In this document: positions 1 through 64,000 of the stretch, piece after piece | How the letters are laid out: each line of letters starts with the position of its first letter | How positions within the stretch are numbered: position 1 is the stretch's first letter | DNA from: Eubacteriales bacterium | Lineage (GTDB): Bacteria; Bacillota; Clostridia; Oscillospirales; CAG-272 | Direction of reading: 5' to 3' | DNA length: 64,000 bases | NCBI GenBank assembly: GCA_045605175.1 | Contig: JAZUPL010000010.1 | Span: forward strand, 420 to 64,419 | Translations under genes and position numbers: made by a program | The notes under the pieces: generated by a model | Databases searched by the model: none | What the model was told of the DNA's origin: nothing | Seen by the model: only the letters and a program-made list of their open reading frames with translations

Positions 1-648
1 CTTCAACTCAACGAGTCTGACAGAGCGAACAAGTCTATCTGCCATTTTCATAGTCATAATAATACTCGCCCCTTGGCTGCGAGGCAGGTACATTTGAGTA
101 ATTAAGTCTGCGGTTATTCTATCAGAGGTCACAAGAGTTGCCGAGTTTTTTTCGCCACGGCGTACGAAGGCTATGGCACTAAGTCTTGTAATCTCGTTTA
201 CTCCGTAATTTTCCTTTCCCTGCCAGGGCGTGCCACAGGCGTAGGGCACTCCGTCAAAAAATCGAATTATAGGCTTGTCACCGTTAAGGTAATGAACCCT
301 TTGTCCGAAGTTCTTAAGCCACAGGCGTGTGTGGGTTGTCTTACCCACTCCGCTTTTCGCAGTAAAGGCGTACGCCTCACCGTCAAAATTAAGCACTGCT
401 CCGTGAAAAACAAAGGCGTCATAAGACGGAAGTATTTCGGCTATCTTTCTGTAAACAACTATGGACTCAAGATACCCCTTGGAAAACTCTATATCCGATT
501 TCTTTCGCTCTTGCTCGATCTCCTCGTCCTCCGCCCTGACCGTAAACTCGGGCTCGGCTTCGGTAAGGTAGTCGGCGGCAAAATGCTCGATATATTTATA
601 CTTGTTATCAATGCCGATATTTAATTCAGCAATACGGATAGTTATCAT
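1..648 (-). CDS. HPr-kinase/PEPCK-like P-loop protein (HprK C-terminal-domain-like); 3' end lies outside the window
   Basis: Hand translation of the minus strand from ATG 648-646 (GGAG RBS 5 nt upstream) stays open to position 1: MITIRIAELNIGIDNKYKYIEHF...HGAVLNFDGEAYAFTAKSGVGKTTHTRLWLKNFG...GTPWQGKE. It carries a Walker-A-like SGVGKTT motif. It is absent from the ORF track because the window edge truncates it; the listed 292..624 + ORF is its antisense shadow. Confidence 0.55.
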   Translation of the reverse strand, partial: MITIRIAELNIGIDNKYKYIEHFAADYLTEAEPEFTVRAEDEEIEQERKKSDIEFSKGYLESIVVYRKIAEILPSYDAFVFHGAVLNFDGEAYAFTAKSGVGKTTHTRLWLKNFGQRVHYLNGDKPIIRFFDGVPYACGTPWQGKENYGVNEITRLSAIAFVRRGEKNSATLVTSDRITADLITQMYLPRSQGASIIMTMKMADRLVRSVRLVELK

Positions 649-659
649 TTTAACTCCAA

Positions 660-3614
660 TCAAGATTCTTTAAGATATGCGGCAATAAGACTGTCGTTGC
701 CCTCGCCAATGTTGATAAACATAAACTGCTCAAGACTTCCATCATATATAACCGTAGCAAGGGCATCGCAGTAGTAAAACGCATCTTCTCGAATGGCATG
801 CAACGAAGTTGGAATCTGAATACGCGATAGAGCGGTGCAACCGTTAAAGGTATCCTTTTCTATCACGGAAATACCCTCGTAAATCTCTATATTGACGAGG
901 GCGGCACATCCCAGGAATGCCTGTGAACCAAGTTCTTTAAGCGACTTTGACAGCCTGACATCATAAAGCGAGGTGCAATTAAAGAATACGCACTCCCCTA
1001 TTCTTTGAACACCGTCGCCCATTATAAATGTGCCAAGCGATATACATTGTTCAAAAGCACTTGCACCTATTCTTTTTACACTCTCGGGCAGTACAACCTC
1101 TCCAAGGGCTATGCAGGCTATAAACGCCGAGTCACCGATTACTTCGATTTTTTCATTCCACTTAATATCCGTAAGTTTGGAGCAACCGCTAAATGCGCCC
1201 TTTGAAATAAGTATAAGTTCACGCGGAAGTTTTACGCTAACGAGATTCTCCGTCGAACTGAATGCTGCATTACCTATTTCTGTAACAGTATCAGCCATTA
1301 CAACCTCTTTTAAGGATTTGCATTTTGTGAACATTCTGGGAGGGATAGCGTGGGCAAGTCCACGAATATCTGCACGTACAAGCGCATCGCAATACTCAAA
1401 ACAACCTTCGCCTGCGGTGGTTATATTCCCGAGGTTGACGTCGCTTAAGAGTTTGCAGTTATAGAAAGAATACGCACCTATGGTTTTAAGCGATGGGGTG
1501 AAGTTAAACTGCTTTAAGGAGGTGCAGGAAGAAAACGCGCTTGCTCCTATCGACTTAAGAGAAGAAGGCGTATTTATTTTTGTAAGAGATGTGCAGTATT
1601 GGAATGCCGCATAGCCGATTTTCTCTATCGACGAGGGGAGTTTAATCTCGGAAAGCGCCTTGCAATCATAGAAGGTATCCTGACCTATCTCGGTATATCT
1701 ACCCTCAAATACAACCTCGCTAAGCGAGGTGCAACCCATACAAATGCCCATAGGTGTGACACCACTGCCACGGAATACTATCTTTTTAAGCCCTGCCGCT
1801 TCAAGAAGAAGATAATCGCCATATTCCACCGAATCCAGAACGGTAAACTCCACAAGTCCGCTGCCCGAAAAGGCATAGTTTCCGACCTTTTTTATAGAGT
1901 CCGGCAGTTCTATTGACGAAAGAAGAGAGCAATCGGCAAAGGCATAGTCGCCGATATCGGTTATGCCGTTATAAAGAGTTACCGATGCGAGTTTGGTACA
2001 ACCTGCAAACATATAATTTGAGAGGTATTTAAGCGACTGTGGCAGGGTTATAGAGGATAAACCGAGGTTATATGCAAAGGCATATTCCCCTACCATCTCA
2101 AGGTTTGACGAAAATCCTACGGTTGACAAAACCGAGCAGGAGGCAAAAGCGCTCTCGCCTATTTCTTTTACATTACCTGCCGACATATCAGCATTTTCCA
2201 AGAAAGTGGCATTCTCAAAGGCAGAGTCGCCTACATATTCAACCGACGTGGGGAAAACCACCTCGACTATATCTCTGTTTGAGGCAAAGGCGGTGGTAAT
2301 CCTCTTTACCCCGTCGGGTATAGTGACCGATATGCCCACAATCTTTTCGACGGTAGCGCCACCCTCATTTACCCGACGCTTGATTATTTTCGCGTTATCG
2401 GTTTCAAGAAGCACGCGATTGATACCCGTACCTCTTGCCTGGGTATTATACTTTACAAGTATTCCGTCACCGACTATAACAAACTCGTCGGTCAGAGTGC
2501 CGAAAACAGGGGTATAATCAAAGGCGTATCTGCCTACAAATTTAACCGTGTCGGGCAGGTCAAAATTCACCCCGCTTACACCGGACGGACACTGCAACGA
2601 AGAAAGAGATTTTGAGTTATAAAATGCGTATTCACCAACAGTTTCAATCCTGTCGGAAAGCACTACACTCGTCAAATTCTCCGAATCCGAAAAGGCGTGA
2701 GGGCCGATATGAAGGGCGTCTTTTGGAAGTGAGTATGCAATCACCTCGGACTTCGGGGGCAACATAACAACGGTTTTTGTTTGTTTATCGTATAGCACGC
2801 CCCCCTCGGTAGAGTATCGGGCATTTTCTGCGGGAACAGAGATACTCTCTAAATTTTCGCATTCTGCAAAGGCATACTTCCCTATCTCCTGCATGCTCAC
2901 AGGCAGGTTTACATTCTTCAAAAGCGAGCAGCGGCGGAAACACTCATCACCAAGTGCAATCACACCTTCAAGTTCGAGACTTTCAAGAGAATTGCAACCA
3001 TAGAAAGCACCCTCGCCGATTTTTTTAACAGTGCCGTTGCTATTAAATTCGGCTAAAAATTTACTTCCTGAAAAACAATATGGAGGTATCTCGGTAACCG
3101 CCGAGGGAATTGTAATTGACGAAATTCCCGAACAATAGAACGCAGAGTTTCCAAGTGACAATAAACTCTCGGGCAGATTCACCTCGGAAAGTCCTGCACA
3201 TTCGTAAAACGCAGAGTCGCCAATATGTTTAAGTTCGTCGCCAATTTCTACTTTGTAAAGTGCAGAGCAACCGTAAAATGCCGCCTTGCCAATCGAGGTT
3301 ACAGCAGAGCCAATATGAACCACACTCACCGACTTTTGCCCGTAAAACAAGCCCTCGCCCAGCGATGTTACGGCCCGGCTCTCAATGTAACTCGGCATAA
3401 AAATCTCGATGTCATCACCAAGATATGAAACAAGTTCTATTGTATTATTTTCAAGAATTATATATTCGTAATCCTCAAATGTAAAGACCTCCCTTTGGGG
3501 AATTTCCTGATTTGAAAGCGATATAAATAATACAGTCAATCCCACGAGAATAAGTGTCAGCACAATTGCAATTATCAAAATAATTTTTGCTTTTTTGGAC
3601 TCAAAAACAGACAT
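660..3614 (-). CDS. Leucine-rich-repeat (BspA/LRR_5-type) surface protein with N-terminal membrane anchor
   Basis: 984-aa ORF with an N-terminal TM (KAKIILIIAIVLTLILVGLTVLFISL). This is followed by dozens of ~23-aa repeats of the form LP.S...IG..AF..C..L..V. AAGGA RBS; the stop is 12 nt upstream of the next ATG. Confidence 0.85.
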   Translation of the reverse strand: MSVFESKKAKIILIIAIVLTLILVGLTVLFISLSNQEIPQREVFTFEDYEYIILENNTIELVSYLGDDIEIFMPSYIESRAVTSLGEGLFYGQKSVSVVHIGSAVTSIGKAAFYGCSALYKVEIGDELKHIGDSAFYECAGLSEVNLPESLLSLGNSAFYCSGISSITIPSAVTEIPPYCFSGSKFLAEFNSNGTVKKIGEGAFYGCNSLESLELEGVIALGDECFRRCSLLKNVNLPVSMQEIGKYAFAECENLESISVPAENARYSTEGGVLYDKQTKTVVMLPPKSEVIAYSLPKDALHIGPHAFSDSENLTSVVLSDRIETVGEYAFYNSKSLSSLQCPSGVSGVNFDLPDTVKFVGRYAFDYTPVFGTLTDEFVIVGDGILVKYNTQARGTGINRVLLETDNAKIIKRRVNEGGATVEKIVGISVTIPDGVKRITTAFASNRDIVEVVFPTSVEYVGDSAFENATFLENADMSAGNVKEIGESAFASCSVLSTVGFSSNLEMVGEYAFAYNLGLSSITLPQSLKYLSNYMFAGCTKLASVTLYNGITDIGDYAFADCSLLSSIELPDSIKKVGNYAFSGSGLVEFTVLDSVEYGDYLLLEAAGLKKIVFRGSGVTPMGICMGCTSLSEVVFEGRYTEIGQDTFYDCKALSEIKLPSSIEKIGYAAFQYCTSLTKINTPSSLKSIGASAFSSCTSLKQFNFTPSLKTIGAYSFYNCKLLSDVNLGNITTAGEGCFEYCDALVRADIRGLAHAIPPRMFTKCKSLKEVVMADTVTEIGNAAFSSTENLVSVKLPRELILISKGAFSGCSKLTDIKWNEKIEVIGDSAFIACIALGEVVLPESVKRIGASAFEQCISLGTFIMGDGVQRIGECVFFNCTSLYDVRLSKSLKELGSQAFLGCAALVNIEIYEGISVIEKDTFNGCTALSRIQIPTSLHAIREDAFYYCDALATVIYDGSLEQFMFINIGEGNDSLIAAYLKES

Positions 3615-3798
3615 ATTGTTTTCCTTAAATCTTTTTATCTTTATAATTATATAAAAAATAACACTCTATGTCAATAAGTTGTTTTCGCTTTCATAACTTT
3701 TAACCATTTTTTTCGTCAATTCGACCAATAAGTTTTCCTTATGTTGTATATTTAGTAGAGGGGTGGAAACAATAACTAAAAATTCAAAAGGAGTTTGT

Positions 3799-5067
3799 AT
3801 GAAAAAAATATTTGTTTTTCTGCTTGCAATTTGCATGACATTCGGATGCTTTTCTTCTTTTGCCTATGCCGCCTTCGGAAGCGGAGTTGCCGTTTTGGCA
3901 CAGGATGTTGAACTTGTAAAAACCGGACTTTTAGGTCAGAAACTACACTTTACCGACAAGGATTTCAAGTGTGCCTTTGCAACAAAGGATTTCGAAAGCA
4001 TAAAGATTGTAAGTCTGCCTAAATCCACCGAGGGAACACTTCTCCTTGCAGGCAGAAGAGTTGTCGAGGGACAGACTATCAAACGCAAAAACATAGGCTC
4101 TTTGGTATTTGTTCCGCTTTCAAATGAGGTGAGCGAGGCAAGTTTCATCTTTATTCTTAACGACAGGGCGGGAAACAACGAAACCACCTGCCATATAAGA
4201 TTCCTCGACAAGGTTAATTACTCCCCGTCCTTTGACGAGGAAAACACCACCGACGTATTCCACACAACACAAGAGAATATTTCATATTACGGCGAGGTGA
4301 CAGTAAACGAGCCTGAGGGCGATGAACTGAAATATATGATTGTGCAGTATCCTGAAAACGGTGTGTTTGAATTTTTGGACGGTGGCAGATACAGATATAC
4401 TCCAAACAGCGGATTTACAGGTTATGACAGCGTTATCATAGTGGCAAGAGATGAGTATGGAAACTATACTCCTACCAAAACACTTATGCTCAAAACGGTA
4501 GATAGAATGTCGGATATTGTTTTCGTCGATATGACCGAGCGAGAGGAATACAATGCGGCTGTTGCTATGAGTGCGCTTGGAATTATGGAGGGGAGCAAGG
4601 TCGGTGACGATAACTACTTCTCCCCGGAGGAAAGTGTAACAAAGGCAGAGTTTGTGGCTATGGCTATGAAGGCGGCGGGGATAAAAGCTGACAGCACCTT
4701 AAAAACCACCTTCTTTGATGACAATGATGAAATCCCAACCTCTTTGATGTCCTATATCGCAACAGCGCAAAGAGTTGGAATTATAGACGGTGAATACACC
4801 AAAGAGGGGCTTGTATTTAAGCCTAATGAGAAAATTAACCTCTATCAGGTTGCCGAAATAATAGCCAAACTTACAACTAAAACGCAAAACAATGAAGAAA
4901 GCGAGCAGTACACCTACAACGAAACCGTGCCTATTTATGCGAGGGCGAGTGTAAGTGCAGTATGTACTCTTGGCATCTTTAAGATGAGCGCAGAAAAGGT
5001 AAACGGACTGCAAGTGCCCACCCGTGCAGAGATTGCGCAGTATTTATATCGAATGATAAACGCATAA
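3799..5067 (+). CDS. Secreted S-layer-homology (SLH) domain protein
   Basis: ORF 3763..5067. The preferred start is ATG 3799 after an AAAGGAG RBS, giving signal peptide MKKIFVFLLAICMTFGCFSSFAYA. The C-terminus has three SLH-like repeats (e.g. YNAAVAMSALGIMEGSKVGDDNYFSPEESVTKAEFVAMAMKAAGI). Confidence 0.8.
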   Translation: MKKIFVFLLAICMTFGCFSSFAYAAFGSGVAVLAQDVELVKTGLLGQKLHFTDKDFKCAFATKDFESIKIVSLPKSTEGTLLLAGRRVVEGQTIKRKNIGSLVFVPLSNEVSEASFIFILNDRAGNNETTCHIRFLDKVNYSPSFDEENTTDVFHTTQENISYYGEVTVNEPEGDELKYMIVQYPENGVFEFLDGGRYRYTPNSGFTGYDSVIIVARDEYGNYTPTKTLMLKTVDRMSDIVFVDMTEREEYNAAVAMSALGIMEGSKVGDDNYFSPEESVTKAEFVAMAMKAAGIKADSTLKTTFFDDNDEIPTSLMSYIATAQRVGIIDGEYTKEGLVFKPNEKINLYQVAEIIAKLTTKTQNNEESEQYTYNETVPIYARASVSAVCTLGIFKMSAEKVNGLQVPTRAEIAQYLYRMINA

Positions 5068-5106
5068 TGTAAACCATTATTTGCGTTATCATTTCCGCCT
5101 TGTCAG

Positions 5107-5179
5107 AAAAACGCCCCATTTTGAAGCGAACCCAAAAGTTTAGACACTTTTGGATGTGCATATCAACAGGGGCGTTTTT
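5107..5179. terminator. Bidirectional intrinsic terminator between convergent genes
   Basis: AAAAACGCCCC ... GGGGCGTTTTT long stem with an inner hairpin CCAAAAGT/ACTTTTGG. A-run and T-run flanks allow termination in both directions. Confidence 0.6.
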
Positions 5180-5217
5180 GATTTGTTATTTACTTTACGG
5201 TTTTATTTCTTAACCGT

Positions 5218-6753
5218 TTAATTTCTTAAAGATGCTGCTATTTGGCGGGGCAGGTCGGAGGGAATAACGCCAAAGGGCGAATATTCTTTTGCCAATGTGT
5301 CTGCGGCGTAAGCGTGGAAGTACACGGCTATGCTTGAAGCACGGATTGGCTCTATCCCCTGTGCCAGCATAGACACAAGAAATCCCGAAAGTACATCACC
5401 GCTTCCCGCCTTTGCAAGAGCGGATGAGCCTGATGAATTGATAAAAACGCTGTTTCCATCGGTAATTATTGTTCCTGCACCCTTTAATACAAGTATGCAC
5501 CTTTGCTCTGCGGCAAACTTCTTCGCCGCCTCTATTCTGTGCAGTTGGATATTGCTGACATCATTTCCGCAAAGGCGTGAAAACTCCAAGGGGTGAGGGG
5601 TTAATATAATTGTCCTCTCGCTTTCCCTTATCAGTTTAAGTGATTCTTCCCTTTTGTCGGCAAGGACATTTATAGCATCAGCATCAAGCACCAACGGTCC
5701 ACCTGCCATACTAATCAATGCACAAGTTAATCTATAAAGGCCCTCGGTTGAGTCACTACCCGACCCGATAAGTGTAGCACTCGCCTTTTTCGACAGGTCT
5801 TTTAGCATTTCTATTCTTTCTTCGTCAATGTTTTCGATGCTTTCGACGGTTTTATAGAGTGCCTCCGGCATTTTTTGACACAGGCTATTGACAAGGCTCT
5901 CACAACCTGCAAATTCTACATAGCCTGCTCCACCACGCAATGCTCCCTCCAAGGATAAATGCGCAGCACCGGGAAACCGCTGTGAGCCTGTTATCATAAA
6001 CACACGTCCGAAGGTACTCTTGTTGGAATTCTCTTCCCTTTTAGGCAGCATTGAGCGAGCGCACTCCTCGTCCACCAATTCGTGATTAAAACCAAACCTT
6101 GACTCTATCTGTTCTCTCGGCAAACCAAGGTTATCAAACAGGATTTCACCCACATAGGGCTTTGCGGGATAGGACACAAGTCCCGGCTTGATAAACGAGA
6201 GGACTACCGTAGCATTCATTCGACAGGCGAGCGTGGTATCCACAGCACCTGTGTCGGCATTTATACCGATAGGCACGTCAATTGCTATTTTTATCGCACC
6301 CGATGTTTCGTTTACCGTCCTTGAAAGTCTGATAATTTCATCAGGAGCATCTCCGACAAATCCTGTGCCGAAGATAGCATCTACAAGACAATCGGCACTC
6401 GATATAAGATTGTCTATCTCCTTTTGCTGATTATACTCCACGAGTTTTGAGCCTGTTTCGATATATTTATTAAGATAATATTTTCCACACTCGGTGCGTT
6501 GACCTTTGCCAAACACGTCAACAACAGTCACCTCATAATCGTCGCATAAAAGACAAGCGGCGGCATAACCATCTCCACCGTTGTTGCCCTTGCCTGCAAG
6601 GAAAACCACCTTTGAACCTGCTTTTACACGCTCTCGTACAGCATTTTCTACCGCTTTACCGCTTCTTCCCATAAGTTGAATAAGCGATATGCCCAACTCT
6701 GTTTCGGCATATTTATCTATCTCGCCTATCTGATTTGACAATGCAAGCAACAT
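5218..6753 (-). CDS. nnr: Bifunctional NAD(P)H-hydrate repair enzyme (epimerase + ADP-dependent dehydratase)
   Basis: 511 aa. The N-terminal YjeF_N part has GKGNNGGDGY; the C-terminal carbohydrate-kinase-like part has GPLVLDADAIN ... AKAGSGDVLSG. AAGGAG RBS. Confidence 0.9.
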   Translation of the reverse strand: MLLALSNQIGEIDKYAETELGISLIQLMGRSGKAVENAVRERVKAGSKVVFLAGKGNNGGDGYAAACLLCDDYEVTVVDVFGKGQRTECGKYYLNKYIETGSKLVEYNQQKEIDNLISSADCLVDAIFGTGFVGDAPDEIIRLSRTVNETSGAIKIAIDVPIGINADTGAVDTTLACRMNATVVLSFIKPGLVSYPAKPYVGEILFDNLGLPREQIESRFGFNHELVDEECARSMLPKREENSNKSTFGRVFMITGSQRFPGAAHLSLEGALRGGAGYVEFAGCESLVNSLCQKMPEALYKTVESIENIDEERIEMLKDLSKKASATLIGSGSDSTEGLYRLTCALISMAGGPLVLDADAINVLADKREESLKLIRESERTIILTPHPLEFSRLCGNDVSNIQLHRIEAAKKFAAEQRCILVLKGAGTIITDGNSVFINSSGSSALAKAGSGDVLSGFLVSMLAQGIEPIRASSIAVYFHAYAADTLAKEYSPFGVIPSDLPRQIAASLRN

Positions 6754-7014
6754 AACTCATACTCCTTATTTTATTAAGAACATTTTAACATATTTCTCTC
6801 TTGATTTCAATAGTGTTTGACTAAAATATACAAATCTTCTTTATAAAATTATTTGTTTTTGTTATAATGGCGTTAAATGTAGTTGATTTCTTTTTTGTAA
6901 AAAATTAGGCATCGCGTGACGGATACCTAACCCCAGGCTTTTGCCTTTGGTTTTATCGCTTGCGATGCCTTATTCTATAATAAAATTATGAAAAAGAGAT
7001 TTTTGACGGTAAAA

Positions 7015-7926
7015 TCAGAAGTTCTCGGGATATACTCCTGCTGCCTTGAGCGCACGGAATGCCTCAACCACCATAGGCTTATCCTCTTTGTAGGTTACGC
7101 CATACCACTTATCCTCGTTGTCAAGTACACGGACGTCTGCCTTACCCTCGGCTATAAGTTCTGCAATTATATTGGCAAGATAGAACTCACACTTCTCCGG
7201 ATTTTTGGGCAGGTTTACGTCAAGGAATTTGGGGAAACGTGCCTTGCATTCCTCAAGATACGCGGGGGTGAAGCCCCAGAGGTTCATAGAAACAAGCGTT
7301 TCGGGATCAAGGTCGTAATCCACACCGTCCTCGGTGAAGTAAATCTCGCCATTAGGTCTAACACTTACCTTGGTGCGTTCTACTATATCGGTGAGCATTC
7401 CGTCCTCGTAAGAGCATACACCACGGGATACAGATCCCTGTTCGCTTACGGTATTCTTGATACGGTAGCCTACCATCGCAAAGTGGTACTTGTCGTCCTC
7501 GGTAGTATTCTTCAAAAATTCGTAGATCTTCTCGAATGCGTGTGCGCCATAGTAGTCATCTGCATTTATCACCGCAAAGGGCGCCTCTACCGTACCAAGA
7601 CAGCAAAGGAGCGCGTGCGCAGTTCCCCAGGGCTTTCTGCGTCCTTCGGGTATGGAATAGCCCTCGGGAAGTTTGTCAAGTTCCTGGAATACATACTTAA
7701 CATTTATATTCTTTCCTGAAAGGTGAGCGTCCATTACCTCGCGAAATTCCTTCTCTATTTCATGCTTGATGATAAAGGTGACATCTCTGAATCCTGCCTT
7801 GATAGCATCATAGATAGAAAAATCAATGATAATGTGGCCCTCATCGTCCACCTTATCAATCTGTTTAAGTCCACCGTAGCGACTACCCATTCCTGCAGCC
7901 ATAATTACTAATTCAGGATTTTTCAT
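7015..7926 (-). CDS. Sugar-phosphate nucleotidyltransferase family protein
   Basis: ORF 7015..8049. The RBS-supported start is at 7926 (AAAGGAGAGTTGAA-ATG), giving MKNPELVIMAAGMGSRYGGLKQID. This is the G-rich NTP-transferase loop, and INADDYYG follows. Confidence 0.75.
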   Translation of the reverse strand: MKNPELVIMAAGMGSRYGGLKQIDKVDDEGHIIIDFSIYDAIKAGFRDVTFIIKHEIEKEFREVMDAHLSGKNINVKYVFQELDKLPEGYSIPEGRRKPWGTAHALLCCLGTVEAPFAVINADDYYGAHAFEKIYEFLKNTTEDDKYHFAMVGYRIKNTVSEQGSVSRGVCSYEDGMLTDIVERTKVSVRPNGEIYFTEDGVDYDLDPETLVSMNLWGFTPAYLEECKARFPKFLDVNLPKNPEKCEFYLANIIAELIAEGKADVRVLDNEDKWYGVTYKEDKPMVVEAFRALKAAGVYPENF

Positions 7927-8111
7927 TTCAACTCTCCTTTTAAGTTTTTTATTTATATTATAAAACGCGTGTATGTTTTTTTCAAGTAAAAATATGCCTA
8001 TGTTTTTGTAAAATTGAACAACTGTGGAGTATTTTACAAAACCCGACATTGCTATTGCTTTTATGACGAAAATGTTGTAAAATATTTATAACGAACTCTT
8101 GCGAGGGGTAT

Positions 8112-9083
8112 ATGCGAGAACTTATTATAAAGAAAAACGACGCAGGACAGAGGCTTGACAAGTTTATTACAAAAACCCTTGATTTGCCTATGAGCCTGCT
8201 ATATAAATCAATAAGAACTAAAAAAATAAAGGTCAACCGTGCACGCGCAGAAGTCGGCACTATTCTTAAAGAGGGCGACACTGTGCAATGCTTCTTGCGA
8301 GAAGATTTGTTCCGTAAACTTGACGGCGAGGGTGCAGAGGTTGGCTCTTCGCTCTCCTTGATACGCCCAAGTCTTGATATTATATACGAAGACGAAAATA
8401 TTATGCTCGTAAACAAAGCCCCGGGTGTTTCGGTGCATGAGGACGAGAGTGCAAGCAACAACACACTTATAATGCATATACAGGCATATCTTTTTCAAAA
8501 AGGGGAATACAATCCCCTCGACGAGCAGAGTTTTGCCCCCGCCCTATGCAACAGGATTGACAGAAACACTGGTGGAATTGTCATAGCGGCGAAAAATGCC
8601 GAGGCACTTCGGGTTATGAATGAAAAAATAAAACTGCGTGAGATTGACAAGTTCTACCTTGCGGCGATACACGGAATACCAAAAAAGTCCTCCGATACAC
8701 TTCACGGATACCTTATCAAGGACGAGAAAAACAATCTCGTAAGAGTGTATAAAACTAATCCCCCAAGAGGCGCAAAGGAGATAATAACGAAATACCGAGT
8801 CATATGCACTGCGGCAGATTTGGCACTCATTGAGGTGGAGTTGCTCACGGGAAGGACGCACCAGATAAGAGCGCATATGGCGTCAATAGGTCATCCTCTG
8901 GTTGGTGACGGTAAGTATGGGGTAAACAAAGCCGATAGACGAGGGGGGTATAAATACCAAGCACTTTACTCCTACAAACTGCGTTTTTCCTTCAAGGGCG
9001 AGGCTACTCTGCTCGAATATCTAAACGGCAGGGAGTTCTCTATTCGCAAGGATACAATCTATTTTACAAAGGAATTTTTCTAA
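8112..9083 (+). CDS. RluA-family rRNA pseudouridine synthase with S4 domain
   Basis: 323 aa with an N-terminal S4-like region. Catalytic region PALCNRIDRNTGGIV and HQIRAHMASIGHPLVGDGKYG. Confidence 0.88.
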   Translation: MRELIIKKNDAGQRLDKFITKTLDLPMSLLYKSIRTKKIKVNRARAEVGTILKEGDTVQCFLREDLFRKLDGEGAEVGSSLSLIRPSLDIIYEDENIMLVNKAPGVSVHEDESASNNTLIMHIQAYLFQKGEYNPLDEQSFAPALCNRIDRNTGGIVIAAKNAEALRVMNEKIKLREIDKFYLAAIHGIPKKSSDTLHGYLIKDEKNNLVRVYKTNPPRGAKEIITKYRVICTAADLALIEVELLTGRTHQIRAHMASIGHPLVGDGKYGVNKADRRGGYKYQALYSYKLRFSFKGEATLLEYLNGREFSIRKDTIYFTKEFF

Positions 9084-9092
9084 AAAATTTAT

Positions 9093-9125
9093 GGCGACTG
9101 CACATAGGTGTGCGGTCGCCATTTT
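9093..9125. terminator. Bidirectional intrinsic terminator (rluA-family gene / dut)
   Basis: GGCGACTGCACA-TAGG-TGTGCGGTCGCC hairpin flanked by an A-run upstream and ATTTT downstream. Confidence 0.7.
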
Positions 9126-9169
9126 AGTTATTTTTCATTCACTATCTGATACCGTCTTTTTATAAGGTT

Positions 9170-9601
9170 TTATGTTCTGCCGGTTGAACCAAAGCCACCC
9201 TCACCTCTTTGGGTGTCGGTTAACTCGTCCACCTCATCAAAGGCAACCTGTACGAAGGGGGTTATCACCATTTGAGCCACGCGCTCGCCTGCCAAAACAA
9301 CCGCCTCGCTTTCCGAATGGTTATGGAGTGCAACCATAATTTCGCCACGGTAGTCGGCATCAATTACACCGACCTTGTTAGCAGGGGCAAGTCCGCGCTT
9401 GGTGGCAAGACCGCTACGAGCAAATATAAGCCCACAATAGCCCTCGGGTATTTCTACCGCAATTCCAGTATGAATAAGCACGGTGGAATGAGGGGGGATA
9501 GTAATGTCACATTCGGGAAGATTGTATAAATCCGCACCCGCAGAAAGCGGTGTAGCATAGGTTGGAGTTATTGCGTTTTCATTTAGTTTTTTGAAATTCA
9601 T
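9170..9601 (-). CDS. dut: dUTP diphosphatase
   Basis: 143 aa with the dUTPase motifs AGADLY, ARSGLATK, GVIDADYRGEI and RGEGGFGSTG. Confidence 0.93.
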   Translation of the reverse strand: MNFKKLNENAITPTYATPLSAGADLYNLPECDITIPPHSTVLIHTGIAVEIPEGYCGLIFARSGLATKRGLAPANKVGVIDADYRGEIMVALHNHSESEAVVLAGERVAQMVITPFVQVAFDEVDELTDTQRGEGGFGSTGRT

Positions 9602-9612
9602 AATTACCTCAC

Positions 9613-10161
9613 TTAAAAAGTTCTATCGAATTTACAGCCATCCCAGATTACTATTTCGCCCTCTGCTTTTGTCTTTTTTAGGTCGATAATTCTCTGGTTT
9701 TTAGAGCCTCGAAAACGAAGTCCAAGACTCTTCTCTTCCTCGACAAATCTGCCGTCAACAAGTATATCCACATATGAGAGCAACTCGGCTGTAATGGGCA
9801 GGCATTTTTCGTGAGAAAAAGGTTCACCTATTAGTTCCTCATAGAGGTTGCCTGTATAGAGCCACACGGTTTTATCAGGAAAACGAGAGCGAAACTCCCG
9901 CAGGAAAGGCAGAAGTCCCTCTTGGTTTTCAGGCTCCATAGGCTCGCCACCAAGAATGGTAATGCCCCTGACAGAGGAATTGGAAACACTCTCGAAAATC
10001 TGTTCCCATTCGGCGGTCGTAAAGGGACTACCATAGTCAAAAGCCCATGTCTGTTTTTGGAAACAGCCAGGACAACGGTTGCGACACCCACTTACAAATA
10101 GAGTCGTACGAATTCCCTCGCCATTTGCAATATCAAAGTTCTTTATAGCACCGTAATACAT
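9613..10161 (-). CDS. nrdG: Anaerobic ribonucleoside-triphosphate reductase activating protein (radical SAM)
   Basis: 182 aa. GEGIRTTLFVSGCRNRCPGCFQKQTW is the NrdG-type CxxxCxxC cluster. It lies 11-13 nt from both neighbours. Confidence 0.88.
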   Translation of the reverse strand: MYYGAIKNFDIANGEGIRTTLFVSGCRNRCPGCFQKQTWAFDYGSPFTTAEWEQIFESVSNSSVRGITILGGEPMEPENQEGLLPFLREFRSRFPDKTVWLYTGNLYEELIGEPFSHEKCLPITAELLSYVDILVDGRFVEEEKSLGLRFRGSKNQRIIDLKKTKAEGEIVIWDGCKFDRTF

Positions 10162-10174
10162 TGTAAACTCCTGT

Positions 10175-13018
10175 TTACTTTTTCCGAGATGTCAAGCCAA
10201 GTTTTTCACGCAAGAAGACACCCGTGTAAGATTTTTCGCAGGCGGCAACCTCCTCAGGCGTTCCTGTGGCTACCACCGTTCCACCACCATCTCCACCCTC
10301 CGGACCGAGGTCAATTATATAGTCAGTGGTCTTTATCAGGTCGAGGTTATGCTCTATAACTATTACAGTATTTCCACTCTCTACAAGCCTTTGAAGTATC
10401 GCTATTAGTTTCGATACGTCCTCGGTATGAAGACCTGTCGTTGGCTCGTCAAGGATATATACCGTCTTGCCCGTGGAGCGTTTTGCAAGTTCGGTGGCAA
10501 GTTTTACCCTCTGCGCCTCGCCTCCCGAAAGCGTTGTTGACGACTGACCGATTTTGATATATCCAAGACCGACGTCAAAGAGGGTTTGAAGTTTTCTTTG
10601 TAGTTGTGGAAGTCCGTCAAAGAAGGTTATTCCCTCCTCTACCGACATTTCAAGCACGTCGTAAATGTTTTTACCCTTATACTTTACTTCAAGGGTGTCA
10701 CGGTTATATCTTTTTCCTTTACACACGTCGCACTTGACATATACGTCAGGCAGGAAGTTCATCTCTATACACTTTACGCCGTCACCTTCACACGCCTCGC
10801 ATCTGCCTCCTCTTACATTAAAGGAAAAGCGTCCTGCTTCATAACCCCGAGCCTTTGCATCTCTGGTCTTGGCAAAAAGATTACGAATATCGGTGAAAAG
10901 TCCTGTATAGGTTGCGGGGTTCGACCTTGGTGTTCTACCTATGGGGCTTTGGTCTATGTTTATAACCTTGTCAAGATGCTCGATTCCAAGTATTTCATCA
11001 ACCTCGCCCGGATAGGTTATTGCCCTGTTGAGTTCTTTTGCAAGAGTTCTATATAGCACCGAGTTGATAAGCGAGGATTTACCGCTTCCCGACACGCCCG
11101 TTACGGCAACAAAGCAACCGAGGGGGATATCCACGTTTACACTCTTCAGGTTGTTTTCCATCGCACCTCGAATAGAAATGAAAGAGCCATTTCCTCTCCT
11201 GCGCTCTCGGGGTACGTGTATAACTCGCCTGCCACTTAAGTAGTCGGCTGTTATACTCTCTTTACACTCTGCAACCTCTTCGGGTGTTCCTACTGCTACA
11301 ACCTCACCGCCGTGAATGCCTGCACCCGGGCCGATATCCACGATATAGTCTGCCTCACGCATCGTATCCTCATCGTGCTCGACCACTATCACCGAGTTGC
11401 CAAGGTCACGCAGGCGCTTCAGCGTGCCGATAAGTTTTCCGTTGTCCCTCTGGTGAAGTCCGATACTCGGCTCATCAAGGATATAAAGCACGCCGGTTAG
11501 CGCCGATCCTATCTGGGTTGCGAGCCTTATTCTCTGTGCCTCGCCTCCTGAAAGCGTTCCTGCTGTTCTTGCAAGGTTTAGATATTCAAGGCCAACGCTT
11601 ATAAGGAAGTTTAGTCTTGCTTTTATCTCTTTAAGCACGTCCTTTGCAATAACCATTTCGGTTTCGGTAAGGCTGAGAGAGTCAACAAAATCATACATTT
11701 TTTCTACCGAAAGACGGCATATTTCGTCGATATTAAGTCCACCTATGGTGACTCCAAGAACCATTGGGGAAAGTCTTCTGCCCTGGCATATAGGACAGGC
11801 GACCTCCTCGACAAACTGCTGGTAGTAGTCACCGCCCATTTGCTTCATTCGTTTTTCTATGATACGGACTATTCCCTCGTATTTTGTAACCTGTTCTCTG
11901 CCTACGCCACCAAAATATCGGGTAACCTCATAGTTTACGTCACCTGAGCCGTACATAAGGACGTCCAACTGCTCCTTACTGAACTCGTTTATCGGCGTAT
12001 CGAGGGTAAAACCGTACCTCTCTCCCACCGCCTTAATAAGCGGGCCTGTCCAAGAGTCCTCGGTCATCGACTTAAATCCGTTTGCCGCAATTGCTCCCTC
12101 TCGCAGGGAAAGGTGCTTGTGGGGGAGGAGTTTTTTTACCGATATTCTCTGCATATTTCCGATACCTGCGCACTCGGGGCAGGCACCTATGGGGTTGTTG
12201 AAGGAGAACATTCGAGGCTCAAGTTCGGGGAAGGATATTCCATGCTCCTCGCAGGCATACTTTTGGGAATATTCAAACTCCTCCTCTTTCTCGCCTGTGC
12301 GTGGAACGGTAACTATCGTCACTCTTCCGTCCGACTCACGAAGCGCGCTCTCGACCGAGTCGGAAAGACGCGAGCGAATATCCTCTTTTATCACAAGTCT
12401 ATCGACTACTATATCTACCGTGTGCTTGATATTTTTTTCAAGTTCTATGCTCTCGGAAAGGTCGTACATATTGCCGTCAACACGAACTCTTGCAAATCCG
12501 CTTTTACGTGCATCCAAAAAGACCTTTTCGTGCATTCCCTTTTGCCCCTTTACCTTGGGGGCGAGCACCATAAACCTCGTACCCTCAGGCAAGCCAAGTA
12601 TCCTATCTACTATCTGGTCGAGTGACTGTTGCTCTATAACCTTGCCACACACGGGACAATGGGGAATACCTATTCTCGCATACAATAGCCTTAAGTAGTC
12701 ATATATTTCTGTCACTGTGCCGACGGTGGACCTGGGGTTTTTGGAGGTGGTCTTCTGGTCTATGGATATAGAGGGAGAAAGTCCCTCGATTAACTCCACG
12801 TCGGGCTTGTCCATCTGCCCTATAAACATACGGGCGTAACTTGACAAACTCTCCACAAATCTTCTATGCCCCTCGGCGTACAGCGTATCAAAGGCGAGTG
12901 AGGACTTGCCACTTCCCGATAGTCCCGTAAGCACCACAAGACTGTCACGCGGTATAGTGACATCAATATTTTTCAGGTTGTTTACCCTCGCTCCCTTTAT
13001 AATTATCTCTCTTGCCAT
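10175..13018 (-). CDS. uvrA: Excinuclease ABC subunit A
   Basis: 947 aa with two ABC ATPase modules ([14 protein letters not shown]; [12 protein letters not shown]; LSGGEAQR twice) and zinc-finger Cys pairs. Confidence 0.97.
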
Positions 13019-13019
13019 C

Positions 13020-14984
13020 TTATTTTCCGTTTCTGATTTCTTTTATCCTATCTCTGATATAAGCCGCTTGCTCAAACTCAAGACGCTTTGCAGCATCTCT
13101 CATCTCGGCGGTCAACTGCTCGATAAGTTTTTCTTTTTCGAGCCTTGAGAGTTTCTTTGCGTTATGGTCGGGCTTTGCCTTCTTGCCTATCTCAATAACT
13201 TCGCGGACGCTCTTTCTTACACTTTCGGGGGTAATGCCGTGCTCCTCGTTATATTGCATCTGTATCTTTCGACGGCGGTTGGTTTCCTCTATCGCACCAG
13301 CCATCGAGCCTGTTATTTTATCGGCATACATCACTACGTGACCGTTAATATTTCTCGCCGCACGGCCTACCGTCTGTATAAGCGAGGTTTCACTACGCAA
13401 AAAGCCCTCTTTGTCGGCGTCAAGTATTGCCACCAAGGACACCTCAGGAATGTCAAGCCCCTCACGAAGGAGGTTTATTCCAACCAAGACGTCAAACTCG
13501 CCAAGACGCAAGTCCCTGATTATCTGCATTCTCTCTATGGTTTCTACCCTGTGGTGGATATATTTTACCTTTACACCGTGGCTGGAAAGATATTCTGTCA
13601 GGTCCTCTGCCATTTTGGTGGTTAGAGTCGTGACAAGCACCTTTTCTCCCCTATCTGTGGTTTGCCTGATTTCACCGAGGAGGTCATCTACCTGCCCCTC
13701 TATCGGTCTGACTTCAATATGTGGGTCAATAAGTCCTGTGGGACGAATAATTTGCTCTACTCGGTTTGTACTCTCCTGTGCCTCATAATCTCCTGGAGTC
13801 GCACTAACGAATATCACCTGACGGATGTGCTCCTCAAACTCGTCAAAGAAAAGGGGGCGGTTGTCAAAGGCGGAGGGGAGGCGGAAACCGAAGTCGACCA
13901 GATTCTTTTTCCTTGCGTAGTCACCGCCACTCATTCCCCTGACCTGTGGTAGAGTGACGTGGGACTCGTCTATAAACATAATAAAATCATCGGGGAAGTA
14001 ATCAAGAAGTGTATAGGGTGTCGAACCCTCCGGTCTGCCCGCGAGGACACGGGAATAGTTTTCGACTCCTGAACAGAAGCCTACCTCACGGAGCATCTCT
14101 ATGTCGTATTTCGTTCTCTCCTCTATTCTCTGCGCCTCAATAAGTTTGTTCTCGGAACGGAAAAACTTTACCCTCTCCCGCATCTCGCTTTCAATCTCAC
14201 CGAGGGCAGCCTCTCTTTTTTCGTCGGACACCGCATAGTGAGTTGCAGGGAATATGGCGACATAGGAAAGATATTCCTTTGCCACACCTGTTAGGGGGTC
14301 TATCCTCGAAATTCTGTCTATCTCATCACCGAAAAACTCGACACGTATAGCGTGTTCCTTGCCCGACGAGGGGTATATCTCTACTACGTCACCTTTTATT
14401 CTGAACTTGTTGCGAATGAAGTTCATATCGTTTCTCTCGTAACTTATCCTGACCAAAGAGCGAACAAGTTCGTCGCGGGACATCTGTTGCCCCGGGCGAA
14501 GAGATATAAGCAGATTTTGATACTCCATAGGATCACCGAGGGTGTAAATGCAGGATACAGATGCAACTATTATAACATCTCGGCGCTCAAAGAGTGCACT
14601 GGTTGCACTATGCCTGAGCATATCTATCTCCTCGTTGATAAGGGCGTCCTTCTCTATATACATATCCTTGCCCGGAATGTATGCCTCGGGCTGGTAATAA
14701 TCATAGTAGGAAACAAAATACTCCACCGCATTTTCAGGGAAAAACTCGCGAAACTCGGTGCAAAGTTGGGCGGCGAGAGTCTTGTTGTGGGCGAGGACGA
14801 GGGTAGGACGGTTTAGGTTGGCTATAACGTTAGCCATAGTAAAGGTTTTGCCCGAGCCTGTAACACCGACCAGAGTCTGCGCTCGCTCGCCTGCAAGAAT
14901 ACCTTGTGTCAGGGCATCTATTGCCTGGGGTTGGTCGCCCGTGGGCTTAAAACTGCTCTTCAACTTAAAGACTCTTTCTTCCAC
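13020..14984 (-). CDS. uvrB: Excinuclease ABC subunit B
   Basis: 654 aa with [10 protein letters not shown], helicase motifs and a C-terminal UVR domain ([15 protein letters not shown]). GTG start with an AGGAGG RBS; the stop abuts the uvrA ATG. Confidence 0.97.
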
Positions 14985-15243
14985 CTTTCTCGCCTCCTAT
15001 TTATCTATCTTTATTATTTTAACATAAATCGTTTTTAATGTAAATATTATTTGATGTAAATATTTTATATCGGTCTATATTTTTTGTTACTACCGATAGT
15101 TTAATCAAAAAAATAAATCACATCCATTGTTTTTATAATGATAAAAGAGGTACTATGTTTTCCATAATACCTCTGTTTGTAGAGCGTGCTAAAGCGCTCT
15201 TTTCTCTTTTTTTCAAAAAAGCCGTCTTGCTTTTATCTCTTGA

Positions 15244-15486
15244 TTATCTATGTCGTTTGCTGCTACTGCTGGAGGACACTCTGACCTTGCTTATGGTTTT
15301 GCCAATGAAGTTATCGCGGCTATGCGTCAGGTCAAGAGATGCATAATGCTCAAGGGGATATATCGGCGATTGGAGGGCTTTTTTGTATCTTCTTACAATA
15401 GCAAAGCAAACTATTGCAGCGACTATAATGCCGGCTACTACGGCGGCTATCGAAAGATAAAGTATAAATGATGCCTGTTCGCTCAT
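15244..15486 (-). CDS. Small single-pass membrane protein (last gene of the SPFH module)
   Basis: 80 aa with a strong AAGGAGG RBS, 9 nt after the upstream gene. TM FILYLSIAAVVAGIIVAAIVCFAIV, then a basic Ser-rich tail. Confidence 0.6.
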   Translation of the reverse strand: MSEQASFILYLSIAAVVAGIIVAAIVCFAIVRRYKKALQSPIYPLEHYASLDLTHSRDNFIGKTISKVRVSSSSSSKRHR

Positions 15487-15495
15487 AGCCCCTCC

Positions 15496-16572
15496 TTACA
15501 TAAACTCGCCGCCGAGTAAGAACAAACCAAGACCAAAAACCAAAGCCGCAACACCAAGCAAAATGCCTAATGCCAAGAGGAGAAGTTTTGGTATGCTTAC
15601 AGGGAGTTCGCCGTATATTTTTCCTGTCGCACCGTTCATTGCATATATGTAGGTCTTTTCCTTATTTCCACTCTTTTTTCTGTATGTCATTATCCAAATT
15701 GGCATTAAGGAATACTCCCAATGACTATTTAGAATTCCCACGTCGCATCCGTTTGGGTAAAAGGAATCATAGCCCATAACCGTTCGCCTTAAAAGAGTCG
15801 AGGCGTAGTTGTTCATTCTGCACTTAACCTCGTCGGTGAGTTGTTCTCTTTCTATGTCCCTCTTTTTGGCTACGAATCCCTGAAGATAGGGCATCGAAAA
15901 GTCCTGATACAACTCACAGGGATACGGAAGAATACCCTCAAGCATCGCCTTGTCCTCGGTGGAAATGGCAGAGGAAGTAATATCCTCGAAATGTATCCTA
16001 CCCCTACGCATTACCGAAAACGAGGAGGTTTCGGTGTATCTGTAATCGCCCGAACGCCAACTTCTAATTTTCTTGCCAATGCCTTCCATCTGCGAGTCGG
16101 TGTCGGCATCCACTACCCAGAAGGGGTAATAAATTCCCGAAATCCTGTCAAGTTGCGCAGCCGAGAAATAGTCACGGGGCACAAACCATTTTTTCTTGGC
16201 ATAGCGAAGAAACTCCTCCACTGCCTGATCCTTCTCGAACTTGAAGGGGATTATCTTGGTGGGCTTCATCATTCCCGCCACCTTGTCCGAGAGAACTATG
16301 GGGTTATGACAGTAATAGCAGAAGTCTGCTACGGTATTCTTCTCTGCCACCACCTCTGCTCCGCAGTTAGGACAGTAATATTCACTTATCTCGTCGGCAA
16401 ACTCGGCATTCTCTCGTGCCTTCTCTTCTGCTCGCTCGGCAGAGGCAGTGGCGGCAAGTTCTTCCTCGGTAAAAGCGGACATACAAAATTCACAGGAAAA
16501 CTTCTGTGTATTTGCATCAAAGAGAAGACCTGCGTCGCAGTTTGGACATTTATATGTAACGGTAGCGTCCAT
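15496..16572 (-). CDS. Double zinc-ribbon protein with C-terminal TM anchor (YdjG-like)
   Basis: 358 aa with two CxxC...CxxC ribbons (YKCPNCDAGL..FSCEFC; YYCPNCGAEV..FCYYCHNP). C-terminal TM LLLLALGILLGVAALVFGLGLFLL. Confidence 0.7.
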   Translation of the reverse strand: MDATVTYKCPNCDAGLLFDANTQKFSCEFCMSAFTEEELAATASAERAEEKARENAEFADEISEYYCPNCGAEVVAEKNTVADFCYYCHNPIVLSDKVAGMMKPTKIIPFKFEKDQAVEEFLRYAKKKWFVPRDYFSAAQLDRISGIYYPFWVVDADTDSQMEGIGKKIRSWRSGDYRYTETSSFSVMRRGRIHFEDITSSAISTEDKAMLEGILPYPCELYQDFSMPYLQGFVAKKRDIEREQLTDEVKCRMNNYASTLLRRTVMGYDSFYPNGCDVGILNSHWEYSLMPIWIMTYRKKSGNKEKTYIYAMNGATGKIYGELPVSIPKLLLLALGILLGVAALVFGLGLFLLGGEFM

Positions 16573-16605
16573 ATAGTCTTGAGCCTTTCAATGTAAAGTG
16601 TTATC

Positions 16606-17874
16606 TTATTTTCTTCTACCGCATCCGGAACAGAAGTTTGCTCCTATGGGGTTGACGTTGTTGCAGTCGGGACAGGTCCAGGTTGTAGCCTGCTGGGGCT
16701 TCCCGGAGCCACAGTTGGGGCAGAAGTTGCCTGTGCAATTCTGACCGCAGGAGCAGGTCCAACCCGCGGGAGCCTGAGGCTTGGGTTGACCGCAAGAGGT
16801 ACAAAAGTTGCCCGAATTATTTGCTCCGCAACGGCAGGTCCAACCACCTGTCTGCTGCTGAATTTGCTGCTGATTTTGCATCTGTTGACGGTTGGTTTCC
16901 GAGGCAGTTGCCATAAAGCCGCCACCTGCACCCATGCCGACACCCATACCAATAAATGCACCGGTTGCACCACCGGGATTTTCACCCGCGGCCTCCATGC
17001 CACGAGCAATAGAGCCTTGAAGATATCCCTCTCTAACATTGGGATCGCCGAGCATAGCACCACGGTTACGCATATTGATAAGTTCCTTGGACTCCTCGTC
17101 GTAGGACACACTCGCAATACCTACCGCCAAGACCTCAAATCCACGCATATCACGCCAGGAATCGTCAAGTTCGTCTGCCATATACTTGGACAGTTCACGG
17201 GATTTGCTCGCCACGTAGGAGATGCGAATACCGTCGGCACTCATCTTGTTTATAGCGGCGGTGAGAGCCTCGAGGAACTCGGACAGATACTGCTCGTTTA
17301 TAGAATTTATATCAACACGCTCTACATTCTTCGGGATAACCTCGGTGTAGAACTTAATGGGATCGGTGATTTTTACCGAATATGTACCGTGGGCACGAAG
17401 GAAAAGTTCGGAATTGTAGAAGTTGTCAAAATAGTTTACGGGGGTGCGAGTACCAAACTTTATACCCTTTATCTCCTGGAGGTTTATGAAGTACGCCTTT
17501 TGTGCATAGGAGGGCACACCACCAAACTTAACACGGCGGAAAGCGTCAAGAAGCGCTTCACCAAACTGACCGTTAAAGAGCGAGGGTGCGGCAGAATTAT
17601 CTACCTTGTAATAGCCCTCCTCGGCGGTATAGTCGATTATCTTGCCACCCTCGACAAGCATCATAAACTGTCCGGGGTAAACGTGGATTATAGAACCGTT
17701 GGAAATTGTATCCTCGGTTCCCTTTTTGTTGTTATTTCTCTTGTCATTTGCGCGCACCTTTACACCCTTGGTAAAGACGGTGCTATCGCTCATATTATCC
17801 GCCTCGAGTACCTCCTGCCACTGGTCGGCAAAAGCACCTCCTACGGCGTTAAAGAAAGCCTTAATAAGTCCCAT
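16606..17874 (-). CDS. SPFH/band-7 'virion core protein-like' protein with triple C-terminal zinc ribbons (YdjI-like, COG4260-type)
   Basis: ORF 16606..17889. The ATG at 17874 has a GGAGGA RBS, giving MGLIKAFFNAVGGAFADQWQE. A Gly-rich linker is followed by GWTCRCGANNSGNFCTSCG, GWTCSCGQNCTGNFCPNCG and WTCPDCNNVNPIGANFCSGCG. Confidence 0.8.
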   Translation of the reverse strand: MGLIKAFFNAVGGAFADQWQEVLEADNMSDSTVFTKGVKVRANDKRNNNKKGTEDTISNGSIIHVYPGQFMMLVEGGKIIDYTAEEGYYKVDNSAAPSLFNGQFGEALLDAFRRVKFGGVPSYAQKAYFINLQEIKGIKFGTRTPVNYFDNFYNSELFLRAHGTYSVKITDPIKFYTEVIPKNVERVDINSINEQYLSEFLEALTAAINKMSADGIRISYVASKSRELSKYMADELDDSWRDMRGFEVLAVGIASVSYDEESKELINMRNRGAMLGDPNVREGYLQGSIARGMEAAGENPGGATGAFIGMGVGMGAGGGFMATASETNRQQMQNQQQIQQQTGGWTCRCGANNSGNFCTSCGQPKPQAPAGWTCSCGQNCTGNFCPNCGSGKPQQATTWTCPDCNNVNPIGANFCSGCGRRK

Positions 17875-17910
17875 ATCAAAGTCCTCCAAATATAATAAAT
17901 TTTATCTAAT

Positions 17911-18384
17911 TCAGTTTGTTGGGCGAGCGCCACAACAGGGGCACTCACAGTCGAGGGAGTTTAGATTTGCTCCGCAATAGGCACACACAACATCGACGCT
18001 CTCCTCTACCTCGCTCACTATGGGAACAAGCCCCTCCTCGCCAAGATAATACCCGACTATATACTCCTTTTTCAGGCATAGGGCAAGCGTTTCGCAGGTT
18101 GCCTCCCTGCTAAGCATAGTATAGGCACTAATTTTATCGAAAGAGCGAAGCCCCTCCTCGAAGGCTTTTACACAGCGAAGTCTATCCCCCGCCCTTGCAA
18201 AAGCAAGAAAATAGAAGGTTACACCGTAAAAGCCGTGAACGACAAAGGCTATGGCAACCGCCATCGGGAAATAAGCACCTGCAAGTGCCGAAAACACTAT
18301 ACACGGAATAGAGATAACTGCAAAAACAGCGGTTAAAATACCTACTACCAACCATACCGTTCGCTCTCTGTTTGCTTTTTGCAT
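17911..18384 (-). CDS. Multi-pass membrane protein with C-terminal zinc ribbon (first gene of the SPFH module)
   Basis: ORF 17911..18390. The ATG at 18384 has a GAGGTG RBS. It has two to three N-terminal TMs and the C-terminal motif VCAYCGANLNSLDCECPCCG. Confidence 0.65.
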   Translation of the reverse strand: MQKANRERTVWLVVGILTAVFAVISIPCIVFSALAGAYFPMAVAIAFVVHGFYGVTFYFLAFARAGDRLRCVKAFEEGLRSFDKISAYTMLSREATCETLALCLKKEYIVGYYLGEEGLVPIVSEVEESVDVVCAYCGANLNSLDCECPCCGARPTN

Positions 18385-18407
18385 TTTCACACCTCGCTTT
18401 CTTTTTT

Positions 18408-18436
18408 ATTATACATTACGCTGAATAAAATGTCAA
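18408..18436 (-). promoter_or_regulatory. Consensus sigma-A promoter of the SPFH module
   Basis: The minus strand reads TTGACA-17 nt-TATAAT, about 20 nt upstream of the GAGGTG RBS. Confidence 0.6.
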
Positions 18437-18504
18437 CAATTAATATTTTAATATATTTTTGATTGTCAAACTTCACTGCGTAGCAACTTCACTTTTGCGA
18501 TAGC

Positions 18505-18567
18505 AAAAACATCACCAACAGAAAAAGAGAGAACTTTCGGCTATGAACCATCTGTTCTCTCTTTCTG
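18505..18567 (-). terminator. Intrinsic terminator downstream of yebC
   Basis: A 14-bp stem (CAGAAAGAGAGAAC / GTTCTCTCTTTTTCTG on the minus strand) is followed by a T-rich tract ending in GTTTTT. Confidence 0.6.
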
Positions 18568-18695
18568 CTTGTTATATGGGTTTGGGCTTAGCCAATTTGC
18601 GTTTGACTAGTCAAATGCGATGCTTGCACTTTTGTCAAAGTAAAAATTCTCCGCTAAGGATACCACCCAATACGGTGCTTGCTTTTTTATAAATA

Positions 18696-19421
18696 TCAGT
18701 TATCCCAGTTGTGATAAACCGCGGTTACGTCGTCGTCCTCGTTGAATTTGTCGAGCATCTTCTCCATATCAGCGATAGCCTCGGGGTCATCAATTGTGAC
18801 GTAGGTAGAGGGGACTTTAGCAAGGTCGGCGGTGTCAAGGGTGTATCCAAGACCGATTATCGCATCACGAACCGTGTCAAAATCATCAACAGAGGTGTAG
18901 ATGGTGTACTCGCCCTCGTCGCACTTGATGTCCTCTGCTCCACATTCAAGAGCGTCCTCCATAATCTTGTCCTCGTCTATCTCGCCGTCCTCATCCATAA
19001 TGGTGATAACGCCTTTTTCCTCAAACAGATAGCCTACGCATCCGTTAGTGCCAAGGTTTCCGCCATATTTCGCAAAATAGGAGCGAACCGAGCCTGCGGT
19101 ACGGTTACGGTTATCGGTAGAGGTTTCGACTATAATTGCTACACCGCAAGGTCCGTAGCCTTCATATACAATCTCCTCAAAGTTGATGTCCGAGGAATCG
19201 GTAAACTTCTTAATAGTACGTTGAATGTTCTCGTTGGGCACGTTGTTTGCCTTTGCCTTTGCTATAAGGTCGCGAAGACGAGAGTTGTTGCTCGGATCAG
19301 GTCCGCCCGCCTTGATAGCAACCGCCATTTCTTTGCCTATCTTGGTAAAGATTTTCGCTTTTGCTGCATCAGACTTTTCCTTTTTGTGCTTGATATTGTT
19401 CCATTTAGAATGTCCTGACAT
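18696..19421 (-). CDS. yebC: YebC/PmpR-family DNA-binding transcriptional regulator
   Basis: 241 aa. MSGHSKWNNIKHKK... is the diagnostic N-terminus, and the rest follows the conserved YebC layout. Confidence 0.93.
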   Translation of the reverse strand: MSGHSKWNNIKHKKEKSDAAKAKIFTKIGKEMAVAIKAGGPDPSNNSRLRDLIAKAKANNVPNENIQRTIKKFTDSSDINFEEIVYEGYGPCGVAIIVETSTDNRNRTAGSVRSYFAKYGGNLGTNGCVGYLFEEKGVITIMDEDGEIDEDKIMEDALECGAEDIKCDEGEYTIYTSVDDFDTVRDAIIGLGYTLDTADLAKVPSTYVTIDDPEAIADMEKMLDKFNEDDDVTAVYHNWDN

Positions 19422-19442
19422 ATTTATCTCCTGTTTATTATT

Positions 19443-21197
19443 TTAGATTTTATCCGGGCTTTGCATACAGATAAGATGCAAGGCGGTTTTAAGTACCTGA
19501 TTGGTCGAATAGGTGAGTGCCACACGGCTCTGACGAAGGGCGTAATCCTCACACCCGACTATCTTGCACTCGTGATAGAAACGGTTAAAGGAGGCCGCAA
19601 GGTCAAGAATGTAACGCGTGATAATACTCGGCTCGTACTCGGCAAGGGCGGAATTGACACGCTCGGGGAACATAGCAATAGTCTTTGCAAGTTCTATCTC
19701 CTCCTCGCAAAGAGGTGCGTCGCTGATACCACCGCACTCGCCCGCCTTTTCAAGCACCGAGCAGGTACGGGCATAGGTGTACTGCACATAAGGGCCTGTG
19801 TTACCGTCAAAGGCGAGGGCGTCCTCCATCATAAAGTTGATGTCCCTCATGCGGTTGTTGGAGAGGTAGTAGAATACTATCGCACCGACTCCAACCTTTT
19901 CGGCTATGGCGTGGCACTCTTTGGGGTCGGGGTGCTTTTCCTTGGTTATTTCCTCGACACGGGATATTGCCTCGGCAAAGAGGTCCTTAAGAAGTATTAC
20001 GTTACCCGTTCTTGTTGCGAGTTTTGCTCCATTTATGCTAACCATTCCATAGGGAACGTGAACAAGTTTGTCATACCAATCATAACCCATAAGTTCAACG
20101 ACCTTAAACCACTGGGCAAAGTGCAAGGACTGTGCGGCGGCGGTGACATAGATGGCCTTATCGAAGTTGTAGGTTTCTTTACGATAAACAGCGGCGGCTA
20201 TATCACGGGTAGGATAGAGGGTTGTTCCGTCGCTCTTGAGAATAAGACAGACCGGCATATTCCACTTGTCAAGGTTGACTATGGAGGCTCCGTCATCTAT
20301 TTCAAGCAAACCGAGGTCACGAAGTTTCTCTACCTGGGCGGGCATCTTGTCGGTGTAGAAACTCTCTCCCTTATAGGAGTCAAACTCTATTCCGAGAAGT
20401 TCGTAGGTCTTCTTATATTCTTCAAGGCTTACCGCAACGAACCACTTCCAAAGTTCGATGTTCTCCGCGTCGTTCTGCTCTAATTTCTTGAACTCGGCTC
20501 TTGACTTGTCGGCAAGGTCGGAGTGCTTGGGTGTGCCGTCGGGCTTGCCCTCTACACTCGCCTTTTCCTCGTCGCCTATCTCGTTGTTAATACGGACGTA
20601 GAGTTTTACAAGTTCGTCAACACCGCCTGCCTCTATCTGTTCCTTATCTCCCCAGAGTTTGTAAGCAAGGATAAGTTTACCAAACTGTGTACCCCAGTCG
20701 CCAAGATAGTTTATTCCTACACACTTATAACCTGCAAACTCGTGCAAAAGTTTAAGCGAGTGGCCTATTACGGTAGTGCCGAGGTGTCCTATATGGAAGG
20801 GCTTTGCCACGTTGGGCGAGGAGTAGTCAATGACCACCGTCTTACCATCTCCATTCATAGGCGAGCCGTATTTGTCGCCGAGAGCCACCACGTCCTCTAC
20901 CACTCTATGGGCAAAGGCAATTGGATTAATTTTGAAATTGAGATAGCCTTTAAGGGCTGTCACCGAGGAAAACTCGTCACAGGAAATGCCTGCGGCAAGG
21001 GTTTCGGCTATTTGAACAGGGGAACGGCGAAGCGCCTTTGAAAGACGGAAGCAAGGAAGTGCTATATCACCCATACTCGTGTCGGGGGGATACTCCAACA
21101 TTCCAAAAATATCCTCTGCCGAAAGGATACCCTCACCAAACTCTTTCTCGATACATTTTGCCAACATATCGGCGGTTGTTTTCTTTAGTTTAAGCAT
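19443..21197 (-). CDS. argS: Arginine--tRNA ligase
   Basis: 584 aa. Class I HIGH motif (SPNVAKPFHIGHLGTT), an MSTR-like region (KLATRTGNV) and a DALR anticodon-binding C-terminus. Confidence 0.95.
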   Translation of the reverse strand: MLKLKKTTADMLAKCIEKEFGEGILSAEDIFGMLEYPPDTSMGDIALPCFRLSKALRRSPVQIAETLAAGISCDEFSSVTALKGYLNFKINPIAFAHRVVEDVVALGDKYGSPMNGDGKTVVIDYSSPNVAKPFHIGHLGTTVIGHSLKLLHEFAGYKCVGINYLGDWGTQFGKLILAYKLWGDKEQIEAGGVDELVKLYVRINNEIGDEEKASVEGKPDGTPKHSDLADKSRAEFKKLEQNDAENIELWKWFVAVSLEEYKKTYELLGIEFDSYKGESFYTDKMPAQVEKLRDLGLLEIDDGASIVNLDKWNMPVCLILKSDGTTLYPTRDIAAAVYRKETYNFDKAIYVTAAAQSLHFAQWFKVVELMGYDWYDKLVHVPYGMVSINGAKLATRTGNVILLKDLFAEAISRVEEITKEKHPDPKECHAIAEKVGVGAIVFYYLSNNRMRDINFMMEDALAFDGNTGPYVQYTYARTCSVLEKAGECGGISDAPLCEEEIELAKTIAMFPERVNSALAEYEPSIITRYILDLAASFNRFYHECKIVGCEDYALRQSRVALTYSTNQVLKTALHLICMQSPDKI

Positions 21198-21207
21198 TTT
21201 TTTACCT

Positions 21208-22035
21208 CTATAACGAATTACTCATTTTAACATATTTTCTATCCCCTATTTCGCCCCTAACGAGGGTTACGGGAACAAAGGTGTGCATATTGAAGGCGTA
21301 TGCCATAGCCGACTCTATGCCACTCTCGACATAGAACTCGCCCTCAATTTCAAAGGCGGTGACGGGGGGTGGTGTTTCTCCCCTTTCAAGCATAGCCGAG
21401 CATTCAAGCATCCTATCATTATCAAATCCGTCCTCGGAAAAGTTGAGTCTTTCGGGGGATATGTAGCACATTTTCAAACCCCTGTTGCTTGTCCACTCGC
21501 CAAAGGCGTTTATGATAAGTTCGGCTATCTCTTCTGGAGTGGCATAGGTTGTATCCACAACAAGAGAATAGTTGAACAAATCCTTTATATTCACTCCGTA
21601 CTGCTCGGCATAGCGCTTTTGCTCGCTCTGTCTTCTTGCACGGGTGTCGGCAATAGTTTCCTCAAGCGTACCTGCGTGCTCGCCCTTACGGTTGGCATTC
21701 ATAATACGCAGGGCACTCGTTTCAATATCAGTGGAAAGATAGACCTTGAAGGTGCCTTTGGTAAAGTGCCACGCCATACGCGAATCTATAATCAGTAGCC
21801 TATCATCTTCGCCAAGGCGAACAAGTCCGTCGTCTATCTCGTTGTCAATCTCGGGGTGAGTTTCCATATACCTATTAAGTTCAACGACGCTCATACCCAT
21901 ACGCTCGGCAATAGATCGAACTATTGAGCCGGTGGAATAATACTCTGCGCCGAGGGCTTCGATAAGAATACGGGAAACCGTACTTTTTCCGCTACCGAGG
22001 TCGCCAGCAAGCGAAATCTTGTCCTTCATAGTCAC
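21208..22035 (-). CDS. Cytidylate-kinase-like P-loop domain fused to a C-terminal ParB/Srx-like domain
   Basis: 275 aa (GTG start; alternative ATG at 22029). The N-terminal ~185 aa has GDLGSGKSTV and the (d)CMP/AAA-kinase layout. The C-terminal ~90 aa (CYISPERLNFSEDGFD...VTAFEIEGEFYVESGIESAMAYAF) resembles a degenerate ParB N-terminal/sulfiredoxin fold. Confidence 0.55.
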   Translation of the reverse strand: MTMKDKISLAGDLGSGKSTVSRILIEALGAEYYSTGSIVRSIAERMGMSVVELNRYMETHPEIDNEIDDGLVRLGEDDRLLIIDSRMAWHFTKGTFKVYLSTDIETSALRIMNANRKGEHAGTLEETIADTRARRQSEQKRYAEQYGVNIKDLFNYSLVVDTTYATPEEIAELIINAFGEWTSNRGLKMCYISPERLNFSEDGFDNDRMLECSAMLERGETPPPVTAFEIEGEFYVESGIESAMAYAFNMHTFVPVTLVRGEIGDRKYVKMSNSL

Positions 22036-22208
22036 ATCCTGCTTTCCTATATTTTTAACTTTAATATTATATACTATATATTTTGAATTGTCAAGAGCGA
22101 AAAGGGGCTTTTTCTACATTTTCTACATTTAAGAAAATTTTCTCTGTATGAATAAAACACTCCATCAAGGATAAAATATGAACATCATCAGGAAAGGAAA
22201 ATATATCT

Positions 22209-22907
22209 ATGGAAAACAAATTCAAATTCAAAGACAATCCTACTATGCAGAAGATTGTCTATGCCGCCGTTATAGTTATACTCTGCGTTACTGCAATAGT
22301 TATAGGAATAGTTGCGGCAGCATCCAAGAGCAAGGACGACACTCCCCCTATCGAAGAGCCGCCTATCGGCAACGAGGGTAACGGCACAAACGAGGGAAAC
22401 AATGGCGGCGATGAAACCCCCGGTGGCGAGCAGGAAACTCCTGCACCCGAAAAGCCTTTGGCTTTCGTTAGCCCTGTGGTTGGCACGGTTACAAAACATC
22501 ACGACCTTGACACACCCGTATTTTCGCTCACTCTCGGTGCTTGGAAGGTGCATAACGGCATTGACATAGAAACCGAAGATGGTGCGGCAGTTTATGCGGC
22601 AGAGGGTGGAACAATTTCTAAAATCTACAACGACCCCATGCTCGGCTACACGGTGGAGATAACCCACAGAGATAACATTGTAACTAAATATTCCTGCCTG
22701 TCCGACAAGGATATAGGTATGATTGCGGTGGGCGATGTGGTCGCATCGGGTGACAGAATTGGCTCGGTAGGCGATACGTCTGTATCAGAAATGGCAGACG
22801 AGTCACATCTTCACTTCGCTATGCTTGTCGGCGGCGTTGCGGTCAATCCCCTTGAATATATCACCGAAGAGTCACAGTCCGCATCCCTCGGTATTATCGA
22901 ACAGTAA
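22209..22907 (+). CDS. Membrane-anchored M23 (LytM) family metallopeptidase
   Basis: 232 aa with N-terminal TM IVYAAVIVILCVTAIVIGIVAAA and a low-complexity linker. LytM motifs HNGIDIE...GYTVEITH...SHLHFAM. Confidence 0.85.
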   Translation: MENKFKFKDNPTMQKIVYAAVIVILCVTAIVIGIVAAASKSKDDTPPIEEPPIGNEGNGTNEGNNGGDETPGGEQETPAPEKPLAFVSPVVGTVTKHHDLDTPVFSLTLGAWKVHNGIDIETEDGAAVYAAEGGTISKIYNDPMLGYTVEITHRDNIVTKYSCLSDKDIGMIAVGDVVASGDRIGSVGDTSVSEMADESHLHFAMLVGGVAVNPLEYITEESQSASLGIIEQ

Positions 22908-22913
22908 TTATAA

Positions 22914-22956
22914 AAAACAGAGCCGTTCTTTTTTTGAACTGCTCTGTTTTAATTTT
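22914..22956 (+). terminator. Intrinsic terminator after the M23 peptidase gene
   Basis: AACAGAGC-loop-GCTCTGTT followed by TTAATTTT. Confidence 0.6.
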
Positions 22957-23046
22957 GTACATTTTTTAGGAAAAATATATTCTTTTAATCTTGCTTTTTT
23001 TCAAAAAGGGTGATATAATACTGAAAAGCGAAATTTCGGAGGCTCT

Positions 23047-24276
23047 ATGAACAATACCTTTAAGGTGGCAATACTCGGCTTCGGCGTCGTCGGCGGCGGA
23101 GTGGTTGACCTGTTGATAAATAACAACAAAGAACTATCCTCACTTTCGGGGAAGAATTTTGAAATAAAATACATTCTTGACAAGCGTGATTTTCCTGACT
23201 CTCCCTATGCAAGCCTTGTAACCCACAACTACAACGACATTTTAAATGACGATGAAGTAGATGTAGTAGTAGAGGTTATGGGTGGCAGTCACCCCGCATA
23301 CGAATTTACCATTTCCGCTCTCAAAGCAGGTAAAAGCGTAGTCACATCAAACAAAGAGGTAGTGGCAAAATACGGTGACGAATTTCTCGCCGTGGCAAGG
23401 GCGGCAAGCGATAAATACAAGAAAAACGTGTCATATCTTTTCGAGGCATCGGTAGGCGGTGGCATACCTGTTATTTACCCAATTTTACATTGTATTAGGC
23501 AAAACAAAATCAGCGAAATTCGAGGAATACTCAACGGCACAACTAACTATATTCTTACAAAAATGTTCACCTATGGTGACAGTTTTACCGATGCACTCGC
23601 CTCCGCACAGGAAAACGGATATGCAGAGAAAAATCCCGATGCGGACATTCTCGGTTTTGATGCTTGTCGAAAGATAGCAATTCTAACCTCTCTTGTAACA
23701 GGCGACTTGATAGACGTAGGCAACATTCCCACCGAGGGTATCACCTCTATTAGAGCAAATGACGTTAAGTTTGCCGAATACATATCGCACAGCATTAAGT
23801 TGCTCGCAAGATGTGTAATAGATGAAGAAAAAGGTCCAATAGTGACAGTATCCCCCCATCTTCTCCCCTCGCATCTCCCATTATCGAGTGTAAACGGTGT
23901 ATATAACGCAGTTGAGGTAGTTGGAAGCCCTATTGGAAATGTTTTATTCTACGGTCAGGGTGCAGGTGCGGGTGCTACTGCCTCGGCAGTAGTGAGCGAT
24001 ATTGTCAACGCATCTGTTGGCGGCTCTTTACTTATGCCGAAAATTGCAAAAACCTCTCACTCTCCCAAGGAATTCTACAAGTCCTCTGTGGTAAGAATGT
24101 ACCTTGCCCTTCCGAAATGCGAGGAGAAACAGGCAAGAAGATTTTTTGCCGACAGTGATATACAGGTCTTTGGCGATGAGTGTATAGTAATAACAGCAAA
24201 ACTCATCGAGAGCGAAATAGAAAAACGGATAAACGATGGTGGCTTTACCCTTTTGTCAAAAATCCGTTTCCTTTAA
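23047..24276 (+). CDS. hom: Homoserine dehydrogenase
   Basis: 409 aa with an NAD-binding N-terminus (VAILGFGVVGGGV), the catalytic region GILNGTTNYILT and a C-terminal ACT-like domain. Confidence 0.92.
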   Translation: MNNTFKVAILGFGVVGGGVVDLLINNNKELSSLSGKNFEIKYILDKRDFPDSPYASLVTHNYNDILNDDEVDVVVEVMGGSHPAYEFTISALKAGKSVVTSNKEVVAKYGDEFLAVARAASDKYKKNVSYLFEASVGGGIPVIYPILHCIRQNKISEIRGILNGTTNYILTKMFTYGDSFTDALASAQENGYAEKNPDADILGFDACRKIAILTSLVTGDLIDVGNIPTEGITSIRANDVKFAEYISHSIKLLARCVIDEEKGPIVTVSPHLLPSHLPLSSVNGVYNAVEVVGSPIGNVLFYGQGAGAGATASAVVSDIVNASVGGSLLMPKIAKTSHSPKEFYKSSVVRMYLALPKCEEKQARRFFADSDIQVFGDECIVITAKLIESEIEKRINDGGFTLLSKIRFL

Positions 24277-25561
24277 TATTCTTTTTAATAATTCCACCCG
24301 ATTCCGATAGAGCGACTACTCTATCGGAATTTTTTACAAGTGTAAGCGAGCAAATCGAGGTAAGAATAAGCAAAAGCAGGTCGGTGACAGTTACCATAAA
24401 TGCCTCACCAACTAAGACACCAAGGGGCAAGAGTAGAAGAAAAACAAAGGTGTAGATTAGCCTGTTAGTTTTACCAAAAAGAAATTCGCTTGCACGGATA
24501 CCATAATAATACCAACAAACCACGGTAGAATAAGCGAAGAAGAAAACGCAGAAAAAGAGTGTGAACGAGCCGTAACTGCCAAAAGTACCCGAAAAAGCCG
24601 TAAACACCAAGGACATAGCACCATCAAATTCCGAGAGGTCTGGCACACAGAGGAGAACCGATAAGCCTGTTAAGGTGCAGAGCAAAACCGTGTCGAAAAA
24701 CACCTCGACTATCCCCATAAGCCCTGAGGCAGACGGGCTTAATATACTACTGTCGGCGTGGGCCGTGGAAGATGTGCCTGCACCCGCCTCGTTTGATAGT
24801 ATCCCTCGACTGTATCCCTCCCTAACAGGGCCGGTCAAAAGAAAGCCTAAAATCCCTCCGCTAACGCTATCAAAACTAAAGGCATCGTCAAGTATCAAAA
24901 GAACCACCGAGGGAAGTCTCACGCTATGTATTGCTATAATCGAAACAGAGAGAATTATGTAAATAATTGTAGTCAACGGAATGATTACGGCGGTGATTTT
25001 TTTAATAATATCTGCCCCACCAAACACTGCGAATGCAACAAAAAACAGGAATAGAACTATAAGAATGGTGGGGGGCGTGTTAAATAATTCGCTATATACA
25101 CCTGTAACGCTCATCAGTTGAAGCGACGAGCCCATAGTCAGAGCAAGCGCTAATGTAGAAAAGGCATACACCTTTGAAAGAGGCGCACCAACTTTGCCAA
25201 GAGTCGTTTCTATACAATGTGCCATAGTCCCCTGTGTCCCATTGGCACTTCGCACAGGAAATGAACGACAAAGCGACACCTCGCTATATTTTAGTGTCAT
25301 AGCGAAAAAGGAGGATATGAGCATCCAAAAAACGCTACCAGGTCCTCCAAGTAAAAGTCCTACGCATACACCAAAAATGTTGCCAACTCCCAGTGTCCCT
25401 GCAAGTGCCAAGGTTAAAGAGCGAAAGGCAGTCCTATCCTTTAATGCTCCTGAAATTTTCTTTATCGTTTTTATAGGGTGAAATATGAAGAAAAAGCGAA
25501 GCCTAAACATCAAGTAAAGACCTACTGTGCTTACTATTATGCTAAGTGGGTTAAAATACAT
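24245..25561 (-). CDS. Alanine/glycine:cation symporter (AGCS) family transporter
   Basis: ORF 24245..25603. The ATG at 25561 follows a GGAGGG RBS. The protein is polytopic, with GVGNIFGV and SNEAGAGTSS motifs typical of sodium:alanine symporters. Confidence 0.8.
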   Translation of the reverse strand: MYFNPLSIIVSTVGLYLMFRLRFFFIFHPIKTIKKISGALKDRTAFRSLTLALAGTLGVGNIFGVCVGLLLGGPGSVFWMLISSFFAMTLKYSEVSLCRSFPVRSANGTQGTMAHCIETTLGKVGAPLSKVYAFSTLALALTMGSSLQLMSVTGVYSELFNTPPTILIVLFLFFVAFAVFGGADIIKKITAVIIPLTTIIYIILSVSIIAIHSVRLPSVVLLILDDAFSFDSVSGGILGFLLTGPVREGYSRGILSNEAGAGTSSTAHADSSILSPSASGLMGIVEVFFDTVLLCTLTGLSVLLCVPDLSEFDGAMSLVFTAFSGTFGSYGSFTLFFCVFFFAYSTVVCWYYYGIRASEFLFGKTNRLIYTFVFLLLLPLGVLVGEAFMVTVTDLLLLILTSICSLTLVKNSDRVVALSESGGIIKKNIKGNGFLTKG

Positions 25562-25640
25562 AAAAAGCCCTCCGCTGAATTTTATGCGTAGGGCTTGTAT
25601 CATTATTCTTTATTATTAAGGTTATTCATCGTTGTTAATA

Positions 25641-26144
25641 TCAAAGGAAGAATAAAAGAGCAAGAATAATACCAATAGCGCAAGCGCCAAAAGCCACATA
25701 GGTGACTATGTTCATCACCTTGTCAAATCTCTCATTTTGCACCTTTTCTTCTTCATCAAGCGCCTTGTCTTCCTCGCTTTCTAAGAGTTCTTCCGGCACT
25801 TCGTCAAAGCCGTCTTCCTCGCCCTCGCTATTTGCCTCCTCATCAAGAGAAAAATCATAAGTTCCCTCTTTTATAGCGGTGGCACGCTGTGCCGCACGGT
25901 TAAGTGTCTCGGATATAATATCGACTACGAGAGGGTGGTCGTTGTTCTTCTTTTGCATTATTTCGTAGATGCCGTCCATACTCGACACTATCTCGTCATA
26001 ATCGGTGCTTTTTAAGGCTGTATCGATCATTCCGACGCATCTTGGGCAAGCACATACGGGAGTGCCGTATCCGCTCATTCCTATTATTGAGGAGTTTTCC
26101 TCCTCCATATATTCAAGACAAATAGCACATTTCTTTTCGCTCAT
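25641..26144 (-). CDS. Tail-anchored acidic protein with N-terminal Cys4 zinc-ribbon-like motif
   Basis: About 167 aa. CAIC...CACPRC at the N-terminus, a long D/E-rich segment, and C-terminal TM VTYVAFGACAIGIILALLFFL. Its ATG overlaps the upstream stop (TGATG). Confidence 0.55.
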   Translation of the reverse strand: MSEKKCAICLEYMEEENSSIIGMSGYGTPVCACPRCVGMIDTALKSTDYDEIVSSMDGIYEIMQKKNNDHPLVVDIISETLNRAAQRATAIKEGTYDFSLDEEANSEGEEDGFDEVPEELLESEEDKALDEEEKVQNERFDKVMNIVTYVAFGACAIGIILALLFFL

Positions 26145-26290
26145 CACTTCTCTCCTCTTAGGGTGCGACGCACATAGGCGATATACTCTTCGCGAAGTTT
26201 GGCGCGCTCTTTTTGTTCTTCTTCGCTTAGTTCCCTTTGCTTTGCAATTCTTGCAAGTTCGTTTATTCTGTCTATTTTACTTTGTTCCAT
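26144..26290 (-). CDS. DUF896 (UPF0291/YnzC-like) small helical protein
   Basis: 48-aa ORF found by hand, below the ORF-track size cutoff: MEQSKIDRINELARIAKQRELSEEEQKERAKLREEYIAYVRRTLRGEK. This matches the DUF896 pattern (INELARK.K...LT.EE..E...LR.EY). The reading was cross-checked against the antisense ORF-track translation. Confidence 0.65.
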   Translation of the reverse strand: MEQSKIDRINELARIAKQRELSEEEQKERAKLREEYIAYVRRTLRGEK

Positions 26291-26303
26291 TTTTCCGCCT
26301 GAA

Positions 26304-27509
26304 TTATTTTATTTTCGTATAGAGTTTTGCAAGTCCGCCGGTGGAGGTTTCTCTATAATGCGAGGACATATCCTTGCCGGTTTGGTACATCGTTTCGATA
26401 ACCATATCAAGCGAGATTTTTCTCGATCCTGACAGGAAGTTCGCCAAATTTACTGCATTTATAGCACGCATTGCCGCCACAGCGTTTCGCTCAATACAGG
26501 GTATCTGCACAAGACCGCATATCGGATCACAGGTAAGCCCTAAATGATGCTCAAAGGCTATCTCTGCGGCGTACTCTATCTGGTCTATTCCCATTTCAAA
26601 CAGTTCGCCAAGTGCCGCCGCTGCCATAGAGCAGGCAGTTCCAATCTCTGCCTGACAACCGCACTCAGCACCGCTTACCGAGGCATTTGTCTTTACAAGG
26701 TTGCCAATAAGGCCTGCCACCGCAAGGGCGTCAAGCACTCGCTTGTCCGAAAAGCCGTGCTTTTCCTGCATATATTTAAGCACCGACGGAAGAACCGCAC
26801 AAGCACCACAGGTAGGAGCGGTAACAATAGTACCGTTGTCGGCGTTTTGCTCGCTCACCGCATAGGCATAGGAGCAGACTATTCGGTTTTCGCGTGTTAC
26901 CTGACTCTCGTCGATATGTCTTTGATTATAGAGGTGTTGTGCCTTTCGCTCAACTCCAAGCCCACCGGGAAGAATACCAGAGGTGGTAAGTCCATCGTGA
27001 ATGGCGTTTTTCATCGTGTCATAGACCTCATAGAGGAAGTCGTAAAGTTCACGTCCCTCACGCATAATTACAAATTCGGACAGGCGGATTCCGTGAGTTT
27101 TGCAATACTCGGAAATCTCTGCAAAACTGGATTCGGGATATATATCCTCACTTTTATCTATCTCTCGTCCTTCTATACGAATGTCACCGCCGCCTATGCT
27201 CATAACACGCATTTTAGAGGTACACTCGCCACCTTTATAGGCGTAGAGGTCCATCGTATTTTCGTGTGGGAGGTCACGGAGAGTGGTATTAAACTCGATT
27301 TCTACATCCTTGCCCCCTGCAACCATAGCAATAGCACAGTTGGTGCCGTGTCCTCTGCCCGTATCTGCCAAAGAGCCGTACAGTACGACACGATAGGACT
27401 CCGCATCCTCGTTTTCGCTAACGAAAACCTCCATAGCCTTTGCGGGGCCCATAGTATGAGAACTGGAGGGACCTTTTCCTATTTTATAGACATCTCTGAT
27501 AGATTTCAT
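26304..27509 (-). CDS. sdaA: L-serine ammonia-lyase, iron-sulfur-dependent, single-chain form
   Basis: 401 aa. MKSIRDVYKIGKGPSSSHTMGP is the diagnostic N-terminus. The alpha-domain region has TAPTCGACAVLPSV and CDPICGLVQIPCIERNA. Confidence 0.9.
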   Translation of the reverse strand: MKSIRDVYKIGKGPSSSHTMGPAKAMEVFVSENEDAESYRVVLYGSLADTGRGHGTNCAIAMVAGGKDVEIEFNTTLRDLPHENTMDLYAYKGGECTSKMRVMSIGGGDIRIEGREIDKSEDIYPESSFAEISEYCKTHGIRLSEFVIMREGRELYDFLYEVYDTMKNAIHDGLTTSGILPGGLGVERKAQHLYNQRHIDESQVTRENRIVCSYAYAVSEQNADNGTIVTAPTCGACAVLPSVLKYMQEKHGFSDKRVLDALAVAGLIGNLVKTNASVSGAECGCQAEIGTACSMAAAALGELFEMGIDQIEYAAEIAFEHHLGLTCDPICGLVQIPCIERNAVAAMRAINAVNLANFLSGSRKISLDMVIETMYQTGKDMSSHYRETSTGGLAKLYTKIK

Positions 27510-27577
27510 AGTCTTCTCCTATACATTTATGGGGTCGATATAATTATAGCATACGGGTAAAAAATATGCAAGAGTTT

Positions 27578-28108
27578 TCATTTTTTCGCTTTACTTAACC
27601 TATTATTGATAAAAAAGGCAAGAATAATTTTGACTATATCAGGCAGGATAAAGGGCAAAACCGTGACTAAAAGCGACTGCCCAAGGGCATAAACTCCCCC
27701 AAGATAGACCAAAGAATAGTAGAGCGAGCCACAGAGATAGAGGGTTAGCAAGGCTACGACAGTGGCTATAATTTTTCCACTCCTTTTATTCCTAAAAAGA
27801 AAAAGAGCGAGAGAATATACCAAAAGCATAAAAATAAAGCCGAATAAAAAGCCTCCGCTTGGCCCGACAAATGCCGAGATACCACCGCCAAAGAGCGAAA
27901 AAACAGGCACGCCAATAGCGCCGAGGACAAGATACACCACTACCGACAAGGAGCCATATAAAGGGCCTTGGTAATAGAGCGAAAAATAGACAGCAAATAG
28001 TTGGAGTGAAAGAGAAATCTGCCCAAGGGGAAAGGATATGAAAGAGCAGATACACATAAGTGCCACACATATAGCCGAGACGGTCATTTTCCTAATGCTG
28101 TTTTGCAT
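27578..28108 (-). CDS. bioY: Biotin transporter S-component
   Basis: 176 aa with about 6 TMs. PLGQISLSLQLFAVYF...GVPVFS..GGISAFVGPSGGFLFGF is characteristic of BioY. Confidence 0.85.
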   Translation of the reverse strand: MQNSIRKMTVSAICVALMCICSFISFPLGQISLSLQLFAVYFSLYYQGPLYGSLSVVVYLVLGAIGVPVFSLFGGGISAFVGPSGGFLFGFIFMLLVYSLALFLFRNKRSGKIIATVVALLTLYLCGSLYYSLVYLGGVYALGQSLLVTVLPFILPDIVKIILAFFINNRLSKAKK

Positions 28109-28137
28109 ATTCTTCCTCCTTTTAGGTTTTGTTATTT

Positions 28138-28167
28138 ATTATAGCCTATCAAACAGGGAAATGTCAA
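28138..28167 (-). promoter_or_regulatory. Sigma-A-type promoter of bioY
   Basis: The minus strand reads TTGACA-18 nt-TATAAT, upstream of the AAGGAGG RBS. Confidence 0.5.
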
Positions 28168-28210
28168 CCAAATCAGGCATAAATATATTAAAATAAATTC
28201 GTATTAGGTC

Positions 28211-28240
28211 TTGACAGGTGTAATATGTGTGTGGTAAAAT
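28211..28240 (+). promoter_or_regulatory. Sigma-A-type promoter of the lysine operon leader
   Basis: TTGACA-18 nt-TGgTAAAAT (extended -10), about 20 nt upstream of the riboswitch. Confidence 0.6.
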
Positions 28241-28261
28241 ATTATCAACTTAATAAATGAT

Positions 28262-28466
28262 AGAGGTGCACTTCACGAAGACTACCGCACAACAAAGGCC
28301 TCCAAGGGCCGTGTGGGAAAGGCGTGGGTGCCGAAGTACGCACCTTTGGAAAGTGCGCGCTGGCTTAATGGATAACATCCTTTTGGCTGTCGTAGAAATA
28401 CGGAGGGCTATCGACTCATAATCCTTTTGATTTTTGGATAGTCGTGCCCTGCGACTATCTTTTTTG
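28262..28466 (+). promoter_or_regulatory. Lysine riboswitch (L-box) with intrinsic terminator
   Basis: L-box elements occur in the canonical order: AGAGGTGCA, GGGAAAGG, GGTGCCGAAG, CTGTCGTAG, GGAGGGCTATCG. They are followed by the hairpin GATAGTCG-TGCCCT-GCGACTATC plus T6, then the dapA RBS. Confidence 0.85.
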
Positions 28467-28526
28467 CTTTAATTTTAGGATTAGCAAGCAGTACTTTGGC
28501 AACCCTTGAAGTCACAAGGAGGAGAT

Positions 28527-29411
28527 ATGAAAAACACGATTTTTACAGGCGCGGCAACCGCAATTATTACCCCTATGAACGAGGTCGGAGTTGACTACGA
28601 GAGTTTTGGCAGGCTTATCGACTGGCAGATAGAAAACGGAATTGACGCTATCGTAGTAGCGGGAACAACAGGCGAGGCATCTACCCTCACCGACGAGGAG
28701 CACAAAGAGTGCATTCGCTTTGCCGTAGAGCGCGTAGGTGGAAGAGTGCCTGTTATCGCGGGTACCGGCTCTAACGATACCGCATACGCAATTGAACTTT
28801 CAAAATACGCCTGCGAGGTGGGTGCCGATGCACTCTTACTCGTTACCCCCTACTACAACAAGGCTACGCAAAAGGGACTTATCGCTTCCTTTACCGCTAT
28901 TGCGGACGCTGTGACAAAGCCCTGTATTCTTTATAACGTTCCCTCAAGAACAGGCTGTAACATTCTGCCTAAAACTGTAAAAGAACTCGCAAAGCACCCC
29001 AATATAGTGGCAATTAAGGAAGCGAGCGGAAATATTTCGCAGATAGCAGAACTCGCCGCATTAGCAGGCGAGGACATAGACATATATTCGGGTAATGACG
29101 ACCAGATTGTGCCTATCCTCTCGCTTGGCGGTAAGGGCGTTATTTCGGTGCTCTCTAACCCTATGCCAAAGGAAACCTCGCTTATGTGCAAGATGTTCTT
29201 TGAGGGGGATATAGCAGGCGCTCGTAAACTTCAACTCGACCTGTTGCCCTTAGTAAACGCACTATTCTGCGAGGTCAACCCCATTCCCGTCAAGGCGGCT
29301 ATGAATGAAATGGGCTTCTGTCAGAATGATATTCGTCTTCCCCTATGCGAAATGGAAGATGAGCACCGCAGGACACTCTGCGAGATAATGAGAGGACACG
29401 GACTTATTTAG
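28527..29411 (+). CDS. dapA: 4-hydroxy-tetrahydrodipicolinate synthase
   Basis: ORF 28506..29411. ATG 28527 follows an AGGAGG RBS. Motifs MKNTIFTGAATAIITPM, GTTGE and YNVPSRTG, plus the active-site Lys context AIKEASG. Confidence 0.95.
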   Translation: MKNTIFTGAATAIITPMNEVGVDYESFGRLIDWQIENGIDAIVVAGTTGEASTLTDEEHKECIRFAVERVGGRVPVIAGTGSNDTAYAIELSKYACEVGADALLLVTPYYNKATQKGLIASFTAIADAVTKPCILYNVPSRTGCNILPKTVKELAKHPNIVAIKEASGNISQIAELAALAGEDIDIYSGNDDQIVPILSLGGKGVISVLSNPMPKETSLMCKMFFEGDIAGARKLQLDLLPLVNALFCEVNPIPVKAAMNEMGFCQNDIRLPLCEMEDEHRRTLCEIMRGHGLI

Positions 29412-29426
29412 TCTTTGCTATTTGAT

Positions 29427-30200
29427 ATGAAGGTTTTAATTAACGGAATTTGCGGTCATATGGGTAAGGAGGTCGCAAGACTCTGCGAGGAGGGTTACAG
29501 AGGTGCAACTCTCGTCGGTGGCGTTGACGTTATGGCGTGTGAATATGGCGACTATCCTGTTTATTCCACGGTTGACGAGTTGCCCAAGGATATAGAGATA
29601 GACGTAATAGTAGATTTTTCGCACCATTCCTGCGCCCCTGCTCTGCTTTCCTATGCGGTGGAAAATAACATTCCCACAGTGGTGGCAACAACAGGACACA
29701 CAGAGGACGAAGAAAAAGCAATAGAGAGTGCCGCAGAGCAGATACCGGTATTTTTCAGTGCAAATATGTCGCTCGGTGTGGCTCTTCTTGTAGAATTGGC
29801 GAAAACCGCCGCTATTGCTATGCCTGAGGCGGATATAGAGATTATTGAAAAGCACCACAACAGAAAGTTGGACGCCCCAAGCGGTACTGCCCTTATGCTT
29901 GCAAAGGCTATTTGCGAAGTAAGAGAGGACTGCTATCCCAAGCCGGGCAGAAACGGAAAACAAAAAAGAGAAAAAGGCGAAATCGGAATACACGCCGTAA
30001 GAATGGGCAATATTGTTGGTGAACACGAGGTTATACTCGGAACGGGCTCACAGACTATTACCATAAAGCACGAGGCTCACTCGCGCACGCTCTTTGCCGA
30101 GGGCGGTCTTGCTGCGGCAGAGTTCCTTGTAGATATGCCGAGAGGCCTTTACAATATGAAGAGCCTTATCGGTGGCAAAGAGCCTCTTAAAAGCAAATAA
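29427..30200 (+). CDS. dapB: 4-hydroxy-tetrahydrodipicolinate reductase
   Basis: MKVLINGICGHMG at the N-terminus and the EKHHNRKLDAPSGTA signature. Confidence 0.92.
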   Translation: MKVLINGICGHMGKEVARLCEEGYRGATLVGGVDVMACEYGDYPVYSTVDELPKDIEIDVIVDFSHHSCAPALLSYAVENNIPTVVATTGHTEDEEKAIESAAEQIPVFFSANMSLGVALLVELAKTAAIAMPEADIEIIEKHHNRKLDAPSGTALMLAKAICEVREDCYPKPGRNGKQKREKGEIGIHAVRMGNIVGEHEVILGTGSQTITIKHEAHSRTLFAEGGLAAAEFLVDMPRGLYNMKSLIGGKEPLKSK

Positions 30201-30223
30201 AGTAAAATCGAAAGAGTTTTTTT

Positions 30224-31201
30224 ATGAGAATTGGAATATACGGATACGGCAATCTCGGTAAAGGCGTCGAGCTTGCCACAAAAGCGGGCAAGGACTGCGA
30301 ACTTGTCGGAATATTTACAAGGCGCAACCCCGACGATGTAAAGACACTCACGGGGGCGGATGTTTTTTCCTCGGACAGTCTTTTCGAGTTTAAGGATAAA
30401 ATTGACGTGCTTATTATCTGTGGTGGAAGTGCCACCGACCTGCCTAAAATGACACCTTCGCTTGCAAAGGATTTTAACGTAGTAGATAGTTTTGACACCC
30501 ATGCAAAAATCCCCGAGCATTTTACAAACGTGGATAAATCGGCTACCGAAAGCGGGCATATCGCACTTATCAGCGGAGGGTGGGACCCAGGACTGTTTTC
30601 TATTGCAAGGCTATATGCTTCGGCGGCTCTGCCTGAGGGAGAGGACTACACTTTTTGGGGCAAGGGGATTAGTCAGGGACATTCCGACGCCATAAGAAGA
30701 GTTCCTGGTGTTGTCGATGCAAGACAATATACCGTACCCGTAGAGGAGGCTCTTGAAAGAGTGCGAGGAGGCGAGTGCCCGACCTTTACTACCAGGGAAA
30801 AGCACGAGAGAATATGCTACGTAGTGGCTGAGGAGGGTGCTGACCTTGCCCGTATTGAAAACGAGATAAAGACTATGCCTAACTACTTTGCCGATTATAA
30901 CACTACGGTGCATTTCATCACCAAAGAAGAACTAATGCGTGAGCATAGCGGTATGCCACACGGTGGCTCGGTGATAAGAAACGGCGTGACAGGGCTTTCA
31001 GGCGAGAACACACACACGGTGGAGTTTAGCCTCTCGCTTGACTCAAACCCCGAGTTTACAGGAAGCGTTTTAGTTTCGTGTGCGAGGGCAATACACAGAA
31101 TGCACCAAAGAGGCGAGGTGGGTTGCAAGACTATGTTTGATATTGCCCCAAAAGACCTCTCGGTACACAGTCCTGAATATTTAAGAAAACACTTGCTCTA
31201 A
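30224..31201 (+). CDS. ddh: meso-Diaminopimelate D-dehydrogenase
   Basis: 325 aa with MRIGIYGYGNLGKGV, GGSATDLP, FDTHAKIPEHF and GWDPGLFS, typical of Ddh. Confidence 0.88.
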   Translation: MRIGIYGYGNLGKGVELATKAGKDCELVGIFTRRNPDDVKTLTGADVFSSDSLFEFKDKIDVLIICGGSATDLPKMTPSLAKDFNVVDSFDTHAKIPEHFTNVDKSATESGHIALISGGWDPGLFSIARLYASAALPEGEDYTFWGKGISQGHSDAIRRVPGVVDARQYTVPVEEALERVRGGECPTFTTREKHERICYVVAEEGADLARIENEIKTMPNYFADYNTTVHFITKEELMREHSGMPHGGSVIRNGVTGLSGENTHTVEFSLSLDSNPEFTGSVLVSCARAIHRMHQRGEVGCKTMFDIAPKDLSVHSPEYLRKHLL

Positions 31202-31211
31202 GGAGAAAACA

Positions 31212-32534
31212 ATGTTAGTAGAAAACAGGGAGTTTATTTGCTCCAATATTTCAAGAGATGATGGCGGTGAACTTCTGTTTGCAGGCAGACGAGTATCCGA
31301 GCTTGCAGAAAAGTATTTTACCCCTCTCTACCTCTATGACGAGGAGCGCATCAGAGAAAGGTGCAGAACCTACAAGAGCGCTATGCAAAACAACTTTGGC
31401 GAGGGTGTAAAGGTGCTTTACGCATCCAAGGCCGCTTCCTTTATGAGAATGTATAAGATAATGGAAGAGGAAGGAATGGGCTTGGACGTTGTTTCCGCCG
31501 GCGAAATCCAGACAGCGCTTGTCGCAGGCTATCCTGTACAACAGATGTACTTCCACTCTAACAGCAAGACCGAGAGCGATATCGAGTTTGCTATTGCTTA
31601 TGACGTTGGATATATCGTCGTAGATAGCGAGGATGAACTTGCCATTATTGACAGATTTTCAAGATGCAGGGGCTGGAAACAAAAGGTGCTTTTGCGCATT
31701 ACTCCCGGTATTGACCCCCATACTTACGAGGAGGTTGCCACGGGAAAGGTGGACTCCAAGTTTGGCTCTGCTATTGAAACAGGACAGGCAAAGGCTATCA
31801 CCGAATTGGCTCTCAAATTCCCCTATGTTGACCTTCGTGGCTTCCATTGTCACGTAGGCTCGCAGGTGTTTGACTCCTCGGTTTATCTTAGCACGGCAAG
31901 GGTTATGCTCGACTTTGTAAAGGATATACATGACGAGCTTGGCTATATGGCAGAAGAACTTGATATCGGTGGCGGTTACGGCGTAAGATACACCGCCGAG
32001 CAACCCGAGATAGACATTTCAAAAAATATCGAAGAAGTGGCAGATTTTATGAAGGGGTATGCAAGCGAGATTGGTATTCCCCTCCCCACCGTTATTCTTG
32101 AACCCGGCAGAAGTATTGTTGCCGATGCTGGAATGACCGTCTATTCAGTGGGTACTGTTAAGAAAATCCCCGGATACAAGAACTATGTTTCGGTGGACGG
32201 CGGTATGACCGATAACCCCCGATATGCTCTTTACAAGGCGCCTTATACCGTCTTGCCTGTGTCGGGCCCTGTGGGTGAGGACGCTATGACCGTGTCGGTG
32301 GTTGGCAGATGCTGTGAAAGTGGGGACATTATACAGGAGAATGTATCTATGCCCGAAAGCATCGCAAGGGGCGACCTTGTTGCTGTACTCACAACAGGTG
32401 CATATAACTACTCTATGGCATCGAATTACAACCGTATTCCAAGGCCACCTGTGGTTATGATCTCGAAGGACGGCGACTATCTGGCCGTAAAAAGAGAAAC
32501 CTTCGCCGACCTTTTGGCATTTGATGTTCTTTAA
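31212..32534 (+). CDS. lysA: Diaminopimelate decarboxylase
   Basis: 440 aa, fold-type III PLP decarboxylase. YASKA (PLP Lys), HCHVGSQ, GGGYGV, EPGRSIV and CESGD. Confidence 0.95.
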   Translation: MLVENREFICSNISRDDGGELLFAGRRVSELAEKYFTPLYLYDEERIRERCRTYKSAMQNNFGEGVKVLYASKAASFMRMYKIMEEEGMGLDVVSAGEIQTALVAGYPVQQMYFHSNSKTESDIEFAIAYDVGYIVVDSEDELAIIDRFSRCRGWKQKVLLRITPGIDPHTYEEVATGKVDSKFGSAIETGQAKAITELALKFPYVDLRGFHCHVGSQVFDSSVYLSTARVMLDFVKDIHDELGYMAEELDIGGGYGVRYTAEQPEIDISKNIEEVADFMKGYASEIGIPLPTVILEPGRSIVADAGMTVYSVGTVKKIPGYKNYVSVDGGMTDNPRYALYKAPYTVLPVSGPVGEDAMTVSVVGRCCESGDIIQENVSMPESIARGDLVAVLTTGAYNYSMASNYNRIPRPPVVMISKDGDYLAVKRETFADLLAFDVL

Positions 32535-32577
32535 TTTACATATCAAAAATCCCCCGTGGAAAAATTTCCGAGGGGAA

Positions 32578-32606
32578 CAAAAAAAGAGCCTTACGGCTCT
32601 TTTTTG
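32578..32606. terminator. Bidirectional intrinsic terminator (lysA / lipoprotein gene)
   Basis: AAAAAAGAGCC-TTAC-GGCTCTTTTTT, a perfect hairpin with A- and T-runs. Confidence 0.8.
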
Positions 32607-32624
32607 TTTTGGTTATTCGGTTAA

Positions 32625-32990
32625 TTAGTCAACCTTGTTGTACTGAACGCCACCAATTTTGATATACTTGGTATCGCCCTCTGTACCCTCTGCAAAAGCA
32701 AACTCACCTGCGTAGTCATCTGCGTCCTCTTCTTCAGCATCGAAGGTGAAGATGATAACGTCTTTTTCCTCATCGTTCTTGGTAATCTCGTAAGTACCCT
32801 CGATAGAGTTTTCTGTTCCAAGAACAAAGTAAGTAATTGTAACCTTGTTACCGTTAAATTCATAGGTTTTGCCCAAAACACCGCTACCTGTCTTGTACTT
32901 ACCGGAAAGGGTCTTGCCACAAGAAGCAAGTGCGAATACGCAACCTACAAGGAGTACGCATACAAGAAGTGCCGAAATAATCTTTTTCAT
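32625..32990 (-). CDS. Small lipoprotein of unknown function
   Basis: 121 aa. Signal peptide plus lipobox MKKIISALLVCVLLVGCVFALASCG, with an acidic C-terminal half. Confidence 0.7.
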   Translation of the reverse strand: MKKIISALLVCVLLVGCVFALASCGKTLSGKYKTGSGVLGKTYEFNGNKVTITYFVLGTENSIEGTYEITKNDEEKDVIIFTFDAEEEDADDYAGEFAFAEGTEGDTKYIKIGGVQYNKVD

Positions 32991-33146
32991 AGTAATAACA
33001 CCTTTCTATTTTTTAATGTCTATTGTTATTATAGCATAAGATTTTTTGATTGTCGATACTTTTTATAAATTTTGTCTATTATTTAATAATATTTAATGAA
33101 GATTATTCTTTCATAAGAGTTTAGTTTCTTCTTTCCTTAATTTTAC

Positions 33147-33175
33147 TTGACAAACAATAGAAATAATGATAAAAT
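33147..33175 (+). promoter_or_regulatory. Consensus sigma-A promoter of tRNA-Arg
   Basis: TTGACA-17 nt-TAAAAT, ending about 10 nt before the tRNA 5' end. Confidence 0.65.
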
Positions 33176-33185
33176 GAACAGGTAT

Positions 33186-33259
33186 CTACCCATGGCACAG
33201 CTGGATAGCGCGTCAGACTCCGACTCTGAAGGTCGTAGGTTCGAATCCTATTGGGTAGG
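33186..33259 (+). tRNA. tRNA-Arg (anticodon CCG)
   Basis: Cloverleaf built by hand. Acceptor CTACCCA/TGGGTAG, D-arm with AGCTGGATAG, anticodon stem TCAGA/TCTGA with loop CT-CCG-AC, 5-nt variable loop, T-arm GTAGG-TTCGAAT-CCTAT, discriminator G. No encoded CCA. The sequence was verified against an overlapping ORF-track translation. Confidence 0.85.
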
Positions 33260-33261
33260 CA

Positions 33262-33300
33262 AAAAATCGACAAGTTTCGTCAGAAGCTTGTCGATTTTTA
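33262..33300. terminator. Intrinsic terminator after tRNA-Arg
   Basis: AAAATCGACAAG-loop-CTTGTCGATTTT, a 12-bp perfect stem with flanking A/T runs. Confidence 0.75.
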
Positions 33301-33303
33301 CTT

Positions 33304-33338
33304 CTTCACTCTTAACTCTTCACTTTTCACTCTTCTCT
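33304..33338 (+). repeat. Five tandem heptamers (CTTCACT-like)
   Basis: CTTCACT CTTAACT CTTCACT TTTCACT CTTCTCT. Two inverted copies (AGTGAAT AGTGAAA) lie at 33370-33383. Confidence 0.7.
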
Positions 33339-33492
33339 TACGAAACTTGTCGATTAGGTAATAGGTAAAAGTGAATAGTGAAAAGGTTCTGATGTAGTTT
33401 TTCTCCCAATGGTCGAAAAAGTATTTATTTTATGTGTGGGTTCAAATCCATCGGTTAAAAAGGTAAAATATCTTTTTCGTCGCTCCTTCACA

Positions 33493-33526
33493 AAAAAGTC
33501 GTATCTTTTGATACGACTTTTTTTAT
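33493..33526. terminator. Bidirectional intrinsic terminator inside the long intergenic region
   Basis: AAAAAAGTCGTATC-TTTTG-ATACGACTTTTTTT. Confidence 0.65.
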
Positions 33527-33750
33527 CCATTGCGAAAGCAATGGCATATAATCAGACCTTTGGTCTGTATATCATCCTCTTTTTACGAGTATATCTCGCA
33601 AAAAGCTAGTATCTCATCAGCCACAGGCTGTATCCTCTTTTGCAATGATGATATACCGCATCAAGATGCGGATGATATTCAAGGCTGTGCCTTGGTGATA
33701 TGCAAGGCTAACGCCTTGATTATATACACGCCTAAGGCGTGATTTCACCC
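33527..33750. repeat. Array of short perfect hairpins separated by a conserved GATGATATNC-type spacer (candidate structured RNA / 3' UTR element)
   Basis: Four regular 23-24-nt units at 33647-33740: GATGATATAC+CGCATCaaGATGCG; GATGATATTC+AAGGCtgtGCCTT; GGTGATATGC+AAGGCtaacGCCTT; GATTATATAC+ACGCCtaaGGCGT. More degenerate units lie upstream (CCATTGCgaaaGCAATGG, CATATAATC+AGACCtttGGTCT, CAGCCacaGGCTG). The sequence was verified against ORF-track translations. Confidence 0.6.
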
Positions 33751-35289
33751 TATCTTCTCAAAATAAGGCAGGTCGGCGAGGGTGACCTTTACCGTTACGG
33801 TCTTGCCACCTATGTATTCCTTACCGTCAAAGCCAAGCCAACGTCCCTCGGGGAGAGGTATTTCTCTCTCGGTCTGCCCTTTGACGATAATGGGAGCAAC
33901 GAGGATATTCTCGCCGAGCATAAAGCTGTCGTGTACTCTCTCGTATCCACAGTGAGGATAGTTATACTCAAGGCTTCTTAAAATCGGCTCTCCGTTTTCG
34001 TGGGCGTCCTTTACAAGGGCGAGAATCTTATCCGAGAAGGAATTATGCATATCGTGCGCCCCGCGGACAAGGTCGAGGTGCGTCCTGTCAAGTGCTTCCC
34101 AGGGTGCCCAAGAGAACTGCATCATCGGGAAAAGCGCGGAGCACTGTGCCATTCTGACAAAGAGTTCCTGGTCTATCGGAATATTATCCTCTCTGTACGT
34201 CCATTCGCCGCCGCCAACCATATCGGGGCAGATGAAGGGGTGACCTATAAGTCCCTGTGCTATTGCGTTGGGAATAAGTGTGGAAAGGCCGTCACCGTCC
34301 CACTTGTGTCCCCTGTCACGGATACGCTGAATACTTCTTATGCCGCCGCCCTTAAAGGTGTCCTTGTATTCGTGGAATTTGTAGCGAGTTCCAAAGGCAT
34401 TCCAAGCGATATTTCGCTCCGCCGCAGTATATTTGTCATCGGTTTCGCCATTTATTGGGGCGGTTGCCGCATAATCCTCAAGCGCTCCACCATCAAACTT
34501 AAATCCGTCTATACCGATGTCATTAACAAGTGCCTGAAGCTGCGACTCCATATAATTCCAGTCGCACTCCTTGGTAAAATCGAGGATCGCACTGTATCCG
34601 TTCCACCAAGGAATTATTGCTATCTTGCCCTCCTTGGTACGCAGGAAAAGTTCCTCGTCCTTTGGCCCTGAGAACTCGGTGTGCTTGACAAACATAACCC
34701 CGTCAGGTCTGACGTAAGGAACAACCCAGAGCATTACCTTAAAGCCCATTTTGTGTAGTTCGTCAACCATTCCCTTGGGATCAGGGAATTTAATGAGGTC
34801 AAATGACCAGTCGCCATATGCCTTTGCCCAGCCCTCGTCTATCATAAGGATACCGGGCTTAAATCCGTTTTCCACTATTCCTCTGGCGTATTTCATAACC
34901 CCTTCCTGACTCTGGAAGTAGGTCAACTGCATCCAAGTGTTGTACTGGGGGACGCGGAAAAATTCACGTTCAAGGCTCTCGCCCTTTGGAGGGAAATGCG
35001 CCGCCATAGCACCGAGATATGCCTCCCTTAAATTAGTGCCGAACTGCTCAACGAGGACGTCCTCGCCCTCAATTATAAACTCCCCGTCCTTAATTTTACA
35101 GGAGAATGCCTTTTCCGACCAGATGCATCTACCCATATTAGACAGATACATAGGCATAGTCTGGTTAGAGGCATAGACACGGAAATCTCGCCTTAATTCG
35201 GTTTCTTTGGTGTAGGGGGCAACAGTACCGTCGTTTGCAGTACCGCCCCACCAGCATTCGCCATCGAGCATTTTAATTATGTATTCCAT
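33745..35289 (-). CDS. Glycoside hydrolase family 31 protein
   Basis: 514 aa. GH31 catalytic region GILMIDEGW...YGDWSFD, KVMLWVVPY, GIDGFKFDGG. AAGGAG RBS. Confidence 0.8.
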   Translation of the reverse strand: MEYIIKMLDGECWWGGTANDGTVAPYTKETELRRDFRVYASNQTMPMYLSNMGRCIWSEKAFSCKIKDGEFIIEGEDVLVEQFGTNLREAYLGAMAAHFPPKGESLEREFFRVPQYNTWMQLTYFQSQEGVMKYARGIVENGFKPGILMIDEGWAKAYGDWSFDLIKFPDPKGMVDELHKMGFKVMLWVVPYVRPDGVMFVKHTEFSGPKDEELFLRTKEGKIAIIPWWNGYSAILDFTKECDWNYMESQLQALVNDIGIDGFKFDGGALEDYAATAPINGETDDKYTAAERNIAWNAFGTRYKFHEYKDTFKGGGIRSIQRIRDRGHKWDGDGLSTLIPNAIAQGLIGHPFICPDMVGGGEWTYREDNIPIDQELFVRMAQCSALFPMMQFSWAPWEALDRTHLDLVRGAHDMHNSFSDKILALVKDAHENGEPILRSLEYNYPHCGYERVHDSFMLGENILVAPIIVKGQTEREIPLPEGRWLGFDGKEYIGGKTVTVKVTLADLPYFEKIG

Positions 35290-35426
35290 TTTGCTTCTCC
35301 TTATTGACTTTTTTATAAATTTCTAGTATCATCTATATTGTAATATATAAATTTTTAGTTGTAAATGCAAAATCAGGCATATAATTTATAAAATCGGTCA
35401 CACTTTAACAAGGGGGAAATCTACTT

Positions 35427-36176
35427 ATGAACATAGAAGGCTTGATGTCGTACTATCACTATAACCATTCTGATGACTATGTTTTTCAAGGTCACACTCA
35501 CGATGAATGGGAACTTAATGTTATTCTTCGCGGCTCTATGGAGATAACCTCGGAGGGGGATATTTTCTCGCTTTCTGCAGGGAATGCTATACTTATTAAG
35601 CCAAACAAATTCCATCAGAACCGAGTCACGGGAAAGCATATGGCGGAAATGTTGGTAGCCCAGTTCAAGTCCTCTGAATGTAAAAGCGGTATTTATAAGC
35701 TCTCGCCCGATGCCGAAAGTCTTGTGGCACTTTTTATAAAAGAGAGCGAACGGGACGGAATTTTTGAAAACTCGGCAGAAAGGTTAAGTGACGACTCGAA
35801 AAAATTGCTTGAACTGTTATTATCAGAACTGAACAGGTGCGACAAATCCCCCAAGGAGCCCGACATAGCGCACGCGCAGGTTTATCACCTTGCGGTGGAT
35901 TTTATGAAGAAAAATATCAGGACAAACCTCTCTTGCGAGCAGGTTGCGCGCTCGGTTGGGGTATGCAAAACCACGCTTAAAAAGGTGTTTTTACGCTACA
36001 CGGGTATGGGGTGTATGCGATTTTTTTCCGAGATGAGGCTCCACAGGGCGAAGGCGATGCTCGGCGAGGGCGAAAGTTGTGCTGCGGTGAGCGAGGCTCT
36101 TGGTTTTTCCTCACAGGCGTATTTTTCGAAAAAATATAAGGAGTTTTTTGGCGTTTTGCCCTCAAGGAGTAGATAA
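35427..36176 (+). CDS. AraC-family transcriptional regulator (cupin + HTH)
   Basis: 249 aa with an N-terminal cupin-like sensor (HTHDEWELNVILRG). The C-terminal AraC HTH pair includes SEALGFSSQAYFSKKYKEFFGVLPS. It is divergent from the GH31 gene. Confidence 0.85.
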   Translation: MNIEGLMSYYHYNHSDDYVFQGHTHDEWELNVILRGSMEITSEGDIFSLSAGNAILIKPNKFHQNRVTGKHMAEMLVAQFKSSECKSGIYKLSPDAESLVALFIKESERDGIFENSAERLSDDSKKLLELLLSELNRCDKSPKEPDIAHAQVYHLAVDFMKKNIRTNLSCEQVARSVGVCKTTLKKVFLRYTGMGCMRFFSEMRLHRAKAMLGEGESCAAVSEALGFSSQAYFSKKYKEFFGVLPSRSR

Positions 36177-36233
36177 GTTGCTATTTTCCGAAATTAACCG
36201 TGGATATTCGTTTTTTTGCTTGAATTTTGCATC

Positions 36234-36262
36234 TTGACATTACTATTTTCTTCATATATAAT
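36234..36262 (+). promoter_or_regulatory. Consensus sigma-A promoter upstream of the MATE gene
   Basis: TTGACA-17 nt-TATAAT, leaving a leader of about 100 nt. Confidence 0.55.
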
Positions 36263-36367
36263 ATAGAAGTCGTGTTTACATAAGAATATTACACTTGGTT
36301 TTATTTTGCCGATATTTCGTCTGCTGCGGCTCGTTTTTTCGCTGAGCCTTTATTTTTGGAGAATTTT

Positions 36368-37696
36368 ATGAAGATACAGTTATCCGACCATTTTACCTAT
36401 AAGAAACTGTTCAAGTTTACTCTGCCGAGCGTGGCTATGATGCTATTTACCTCTATTTACGGTATGGTGGACGGCTTTTTCGTTTCTAATTTCGTTGGTA
36501 AAACGCCTTTTACTGCAGTTAATATAATATTCCCTTTTCTATTTATCCTCGGTGCCTTTGGTGCTATGCTTGGCACGGGAGGAAGCGCACTGATTTCCAA
36601 AACTCTGGGCGAGGGTGACAGAGAAAAGGCTAACCAACTTTTTTCGCTGTTTGTTTACCTCTCCTTTGGCGTGGGTGTTATACTTGCCATTATTGCCTCT
36701 ATATTTATCCGTCCTATTGCATCACTGCTTGGGGCTGAGGGGGAACTCTTAGAAAACTGCGTAGTTTACGGGCGAATTATTCTTGTTGCTTTACCCTCGC
36801 TGATGCTTCAGTTTGGTTTCCAAAGCTTTTTTGTCACAGCAGAAAGACCCGGACTTGGCTTTTTTGTAACCGCTCTGTCGGGTATTACTAACATTGTATT
36901 TGACGCTTTATTGGTTGCGATATTCCCTTTTGGTATTGTGGGGGCTGCAATAGCAACCGCTATGAGCCAGGTTGTGGGTGGTATCCTGCCCCTGTTTTAC
37001 TTTTTCTCGAAGAATACAAGCCTACTTAGACTCGGGGGGACAAGGTTTGACGGTGGGGCACTGATACAAGCCTGTCTAAACGGCTCGTCAGAGTTTTTGA
37101 CAAACATAGCGATGTCGGTGGTTAGTATGCTATACAATTTACAACTACTGCACTATGCGGGGAATGACGGTGTGGCGGCGTATGGCGTGCTTATGTATGT
37201 TGGATTTATATTTGTGTCTATGTTTATCGGATATTCGATAGGCACTGCCCCCATTATTGGCTACAACTACGGGGCGAAAAGACAAGACGAGTTAAAAAAT
37301 ATTTTGAGCAAGAGCTTTTGGGTTATCGGTATAACCTCGGTGGCTATGGTGATATCCTCCCTTTTGCTTGCGTACCCATTTTCCTATCTTTATGTTGGGT
37401 ATGACGAGGCACTTATGGATTTGACCTTGCGTGCTTTTGTAATATATTCATTTAGTTTTTTGTTTTCGGGAATTTCTATTTTCCTGTCCTCCTTCTTTAC
37501 TGCGCTTAACAACGGCCCCGTGTCGGCGGCGATATCCTTTATCCGTACGCTCCTATTGCAGATTGTGGCGGTGCTTGTACTACCCTTGATACTTGATATT
37601 GACGGTATTTGGCTGGCTACGGTAGTTTCTGATGGGCTAGCGGCGATTATTTCACTTTTGTTCCTTTTATTTAATAGGAAGAAATACGGGTATTAA
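36368..37696 (+). CDS. MATE-family efflux transporter
   Basis: ORF 36356..37696. ATG 36368 follows a GGAG RBS. It has 12 predicted TMs and the N-terminal pattern FKFTLPSVAMMLFTSIYGMVDGFFVSNFVG, typical of MATE/NorM-like pumps. Confidence 0.85.
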   Translation: MKIQLSDHFTYKKLFKFTLPSVAMMLFTSIYGMVDGFFVSNFVGKTPFTAVNIIFPFLFILGAFGAMLGTGGSALISKTLGEGDREKANQLFSLFVYLSFGVGVILAIIASIFIRPIASLLGAEGELLENCVVYGRIILVALPSLMLQFGFQSFFVTAERPGLGFFVTALSGITNIVFDALLVAIFPFGIVGAAIATAMSQVVGGILPLFYFFSKNTSLLRLGGTRFDGGALIQACLNGSSEFLTNIAMSVVSMLYNLQLLHYAGNDGVAAYGVLMYVGFIFVSMFIGYSIGTAPIIGYNYGAKRQDELKNILSKSFWVIGITSVAMVISSLLLAYPFSYLYVGYDEALMDLTLRAFVIYSFSFLFSGISIFLSSFFTALNNGPVSAAISFIRTLLLQIVAVLVLPLILDIDGIWLATVVSDGLAAIISLLFLLFNRKKYGY

Positions 37697-37713
37697 AACA
37701 ATATGCTAAATAA

Positions 37714-37746
37714 CAAAAAAACCGAGCAAAATGCTCGGTTTTTTGT
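37714..37746. terminator. Bidirectional intrinsic terminator (MATE gene / end of the MoxR-vWA-lipoprotein operon)
   Basis: AAAAAAACCGAGC-AAAAT-GCTCGGTTTTTTG. Confidence 0.8.
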
Positions 37747-37772
37747 TTGAGAAATCTCAAAAATAATATTGC

Positions 37773-40700
37773 TTATGCAACCTTCTCGATGATAAGGTCG
37801 ATAGTGTCCTCTGTAAGTGTCATTATTGCAGAGGTACAAATATTAAAGGTTACAGTCTGTCCTGCTTCAAGTGTAAACTCGTAAGGAAGATCTATAAGTT
37901 CATCGATATTAAGATTTTTGACTTCTGCATTTTCCTCACCATCAGCAGCTTTTATAACATAGGTTCCAGCCTCGGTTGCGGTGAAGGTCATATCAACACC
38001 TGCACAGTAGAGGTTTTGTACTGTTACCTTTACAGCATTATCGCCAAGAACAAGTGCGTTTGAAGGAGTTTCTTCTGCATCCTCCTTGGTAAGGACTACA
38101 TCAACGGTATCATCGCCGGAAATTGTGCAGATTATAAAGGTCACAGACTCACCCTCTGCCACGGTGAAGGAATAAGGCATAGAAATAGTCTCTGTTCCAT
38201 ATTCCCCCTCAATAAGAATAAATCCGTTGGTCTCGCCGTCTGCATAAGAAAGGACATAGTCACCTGCGGTATTAACTACCGCAGGAACACCAAAGTAATT
38301 GGCGGGAATGGCGTTTGCACCGACAACGATAGTACCATTAAAGACGCCAGGCTCTGTATCATCGGGAGTTTCTACAACCTTTTCAAGAGCCATAGGCATC
38401 ATAAACATAGGAGGTTGAACGTTCCAGTTGCCACCCATATCCATACCGAAGAAGAAGGGAACGGGATCATTTTTGGCATCCCAGATAGACAAACCGCCAA
38501 GAGAGTTAAGAGCGTATTTATAGGTGCCGGAATAACTGCCGCCATTATAATCAGCAATCTCAACAGTACCGTAGGTCTTGCCCTCTACGGGAGTGAAGTT
38601 GAAGTTCATCATAGGCATATTGGAGAAAAGTGCATTATACTCACCCTCGGGAGGAGTATTGCTGGGAAGTTCCTTGCACTCGATGGTGAAGTCAACGATA
38701 TCCTCGGTTTCGGTCATAACGTTTGCAGAGGTGGAGATACCGAAGGCAACTGTTCCACCATCTTCAACGGTAAACTCAAGGGGAAGGGTTGCTTCCTCAC
38801 CATTATACCAAACAACAAGATTTTCTTCACCCTCAGCAGGAGTAAGTACATAGGTGCCACCAACTGCGAAGTTGATTTCGATTGATTGAGCAAAATTGTT
38901 GATAATGGAAACCTTAATGCTATTATTACCAATCACAAGGTCGCCGATATCGGAGGGGTCGGTGAACTCAATGCTAATCGAGCACTCTTCAGTGCCGTTG
39001 TTTACAACGGTGATAGGATAGCCAGGATAGTAGTTGAATGCCTCGCCACTTTCAATGGGAGCACCGTTTACAAGAATGGAAACATTCTCGTTTTCCCAAG
39101 TGAAGATGTAGGGCTTCAGCTGACCAAGCGTTTCGTAGGTAACAAGAGTGTAGGTCTTGCCGGGGATAAGATTTTGTACATAGTTGGAGCCGAAGCTTGT
39201 GTAAATTTCGTAAACAACTGCCTTTGCAGTGATTGCAACCTCGGTAGCCTCTTCAACATCAGACTTAAGAAGGAAGGAAACGAAGCTGTTTGCTCCTACA
39301 ACAAAGTCGTAGTTGGAAACCCAAGTGATGTTACCCTCGCCGTCGTCAACACCGATAAGGACACCTTCGCCACCGTTTACATAGTAGGTGACGTCTTCAT
39401 CAGAAGTGTTGAAGATAGAGTTGATAACACCGTCGCTGTCAACCATACCAGTAACGGTTCCGCTATCGGTATTGATTACATAGTTGAGATTGGTTATAGT
39501 AAGGGTATCGGTAATCTCGCAGTCAACAAGTGTGGTCTCGAATGTTTCTGCGTTGTATTCCTTGGTGGTGTTGGAAACAAAGATTTCAACAGTTTCACCC
39601 GCGGTCAAGTACTTGGAGATGTAAACAGTGGAGTTTGTAGAAGCGATATATTTAACGATTGTGTCATCCCAATCCACATAAGAATCCAAATATTTAAACT
39701 GGTTGGATTCAAGGGTAAGAACGAAGGAATATACACCAGCCTCGGGAGCGGTGAAGGAAATAAGATTGTCGGTGTTGCTCTTGAAGGTAAGGTTGTTGTC
39801 ACCTGCCTGAACAACGATGGGAGCGAGTTTCTCAACAGTCCAGCTCGCGTTGTAACCTACTGCAAACTCGGTAGAAGAATCAAGATATACGCTAACGGGA
39901 GTTTCGATAATAGCACCTGCCTCGGATACATATACAGTCTGTCCCTGATAAGAGAGATATTCAAAATCGTCGCTCTCCAAAGAGATTTTATACCAACCCT
40001 TTTCGGTAGTTGTGTACTGGAGAACTACCTCCATGTTAGAGGGAAGAACATAATCGGTTGCAGCCTCGTCGATAACGATAGTAGTATCTGCCTCAACAAT
40101 GTAGTAATTGTAAACAAGTTCCTCTATTTCCTCAAATGTCCAGATAGTAGCATTGAGAGTAACTTCGCCTGCCTCCTCAACTTCAATCTCGAGAACACGC
40201 ATATAGTTAAACTCAACCTCAGGAACATCAGAATATACATAGAATTTTCCTGCTTTGGGGAAGTTAATGGTAACTTCGCCACCGTAGGTCATGTTGGCAA
40301 TAAGTTCGCTGATAACGCCCTCACCGGTTGCTATCTCGTCAACAAATACGTACTTTTCCTTGGTAAGGGTAACCTCGGAGTCTTCGTTTACAGAGGTAAC
40401 CTTGAACTTGTAGGTTGCGGTGTCGCCATCTACGGTCTTCTCAACAAATTCTGCGCCCCCGGCAAAGAGAAGGTATTTGTTAGATACGCTTGCAGTGAAA
40501 ACAAGGTCTGTACCGGTCTTTGCGGTGAGGTTTTCGGATACGGTAACGCCCTCGGGAGCGTTTACTGTAACTGTGTCACGGGTGAAAAGGGTGTAAAGAC
40601 AAGTGTCGCACTTGCCGTTATCATCCGTGTCGGTGTGGGCAGCAAAATCTGCCTTTTCTGTGGTGTGCTCACAAGTTGCGCCGTGCCAGTGACCGGTAGC

Positions 40701-40817
40701 GTCTGCCGTCCAGTTAGAAGCAAAGGCGTGCTCGTGAGGAGGTGTGGGTGTGCCGCAAGATGCAAGTATGAAGGAAAGCAACATTGCGACTAAAACCAAA
40801 GTAGCAATTTTTTTCAT
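37773..40817 (-). CDS. Large surface lipoprotein with N-terminal His/Cys + DxDxDG-like motif and three C-terminal ~90-aa repeats
   Basis: 1014 aa. Lipobox MKKIATLVLVAMLLSFILASCG, then HEHAFASNWTADATGHWHGATCEHT...HTDTDDNGKCDTC. Three C-terminal repeats start LVIGNNSIKV, IVVGANAIPA and LVLGDNAVKV, each with ...G.Y.L...GEEN...F.V..G.TV.F. AGGAGG RBS, 35 nt after the upstream gene. Confidence 0.75.
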   Translation of the reverse strand: MKKIATLVLVAMLLSFILASCGTPTPPHEHAFASNWTADATGHWHGATCEHTTEKADFAAHTDTDDNGKCDTCLYTLFTRDTVTVNAPEGVTVSENLTAKTGTDLVFTASVSNKYLLFAGGAEFVEKTVDGDTATYKFKVTSVNEDSEVTLTKEKYVFVDEIATGEGVISELIANMTYGGEVTINFPKAGKFYVYSDVPEVEFNYMRVLEIEVEEAGEVTLNATIWTFEEIEELVYNYYIVEADTTIVIDEAATDYVLPSNMEVVLQYTTTEKGWYKISLESDDFEYLSYQGQTVYVSEAGAIIETPVSVYLDSSTEFAVGYNASWTVEKLAPIVVQAGDNNLTFKSNTDNLISFTAPEAGVYSFVLTLESNQFKYLDSYVDWDDTIVKYIASTNSTVYISKYLTAGETVEIFVSNTTKEYNAETFETTLVDCEITDTLTITNLNYVINTDSGTVTGMVDSDGVINSIFNTSDEDVTYYVNGGEGVLIGVDDGEGNITWVSNYDFVVGANSFVSFLLKSDVEEATEVAITAKAVVYEIYTSFGSNYVQNLIPGKTYTLVTYETLGQLKPYIFTWENENVSILVNGAPIESGEAFNYYPGYPITVVNNGTEECSISIEFTDPSDIGDLVIGNNSIKVSIINNFAQSIEINFAVGGTYVLTPAEGEENLVVWYNGEEATLPLEFTVEDGGTVAFGISTSANVMTETEDIVDFTIECKELPSNTPPEGEYNALFSNMPMMNFNFTPVEGKTYGTVEIADYNGGSYSGTYKYALNSLGGLSIWDAKNDPVPFFFGMDMGGNWNVQPPMFMMPMALEKVVETPDDTEPGVFNGTIVVGANAIPANYFGVPAVVNTAGDYVLSYADGETNGFILIEGEYGTETISMPYSFTVAEGESVTFIICTISGDDTVDVVLTKEDAEETPSNALVLGDNAVKVTVQNLYCAGVDMTFTATEAGTYVIKAADGEENAEVKNLNIDELIDLPYEFTLEAGQTVTFNICTSAIMTLTEDTIDLIIEKVA

Positions 40818-40852
40818 AATAGCCTCCTATATATTTTTTTGGTTTTTCAAGT

Positions 40853-42427
40853 TTAGGTGCTACTCTTTACATAGTAGCCACAGGCGAATAGCCATTGGTC
40901 GTCTTCACCTGCGTGGTAGGGGGGATCGGATTTAAGTTCTGCCCAGCCGTTGCCGTCCATAAAGTATCTCTGCGAAACGGCAAACTTCTGTAGGAAGTCC
41001 TTAAGTTCCTCGGTTACAGGACAGAGTCCGTCGGTATTTGCAACACCTGCATAACCAACGCATCCTATTGCCTCGGCGGGCACCTTTCTACACTCGTCAA
41101 GACAACGGGTACAGGTCAAGGGGCATCCACCGTCACAGACACCACTGGTTCGACAGGGGCAATTCCTGTTGCAAAGATAGGGTCCTGTGGTTGCCTGGGG
41201 GTTGGTTTCGAGGGGATCTACTGTTAAGGGATAGTAGCCCTCTATAAACAGTTTATAATTTTGGGTGCCGTTTTCCACCGTCAAAGCCTTGTTTCCTGCC
41301 GCCTCTATGAAATTAAAGGGGGCGTCGGTAAAGGATGTGGGGGAGGTGATATGGGCGTAAAGAATAGGTCCAAAACCATTTGTTTCGGGGTAGGCTTCGG
41401 CATCATAGACGTGATAGAAGCCTGTATCGGGATTTAGTTTATAAAAATCGTCCTCAAAGATGTTTTGTCCTCCTATGTTCTTCTCTGCCCCGACAAATAC
41501 GTAGTCGTCACCGTACTCGTGGCCGGGTTTGTAACCCGTCACCTTGTCAAGTTCGGTGGGGACTATGATATCCGAGGGGATACCCGTCGAATCATACTCG
41601 CCCTCATAGGTAAGGCAGAAGTCAACATATACAGGATAGTCGCCGTCGGTGATATCCGCCTTGATACCGTAGGCGTAAACGACTCCACCACCAGAGGCGG
41701 AAAGGTTGGAATCGTCAACATAGACCTGGTATTTGAAGTTGGAGGTAAAGCCCGAACTTCCACCGTCAACAATGATGGGTGTGGGATTTTTCCAGGCAGC
41801 CGATCCCTCGTGGATATGTAGAATAGGGTTTACGTTATTGTAGTTTACATCAACCCAAGACTCTACCGAATATGTACCACTCGCGGTGGGGGCAAACTGA
41901 TAATAGACCACCTGCCCTGCCTTTTTAATAGTGGCACGGTAAACACCCGGACGAGTTATTTCTATAATGTTTTGATACATATTAGAACCCGTCTTCTTGC
42001 CCGTGTCTATTATCTTATAAATCTGGATCTTCACGTTCCTTTGGTCATTGGTCGCCAAGGTCTGGTTGGGGTTGTAGGTATAGCCCTCGGGCAGGTTCAA
42101 AAGCGTGACGGCAAAGTCACCGTCAAGTCCCTTTACCTCTGCCCTTCCCTCTCTGTCAATTTCTGAGGTGTAGAAGGTGTAACCGTCCGACCACTGTGCC
42201 CGTGTTACCGTGTTTTCGTAGTCGGCAGGAATAAACGGTGTACCGTTGTATTCAAGTTCAACAGTAAAGGTGTATCCCTCGGTGGTGTTTCCTCCACCTT
42301 CGCCCGTCGGCGGGTTTGTTTGACCACCACCGTTTCCGTGGTCGGGGTGTGGAGTCTGTACCGTAGCACAGGAAAAGAGAGCAAAACACAGCAAAAGCGA
42401 GAGAATATTAAATAGTATCTTCTTCAT
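40853..42427 (-). CDS. Surface lipoprotein, paralogue family with Cys-rich segment and C-terminal CPVTEELK...WLxxCxYY motif
   Basis: ORF 40853..42481. ATG 42427 follows AAGGAG, which directly follows the upstream stop. Lipobox MKKILFNILSLLLCFALFSCA. It has an Ig-like N-terminal domain (YTFTVELEYNG...LLNLPEGYTY) and a Cys-rich stretch CNRNCPCRTSGVCDGGCPLTCTRCLDEC. The C-terminus reads GLCPVTEELKDFLQKF...DDQWLFACGYYV. Confidence 0.75.
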   Translation of the reverse strand: MKKILFNILSLLLCFALFSCATVQTPHPDHGNGGGQTNPPTGEGGGNTTEGYTFTVELEYNGTPFIPADYENTVTRAQWSDGYTFYTSEIDREGRAEVKGLDGDFAVTLLNLPEGYTYNPNQTLATNDQRNVKIQIYKIIDTGKKTGSNMYQNIIEITRPGVYRATIKKAGQVVYYQFAPTASGTYSVESWVDVNYNNVNPILHIHEGSAAWKNPTPIIVDGGSSGFTSNFKYQVYVDDSNLSASGGGVVYAYGIKADITDGDYPVYVDFCLTYEGEYDSTGIPSDIIVPTELDKVTGYKPGHEYGDDYVFVGAEKNIGGQNIFEDDFYKLNPDTGFYHVYDAEAYPETNGFGPILYAHITSPTSFTDAPFNFIEAAGNKALTVENGTQNYKLFIEGYYPLTVDPLETNPQATTGPYLCNRNCPCRTSGVCDGGCPLTCTRCLDECRKVPAEAIGCVGYAGVANTDGLCPVTEELKDFLQKFAVSQRYFMDGNGWAELKSDPPYHAGEDDQWLFACGYYVKSST

Positions 42428-42438
42428 TTTTTCTCCTT

Positions 42439-45072
42439 TCAAACTCTCTTTTTCCTGAACAGTGTGGCTATGTCTGCCCATTTTACCTTGCGTATTATGA
42501 CGTCAACTACAAAGAGAATGACTGTCAGGACAAACAGGGGTACGGTAAAATCGACAACATAGGTAGTCAGGCTGTCGGTATCATACTCGTATGTGGGAAT
42601 TTCGCCCTCGGTTATCTGTCCACGATTCTTTATTGCTCTATACAAGAGGGTGGGCGAATAGGTGGCAAAACTGTCGTGCTCTGTGTGATATGAGAGGTGG
42701 ACAAATCTCTGTGCCTCGTAGGTCTTGTCAGAATAGGAATAGGTCAAATGAATAGTGTAATTACCAATATCCGAAAGTTCAAATCTATAAAAATATTTAG
42801 TTGAGTCAAAGGTAAGGGGATATTCAAACTCCTCGCCCGTGGGGGTGGGCAACTTCAATATTGCCACAGCATCAGGCTTTAGTGTGGCGGGGATAAGTTC
42901 CACAAGAGCACTCGTGCCCTCGCCGGTAATATTAAGGTCAAAGGGAACGTCTATCTTCTCCTGGGGAATAGTTTCTTTGGCTATATTTGAGAAGAAGTTA
43001 GCACCCTCGCCCTCTTGCCATAGCGACACCCAGTCGCCACTCAATGAGGAGGTAAACACCGCCACCTTGCCGTTTCCGTAATCCGAATGGGCATATAGAG
43101 GCACTTCGACAACACCTCCACCCGCCTTTACATAATCGACGGTCAATACCACGGTGGCATTGTTCTTGGCTTTCGTATTCACAAAGCCAAAGACGTTAGG
43201 CAGGATTAATATTCCATCTACGGTGGCGTCACTCAGACGCTTTATGTGGACTTGGCTCTCTTTCTCAATAACGCTCTCGGTCAAGTCGTCTGCTATCTCG
43301 GAGGAGAACTGGTCCTCGAAACTTTCGGCACTTTCGATATAGTAGTAATTACCACCACCTGCCTCGGCGATGCTTTCCATCATCAATATGGCATCGTCTT
43401 CCTTGCTGTAAACGTTTATAGTAGAAACGGTGATACCGCCAGCAAGCATATTTCGTGCCGTGCCTACCGCTCCGTCCTCCTCGGAGGTCTTTATGTATGA
43501 CAGACCGTCGGAGATAAGCACGACCTCTTTATCACTGTAATCAAGGTCCACCATAAACTCGTAGGCTCTATCCATAGCAGAGCCAATAAGCGTACCCTGA
43601 TAAGGCTCGAGGGCATCTATTTTTGAAGCAAGTTCCCCTCGATTTGCTGCCTCTGTTGGCAGGGAAACCGTATATTGCTCTCCCCAGAAGGCTATTATAG
43701 CCACCTTGTCGTCATCCTCAAGGATGTTAAGCAGCGATTTTGCCGCGTCCTTGGCAATTTTCATTCGATAGGCAAGTTCCATACTGCGGGACATATCTAT
43801 AAGAATAGTCATCAGTTTGGTGTCCTTTTTATCGTTGCCAAAGGATACGGGAAGCATATTTTGTAGGTTTACAAGTACGTCATCGGTCTTGTTTTGTATA
43901 TTGTTGTTACCAAAGGTTACAAGGCTCTTGCCAAATAGCGAAACAACCTTGTCAACGCTATTAACAAAAGAGGTGTAGTTTGTAAGTTCACGAACGTCCA
44001 CGTCCGAGATAAGTATTTCGTCATACTTTGAAAGGGCCTCTACGGTATATGGAACGTCCTTGCCACCCTTTTTGTTTATGTTATAGACGTCTATGGTGGC
44101 ATTCTCGCCAAACATTCTGCGTGCCGCGTCGCTATCGCTTGCGTGGGATGTGACAAGCAATACCGACAAATCACCCGACACGCTCTGGGTAAAGGAAAGC
44201 GAATTGTTATAGAGCGATTTGTCCTCCTCGGCACTTACTGACACGGTGTATAAAAAGTCGCCGTCGGTGTCGGTGGGGAGGGTAAAACTCTCAAGGTTAA
44301 AGCCCCTTGTGAGATTAGCGGTGCGCACCTCAAGTTCTTCCTCACCCAGCGAGAGGGTTATTATACATCTGCCGGAATAATTTGACATCAAGAGCACTTC
44401 GGCAACCGACTCGTGTCCTCGATATGTCGCTTCGGTATAGTCAACCGAGGAAACCTGGACCTCTTTATCATCTTCGCCGATATTGCTATCAAGGTAGATA
44501 GCATCAAGGGTCACTCCCGAAGCAAACAGGTTATCCACCGTGCGGACAAGTGCTGAATCCTGTCCTGTGGCATTCTGCCCTGCGTCGGTGATAAGGATTA
44601 TTCTCTTTATAGAATTTTCGGAGAAGAGTTCGGAGGCATATTTTAGTGCCGAATTAATATCGGTGGAGGTGCCGTCCACGGCAGAGTGGCGAACGCTTCT
44701 GATATTTTCGTCAAAGCCACAAAGCAGCTCACTGTCCCTGCCAAATGTGACCACCGCCAAGCCGGAATTTCCTATCAAGGAATCCTTGATGTCCTGAACG
44801 TATCCGTCTATCTTATCAGAGTGAGTTTTTGCAGAATCCGAGGTATCTGCCAATACTATAACCTCGGTCCTCGTTATGACACTTGTAAACACCGTACCCG
44901 CCATAGCGAGGGTGACACAAAGCACCATACAAATATGAATTATAAAGGATGTTACGGTAGCACGTGAACGGTTATCCCGTCTTACGGCGATGATGTACGG
45001 AATAACAACCGCAAGAAGAAGCGGTATGGCTACAAGGAGCAGAATTGGATTATCGAAGTTGATACTTTTCAT
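42439..45072 (-). CDS. Membrane protein with BatA_N-type N-terminus and two vWA domains
   Basis: ORF 42439..45117 (TTG). The ATG at 45072 gives MKSINFDNPILLLVAIPLLLAVVIPYII (BatA_N-like). MIDAS-type DxSxS motifs are LADTSDSA and LIDMSRSM. C-terminal TM PLFVLTVILFVVDVII. Confidence 0.8.
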   Translation of the reverse strand: MKSINFDNPILLLVAIPLLLAVVIPYIIAVRRDNRSRATVTSFIIHICMVLCVTLAMAGTVFTSVITRTEVIVLADTSDSAKTHSDKIDGYVQDIKDSLIGNSGLAVVTFGRDSELLCGFDENIRSVRHSAVDGTSTDINSALKYASELFSENSIKRIILITDAGQNATGQDSALVRTVDNLFASGVTLDAIYLDSNIGEDDKEVQVSSVDYTEATYRGHESVAEVLLMSNYSGRCIITLSLGEEELEVRTANLTRGFNLESFTLPTDTDGDFLYTVSVSAEEDKSLYNNSLSFTQSVSGDLSVLLVTSHASDSDAARRMFGENATIDVYNINKKGGKDVPYTVEALSKYDEILISDVDVRELTNYTSFVNSVDKVVSLFGKSLVTFGNNNIQNKTDDVLVNLQNMLPVSFGNDKKDTKLMTILIDMSRSMELAYRMKIAKDAAKSLLNILEDDDKVAIIAFWGEQYTVSLPTEAANRGELASKIDALEPYQGTLIGSAMDRAYEFMVDLDYSDKEVVLISDGLSYIKTSEEDGAVGTARNMLAGGITVSTINVYSKEDDAILMMESIAEAGGGNYYYIESAESFEDQFSSEIADDLTESVIEKESQVHIKRLSDATVDGILILPNVFGFVNTKAKNNATVVLTVDYVKAGGGVVEVPLYAHSDYGNGKVAVFTSSLSGDWVSLWQEGEGANFFSNIAKETIPQEKIDVPFDLNITGEGTSALVELIPATLKPDAVAILKLPTPTGEEFEYPLTFDSTKYFYRFELSDIGNYTIHLTYSYSDKTYEAQRFVHLSYHTEHDSFATYSPTLLYRAIKNRGQITEGEIPTYEYDTDSLTTYVVDFTVPLFVLTVILFVVDVIIRKVKWADIATLFRKKRV

Positions 45073-46918
45073 AGCAATATACCATCCAATCCAGCGAGAA
45101 TAACAGGGCGAGTGCAATAAACAGAATAGTCAGGTTATCAAGCACTCCGTCAATCCCCCCCTCGTCTGCCTGTCCGACAAGACTAACCTCGCCACCCTCG
45201 GTATAGGGCGATCGCTCGGCTATCGGGAAGGAGGAGAAAATGAAGTAGTCACGCTCGTTACCCGCCGTGGTAACGGTGACTTTATATATACCTGCCTCGG
45301 TGAGTCTGTGCTCTGCCGTGGCGGAGGTAACATCAAGATAGGTCGAGTTGCCAAGAGGACTCTCGACAACTATGCTCTCGCAACCTGATATTACATTGAC
45401 GGTGAGGGTGTCACCGGTGGTGTAGTCGGTCTTCTCAAGCACGGTGGGGAAAGAAAACTCAACAAGGTTGCGTGTAAGGACTACAAAATCGTAGAGCATA
45501 GGGAAATTCGACTTTTGCAGGTCGAAGGCAAACACCACCTCACGATTGCCGTAATCGTTAGTTCCTGTGAAAACAACGGGGTTGCCCTTATGCTCAAGCA
45601 GAGTATAGAAGTTGTCATAAAGGCTACACTTTATAAACTCGGTTAGATAGATATCCTTGCCGTTCATTTCACGAAGAAGATTTTTTACCGTGGTGGCAGA
45701 GGAAGTAGAGAGAGATATCTCCATAGCGTCCTCAGGAGAATATGCGTCCTGAACCGAGAAGCCAGAGCCAGAAAGACTGTCAGTGGGGTTGAAGAACCAA
45801 ACCGCACCGTTTTTCGGCATTGACGAGGGCGTAAAGCCGTCAAAAATGTAAAGGTCGTAGCCGCTCTGCTCCTTGTAGGAGTTGGTGGGAATACAATCGA
45901 CGAAAATATGTCCGCTGACTGCGGTGATTGCGGTTTTAATATAGAAAGGATCGTTGCTGACAAGAAGAGCACGATAGGAGTTTGCGGAGTCCACGTTGTA
46001 GAGTATAACCTCGTTGTCCTCCAAAAGCGAGTCTTCTCTCTCTATACGCACCCTTACCGAATGGAACTCTTCTTTTTCCACTCTTAACTCAAAGGGCACT
46101 TTTTCGCCCTCAATAAGCGTTACTTCAAGTGTGGTGTCAGGCTCTCTTTCGCTATTTGCGTCCTGGACGGTGGGATAGACGGTGAGCGAGAGGGTGACAG
46201 TTCCCTCCTCCCCATAGGACATAATTTCGCCAAAGACGCTAACACTATTACCTCGAACCGTGTAATAAGCACCCTCGATAGCAAGATTGCTCTCGTCCAA
46301 GGCGGGATTTATGTGGTTTATACCCTGCCCTACCTGATAATTTACATCGCTGACAAGATAGGTTATAACCGATGGGTTTGTATTAAAGTAGCCCTGGGCT
46401 ATTCCTATGGCATCGGTTATTTCAACAGTGCTATGCTCTGTGCCAATTCTATCGAGCAAGAGAAGTGCCTCCTCCTTGTCGGTGAGTGCCTCAAATACAA
46501 CCTCGGTAGAGTCCGCCGCGTGGATAAGAGTATATGTGCTTCCCTCGGTGGCATCGTCAATTATTTCGGCAATTCTGTCCTTGCCTATCTCAAATCGGGT
46601 TTGTTCGCCCTCTCCCATATTCATGCTGCCTGAGCCGTCAAGTATAAAGCAATATTCGTGTGCCTGCCCAGGAAGAATTATGATAGGGTGGGCAATTGAT
46701 AGGGAAATGGCTGCAACAAGCAATAGTTGCAAAATGAGCGAGATAATTCCCGACAGACGGCTCAAGGGATTTCTACGCTTTAAGAACTTCTCGCTAAGCG
46801 TCCACAGATAAGTAGTGGGGATAACCTGCTCGGTGAATTTGTTTTTAAGAATATAGACCAAAATAAGCACCGGAATGCCTATAAGTCCAAGCAAGCCTAA
46901 AGGATAAAGAAAGGTCAT
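45050..46918 (-). CDS. BatA_N-domain membrane protein with one vWA-like domain
   Basis: 622 aa. MTFLYPLGLLGLIGIPVLILVYILK (aerotolerance-regulator N-terminal motif), a second TM, MIDAS-like ILDGSGSMN, and C-terminal TM LTILFIALALLFSLDWMVY. ATGA overlap with the DUF58 stop. Confidence 0.8.
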   Translation of the reverse strand: MTFLYPLGLLGLIGIPVLILVYILKNKFTEQVIPTTYLWTLSEKFLKRRNPLSRLSGIISLILQLLLVAAISLSIAHPIIILPGQAHEYCFILDGSGSMNMGEGEQTRFEIGKDRIAEIIDDATEGSTYTLIHAADSTEVVFEALTDKEEALLLLDRIGTEHSTVEITDAIGIAQGYFNTNPSVITYLVSDVNYQVGQGINHINPALDESNLAIEGAYYTVRGNSVSVFGEIMSYGEEGTVTLSLTVYPTVQDANSEREPDTTLEVTLIEGEKVPFELRVEKEEFHSVRVRIEREDSLLEDNEVILYNVDSANSYRALLVSNDPFYIKTAITAVSGHIFVDCIPTNSYKEQSGYDLYIFDGFTPSSMPKNGAVWFFNPTDSLSGSGFSVQDAYSPEDAMEISLSTSSATTVKNLLREMNGKDIYLTEFIKCSLYDNFYTLLEHKGNPVVFTGTNDYGNREVVFAFDLQKSNFPMLYDFVVLTRNLVEFSFPTVLEKTDYTTGDTLTVNVISGCESIVVESPLGNSTYLDVTSATAEHRLTEAGIYKVTVTTAGNERDYFIFSSFPIAERSPYTEGGEVSLVGQADEGGIDGVLDNLTILFIALALLFSLDWMVYCYEKYQLR

Positions 46919-47802
46919 TTCAGCACCTCCCTCTCGGTGAGCGAGCCGAAGAACACCTCAAACAGTTCGTCCTCTGCCGTCACTAATTGATAGGTTGCAC
47001 CTCTTGCCTCGCAATATCCTCTGATACGCCCCTTGACGTATTCGAGGGCACTCTTGTATGCCGCCGTGATGTCGCCGTCGATATCCTTCCTGTACTCCTT
47101 TGTTATATCCTCGGAGTCGAAGAAATGATATTTACCGCGGAACTGGGGCTTTTGCTCCTCGCGTGAGAGTATTTGAAGACAGAGAAGATCCCTGCGTTTA
47201 GTTACAAGGTGGTCTATCGCCGTTTCATAATCGCTGTCGGTGAGGAAGTCGGAGATTACAACCGAAAGTCCGTCACCGTATCCCACCGAGGTGGGTAATA
47301 TGGCATCGGATATGGCACATTCGCCGTCAAACTCGACACCGTTCAAAAGACCTATGGAGTTTATATAAGAGTCCTTGCCTATCATACCGGATATGACTTC
47401 CTGCACCTCATTACCCTTTATGGTATAAATAGAAACCTTATCCATCTCGCATATAGAGATGTAGGCGAGGGCGGCGGCAATCTTCACTGCCTGCTCTGCC
47501 TTCTTGCCGTCACCGTATTCCATTGAACGACTGGCATCTATGTATATTCTTGTGTGCATCTGTCTTTCGTCAAGATAGAGTTTTACATAAAGTCTGTCAA
47601 ATCTTGCAAAGGCATTCCAATCTATCCTGTCGGTGTCATCTCCCGCCATATAGTCACGATAATCGGCAAACTCGCAGGACGAGCCGTAACTCTTACTTCG
47701 TCTGTTGCCGCCAAAGACACCTGCTATATTGTTGCAGATTACCGTTTGTAGGCTCTCAATCTTCGCAATAAACTCCTCGTCTATTACAAATTTATTTCTC
47801 AT
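46915..47802 (-). CDS. DUF58 domain protein (MoxR partner)
   Basis: 295 aa. SCEFADYRDYMAGDDTDRIDWNAFARFDRLYVKLY is the DUF58 signature, and the vWA-like IDASRSM follows. Confidence 0.88.
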   Translation of the reverse strand: MRNKFVIDEEFIAKIESLQTVICNNIAGVFGGNRRSKSYGSSCEFADYRDYMAGDDTDRIDWNAFARFDRLYVKLYLDERQMHTRIYIDASRSMEYGDGKKAEQAVKIAAALAYISICEMDKVSIYTIKGNEVQEVISGMIGKDSYINSIGLLNGVEFDGECAISDAILPTSVGYGDGLSVVISDFLTDSDYETAIDHLVTKRRDLLCLQILSREEQKPQFRGKYHFFDSEDITKEYRKDIDGDITAAYKSALEYVKGRIRGYCEARGATYQLVTAEDELFEVFFGSLTEREVLK

Positions 47803-47813
47803 ATATAGAAGAA

Positions 47814-48794
47814 TTACCTCTTGATTTCTTTGATAAGCATTGCAATAACGTCATCGGTAGAGAGATGATCGTTTACTGCATTAAAGTTTACCTTGATTCT
47901 GTGGCGAAGTACAGGCACGGCAAGGGCTGCAACGTCATCAAAGGATACGTTGTAACTGCCTCTTACAAGTGCGCGCACCTTGGCACAGGTGATAAGAGCC
48001 TGTGCGGCTCTGGGCGAGGCACCGTACTTGATGTACTTTCTGGCAACCGAGGACGCATTTTCAAGTTCGGGGTGAGTGCCTGCTACAAGATTAGCCGCAT
48101 AAAGGACAACCTCATCTATAACAGGAACGGTGGAGGCGAGGTCACGCATATCCAAAATCGTAGGCCCGTCAATAACCGCATCTGCGTTCTCGCCCATGGT
48201 TACCTGTGTCATATTTACAATATCGACAATTTCGCTTGCCGTGGGGAATGTCATTATCAGTTTGAAGAAGAAACGGTCCATCTGTGCCTCGGGAAGAGGA
48301 TATGTACCGTCCTGCTCTATCGGGTTCTCGGTAGCAAGAACGAAGAAAGGCTCGTCAAGCGTGTAGGTTGTGCCGCCTACGGTAATCTTATGCTCCTGCA
48401 TTACCTCAAGCATGGCAGACTGCGTCTTGGGGGTAGCACGGTTTATCTCATCGGCGAGTACCAAATTAGCAAAGATAGGTCCGCGGCGGAAGATAGAGTT
48501 CATTCTTCCCTCCGCATCCTTTTCGATAATATTAGATCCGGTGACGTCCGAGGGCATAAGGTCGGGGGTAAACTGTATTCTCGAAAACGGGAGGTTAAGA
48601 ATACGGCTAAGAGAACGGACAAGTCTGGTCTTACCTACTCCGGGGACACCCTCAAGAAGAACGTTACCACCTGCAATAATTGCAATAATAATGTTCTCTA
48701 CTACCTCATCCTGTCCTACTATATCCCTACGAAGTTGCTCTTTTATTGACTTTATTGCTTCGCTAAACTGTGTTATTCTTTCTGTATTTTCCAT
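47814..48794 (-). CDS. MoxR-family AAA+ ATPase
   Basis: 326 aa. Walker A GVPGVGKT, Walker B LADEINRATPKTQSAMLE, and PEAQMDRF typical of MoxR/AAA_3. Confidence 0.93.
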   Translation of the reverse strand: MENTERITQFSEAIKSIKEQLRRDIVGQDEVVENIIIAIIAGGNVLLEGVPGVGKTRLVRSLSRILNLPFSRIQFTPDLMPSDVTGSNIIEKDAEGRMNSIFRRGPIFANLVLADEINRATPKTQSAMLEVMQEHKITVGGTTYTLDEPFFVLATENPIEQDGTYPLPEAQMDRFFFKLIMTFPTASEIVDIVNMTQVTMGENADAVIDGPTILDMRDLASTVPVIDEVVLYAANLVAGTHPELENASSVARKYIKYGASPRAAQALITCAKVRALVRGSYNVSFDDVAALAVPVLRHRIKVNFNAVNDHLSTDDVIAMLIKEIKR

Positions 48795-48809
48795 TGTAAA
48801 AACCTTTCT

Positions 48810-50237
48810 TTATTTCATTTCCTCGGGTGTAAGGAGCAGGTCGAAATATTTTCTCGCTATTTCGGCAATCTCCTCGGATATCTCGCCCGACTGGTTGTCA
48901 AATATCGTGTAGTATTTATTGATGACTTCTTTGTATTTCGTAATCATATCAAGGTCGGGATCGTAAACCGAATCGTCACTGCCCACCATATTGTCACCCG
49001 AGCCATAGCCTCCGGTATTGTCACCGGTCAGGTCATCGTTGTTATCGTCATCGGGAGGTGTAACAGGTGCGTCGGTATCCGTCGAGGGCGGAGGCTCTAC
49101 TCCCTGTTCGGTAAGTTCGTCATCCGTTATCGAGAATATCCTGATTATCTCATTCATTGCGATGTTGGATATGCGCTGGTTGTCGGACTGCTGTAAAAAC
49201 GCAAGCGAAGTCGCAGCGCTTACCTCCTCGCACAAGTCATCAAGGTCGAGTGAGCCGCCGTCAAGGATATTGTTTATCCCATTCGCAAGCATAAGCATCG
49301 AGGCATAGAGGGCGTCCTCGTCGCTTGAAAGCGAAACCGATGATAGCGCCGAGGAAAGTTTGCTTGCGTACAGTGAAAGGACAATGCTACTGTCGGAGGC
49401 AGAGTCCACCGCGTCTATCAAATCCACAAATGCGTCAGTGAGCGTACTGTCAGAGAGTTTGGCTACCGCGTTACCGATAGTTTCAATTACCGCGTCGCCA
49501 CTTCCAAGAAATGCACGGGAAATAGATTCCGAGGAGTTGTACTCCAAAAGCATCGCTTTAATTTTTTTGACAGTATCTATTGCCGATGCCTTCATTTTAG
49601 GCTCTTCCTCGGTGCTCTCGATAGCGTCTATCAAATCTTCGATATTATCTACTATCCCATCGCGAAGCCCCTCTTCGGCAAACCTGTCAGAAGACACTCT
49701 CGTGATAAGTTGTTTAAGTTCAGCAATGCGCCAATTCTTCTCGTAACCGTCTATTATCGGGATCTCGGGCAATTCCTCGGCAACCGCGGGAACTACTATT
49801 CCGCACACGATAAACGAAAGGGCAAGAACGAGAGCCACGCAGGATGCCCAAATACGCTTGAACTTTATGGCGGAGTCGGGAATCTCGGCCATTCTACGTT
49901 CGGCGTCCTGTCGCTGAACTTCCACCATAGCGCCACTTTCGCCGACATAGGCAAGCATCGTCTGTGCCCTCTCGCCAAGTCCAAACTCATCATCTATGTA
50001 TCGTGCGACACGACGACGGCTCGGGCGAATAATAAGAAACAAAACGCCACCGACCAAAAGGGCAACTCCAAGACCTATTAAAGCAGAAACAAGCGGACTC
50101 AATACTATTATCTCTCGCTTTGAGAGTATCCACAAAAGAGCAAATATGGACACCCCACAAGATGCTCCGTATATACAAGACTTGATAATTGCGAAAAACA
50201 TAAGACGCCTACCAAATCTATTTAATCCGTCACTCAT
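48810..50237 (-). CDS. Three-TM membrane protein with long acidic Ser/Asp-rich extracytoplasmic region (possibly DUF4175-like); first gene of the MoxR operon
   Basis: ORF 48810..50252 (TTG). ATG 50237 follows AAAGGA. It has two N-terminal TMs, then RRRVARYIDDEFGLGERAQTMLAY, a third TM, a helical acidic region and a P/D-rich tract. The C-terminus reads KYKEVINKYYTIFD...ARKYFDLL. Confidence 0.6.
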   Translation of the reverse strand: MSDGLNRFGRRLMFFAIIKSCIYGASCGVSIFALLWILSKREIIVLSPLVSALIGLGVALLVGGVLFLIIRPSRRRVARYIDDEFGLGERAQTMLAYVGESGAMVEVQRQDAERRMAEIPDSAIKFKRIWASCVALVLALSFIVCGIVVPAVAEELPEIPIIDGYEKNWRIAELKQLITRVSSDRFAEEGLRDGIVDNIEDLIDAIESTEEEPKMKASAIDTVKKIKAMLLEYNSSESISRAFLGSGDAVIETIGNAVAKLSDSTLTDAFVDLIDAVDSASDSSIVLSLYASKLSSALSSVSLSSDEDALYASMLMLANGINNILDGGSLDLDDLCEEVSAATSLAFLQQSDNQRISNIAMNEIIRIFSITDDELTEQGVEPPPSTDTDAPVTPPDDDNNDDLTGDNTGGYGSGDNMVGSDDSVYDPDLDMITKYKEVINKYYTIFDNQSGEISEEIAEIARKYFDLLLTPEEMK

Positions 50238-50357
50238 TAAAAATCCTTTCAAAATAATAAATAAAAATACATAATTATATTATTTTAATATTTTAACACA
50301 TAAGTGAACAAAAGTCAACGGATTGCGAGCAAAAAAGCTCGTTTTATATTGTTTTTT

Positions 50358-50396
50358 ATAAAAACAAGGCGCTCGCACCTTAAACGCGAACGCCTT
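50358..50396 (-). terminator. Intrinsic terminator after the mscS-like gene
   Basis: The minus strand reads AAGGCG-loop-CGCCTT followed by GTTTTT. Confidence 0.65.
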
Positions 50397-50406
50397 TATT
50401 ATTCGG

Positions 50407-51282
50407 TTAGTCCTGCTTTACGTGTACGTCAAGCTGGTTAAAGGGAATCTCAATACCGTTTTCGTCAAATGCTGCCTTGACCGCCTCAAGAACGTCAAAG
50501 TTCACAGTCCAGTAGTCGGCACTATTTACCCAAACACGAGCCACAATGTCGATACTGCTTGCAGAATGGGAGGACATTCTAACCATATGCTCCGGCTCTT
50601 CAAGCGTCAACTCGTGAGATGTTATTATTTCGGTGATTATCCTTTGCGCCTTATTGAAGTCCGCCGAATAGGCTATGGAGAAGGTGAAGTCCACACGGCG
50701 AATATCCTTCTCGGAATAGTTGATTATATTACCCGATGAAAGCGCACCATTGGGCAGGTATATCACCTTGTTATCAGGTGTGCGAAGTTTGGTGCATACC
50801 ATATGTATGTCTTCAACCGTTCCGCTGACGCCCTGTGCCTCAATAAAGTCATCAATCTTAAAGGGGCGTGTTACCAAAATCAGAACGCCTCCTGCAACAT
50901 TGGAGAGTGCGCCGTTTACCGCAAGACCGATACACACACCAAAGGACGCCACAAGAGCAGTTAGCCCGCTGGTATCAATGCCGAGATATGCAACAAGGCA
51001 AATGCCCACCGCCACCTTTAATCCAATGCGGAAAATATAGGCTATCGTACGCATTACCGTCTTGTCAAACTTGCCGCCCTCACCTCTTTTCTCAATCCTT
51101 CTCGAAAGAGAGTTGATAATCTTAAAGGTAACTATAAGAATTACCATTGCGATAACAATTTTAATACCCGTGTTAAGACACCATGATACAATAGTGTTCC
51201 AAACCGTGCCAAGCACTGCCGACCAATCTACGCTTGCTGTCGTGTCGGCGTTACCTGTTGTTTCTAACAATGTATTAAACAT
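50407..51282 (-). CDS. Small-conductance mechanosensitive channel (MscS family)
   Basis: 291 aa with three N-terminal TMs. The pore-helix region is LALVASFGVCIGLAVNGALSNVAGGVLILVTRPFKIDD, followed by a beta domain. Confidence 0.88.
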   Translation of the reverse strand: MFNTLLETTGNADTTASVDWSAVLGTVWNTIVSWCLNTGIKIVIAMVILIVTFKIINSLSRRIEKRGEGGKFDKTVMRTIAYIFRIGLKVAVGICLVAYLGIDTSGLTALVASFGVCIGLAVNGALSNVAGGVLILVTRPFKIDDFIEAQGVSGTVEDIHMVCTKLRTPDNKVIYLPNGALSSGNIINYSEKDIRRVDFTFSIAYSADFNKAQRIITEIITSHELTLEEPEHMVRMSSHSASSIDIVARVWVNSADYWTVNFDVLEAVKAAFDENGIEIPFNQLDVHVKQD

Positions 51283-51308
51283 ATTTTTTTCCTTTCGTTT
51301 TTGATTTT

Positions 51309-51337
51309 ATTATAGCATAAATTACATCTGTTGTCAA
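51309..51337 (-). promoter_or_regulatory. Consensus sigma-A promoter of the mscS-like gene
   Basis: The minus strand reads TTGACA-17 nt-TATAAT. Confidence 0.6.
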
Positions 51338-51374
51338 ACACCAATTCTTTACATTTGTTTCATTTTTTCATTTA

Positions 51375-51956
51375 TCAATTCTTTTTTTCCATAATTCGCA
51401 TTTTTAGGTGCTTTCTCAGGGTTGACTGCGCTACGTCAGCACTAACTCTGCCCGAAGAGATAAGGCTCACTGCACCGTAAACCAAAGAGAGCGTATAAAG
51501 CGAGAGGTCTTCTGCTTCTATACCCGTTTGCCTCGAAAGTGTTTGGCAAGCATCTATGATAGGCGTATCAAACTGCAAAAGTTCACCCGAGTGACGGGGG
51601 TTTTGCCCTATGGCAAGAAGGGCGGAATGAAAATTGCCGTTGCCTATCCAAAATCGCACCATAGAGGCGGCAAGTCCCAAAAGCCGCTCGTTGGCACTGT
51701 CCCTATAAATCTCGCAAATACTATCGCACAAAAGTAGCCAGTCCTTGCACATATAACCTATAATTTCAAGGATAAGGTCATCCTTGTCACGAAAATGTCT
51801 ATATGGTGCGGCACAGGAAACCTGGGCGCATACGGCAACCCTACGCAGAGAAAAATCACCGATACCGTGCTCGCCAAGTTCACGCAGACCCGCTCTTATC
51901 AGTCGCATTCGCACGCTTCTTTCGTCCTCTTTGTCTTTAATCTTTACCCCTGACAT
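51375..51956 (-). CDS. TetR/AcrR-family transcriptional regulator
   Basis: 193 aa with the N-terminal HTH RLIRAGLRELGEHGIGDFSLRRVAVCAQVSCAAPYRHF. AGGAGG RBS. It is divergent from the aro operon. Confidence 0.85.
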   Translation of the reverse strand: MSGVKIKDKEDERSVRMRLIRAGLRELGEHGIGDFSLRRVAVCAQVSCAAPYRHFRDKDDLILEIIGYMCKDWLLLCDSICEIYRDSANERLLGLAASMVRFWIGNGNFHSALLAIGQNPRHSGELLQFDTPIIDACQTLSRQTGIEAEDLSLYTLSLVYGAVSLISSGRVSADVAQSTLRKHLKMRIMEKKN

Positions 51957-51975
51957 TATCTACCTCCTAATGAAT

Positions 51976-51994
51976 AAGTTAACACTATTAACAT
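51976..51994. promoter_or_regulatory. Putative TetR operator O1 (imperfect copy), in the tetR promoter/leader
   Basis: AAGTTAACAcTATTAACAT matches O2 at 16 of 19 positions. It lies immediately downstream of a minus-strand TTGCAT-17-TAAAAT promoter. Confidence 0.5.
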
Positions 51995-52043
51995 AGATTT
52001 TATCATATGTTTATGAAAAATGCAATAGGTTTGTTAAAAACTA

Positions 52044-52071
52044 TTGACAAACCTGCATTAATGAGTATAAT
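52044..52071 (+). promoter_or_regulatory. Sigma-A-type promoter of the aromatic amino-acid operon
   Basis: TTGACA-16 nt-TATAAT, about 55 nt upstream of the pheA ATG. Confidence 0.6.
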
Positions 52072-52090
52072 ATATGTAACTTATAGGGCT

Positions 52091-52109
52091 ATGTTAACAG
52101 TGTTAACAT
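52091..52109. promoter_or_regulatory. Putative TetR operator O2: perfect 9-1-9 palindrome between the aro promoter and the pheA RBS
   Basis: ATGTTAACA-g-TGTTAACAT is a perfect inverted repeat, located between the -10 box and the GGAG RBS. Confidence 0.55.
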
Positions 52110-52126
52110 AGTGAATTGGAGATTTT

Positions 52127-53221
52127 ATGTTAGACAAACTTAAAGAAGCGAGAAGAATGATAAACGAGATTGATCGAGAGATGGCAGAACTCTTTGTCAA
52201 GAGAATGCGTGCGGCAGAAATAGTAGCCGCCTACAAGGGCGAAAATGGTCTGCCGATACTCGACGAGGCGAGAGAGGAAGAACTTATCAAGGTAAACTCG
52301 ACCTATATTGAGGACGAGGTATTGCTCGAATACTATGTAAGCTTTATAAAGTTAAACATGGAGATTTCTCGTCGATACCAGTCAAGACTGTTAGAGGGAA
52401 TGAAGGTTGCCTACTGTGGCACTGTTGGTGCTTACGCCCATTTGGCGGCGAGAAAGCACTTCCCCCATTCGACACAGGTTGCATATCCAAGTTTTAGTGC
52501 TGCATACGAGGCGGTGGTAAACGGCGAGTGCGACGTGGCGGTGCTTCCCGTGGAAAACAGTTTTCAGGGTGACGTGGGACAGGTAACAGACCTGATGTTC
52601 TCCGGCAATCTCTATGTAAACTCTATGTTTGATATGGCTATAAGTCACGACCTGCTTGCTCCTGTGGGTGCAACGCTTGAGGATATTCGCACCGTGGTAA
52701 GCCACCCACAGGCTCTCGGACAGTGTCGGGATATAATCACCGAAAGAGGTTATGCGACGATAGAATATTCGAACACCGCTTTGGCGGCCGAATACGTAGC
52801 AAACAAGGGTGATAAAACCATCGGGGCGATAGCAAGCGAAGAAGCGAGCGAAATCTTTGGTCTTGCGGTTCTTGAAAGAAACATAAATTCCGCACGAAAC
52901 AACACTACTCGCTTTGCCGTATTCTCCAGGGTTATGAATCAACACTCCTCAAAGGAAATGGGTGTATGCTCGATAATACTTTTCACGGTTAGAAACGAAG
53001 CGGGCGCGCTTGCTCGAGCGATTGAAATAATAGGTAGGCATGGATTTAATATGCGTTCGTTGCGCTCTCGCCCGATGAAGGAATTACTCTGGCAGTATTA
53101 CTTCTATGTCGAGGCAGAAGGCAACATAAACACAGACGAGGGCAGGGCTATGCTCGAAGAACTCGAACTCCACTGTGACAGACTCTCGGCGGTGGGAACA
53201 TTTACAAAAAGGGAGATTTGA
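52127..53221 (+). CDS. pheA: Bifunctional chorismate mutase / prephenate dehydratase (P-protein)
   Basis: 364 aa. N-terminal AroQ-class CM (INEIDREMAELFVKRMRAA), a PDT domain (VAYCGTVGAYAHLAA...VLPVENS) and a C-terminal ACT domain. Confidence 0.92.
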   Translation: MLDKLKEARRMINEIDREMAELFVKRMRAAEIVAAYKGENGLPILDEAREEELIKVNSTYIEDEVLLEYYVSFIKLNMEISRRYQSRLLEGMKVAYCGTVGAYAHLAARKHFPHSTQVAYPSFSAAYEAVVNGECDVAVLPVENSFQGDVGQVTDLMFSGNLYVNSMFDMAISHDLLAPVGATLEDIRTVVSHPQALGQCRDIITERGYATIEYSNTALAAEYVANKGDKTIGAIASEEASEIFGLAVLERNINSARNNTTRFAVFSRVMNQHSSKEMGVCSIILFTVRNEAGALARAIEIIGRHGFNMRSLRSRPMKELLWQYYFYVEAEGNINTDEGRAMLEELELHCDRLSAVGTFTKREI

Positions 53222-53222
53222 T

Positions 53223-54248
53223 ATGACGGCAATGACGGTTAATTTAGGCGAACGCTCCTACGAAATACATATCGGTAAAAATCTTCTTAACAAGGCGGGC
53301 GAGTTATTCAATCTCGACCGACGGGCGCTTATTCTAACAGATGAAAACGTGCCAAAAGAATATTCCTTGACAGTAGCGAAATGCTGTAAAGAAGCAGAGA
53401 TTTTGACGCTCGCTTCAGGCGAGGGAACAAAGAGCCTTGCCATATTTGAGCAGGTGCTCTTAAAAATGGTAGAAATGAATATGACAAGGAGCGACTGTCT
53501 TGTGGCGGTGGGTGGCGGAGTTATAGGCGACCTTGCAGGCTTTGCTGCCTCCTCTTATATGCGTGGGATAGATTTTTACAACATTCCTACTACTTTGCTT
53601 GCTCAGGTTGACTCCTCTATCGGTGGAAAGACCGCAGTAAATCTCGGTGGTGTAAAAAATATAGTCGGTGCTTTCTATCAACCTAAAGGGGTTTTGATAG
53701 ACACAGAAACGCTTAAAACCCTGCCCGAAAGACACTATGCCGCAGGACTTTGCGAGGCTATAAAAATGGCTCTGTGCTTCGATAAAGAACTCTTCGAATG
53801 TTTTGAAGAAAAAGATTACTGCTATATTAAAGAAAATATTGAGTTTTATATCACTAAAGCGCTTGATATAAAAAGAAAGGTCGTAGAGTCGGACGAGCGA
53901 GAAAAGGGACTACGCAAGGCTCTAAACTTCGGGCATACATTAGGTCACGGAATAGAGTCGGCAGAGACGCTCGGCGAACTCTATCACGGAGAGTGCGTTT
54001 CTCTCGGTATGCTACCCTTCTGTTCGGACGAGGTGAAAGAAAGACTCGTTTCGATATTAACTAAGGTTGGTCTTCCAACACAGTATAAAGGGGATTTACG
54101 CAAGGTTATAGAATTTGCTACCCACGATAAGAAGAATACAGTTGGCGGTTGCGATGCAGTCTTTGTCGAGCGGGTGGGTGAGTGCTTTTTCCGTATGGTG
54201 AGCATAGAGGATTTAGAAGAACTCGCAAAGAGAGCCTATTTATCATAA
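53223..54248 (+). CDS. aroB: 3-Dehydroquinate synthase
   Basis: ORF 53175..54248. The ATG at 53223 lies just after the pheA stop. Motifs GGGVIGDLAGFAASSYMRGI, VDSSIGGKTAVN and FGHTLGHGIE. Confidence 0.93.
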   Translation: MTAMTVNLGERSYEIHIGKNLLNKAGELFNLDRRALILTDENVPKEYSLTVAKCCKEAEILTLASGEGTKSLAIFEQVLLKMVEMNMTRSDCLVAVGGGVIGDLAGFAASSYMRGIDFYNIPTTLLAQVDSSIGGKTAVNLGGVKNIVGAFYQPKGVLIDTETLKTLPERHYAAGLCEAIKMALCFDKELFECFEEKDYCYIKENIEFYITKALDIKRKVVESDEREKGLRKALNFGHTLGHGIESAETLGELYHGECVSLGMLPFCSDEVKERLVSILTKVGLPTQYKGDLRKVIEFATHDKKNTVGGCDAVFVERVGECFFRMVSIEDLEELAKRAYLS

Positions 54249-54310
54249 CAATAGTTTACATTATATTAAAACATCGGGGGGCGTGTCAAATTTGCCCCAC
54301 AGGAGAAGAT

Positions 54311-55411
54311 ATGAAAAATTCTTTTGGTAACCAGATTTGTGTCACACTTTTTGGCGAGAGTCACGGCGAATATATCGGAGCGACACTTGACGGGGTGGCT
54401 GCAGGAATTAAAATTGACGAGGAAAACATCAAACTAAGGCTCGGTCAAAGAAGACCGCAGGGCTATATATCTACGTCAAGAGTAGAGGCGGACGAATATA
54501 TATTTGCCAGCGGTGCATACAGAGGTTACACCACAGGCTCGCCTCTTACAATTATCATAAAAAACGAGTGTGCTAACAGTTCTGACTACTCGGAATTTGT
54601 TACACGCCCTCGCCCCTCGCACGCAGATTATGTGGCAGGGGTAAAATATAACGGATACCAAGACCCAAGAGGTGGGGGACACTTCTCCGGCAGAATTACC
54701 GCACCGCTTGTGGCTGTGGGCGCTATTTTAGAGTCGGCGCTTCGGGACAAGGGCATCTATATTGGCACGCATATTTCAAGAATTCAGGAGATCGAGGACT
54801 CTCATTTTTCGGATTTTTTAGAAGATATAAAAGCGCTTAACTTGACACAGTTCCCCACATTAAATGAGGAAGTGGGCAAGAGAATGATAGAGAGAATCAC
54901 CCACGCAAGAGATAACTCGGACAGTGTTGGCGGTGTTCTTGAAACTGCAGTTGTCGGTATGCCTGTCGGTGTCGGCGAGCCTTGGTTTGACTCGGTGGAG
55001 TCTATGCTATCACACGTGCTTTTCTCTATCCCGGGAATTAAAGGTGTGGAATTTGGCCTTGGCTTTGGCTTTGCCGACTGCTACGGCTCACAGGCTAACG
55101 ACCCCTTCCTATTTGATGGCGAAAGAGTTATCACAAAAACTAATAATAACGGTGGAATAAACGGCGGTATTACAAACGGTATGCCTATCATTTTTCGTTG
55201 TGCAGTTAGACCAACTCCTTCTATTTACAGAGAACAGAAAACCGTGAATTTAGAGTCGGGCGAAAACACTACTCTTCAAATTAAGGGCAGGCACGACCCT
55301 GCTATTATACACAGAATTCGTGCAGTTGTCGATGCAGTTACTGCTATTACTCTTGCCGATCTGCTTGTAACGAAATACGGTACAGACTTCCTTTTGGGAG
55401 GGGAGAAATGA
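54311..55411 (+). CDS. aroC: Chorismate synthase
   Basis: ORF 54182..55411. ATG 54311 follows AGGAGA. Motifs FGESHG, RRPQG, RPSHADY and GRHDPAI. Confidence 0.93.
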   Translation: MKNSFGNQICVTLFGESHGEYIGATLDGVAAGIKIDEENIKLRLGQRRPQGYISTSRVEADEYIFASGAYRGYTTGSPLTIIIKNECANSSDYSEFVTRPRPSHADYVAGVKYNGYQDPRGGGHFSGRITAPLVAVGAILESALRDKGIYIGTHISRIQEIEDSHFSDFLEDIKALNLTQFPTLNEEVGKRMIERITHARDNSDSVGGVLETAVVGMPVGVGEPWFDSVESMLSHVLFSIPGIKGVEFGLGFGFADCYGSQANDPFLFDGERVITKTNNNGGINGGITNGMPIIFRCAVRPTPSIYREQKTVNLESGENTTLQIKGRHDPAIIHRIRAVVDAVTAITLADLLVTKYGTDFLLGGEK

Positions 55412-56646
55412 AATACGGTTGTATAGGCGAAAAACTTTCGCACAGTTTTTCTCGTGAAATCCACTCTCTGCTTGCCGATTATCCTTATGAGTTATACGAG
55501 GTGGCGAGAGAGGATCTTGACACCTTTATCAAGGTTGCCGACTTTACCGCAATAAATGTTACAATTCCATATAAGGAAATGGTTTTATGCCACCTTGATG
55601 AAATCGACGAACACGCAAAACTTATCGGTGCTGTAAACACCGTAGTAAAAAGAAACGGCAAACTGTACGGCTATAACACCGACTTTTTCGGTATGTCAAA
55701 ACTTCTTGAACACGCGGGGATTTGTCCGAGGGGCAAAAAGGCTCTAATTCTCGGCTCGGGTGGTACGGCAAAAACCGCCAGAGCAGTGCTTGAATACCTC
55801 GGTGCAAGAATGATAATAACCGTAGGCAGACGGGCAAAGGATGGCGTTATTGACTATGAAACGGCCCTTAACATTCATACAGATGCCGAGATAATAATAA
55901 ACACAACACCTGTGGGAATGTACCCTACTGTTGATGCCTGCCCTATTGATATAGGTAGGTTTAATTCGCTTGAGGGCGTAATTGACGCTATATATAATCC
56001 ACTGAGGACGAGGCTTATTTTAGATGCGAAAAAGCGAGGAATAGCCGCCGAGGGCGGACTCTATATGTTAGTAGCACAGGCAGTGCGTGCGAGCGAAATA
56101 TTCCTTGGCACTACATATCCCGAAGACACGGTGGAAAAGGTTTATCAAAAAATTCTAAGAGAGAAAGAAAACATCGTGCTTATAGGTATGCCTGCTTCGG
56201 GTAAAAGTACGGTGGGCGGTATAATATCAAAGAGGCTATCAAGAGAACTGCTTGACACAGACGAACTTATAAAAGTGGAGTGCGGTTGCGAAATACAGGA
56301 AATTTTCGAGAGATTCTCGGAGGAGCATTTTCGAAATATAGAGAGTAGAATTGTAAATAATTGTTCACTATTTAATAACAAAATTCTCGCCACGGGTGGG
56401 GGTGTCGTGCTAAATCGCAGTAATATTGACCACCTAAGCCAAAACGGCAAAATATACTTTATCGACCGTCCCTTACATCTGCTTATTCCAACCGAGGATA
56501 GACCTCTTGCAAGCACAAAAGACGCAATAGAAAAGAGGTTTATTGAAAGATATGAACTATATCTATCCCTATGCGACAAACGTATTGTTGCAGACAAGGG
56601 CGCGACAGCGGTAGCAGAAGAAATTATCAGCGACTTTTATAACTAA
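55408..56646 (+). CDS. aroE/aroK: Fused shikimate dehydrogenase / shikimate kinase
   Basis: 412 aa. The N-terminal ~270 aa is AroE-like (SHSFSREIH..., GAVNTVV, LGSGGTAKTA). The C-terminal ~150 aa is AroK-like (Walker A GMPASGKSTVG, LDTDELI). ATGA overlap with aroC. Confidence 0.88.
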   Translation: MKYGCIGEKLSHSFSREIHSLLADYPYELYEVAREDLDTFIKVADFTAINVTIPYKEMVLCHLDEIDEHAKLIGAVNTVVKRNGKLYGYNTDFFGMSKLLEHAGICPRGKKALILGSGGTAKTARAVLEYLGARMIITVGRRAKDGVIDYETALNIHTDAEIIINTTPVGMYPTVDACPIDIGRFNSLEGVIDAIYNPLRTRLILDAKKRGIAAEGGLYMLVAQAVRASEIFLGTTYPEDTVEKVYQKILREKENIVLIGMPASGKSTVGGIISKRLSRELLDTDELIKVECGCEIQEIFERFSEEHFRNIESRIVNNCSLFNNKILATGGGVVLNRSNIDHLSQNGKIYFIDRPLHLLIPTEDRPLASTKDAIEKRFIERYELYLSLCDKRIVADKGATAVAEEIISDFYN

Positions 56647-56658
56647 AGAGGAAAAACA

Positions 56659-57102
56659 ATGAAAATTTATGTAATTAACGGCCCTAACCTAAATATGCTC
56701 GGAATAAGAGAGCCTGATATTTACGGCTCTACCACGCTTGCCGACGTGGAATGTTCGATTGTTAAGCATTGTGAAAATATAGGCGTGGAGGTGGAGTGCT
56801 TCCAATCCAACCACGAGGGCGTTTTAGTAGATATAATTCAGGACGCATTTTACAAAAAGGTAGATGGGATAGTTATTAATCCTGCCGCCTACACGCATAC
56901 AAGCGTTGCTATTCTTGACGCATTAAAGGCTACTGCCCTGCCCTATGTAGAAATTCATATCTCTAACCCTATCGAGAGAGAGTCTTTCCGCCACCTGAGT
57001 TATATTAGGGACAACGCGGTTTCCACCGTTTGCGGAAAGGGTGTAGGCGGATACATTGAGGCTACCAATATTTTAGTTGAGTATTTACGAGGAAAGAATT
57101 GA
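56659..57102 (+). CDS. aroQ: Type II 3-dehydroquinate dehydratase
   Basis: 147 aa with INGPNLNMLGIREPDIYG, QSNHEG, INPAAYTHTSVA and EIHISN. Confidence 0.95.
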   Translation: MKIYVINGPNLNMLGIREPDIYGSTTLADVECSIVKHCENIGVEVECFQSNHEGVLVDIIQDAFYKKVDGIVINPAAYTHTSVAILDALKATALPYVEIHISNPIERESFRHLSYIRDNAVSTVCGKGVGGYIEATNILVEYLRGKN

Positions 57103-58319
57103 TGCGAGCAGTTATTACCCCATCACGAGCAAAAGGAATAGTTAAAGCACCGCCGTCCAAATCTATGGCACACAGACTGCTTATTTGTGCTATGCTATCC
57201 GAGGGTGAGAGTATTATTCGCGGTATTTCTAACTGCGACGATGTAAGTGCTACTATTGATTGTATGAGGGCTTTCGGTGCGACGGTTATCGAGCAGAGCC
57301 AAAATGTAAGAGTAGTTGGAATAAATGCAAACAAGGCATCTATTCGCTCCTCTCTTGCGTGCAGGGAGAGTGGAAGCACTTTGCGTTTCCTTATTCCAAT
57401 AGCACTTCTGTCACAAAAATGCGTGAATTTCCGTGGCTCAAAGTCCTTGATGTCAAGACCTATGGACGTCTATACAAAACTTGCAGAACAAAGGGGCTTT
57501 GGCTTCCTTTGTGATGGCGAGAGCATCACGGTTAAAGGCCCTATTAACGCAGGAGAATTCTCGGTTGTCGGAAATGTTTCAAGCCAGTTTATAAGCGGAC
57601 TATTGTTTGCTCTCCCCCTTTTACGCAAGGACAGCAAAATACACATCACACCACCCATCGAGTCAAGACCTTACATTGATATGACGATACAGGCTCTTGC
57701 CAGCTTTGGCGTGAATGTCTTTTGGGAGGATGAGCATACGCTCTTTATCCCCGGTGGTCAAAAGTACACGCCCACAGATATCGAGGTCGAGGGCGACTAC
57801 TCCGGTGCCGCTTTTATTGAGGCTTTAAGCCTTTTTGGCTGTGATGTCAAACTGTCAGGACTGTATGAAAACAGTTTACAAGGCGACATGGCATATCGGA
57901 GTTTTTTCCCACAACTTGAACTCGGTGCATCTACAATACACATAGGTGATTGCCCCGACCTTGGCCCTATTCTTTTTGCGGTTGCTGCGGCGAAAAACGG
58001 CGGTATTTTTAGCGGAACAAAACGCCTTAAAATAAAAGAAAGCGACAGGGCGGCGGCTATGGCAGAGGAATTAACCAAGTTTGGCACTTCTGTCACCGTA
58101 TATGAGGACAAGGTGGTAGTCTATCCCGCCGACTTCCACGCTCCAACCGAACCGCTTTACGGACATAACGACCACAGAATTGTTATGGCGCTTTCGGTGC
58201 TTTTGACTATCACGGGCGGAGAAATTTTGGGCGCTGAGGCAATAGCGAAAAGTTATCCCGAATTTTTCGACCATTTACGCTCGCTGGGGATAGGAGTGAC
58301 AGAATATTATGATAACTAA
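57102..58319 (+). CDS. aroA: 3-Phosphoshikimate 1-carboxyvinyltransferase (EPSP synthase)
   Basis: ORF 57099..58319. The ATG overlaps the aroQ stop (TGATG). Motifs PPSKSMAHR, RESGSTLRF, SSQFISGLL and DHRIVMA. Confidence 0.93.
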   Translation: MRAVITPSRAKGIVKAPPSKSMAHRLLICAMLSEGESIIRGISNCDDVSATIDCMRAFGATVIEQSQNVRVVGINANKASIRSSLACRESGSTLRFLIPIALLSQKCVNFRGSKSLMSRPMDVYTKLAEQRGFGFLCDGESITVKGPINAGEFSVVGNVSSQFISGLLFALPLLRKDSKIHITPPIESRPYIDMTIQALASFGVNVFWEDEHTLFIPGGQKYTPTDIEVEGDYSGAAFIEALSLFGCDVKLSGLYENSLQGDMAYRSFFPQLELGASTIHIGDCPDLGPILFAVAAAKNGGIFSGTKRLKIKESDRAAAMAEELTKFGTSVTVYEDKVVVYPADFHAPTEPLYGHNDHRIVMALSVLLTITGGEILGAEAIAKSYPEFFDHLRSLGIGVTEYYDN

Positions 58320-59172
58320 GAAAACAAGATTTCTTATAGTCGGTCTTGGTATAATAGGTGGCGGATATGCCGCCGCACTAACCAATGCGGGCTATAAGGT
58401 CAGATGTATCACAAAGGAACAAAAGGATATAGATTATGCCCTGAACAAGGGAATTATTGAAAAGGGTTTTACCACTGTTAGCCCTGAGGAAATAGAGCGG
58501 GCGGACATAATAGTTTTTGCCCTCTACCCAGAGGTGTTTATAGAATGGATAGAGAAATACGGCTACTTAATTAAGCCCGACACTCTCATTACCGACGTGT
58601 GCGGTGTGAAAAGCAGTCTGGTAGAAAAGGTGCAGGCAATTCTGCCGAAAAATGTAGAATTTATTTCGGCTCATCCTATGGCAGGCCGTGAAGGGAGCGG
58701 CGTAGAAAACAGCGATGCCACCGTTTTTCGTGGGGCAAACTATATAGTAGTACCTACCGAGAAAAACACAAAAGAAGCAATTGAGGTATGCTCGGAACTC
58801 GGAAGAATACTCGGTTTTGGGAGGGTTAGTATTCTCTCGGCAAAAGAGCACGACGAGATGATTGCATTTTTATCGCAATTGACACACGTTATTGCCGTTT
58901 CGCTTATGAATTGCAACGAAAAGGAAGGGCTGGAGGCCTATACCGGCGACTCCTTCCGTGACCTAACGAGAATTGCAAAAATTAACGATGCTATGTGGAG
59001 CAAACTGTTTCTTCTTAACAAGACTGCACTTGTGCAGCAAATGGATAGTTTCATTAAAGAAATGGAGAGATTTCGAACCGCACTGATAGAGGGGGACGAG
59101 TTCACTATGCGAGAAAAAATGCGGCACTCCACGAAAGAAAGAACCAAGTTTGACAAACCATCAAAGGTGTAA
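58309..59172 (+). CDS. tyrA: Prephenate dehydrogenase
   Basis: 287 aa. Rossmann N-terminus FLIVGLGIIGGGYA and ISAHPMAGRE. It overlaps aroA by 11 nt. Confidence 0.88.
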   Translation: MITKKTRFLIVGLGIIGGGYAAALTNAGYKVRCITKEQKDIDYALNKGIIEKGFTTVSPEEIERADIIVFALYPEVFIEWIEKYGYLIKPDTLITDVCGVKSSLVEKVQAILPKNVEFISAHPMAGREGSGVENSDATVFRGANYIVVPTEKNTKEAIEVCSELGRILGFGRVSILSAKEHDEMIAFLSQLTHVIAVSLMNCNEKEGLEAYTGDSFRDLTRIAKINDAMWSKLFLLNKTALVQQMDSFIKEMERFRTALIEGDEFTMREKMRHSTKERTKFDKPSKV

Positions 59173-59288
59173 CAACTAAACAAATGCAAAATGGTACTTT
59201 TTTCATCATTTTCGCCCATTTTCCATCTATCACTATAACAAAACAATGAAAGTGCAAAATCAAGGAACACGCACGGAAAGGATAAACA

Positions 59289-60326
59289 ATGAACAAAAAT
59301 ATGGAATTTTACCGAAAACTGCCCATACCGATGGAGATTAAAGAACAGTTCCCCGTATCGGCAGAATCGGCAAGGATAAGAGAAAAGCAACTTGCAGAAA
59401 TGGCGGATATTTTCGAGGGTAGGTCTAATCGTCTATTGCTCGTTATAGGTCCTTGCTCGGCAGACAGTGAAAAGCCCGTGCTCGACTATATTTCAAGGCT
59501 ACGCAGGATACAGGACAAGGTTAGGGACAAGATTATGATAGTCCCAAGAATTTACACCAACAAACCGAGGACAACGGGCGAGGGCTACAAGGGTATGCTA
59601 CACCAACCCGACCCTAATGCCGCCCCCGACCTGCTTCACGGAATAGTAGCAATACGCAGTCTGCATATCAAAGCCTTAGAGGAATATGGTTTCTCTTGCG
59701 CTGATGAGATGCTATATCCCGAAAACTATCGTTATCTTTCCGACGTGATTGGATACGTTGCTATCGGCGCCCGTTCCTCAGAAAACCAACAGCATCGCCT
59801 GACGGCAAGCGGAATAGACGTTCCCGTAGGTATGAAAAACCCCACCGGCGGAGATATTTCGGTAATGATGAATGCAATTAAGGCGGCACAAAGCGGCCAC
59901 GTATTCCTCTACCGCGGTTGGGAGGTCCGTAGTCACGGAAACCCACTTTGCCACGCTATACTCCGTGGATACGTGGATAAGCATGGCAAATCGCACCCCA
60001 ACTACCACTTTGAGGACTTATATTCTCTCTACGAGGTCTATGCCCAGAGTGGACTCAAAAATCCTGCGGTTATCGTCGATACCAACCACGCAAACTCGGG
60101 CAAGAAATACCTCGAGCAGATAAGAATAGCAAAAGAGGTTTTGCACAGTTGCCGCTACTGTCCCGAAGTAAGAGGATTGGTAAAAGGTCTGATGATAGAG
60201 AGTTACATCGAGGACGGATCACAAAAAATTTCCGACTGTGAGGTTTATGGAAAATCTATCACCGACCCCTGCCTTGGCTGGGAAAAGACAGAAAGACTTA
60301 TTTTCGAACTTGCGGACTCGCTTTGA
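59289..60326 (+). CDS. aroF: 3-Deoxy-7-phosphoheptulonate (DAHP) synthase, class I
   Basis: 345 aa with LLLVIGPCS, RIYTNKPRTTGEGYKGML, IGARSSENQQHR and DTNHANSGK. Confidence 0.9.
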   Translation: MNKNMEFYRKLPIPMEIKEQFPVSAESARIREKQLAEMADIFEGRSNRLLLVIGPCSADSEKPVLDYISRLRRIQDKVRDKIMIVPRIYTNKPRTTGEGYKGMLHQPDPNAAPDLLHGIVAIRSLHIKALEEYGFSCADEMLYPENYRYLSDVIGYVAIGARSSENQQHRLTASGIDVPVGMKNPTGGDISVMMNAIKAAQSGHVFLYRGWEVRSHGNPLCHAILRGYVDKHGKSHPNYHFEDLYSLYEVYAQSGLKNPAVIVDTNHANSGKKYLEQIRIAKEVLHSCRYCPEVRGLVKGLMIESYIEDGSQKISDCEVYGKSITDPCLGWEKTERLIFELADSL

Positions 60327-60336
60327 ATAATTCATA

Positions 60337-60372
60337 AATGCATCGCTATGTCAGGCGATGCATTTTTCTTTT
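60337..60372 (+). terminator. Intrinsic terminator of the aro operon
   Basis: AAATGCATCGC-TATGTCAG-GCGATGCATTT followed by TTCTTTT. Confidence 0.8.
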
Positions 60373-60525
60373 GGGGCTTGTTGATTTAGTGATATGTTTT
60401 TTATATACAAACTTTTTAACGAATTGTAAAAAGAAGCATTAAAGCGAGTTTAAGGTTGACAAATGTCAAAATATATGATAGCATAATGTGTGTATTATTT
60501 TGTAAAAAATTTTAAGGAGATATAT

Positions 60526-63500
60526 ATGAAGAACATTTTTAAGAAGATACTTTCACTTCTTCTCTGTGTTTTGATGTTGTCCTTGGTTATTCTTGGCGCT
60601 GTGTCCTGTGCCACTCCTAACACTCCTACCTGCACCCACCGTGATGCAGACGACAATAATATCTGTGATGAGTGTGGCGATCCTTTTAGCGATGGTGTGG
60701 ACAAAAAGCCGAGCGGCGAAAACCAAGACCCTCAAAAAAGCACATACACCGTATCTATTAAGTCCTATGGTGGACTCGCTCTTGACGGTGTGAGACTCTA
60801 TATTCACGAGGAGAATGACATTAACTCTCCCACTATCGCACGTGCAACCACCGACAAAAACGGTATTGCTACCCTTGAACTTCCCGCCTCGGATAATTAC
60901 TACATCGAACTTGAAAATTATCCTCTTGGCTATGTTGCAAGCGACCTTTACAAGATGGATACCACAGGCAAGTCCATAATGCTTATGTCGAAGCCCATAG
61001 ATCCCGATGAAGAGGAAATCTGGGATGTTAAAAAGTACGAACTCGGTGACGTTATCCACGATTTCACCATTACCGACCTTAACGGTGTCGAGCATACTGT
61101 ATCAGATGTACTTAAGGAAAAGAGCCTGTTGGTACTCAACTTCTGGTATGCAGGCTGTACCAACTGTGATGCAGAATTCCCCTACCTCTCCTCCGCTTAT
61201 GACAAATATTCGAGCAAGATGGAACTCTTCGCTATCAACGACTATGCAGGAGAAACCATAAACGACGCACTTAACCATATAATTCAGGATAAAGACGGCA
61301 ATATTATCGAGCCTAACTTCCCCAAGTTCTTCCTCGACGTAGCCTCCGACCCCGACCTGTTCTTGCTTGACAAGTTTGGCAGTACAGGTTATCCCACTAC
61401 CGTAATGATAGACAGATACGGCGTTATCTGTATGATTGAGATAGGCGGTATTCCCAGCGAGAAGCCTTTCGTTAAGGCTTTCGAGCATTTCACCTCCGAC
61501 AACTACGAGCAGAGAATTATAGAGAGCATTGATGACCTCAATCCCCCCATTATTCCCAATGTGGATATGCCCTCCTCCGAGGAAATGTCCGAGGTGCTTG
61601 ACGGCGGTCTGCTTGACGTCACCTATTCTGCCGACGACAGCGACGAGTACGCTTGGCCCTTTGTTATCACTACAAAGGACGGTGTATCCTGCGTTAAACC
61701 CTCAAACTTTGACCAGGACGGCTCCTATGCTGCTCTGCTGTGCAAGGTATATCTTAAAGCAGGCGAGGCTCTTGTATTCGACTACCTCTCCTCTACCGAA
61801 AAGACGGATATATTTGTCGTAACGGTTGACGGCAAGGATATATACACTATTACCGGTGTTGACTCTGACGGCGAGTGGGACACTTGTTGCACCTGGGTTG
61901 CCGAAACCGACGGATATTATGATGTAAACTTTGTATACGCAAAGGACCTGGCTGGTTATGAAGGCGACGATGCTGTATATATCAAGGATCTTCGCATTAT
62001 CAGCGAGGAAGACGTCCCTGTCAAGACTTACATCTTCCGCTTTGCAGCGGTTTCAAATAACGGTCAGTACACCTATGCAGACATTTATTACAACGAAAAT
62101 GACGGCTATTACCACGTAGGCAGCGAAAACGGTCCGTTGCTCCTCGTTGATATGCTTGGCAATTACACCCAGTTTGAGATGCTTCAAGCAAATCGCAAGA
62201 CTATGTTTGAGCGTCTTTACGGTATCACTAACAAAGATGACAATGATATGCCTATCTTTATGGTTGGTGGCAAAAATGTCTTCGCAAGTCTTGAAAACTA
62301 CGGCACTTATTCGGTACATTCCGACATCAGCGGTTGTATCCCTGTAACCAAAGAACTTAAGGATATGCTCGTAGCATACGCCGATATGTTCAGAAACGAG
62401 GTTGGAAAGCCCGCAAACGATAATCTCTGGTTGCAGTTGTGCTGCTATTACAGCGCATACGGCCCTGACGTAAAGCAACTTGAAGACCCTATTAAAGGTC
62501 TTGCGCCCTTCTCCCCCTTCATCGCAGTCGAGGGCGAGGAAAACGTTATCACCTACAATAAGATAATCGTTCCAAGAGGACTTCTTTACAAATTTGTTCC
62601 TACCATAAGCGGTGTTTACAGAGTTACAAGCAGAGCAAATAGTTTGACCGGTATTGTTGGTTGGATATTCGCTGCAAACACAGATAACCCTCACACCGAA
62701 TGGGCAGAGGAGGGTGGCAGATCTAACCCGATCTTCCATCTTACCACAAACGAAATTCACTACGAAAGATATAGCCCAGAACTTCTCATTATTGACCACT
62801 ATGTAGTAGAGTGTCCCGAATGTGGAACGAGCGTCACTGTGGCAGAAAATGCTACAAGTGCAACCTGTACAAACAGTAATTGTGGGGCGACTATTACGGA
62901 TATGTCCGGTATTACCCCAATATACAGCATCGACCGCAGGAACATATCCATGACCGCTTATCTTGAGGCGGGCAAGAGTTATTATATCTCGCTTGCCTAC
63001 CACACCGTAGAGGAACTTGGCACCTTCAGTTTCGACCTTGACTATGTTGGAGAGAGTTTTGATAGATTTATCAGCACCTCACCCGGTTCTCACACTGTGG
63101 AACTGTTGCCTGACGGCTCTTTCGGTAACATTATCCATGGAGGAGTTGACGCTCAACTCTGCCACCTCGATAACTGTGCCGAATGTGAATATGCAGCAAC
63201 AACACTTGGCGACCCTGTCGGTACAAAGTATTATCACCATATCAAGAGCAAGGGCTCACTTGTTGGCGAGGGCTACTACGGCGGCAGTCTTGCACTGCAA
63301 AAAAGACTTCCCTTTGTCGGCTTCGCGTCGCTGTCCTACAAGGCTATCGCAGACACCTACAACGGCACGGAGGTTGTTGGTGACTCCACCTATTACTACA
63401 CTGTTATGCTCGAAGAAGATGGCACCGGTAATATAAGCATTACCACCGCCATAGGAGAGAGTATTATCGATCTTCAGATCACCTCTTACACCTTTGAGGG

Positions 63501-63909
63501 CGAAAACATTGTTGCAACTTACAAGAATTATGCAGGCTCGCAAGAGGTCGTTTCAGGTGAGTTGACTCTTTCTGTTAGCGAGGGTAAACTCGGCTCGCTT
63601 ATCTATGCTGACTTCTATATGCCTACAAGCATCTTCACCGATAGCGGACTCAACGCTCTTGTTGACTTTAAGACCCACAACCAGGAAAACGAACTTGTTT
63701 ACCTATTTGGCGAATATAGAGAAATAATACGCAACTACGTTGAAAACAAGATGCTTAACGAGGCAGACTATCCCGAAAGACAGGGTTGTATCCCCGTTAG
63801 CGAGGAACTTGCAACCATACTTCAGTACGTTATGGATACATCAGTGTTTGAGGACGTTTATCAGTCCTGGTTGAAGTTGTGCTATTACTATGATTCTCTC
63901 GGACAATAA
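60526..63909 (+). CDS. Very large lipoprotein of the same paralogue family, with an embedded TlpA-like thioredoxin (CxxC) domain and two CIPV(T/S)xEL...WLxLCxYY modules
   Basis: ORF 60490..63909. ATG 60526 follows AAGGAG. Lipobox LSLVILGAVSCA, then CTHRDADDNNICDECG. An Ig-like domain (YTVSIKSYGG...LENYPLGY) is followed by a thioredoxin fold (LVLNFWYAGCTNCDAEFPYL...GYPTTVMIDRYG). Motif copies: SGCIPVTKELKDML...DNLWLQLCCYYSAYG and QGCIPVSEELATILQYV...QSWLKLCYYYDSLG. Confidence 0.75.
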   Translation: MKNIFKKILSLLLCVLMLSLVILGAVSCATPNTPTCTHRDADDNNICDECGDPFSDGVDKKPSGENQDPQKSTYTVSIKSYGGLALDGVRLYIHEENDINSPTIARATTDKNGIATLELPASDNYYIELENYPLGYVASDLYKMDTTGKSIMLMSKPIDPDEEEIWDVKKYELGDVIHDFTITDLNGVEHTVSDVLKEKSLLVLNFWYAGCTNCDAEFPYLSSAYDKYSSKMELFAINDYAGETINDALNHIIQDKDGNIIEPNFPKFFLDVASDPDLFLLDKFGSTGYPTTVMIDRYGVICMIEIGGIPSEKPFVKAFEHFTSDNYEQRIIESIDDLNPPIIPNVDMPSSEEMSEVLDGGLLDVTYSADDSDEYAWPFVITTKDGVSCVKPSNFDQDGSYAALLCKVYLKAGEALVFDYLSSTEKTDIFVVTVDGKDIYTITGVDSDGEWDTCCTWVAETDGYYDVNFVYAKDLAGYEGDDAVYIKDLRIISEEDVPVKTYIFRFAAVSNNGQYTYADIYYNENDGYYHVGSENGPLLLVDMLGNYTQFEMLQANRKTMFERLYGITNKDDNDMPIFMVGGKNVFASLENYGTYSVHSDISGCIPVTKELKDMLVAYADMFRNEVGKPANDNLWLQLCCYYSAYGPDVKQLEDPIKGLAPFSPFIAVEGEENVITYNKIIVPRGLLYKFVPTISGVYRVTSRANSLTGIVGWIFAANTDNPHTEWAEEGGRSNPIFHLTTNEIHYERYSPELLIIDHYVVECPECGTSVTVAENATSATCTNSNCGATITDMSGITPIYSIDRRNISMTAYLEAGKSYYISLAYHTVEELGTFSFDLDYVGESFDRFISTSPGSHTVELLPDGSFGNIIHGGVDAQLCHLDNCAECEYAATTLGDPVGTKYYHHIKSKGSLVGEGYYGGSLALQKRLPFVGFASLSYKAIADTYNGTEVVGDSTYYYTVMLEEDGTGNISITTAIGESIIDLQITSYTFEGENIVATYKNYAGSQEVVSGELTLSVSEGKLGSLIYADFYMPTSIFTDSGLNALVDFKTHNQENELVYLFGEYREIIRNYVENKMLNEADYPERQGCIPVSEELATILQYVMDTSVFEDVYQSWLKLCYYYDSLGQ

Positions 63910-63918
63910 GGAGGAATT

Positions 63919-64000
63919 ATGAAAAAACTTTTAGCACTTATACTGTGCTTTGCAATGCTTTTGTCCTTTGCGGCAATTTTGACTTCCTGTGGCACCCCCG
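63919..64000 (+). CDS. Lipoprotein, N-terminal fragment (continues beyond window)
   Basis: AAGGAGG RBS, then MKKLLALILCFAMLLSFAAILTSCGTP. The lipobox plus CGTP matches the start of the 1014-aa lipoprotein (SCGTPTPP). Confidence 0.6.
   Translation, partial: MKKLLALILCFAMLLSFAAILTSCGTP

Follow-up and report, generated by a model that had tools for sequence, protein, structure and literature searches.

MoxR proteins act with vWA co-chaperones, and MIDAS sites bind extended peptides (PMC7159879). Bat operons of the Bacteroides type, also found in Leptospira and Borrelia, comprise genes for MoxR, DUF58, a hypothetical protein, BatA, BatB, BatC (TPR), BatD and BatE (TPR). In the Mxa system, MxaR is the MoxR protein, MxaS the DUF58 protein, and MxaC and MxaL are vWA proteins. 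According to published reports, the Mxa proteins assist in loading periplasmic methanol dehydrogenase with Ca2+ (PMC12657314; PMC10171618). RavA-ViaA, NorQ-NorD, CbbQ-CbbO and CoxD-CoxE likewise combine an AAA+ MoxR hexamer with a MIDAS-bearing vWA adaptor, each pair serving to mature its own dedicated target complex. The PFNA cluster of bifidobacteria consists of pkb2, fn3, aaa-atp (MoxR of the MRP subfamily), duf58 and tgm (PMC8430577). Long-form MoxR-DUF58-BatA-vWA cassettes, uncharacterised and with annotations no more specific than 'domain-containing' or 'hypothetical' protein, occur in Planctomycetes, Deinococcus and other phyla.

The locus described here (37773-50237, minus strand) lies in a window of 64,000 nt, the whole stretch of DNA that was analysed, and contains seven genes, g1 to g7, bounded by a single promoter-like site and a single strong terminator:

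50366..50396, minus strand: terminator of the upstream MscS-family gene (14 pairs, 7 of them G-C, with a T-run; folded)
50290..50318, minus strand: predicted promoter-like site, TTGACT-17 nt-TAAAAT with an extended -10 TG (10 of 12 consensus matches)
48810..50237, minus strand: g1, acidic membrane protein of 475 aa, pI 4.2
47814..48794, minus strand: g2, MoxR-type AAA+ ATPase of 326 aa (Walker A GVPGVGKT, Walker B LADE)
46915..47802, minus strand: g3, DUF58 protein of 295 aa (Pfam DUF58, 3.1e-27)
45050..46918, minus strand: g4, 622 aa, anchored at both ends (BatA, 5.4e-11; VWA_2, 5.5e-10)
42439..45072, minus strand: g5, 877 aa, anchored at both ends; its first 23 nt are shared with the end of g4
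40853..42427, minus strand: g6, lipoprotein of 524 aa (lipobox LFSC, Cys20)
41090..41173, minus strand: Cys-rich insert of g6, residues 419-446, CxxxCxC...CxxxCxxCxxxC
37773..40817, minus strand: g7, very acidic lipoprotein of 1014 aa, predicted to be all-beta, pI 4.05 (lipobox LASC, Cys21)
40593..40736, minus strand: His/Cys module of g7, residues 28-75, about 48 aa
37716..37744, minus strand: intrinsic terminator 3' of g7, a bidirectional 13-pair hairpin with a T-run (folded)

With a Bat operon the locus shares the core order MoxR, DUF58 and two membrane-anchored vWA proteins, one of which carries a BatA_N hairpin, and vWA domains predicted to face outward from the cytoplasmic membrane. It differs in lacking the TPR proteins and BatD; a domain search, with the canonical Parabacteroides operon for comparison, agrees with the preliminary description that the TPR/BatC-E genes are missing. 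Whereas BatA and BatB have about 330 aa, g4 and g5 are two to three times longer (622 and 877 aa) and carry an additional C-terminal anchor, and g5 adds a second vWA domain and a GATase1-like domain. The acidic three-TM head protein and the two lipoproteins have no Bat counterpart, and the host, unlike the Bat hosts, is a monoderm.

The genes g1 to g7 form a real seven-gene operon, with predicted co-transcription. All seven minus-strand open reading frames and all their junctions (in order from g1 to g7: 15, 11, -4 (ATGA), -23, 11 and 35 nt) are exactly as first described, the motifs then quoted (GVPGVGKT, LADEINR, DWNAFARFDRLYVKLY, IDASRSM, ILDGSGSMN, LADTSDSA and LIDMSRSM) are all present in the translations, and both the promoter region and the single strong terminator proposed as operon limits were located. 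The start codon of g1 lies 52 nt downstream of the promoter-like site, and the terminator of the MscS-family gene is the upstream boundary of the operon; at the other end, the terminator is common to g7 and a convergent MATE gene (36356-37696, plus strand). Shine-Dalgarno-like sequences precede g1, g2, g3, g4, g6 and g7. A search for an internal terminator that would split off the lipoprotein genes found no strong one within the operon, only weak terminator-like matches (5-8 pairs, 3-4 G-C); weak promoter-like matches are also present, and the bat genes of Leptospira are reported to have independent promoters (PMC3557215).

A synteny survey seeded with g6, using one genome per GTDB species and read outward from g6, covered 80 related loci, all from metagenome-assembled genomes of Clostridia and Bacilli. 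The order g1-MoxR-DUF58-g4-g5-g6 is colinear in 64/64 loci with at least 8.2 kb of upstream sequence, g1 being the first cassette gene in every one and g6 the sixth; since the arrangement recurs in all of these loci, chance cannot explain it. The genes g4 and g5 overlap in 75/75 loci, and no conserved gene was found upstream of g1 in the relatives. The relatives surveyed, uncultured gut Firmicutes, all keep the six genes g1 to g6 in this one order.

The identities proposed for g2 and g3 agree with Pfam. The ATPase matches AAA_3 (2.1e-60) and AAA_lid_2 (1e-16), its closest solved structure is MoxR 2R44 (E 1.4e-70, full length), and 152 of its 326 positions are at least 97% conserved among 69 sequences. 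The DUF58 protein has no TM helix and carries a vWA-like MIDAS motif (D89-x-S91-x-S93); D89, S91, S93, S184 and D185 are at least 97% conserved in 71 sequences. Both proteins are probably cytoplasmic, judging by sequence, and g3 is presumed to be the cytoplasmic vWA partner of MoxR. A secondary match of g2 to the bpMoxR model (7.1e-14) and a variable g7, as in diversifying conflict systems (PMC7159879), would suit an anti-phage or conflict system of the MoxR-vWA 'ternary system' type. This is extremely improbable: AAA_3 scores far above bpMoxR, PADLOC matches are limited to generic AAA+ similarity, the cassette has no effector, protease, nuclease or STAND domain, the operon sits among chromosomal housekeeping genes without island features, and its conservation looks vertical across whole clades.

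In the membrane-anchored protein g4, a BatA_N two-helix hairpin is followed by a vWA domain (MIDAS D94-x-S96-x-S98), then by a long ectodomain and a C-terminal TM helix that leads into a cytoplasmic tail (DWMVYCYEKYQLR); the MIDAS motif, the loop E30-F45 and the tail W611-R622 are each at least 97% conserved. Its description as a BatA_N and vWA protein is supported by the Pfam BatA and VWA_2 matches, and there is a weak match to TIGR02226 (two_anch). For g5, which had been described as BatA_N plus double vWA, HMMs detect the double vWA (VWA_2, 4.7e-21 in two stretches; VWA, 3e-15; VWA_3, 1.1e-11), whereas the BatA model gives no significant match (11 bits with a cut-off of 25.9; E 0.46); the likeness to BatA_N is one of two-helix hairpin topology only. 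Its N-terminal hairpin is followed by vWA 1 (D76-x-S78-x-S80), vWA 2 (D426-x-S428-x-S430, T494, D522), a GATase1_like domain (PF07090, 8.6e-8) missing from the preliminary description, and a C-terminal TM helix. Both g5 MIDAS motifs are at least 97% conserved (76 sequences), and the four motifs of g3, g4 and g5 are intact in at least 97% of about 70 species.

By the positive-inside rule, the three vWA domains of g4 and g5 and the acidic ectodomain of g1 are predicted to lie outside the membrane, in agreement with experimental mapping of the relative BB0173, whose vWA domain faces the periplasm (PMC5700661). We infer that g1, g4 and g5 span the membrane with only short, highly conserved loops and tails reaching the cytoplasm, and that the large acidic ectodomains (three vWA, GATase1-like and g1) would occupy the outer face beside the tethered g6 and g7.

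Extracytoplasmic vWA domains with intact MIDAS motifs could also be integrin I-domain-like adhesins of a host- or substrate-adhesion organelle, with g7 as an antigenically variable tip and MoxR setting the adhesive state from inside. The hypervariability of g7 fits such an organelle, as do the binding of integrin alpha3beta1 by the Borrelia vWA protein BB0172 (PMC5700661), the vWA lipoprotein CglB, reported to be a gliding adhesin of Myxococcus, and the PFNA cluster, in which MoxR-DUF58 is tied to a secreted FN3 protein with reported TNF-alpha binding (PMC8430577). However, the domain search found no cell-wall anchoring, SLH or sortase signals, and g4 and g5, anchored at both ends, would stay near the membrane beneath a monoderm wall, so their reach to external ligands is doubtful; we consider adhesion quite unlikely.

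The head protein g1 starts with two TM helices, which are followed by a basic cytoplasmic segment (residues 70-128), one more TM helix and an acidic ectodomain of 320 aa (pI 4.05) with a conserved C-terminal motif, GSDD...YGEVI...YF..L. Residues 70-128 are conserved, and A78, D82, T93, Q108 and R109 are invariant in an alignment of 25 homologues. No Pfam or NCBIfam family matches g1, and the DUF4175 assignment suggested earlier fell away, as that domain was detected neither in g1 nor in 24 homologues. In Deinococcus, a hypothetical protein of 477 aa encoded directly 5' of MoxR aligns with g1 (hhalign probability 55%, E 1.2e-4) and shares its N-terminal layout, in which a cytoplasmic 'A..LD...L' segment lies between the second and third of three TM helices. 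A Planctomyces plasmid encodes DUF58, a BatA-domain protein (730 aa), a VWA protein (818 aa) and then hypothetical proteins of 744 and 542 aa, the first of which has no significant similarity to g1 (probability 3%). In size and domain content g4 and g5 are closer to this long form than to BatA and BatB, but the long-form loci compared have no g6 relative and no lipoprotein genes attached.

The lipoprotein g6 has no match among curated families and no relative in a PDB sequence search; its own family comprises 810 clusters at 50% identity (350 of them at E<=1e-30), and the lipobox Cys is invariant in it. The AlphaFold model (pLDDT 77) comprises a prealbumin/Ig-like domain, a beta-sandwich like PPC and collagen-binding domains, and a C-terminal half without known relative; Foldseek matches include DUF3823, the ColG CBD and the CPE C-domain. 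The modelled folds are of the binding-type beta-sandwich kind, without enzyme signature. The 'Ig-like, PPC-like' folds first attributed to both lipoproteins are supported for g6 only; the all-beta model of g7 (pLDDT 56) is too poor for fold assignment.

Such binding-type beta-sandwich features in g6 and g7 are what would be expected if g1 to g5 were a Bat-like core with its own envelope or stress role and the lipoproteins were independent surface proteins (adhesins, or nutrient or glycan binders) sharing the transcription unit. Yet g6, which begins 11 nt past the g5 stop with its own RBS, was never seen apart from g5: in 76/76 loci with upstream sequence the end of a g5 homologue lies less than 400 nt away, and a distant relative, P0292 (rank 150 in an exhaustive search), has the same cassette. 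Linkage of this kind across divergence to 34% identity is not expected of a passenger gene, and independence of the lipoproteins is on the whole unlikely.

For g7 alone it is quite possible. This protein matches no curated family and diverges fast; it has only 21 homologues, and a match covers the full length only where identity is 58% or more. The preliminary description placed the lipoprotein genes together beside MoxR/vWA genes; conservation there holds for g6 (76/76 and 64/64 loci) and for the g7 slot, but not for the g7 sequence, which past its N-terminal module is not conserved among relatives. An open reading frame of at least 500 aa is among the first two downstream of g6 in 57/61 loci, and 52 of those 57 have a lipobox. 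The g7 position is a conserved slot that almost always holds a large, fast-diverging lipoprotein.

The module at the start of g7 (consensus HxHT[FY]..W..D...HWH.A.C.H...H.D.[DN].DG.CD.C) has no Pfam match and is an unannotated, undescribed extracellular repeat of about 48 aa. It occurs 3' of g6 in 58/65 loci, in 1-8 tandem copies, usually at the start of the g7-slot protein. Surface proteins far from any cassette carry it too, and it turned up in a dockerin protein and in a GH43/GH3/ABC sugar-utilisation locus; it is therefore not a dedicated docking tag, and this distribution favours independence of the lipoproteins. The g6 Cys-rich insert, invariant in 27 closer relatives and kept by most family members, tends to be present or absent together with a downstream module (54/1/4/6, Fisher p 1.7e-5, from very few independent evolutionary events), a weak hint of a g6-g7 partnership.

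The abundance of Cys in g6 and in the g7 module could instead point to redox partners in an aerotolerance or oxidative-stress system, as first proposed for the Bat operon of Bacteroides fragilis; the cassette would then help strictly anaerobic gut Firmicutes survive oxygen, for example by the handling of reducing power at the surface. The homology of g2 to g5 to Bat-operon components, the gut-anaerobe hosts and the response of BB0173-region genes to oxygen level (PMC5700661) speak for it. Nevertheless, this is very unlikely: BatC/D/E are absent, the domain search found no thioredoxin, peroxiredoxin or cytochrome domain, and Leptospira biflexa from which all bat genes had been deleted is reported to have no oxidative-stress phenotype (PMC3557215). 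The insert is moreover absent or reduced in the most divergent g6 proteins (L068-L070, L072, L074-L078 and L080); that these deep-branching members can dispense with it speaks against an essential metal centre there.

We favour, with a probability of roughly 0.45, the reading that the cassette has been inherited as a single system and represents the MoxR(MRP-type)-DUF58-vWA ('Bat-like') type of envelope system in a Firmicute form. In the mechanism that we propose, a MoxR hexamer would take DUF58 as its vWA adaptor and engage the conserved cytoplasmic elements of g1, g4 and g5; the double membrane anchors would carry ATP-driven remodelling to the ectodomains, where acidic peptide stretches of g1, g6 or g7 could be bound at the MIDAS sites. 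The result would be the assembly, or the switching, of a surface complex with the conserved lipoprotein g6 at its centre and the fast-evolving g7 as an exchangeable outward-facing partner or client. The earlier idea of MoxR-chaperoned, MIDAS-dependent assembly of a membrane and lipoprotein surface complex fits the predicted topology, and the vWA regions on which it depends are detected by HMMs with their MIDAS motifs intact.

Compared by description only, the Mxa system has the same layout of cytoplasmic MoxR and DUF58, membrane vWA proteins and an extracytoplasmic client, although that client is a known PQQ enzyme of the same cluster and the candidate clients here are non-enzymatic-looking lipoproteins. 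The RavA-ViaA, NorQ-NorD, CbbQ-CbbO and CoxD-CoxE pairs differ in that adaptors and targets lie on the same membrane side, the ATPases belong to other MoxR subfamilies and none has DUF58. The PFNA cluster resembles the cassette in its MoxR-DUF58 pair, its Gram-positive gut host, its fixed order with a secreted beta-sandwich FN3 protein and its species-specific, fast-evolving components (PMC8430577), but its membrane partner is transglutaminase-like rather than a BatA-type vWA protein, it has a Ser/Thr kinase, and it lacks g1, g6 and the His/Cys module. By analogy with MoxR-vWA pairs including Mxa, the output of the cassette may be the metal-dependent maturation or docking of the His/Cys/Asp-rich lipoproteins g6 and g7. 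The operon joins a known, poorly understood ATPase/MIDAS envelope system to three unnamed protein families, g1, g6 and g7.

The seven-gene operon of the window carries a cassette of six strictly co-inherited genes (g1 to g6, numbered from the promoter end) followed by a variable lipoprotein slot (g7 in the window), with intact ATPase and MIDAS motifs and a defined domain content. The seven head-to-tail minus-strand ORFs of the preliminary description were confirmed at its coordinates, its junctions of 15, 11, -4, -23, 11 and 35 nt are all exact, and the promoter-like site and strong terminator said to bracket the operon were both located:

50396-50366, 14-pair terminator of the upstream MscS gene
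50318-50290, promoter-like site TTGACT-17-TG-TAAAAT, a match to the consensus
48810-50237, minus strand, g1, ORF of an acidic protein with three transmembrane helices
47814-48794, minus strand, g2, ORF of MoxR
46915-47802, minus strand, g3, ORF of a DUF58 protein
45050-46918, minus strand, g4, ORF of a BatA_N and vWA protein
42439-45072, minus strand, g5, ORF of a double-vWA protein
40853-42427, minus strand, g6, ORF of a 524-residue lipoprotein
37773-40817, minus strand, g7, ORF of a 1014-residue lipoprotein
40593-40736, minus strand, His/Cys module of g7 (residues 28-75, single copy)
37744-37716, 13-pair hairpin with T-run, common to g7 and the convergent MatE gene

A Shine-Dalgarno-like sequence precedes every start except that of g5, which overlaps g4. 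Terminator-like matches inside the operon are all weak, in keeping with the single operon proposed; in a scan, these and the promoter-like matches each occur at about twice their count in shuffled sequence, so internal promoters may exist. Two long plus-strand ORFs, 38886-40793 (635 aa, wholly within g7) and 47865-48749 (294 aa, wholly within g2), resemble shadow ORFs of the coding strand and have no support as genes.

The GC content of the operon is unremarkable, and around it lie chromosomal housekeeping genes (uvrA, uvrB, argS, and dapA preceded by a lysine riboswitch); with no composition anomaly and such neighbours, an origin from a mobile element was rejected. The riboswitch (28253-28418; 84.6 bits) lies directly 5' of the DapA (DHDPS) gene (28506-29411) and additional plus-strand ORFs, and a single tRNA-Arg (CCG) gene is found at 33186-33260. 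Elsewhere in the window, the 1139-aa plus-strand ORF at 60490-63909, whose sole Pfam match is AhpC/TSA (redoxin; residues 186-322), is unusually large for a peroxiredoxin-type protein, and the minus-strand gene at 660-3614 encodes a protein of 984 aa that consists of BspA-type leucine-rich repeats over nearly its whole length (LRR_5, 7.6e-195), a kind of protein typical of the surface of gut anaerobes.

The conservation of the cassette was surveyed outward from g6 only: one genome per GTDB species was scanned with the g6 alignment, giving 176 species, and the seven window proteins were run by tblastn against 80 fetched loci. All 80 come from metagenome-assembled genomes bearing the labels Clostridia, Eubacteriales, Oscillospiraceae, Christensenellaceae, Erysipelotrichaceae or Bacilli; a cultured carrier is not among them. 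In each of the 64 loci that have 8.2 kb or more upstream, genes g1 to g6 are all present, colinear and on the same strand; 75/75 loci show an identical g4/g5 overlap; and the end of g5 lies at most 400 nt from g6 in all 76 loci with any upstream sequence. The g6 relative ranked 150 in an exhaustive profile search also sits within the same cassette. Median identity to the window protein is 27% for g1, 73% for g2, 63% for g3, 45% for g4, 44% for g5 and 39% for g6. Upstream of g1, no gene family recurs across the loci, and the cassette therefore begins at g1. In two distant versions of the cassette, ABC-transporter genes adjoin the g1-like gene: an ABC-2-type membrane protein gene lies just 5' of it on one metagenome contig (L081:404-1375), and substrate-binding, permease and ATP-binding genes lie 5' of that on a Deinococcus aetherius plasmid (L086:4345-6848); no ABC-transporter gene is found upstream of g1 in the window or in 61 close loci. 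Genes g1 to g6 very probably constitute one Bat-like functional system.

The preliminary description placed both lipoprotein genes beside the MoxR and vWA genes; this stands for g6, which adjoins g5 in 76/76 loci, whereas g7 is retained as a slot and not as a sequence. Where 3 kb or more of downstream sequence is available (61 loci), 57 have an ORF of at least 500 aa among the first two after g6, and 52 of these 57 carry a lipobox; g7 itself has only 21 detectable homologues, with full-length matches solely at 58% identity or more. The seventh gene is thus a conserved slot, the sequence of which is not conserved. The rival explanation that the lipoproteins are independent passengers sits more easily with this turnover in the slot than with the constant position of g6.

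The domain assignments of the core were largely upheld. g2 is a MoxR AAA+ ATPase: it matches AAA_3 (2.1e-60; 202.8 bits against a gathering cut-off of 27) and AAA_lid_2 (60.8 bits; cut-off 22.7) in Pfam, and its closest solved structure is the MoxR protein 2R44 (E 1.4e-70, over residues 6-324 of 326), which we take to be a member of the MoxR-proper subfamily. Its Walker A (G49-T56, GVPGVGKT) and Walker B (D115-E116) motifs are at least 97% conserved among 69 sequences, as are 152 of its 326 positions, an extreme degree of constraint. g3, directly 3' of g2 with a gap of 11 nt, is a DUF58 protein (PF01882; 3.1e-27; 95.6 bits, cut-off 23.4) with a vWA-like DxSxS MIDAS motif (D89/S91/S93) at least 97% conserved among 71 sequences; a PDB sequence search with g3 returned no relative. 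g4 has both predicted domains, BatA_N (PF07584; 5.4e-11; 43.2 bits, cut-off 25.9; residues 1-78) and VWA_2, and its MIDAS residues (D94/S96/S98, D191) reach the same 97% level, as do those of both vWA domains of g5 (D76/S78/S80 in the first; D426/S428/S430, T494 and D522 in the second). The vWA regions of g4 and g5 are thus detectable by HMM, those of g5 as two VWA_2 stretches, VWA and VWA_3, together with a GATase1_like domain (8.6e-8) not listed in the preliminary description. The BatA_N domain also attributed to g5 failed (11.4 bits, E 0.46, to part of the model alone), although the hairpin topology of g5 resembles the BatA_N hairpin. With these domains, the core belongs to the MoxR-DUF58-vWA class.

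The head protein g1 matched no Pfam or NCBIfam family. DUF4175, suggested earlier as a family to look for, was rejected as its identity on HMM searches of g1 and its homologues: it matched none of g1 to g7, nor about 25 g1 homologues at E<=0.1. A profile search for distant relatives of g1 returned only nine proteins, since the word index is swamped by transmembrane and low-complexity words; one very distant relative, P0129, lies in a locus with the same gene order. The predicted order of g1 is a cytoplasmic N-terminus, two helices, a basic cytoplasmic segment, a third helix and an ectodomain of 320 aa (pI 4.05); the cytoplasmic segment (residues 70-128) is conserved, with invariant A78, D82, T93, Q108 and R109. 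In a Bacilli-type g1 (L076:603-2099), an insertion, HVDNDNDGYCDICN, at the start of the ectodomain (columns ~190-205 of alignment A2) equals the C-terminal half of the His/Cys module, which elsewhere is seen solely in lipoproteins.

Both g6 and g7 have predicted signal peptides with a lipobox (LFS-C20 and LAS-C21, respectively), in agreement with their description as lipoproteins; C20 of g6 is the same in 27/27 sequences and, among 79, conserved to at least 97%, and C21 of g7 is invariant in 8/8. g6 matches no Pfam or NCBIfam family, yet its full-length homologues number in the hundreds, without exception unnamed and from uncultured Clostridia, and the exhaustive profile search resolves its family into 810 clusters at 50% identity, of which 350 reach E<=1e-30. 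In an AlphaFold model of g6 (pLDDT 77), the N-terminal half matches prealbumin/Ig-like and beta-sandwich proteins (DUF3823) by Foldseek, as well as the ColG collagen-binding domain and the Clostridium perfringens enterotoxin C-domain, the last two being binding modules of the PPC-like type; for the C-terminal half, neither Foldseek nor a PDB sequence search found a relative. The Ig-like and PPC-like folds expected of the lipoproteins are thereby supported for the N-terminal half of g6 and not for g7, whose model is too poor for fold calls (eight sequences; pLDDT 56; pTM 0.31; Foldseek matches to CUB, macroglobulin and cupredoxin repeats at TM-scores of at most 0.16). At this low model confidence, g7 appears all-beta and multidomain, with no finer reading.

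An eight-Cys insert of g6 (41090-41173; residues 419-446) is invariant among closer relatives and deleted in the deep-branching loci L068-L070, L072, L074-L078 and L080. Because the deepest-branching members are without it, the insert is not an essential feature of the family, and an Fe-S or essential metal centre in this cluster (CxxxCxxC spacing) was rejected as family-defining. The insert co-occurs with a downstream His/Cys module (54/1/4/6; Fisher p 1.7e-5, from few independent events), an association that is a lead only, because the exceptions fall in one or two clades.

This extracellular module, of ~48 aa, is the N-terminal element common to proteins of the g7 slot, with the consensus HxHT[FY]..W..D...HWH.A.C.H...H.D.[DN].DG.CD.C; neither it nor g7 as a whole matches Pfam or NCBIfam. 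It is found by tblastn downstream of g6 in 58/65 loci; large lipoproteins bear it N-terminally in one to eight tandem copies (e.g. L004, L006, L013-L015, L023 and L057). From its sequence, the DxDxDG-like half resembles a calcium-binding loop. A role as a docking tag exclusive to the cassette was rejected, the module being present in unrelated loci too: it heads the large surface proteins P0148, encoded in a GH43/GH3/ABC sugar locus (L082), and P0150, which has Big_2 and dockerin domains (L083). In four loci (L005, L007, L009 and L011; ~13.8-16.6 kb), the C-terminal repeat region of g7 is a separate gene of ~280 aa, followed by a lipoprotein gene of ~450 aa that is headed by the module in L009 and L011; thus the number of lipoprotein genes after g6 varies among species.

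Hydrophobicity and the positive-inside rule predict a shared layout for g4 and g5: an external N-terminus, a two-helix hairpin with a basic cytoplasmic loop, a large acidic ectodomain, a C-terminal helix and a basic cytoplasmic tail. This predicted layout agrees with the orientation of Borrelia BB0173, whose vWA domain was mapped by experiment and faces the periplasm (PMC5700661). From sequence and this mapped relative, we infer that MoxR and DUF58 lie inside the cell, and that three vWA domains, the GATase1-like domain, the acidic g1 ectodomain and both lipoproteins lie outside. vWA-based adhesion, an unlikely rival explanation of the cassette, would draw on such external domains. The best-conserved stretches of g1 and g4 include short cytoplasmic parts (loop E30-F45 and tail W611-R622 in g4, residues 70-128 in g1), as would be expected if MoxR/DUF58 engages them.

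The cassette is not a canonical Bat operon, because BatC, BatD and BatE are missing and its vWA proteins are of a long, doubly anchored form. As the preliminary description noted, no TPR family occurs in g1 to g7; BatD likewise had no match there in Pfam or NCBIfam, whereas a Parabacteroides comparator has TPR BatC and BatE. Aerotolerance, a rival explanation that the Bat name brings with it, is weakened by the absence of BatC, BatD and BatE, and that name-giving role was not reproduced in Leptospira (PMC3557215). Among annotated plasmids, tblastn with g5 picked up nothing beyond isolated vWA-domain matches, and the query that served better for finding comparison loci was DUF58. The g1-g5 core resembles long-form cassettes of a Planctomyces plasmid and of Deinococcus, themselves uncharacterised; in profile comparisons, the Deinococcus protein at the g1 position weakly matches g1 at the N-terminus and shares its layout there, and the Planctomyces protein at the analogous position gave no significant match. 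A Gram-positive precedent is the bifidobacterial PFNA cluster, in which a MoxR-DUF58 pair is fixed beside a secreted beta-sandwich protein (PMC8430577). A further rival explanation, a MoxR-vWA ternary conflict or defence system, was rejected: PADLOC gave weak generic AAA+ matches for g2 and none for the other six proteins, and the cassette has no effector component. A search of the open-access literature found no description of this Firmicute cassette, g1, g6 or the module.

MoxR ATPases pair with vWA co-chaperones, their MIDAS sites bind extended acidic peptides, and dedicated complexes are matured in this way, one case being Ca2+ insertion into periplasmic methanol dehydrogenase (PMC7159879, PMC12657314). 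The preliminary reading of a MoxR-vWA core coupled to surface lipoproteins is supported by the six-gene synteny and the intact motifs, and the best explanation for the cassette follows by analogy with these co-chaperone systems. MoxR-DUF58 would act on the cytoplasmic elements of g1, g4 and g5, and thereby assemble or switch an extracytoplasmic, MIDAS-held complex around g6, with g7 as an exchangeable partner or client whose docking or maturation may depend on metal; we put this mechanism, as worded, at a probability of about 0.45. A bolder version, an 'inside-out' trans-membrane machine of monoderms, seems unlikely: MoxR with DUF58 would be a cytoplasmic AAA+ motor pulling on vWA proteins, integrin-I-domain-like and anchored at both ends, by their conserved cytoplasmic loops, so switching their external MIDAS sites for the metal loading, docking or release of fast-evolving, His/Cys-rich surface lipoproteins organised by g6.

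MoxR-DUF58-vWA (Bat-like) operons are widespread in bacteria, and to our knowledge neither their mechanism nor their clients are established. In the cassette, a Bat-like core comes with a specific extracytoplasmic partner, g6, inherited strictly along with it, and with a slot for a variable lipoprotein, making g6 and the slot lipoproteins concrete candidate clients and the client question testable, in a monoderm setting where the vWA/MIDAS domains of the membrane proteins are all predicted to lie on the lipoprotein side. Three families without annotation are also defined by it: g1, g6 (no fewer than 350 clusters at 50% identity) and the His/Cys module. All three are common among uncultured Clostridia and Bacilli of animal guts, and none is in Pfam or NCBIfam. 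If the inside-out version were true, the Bat-like class as a whole would gain the client and output that it has long lacked.
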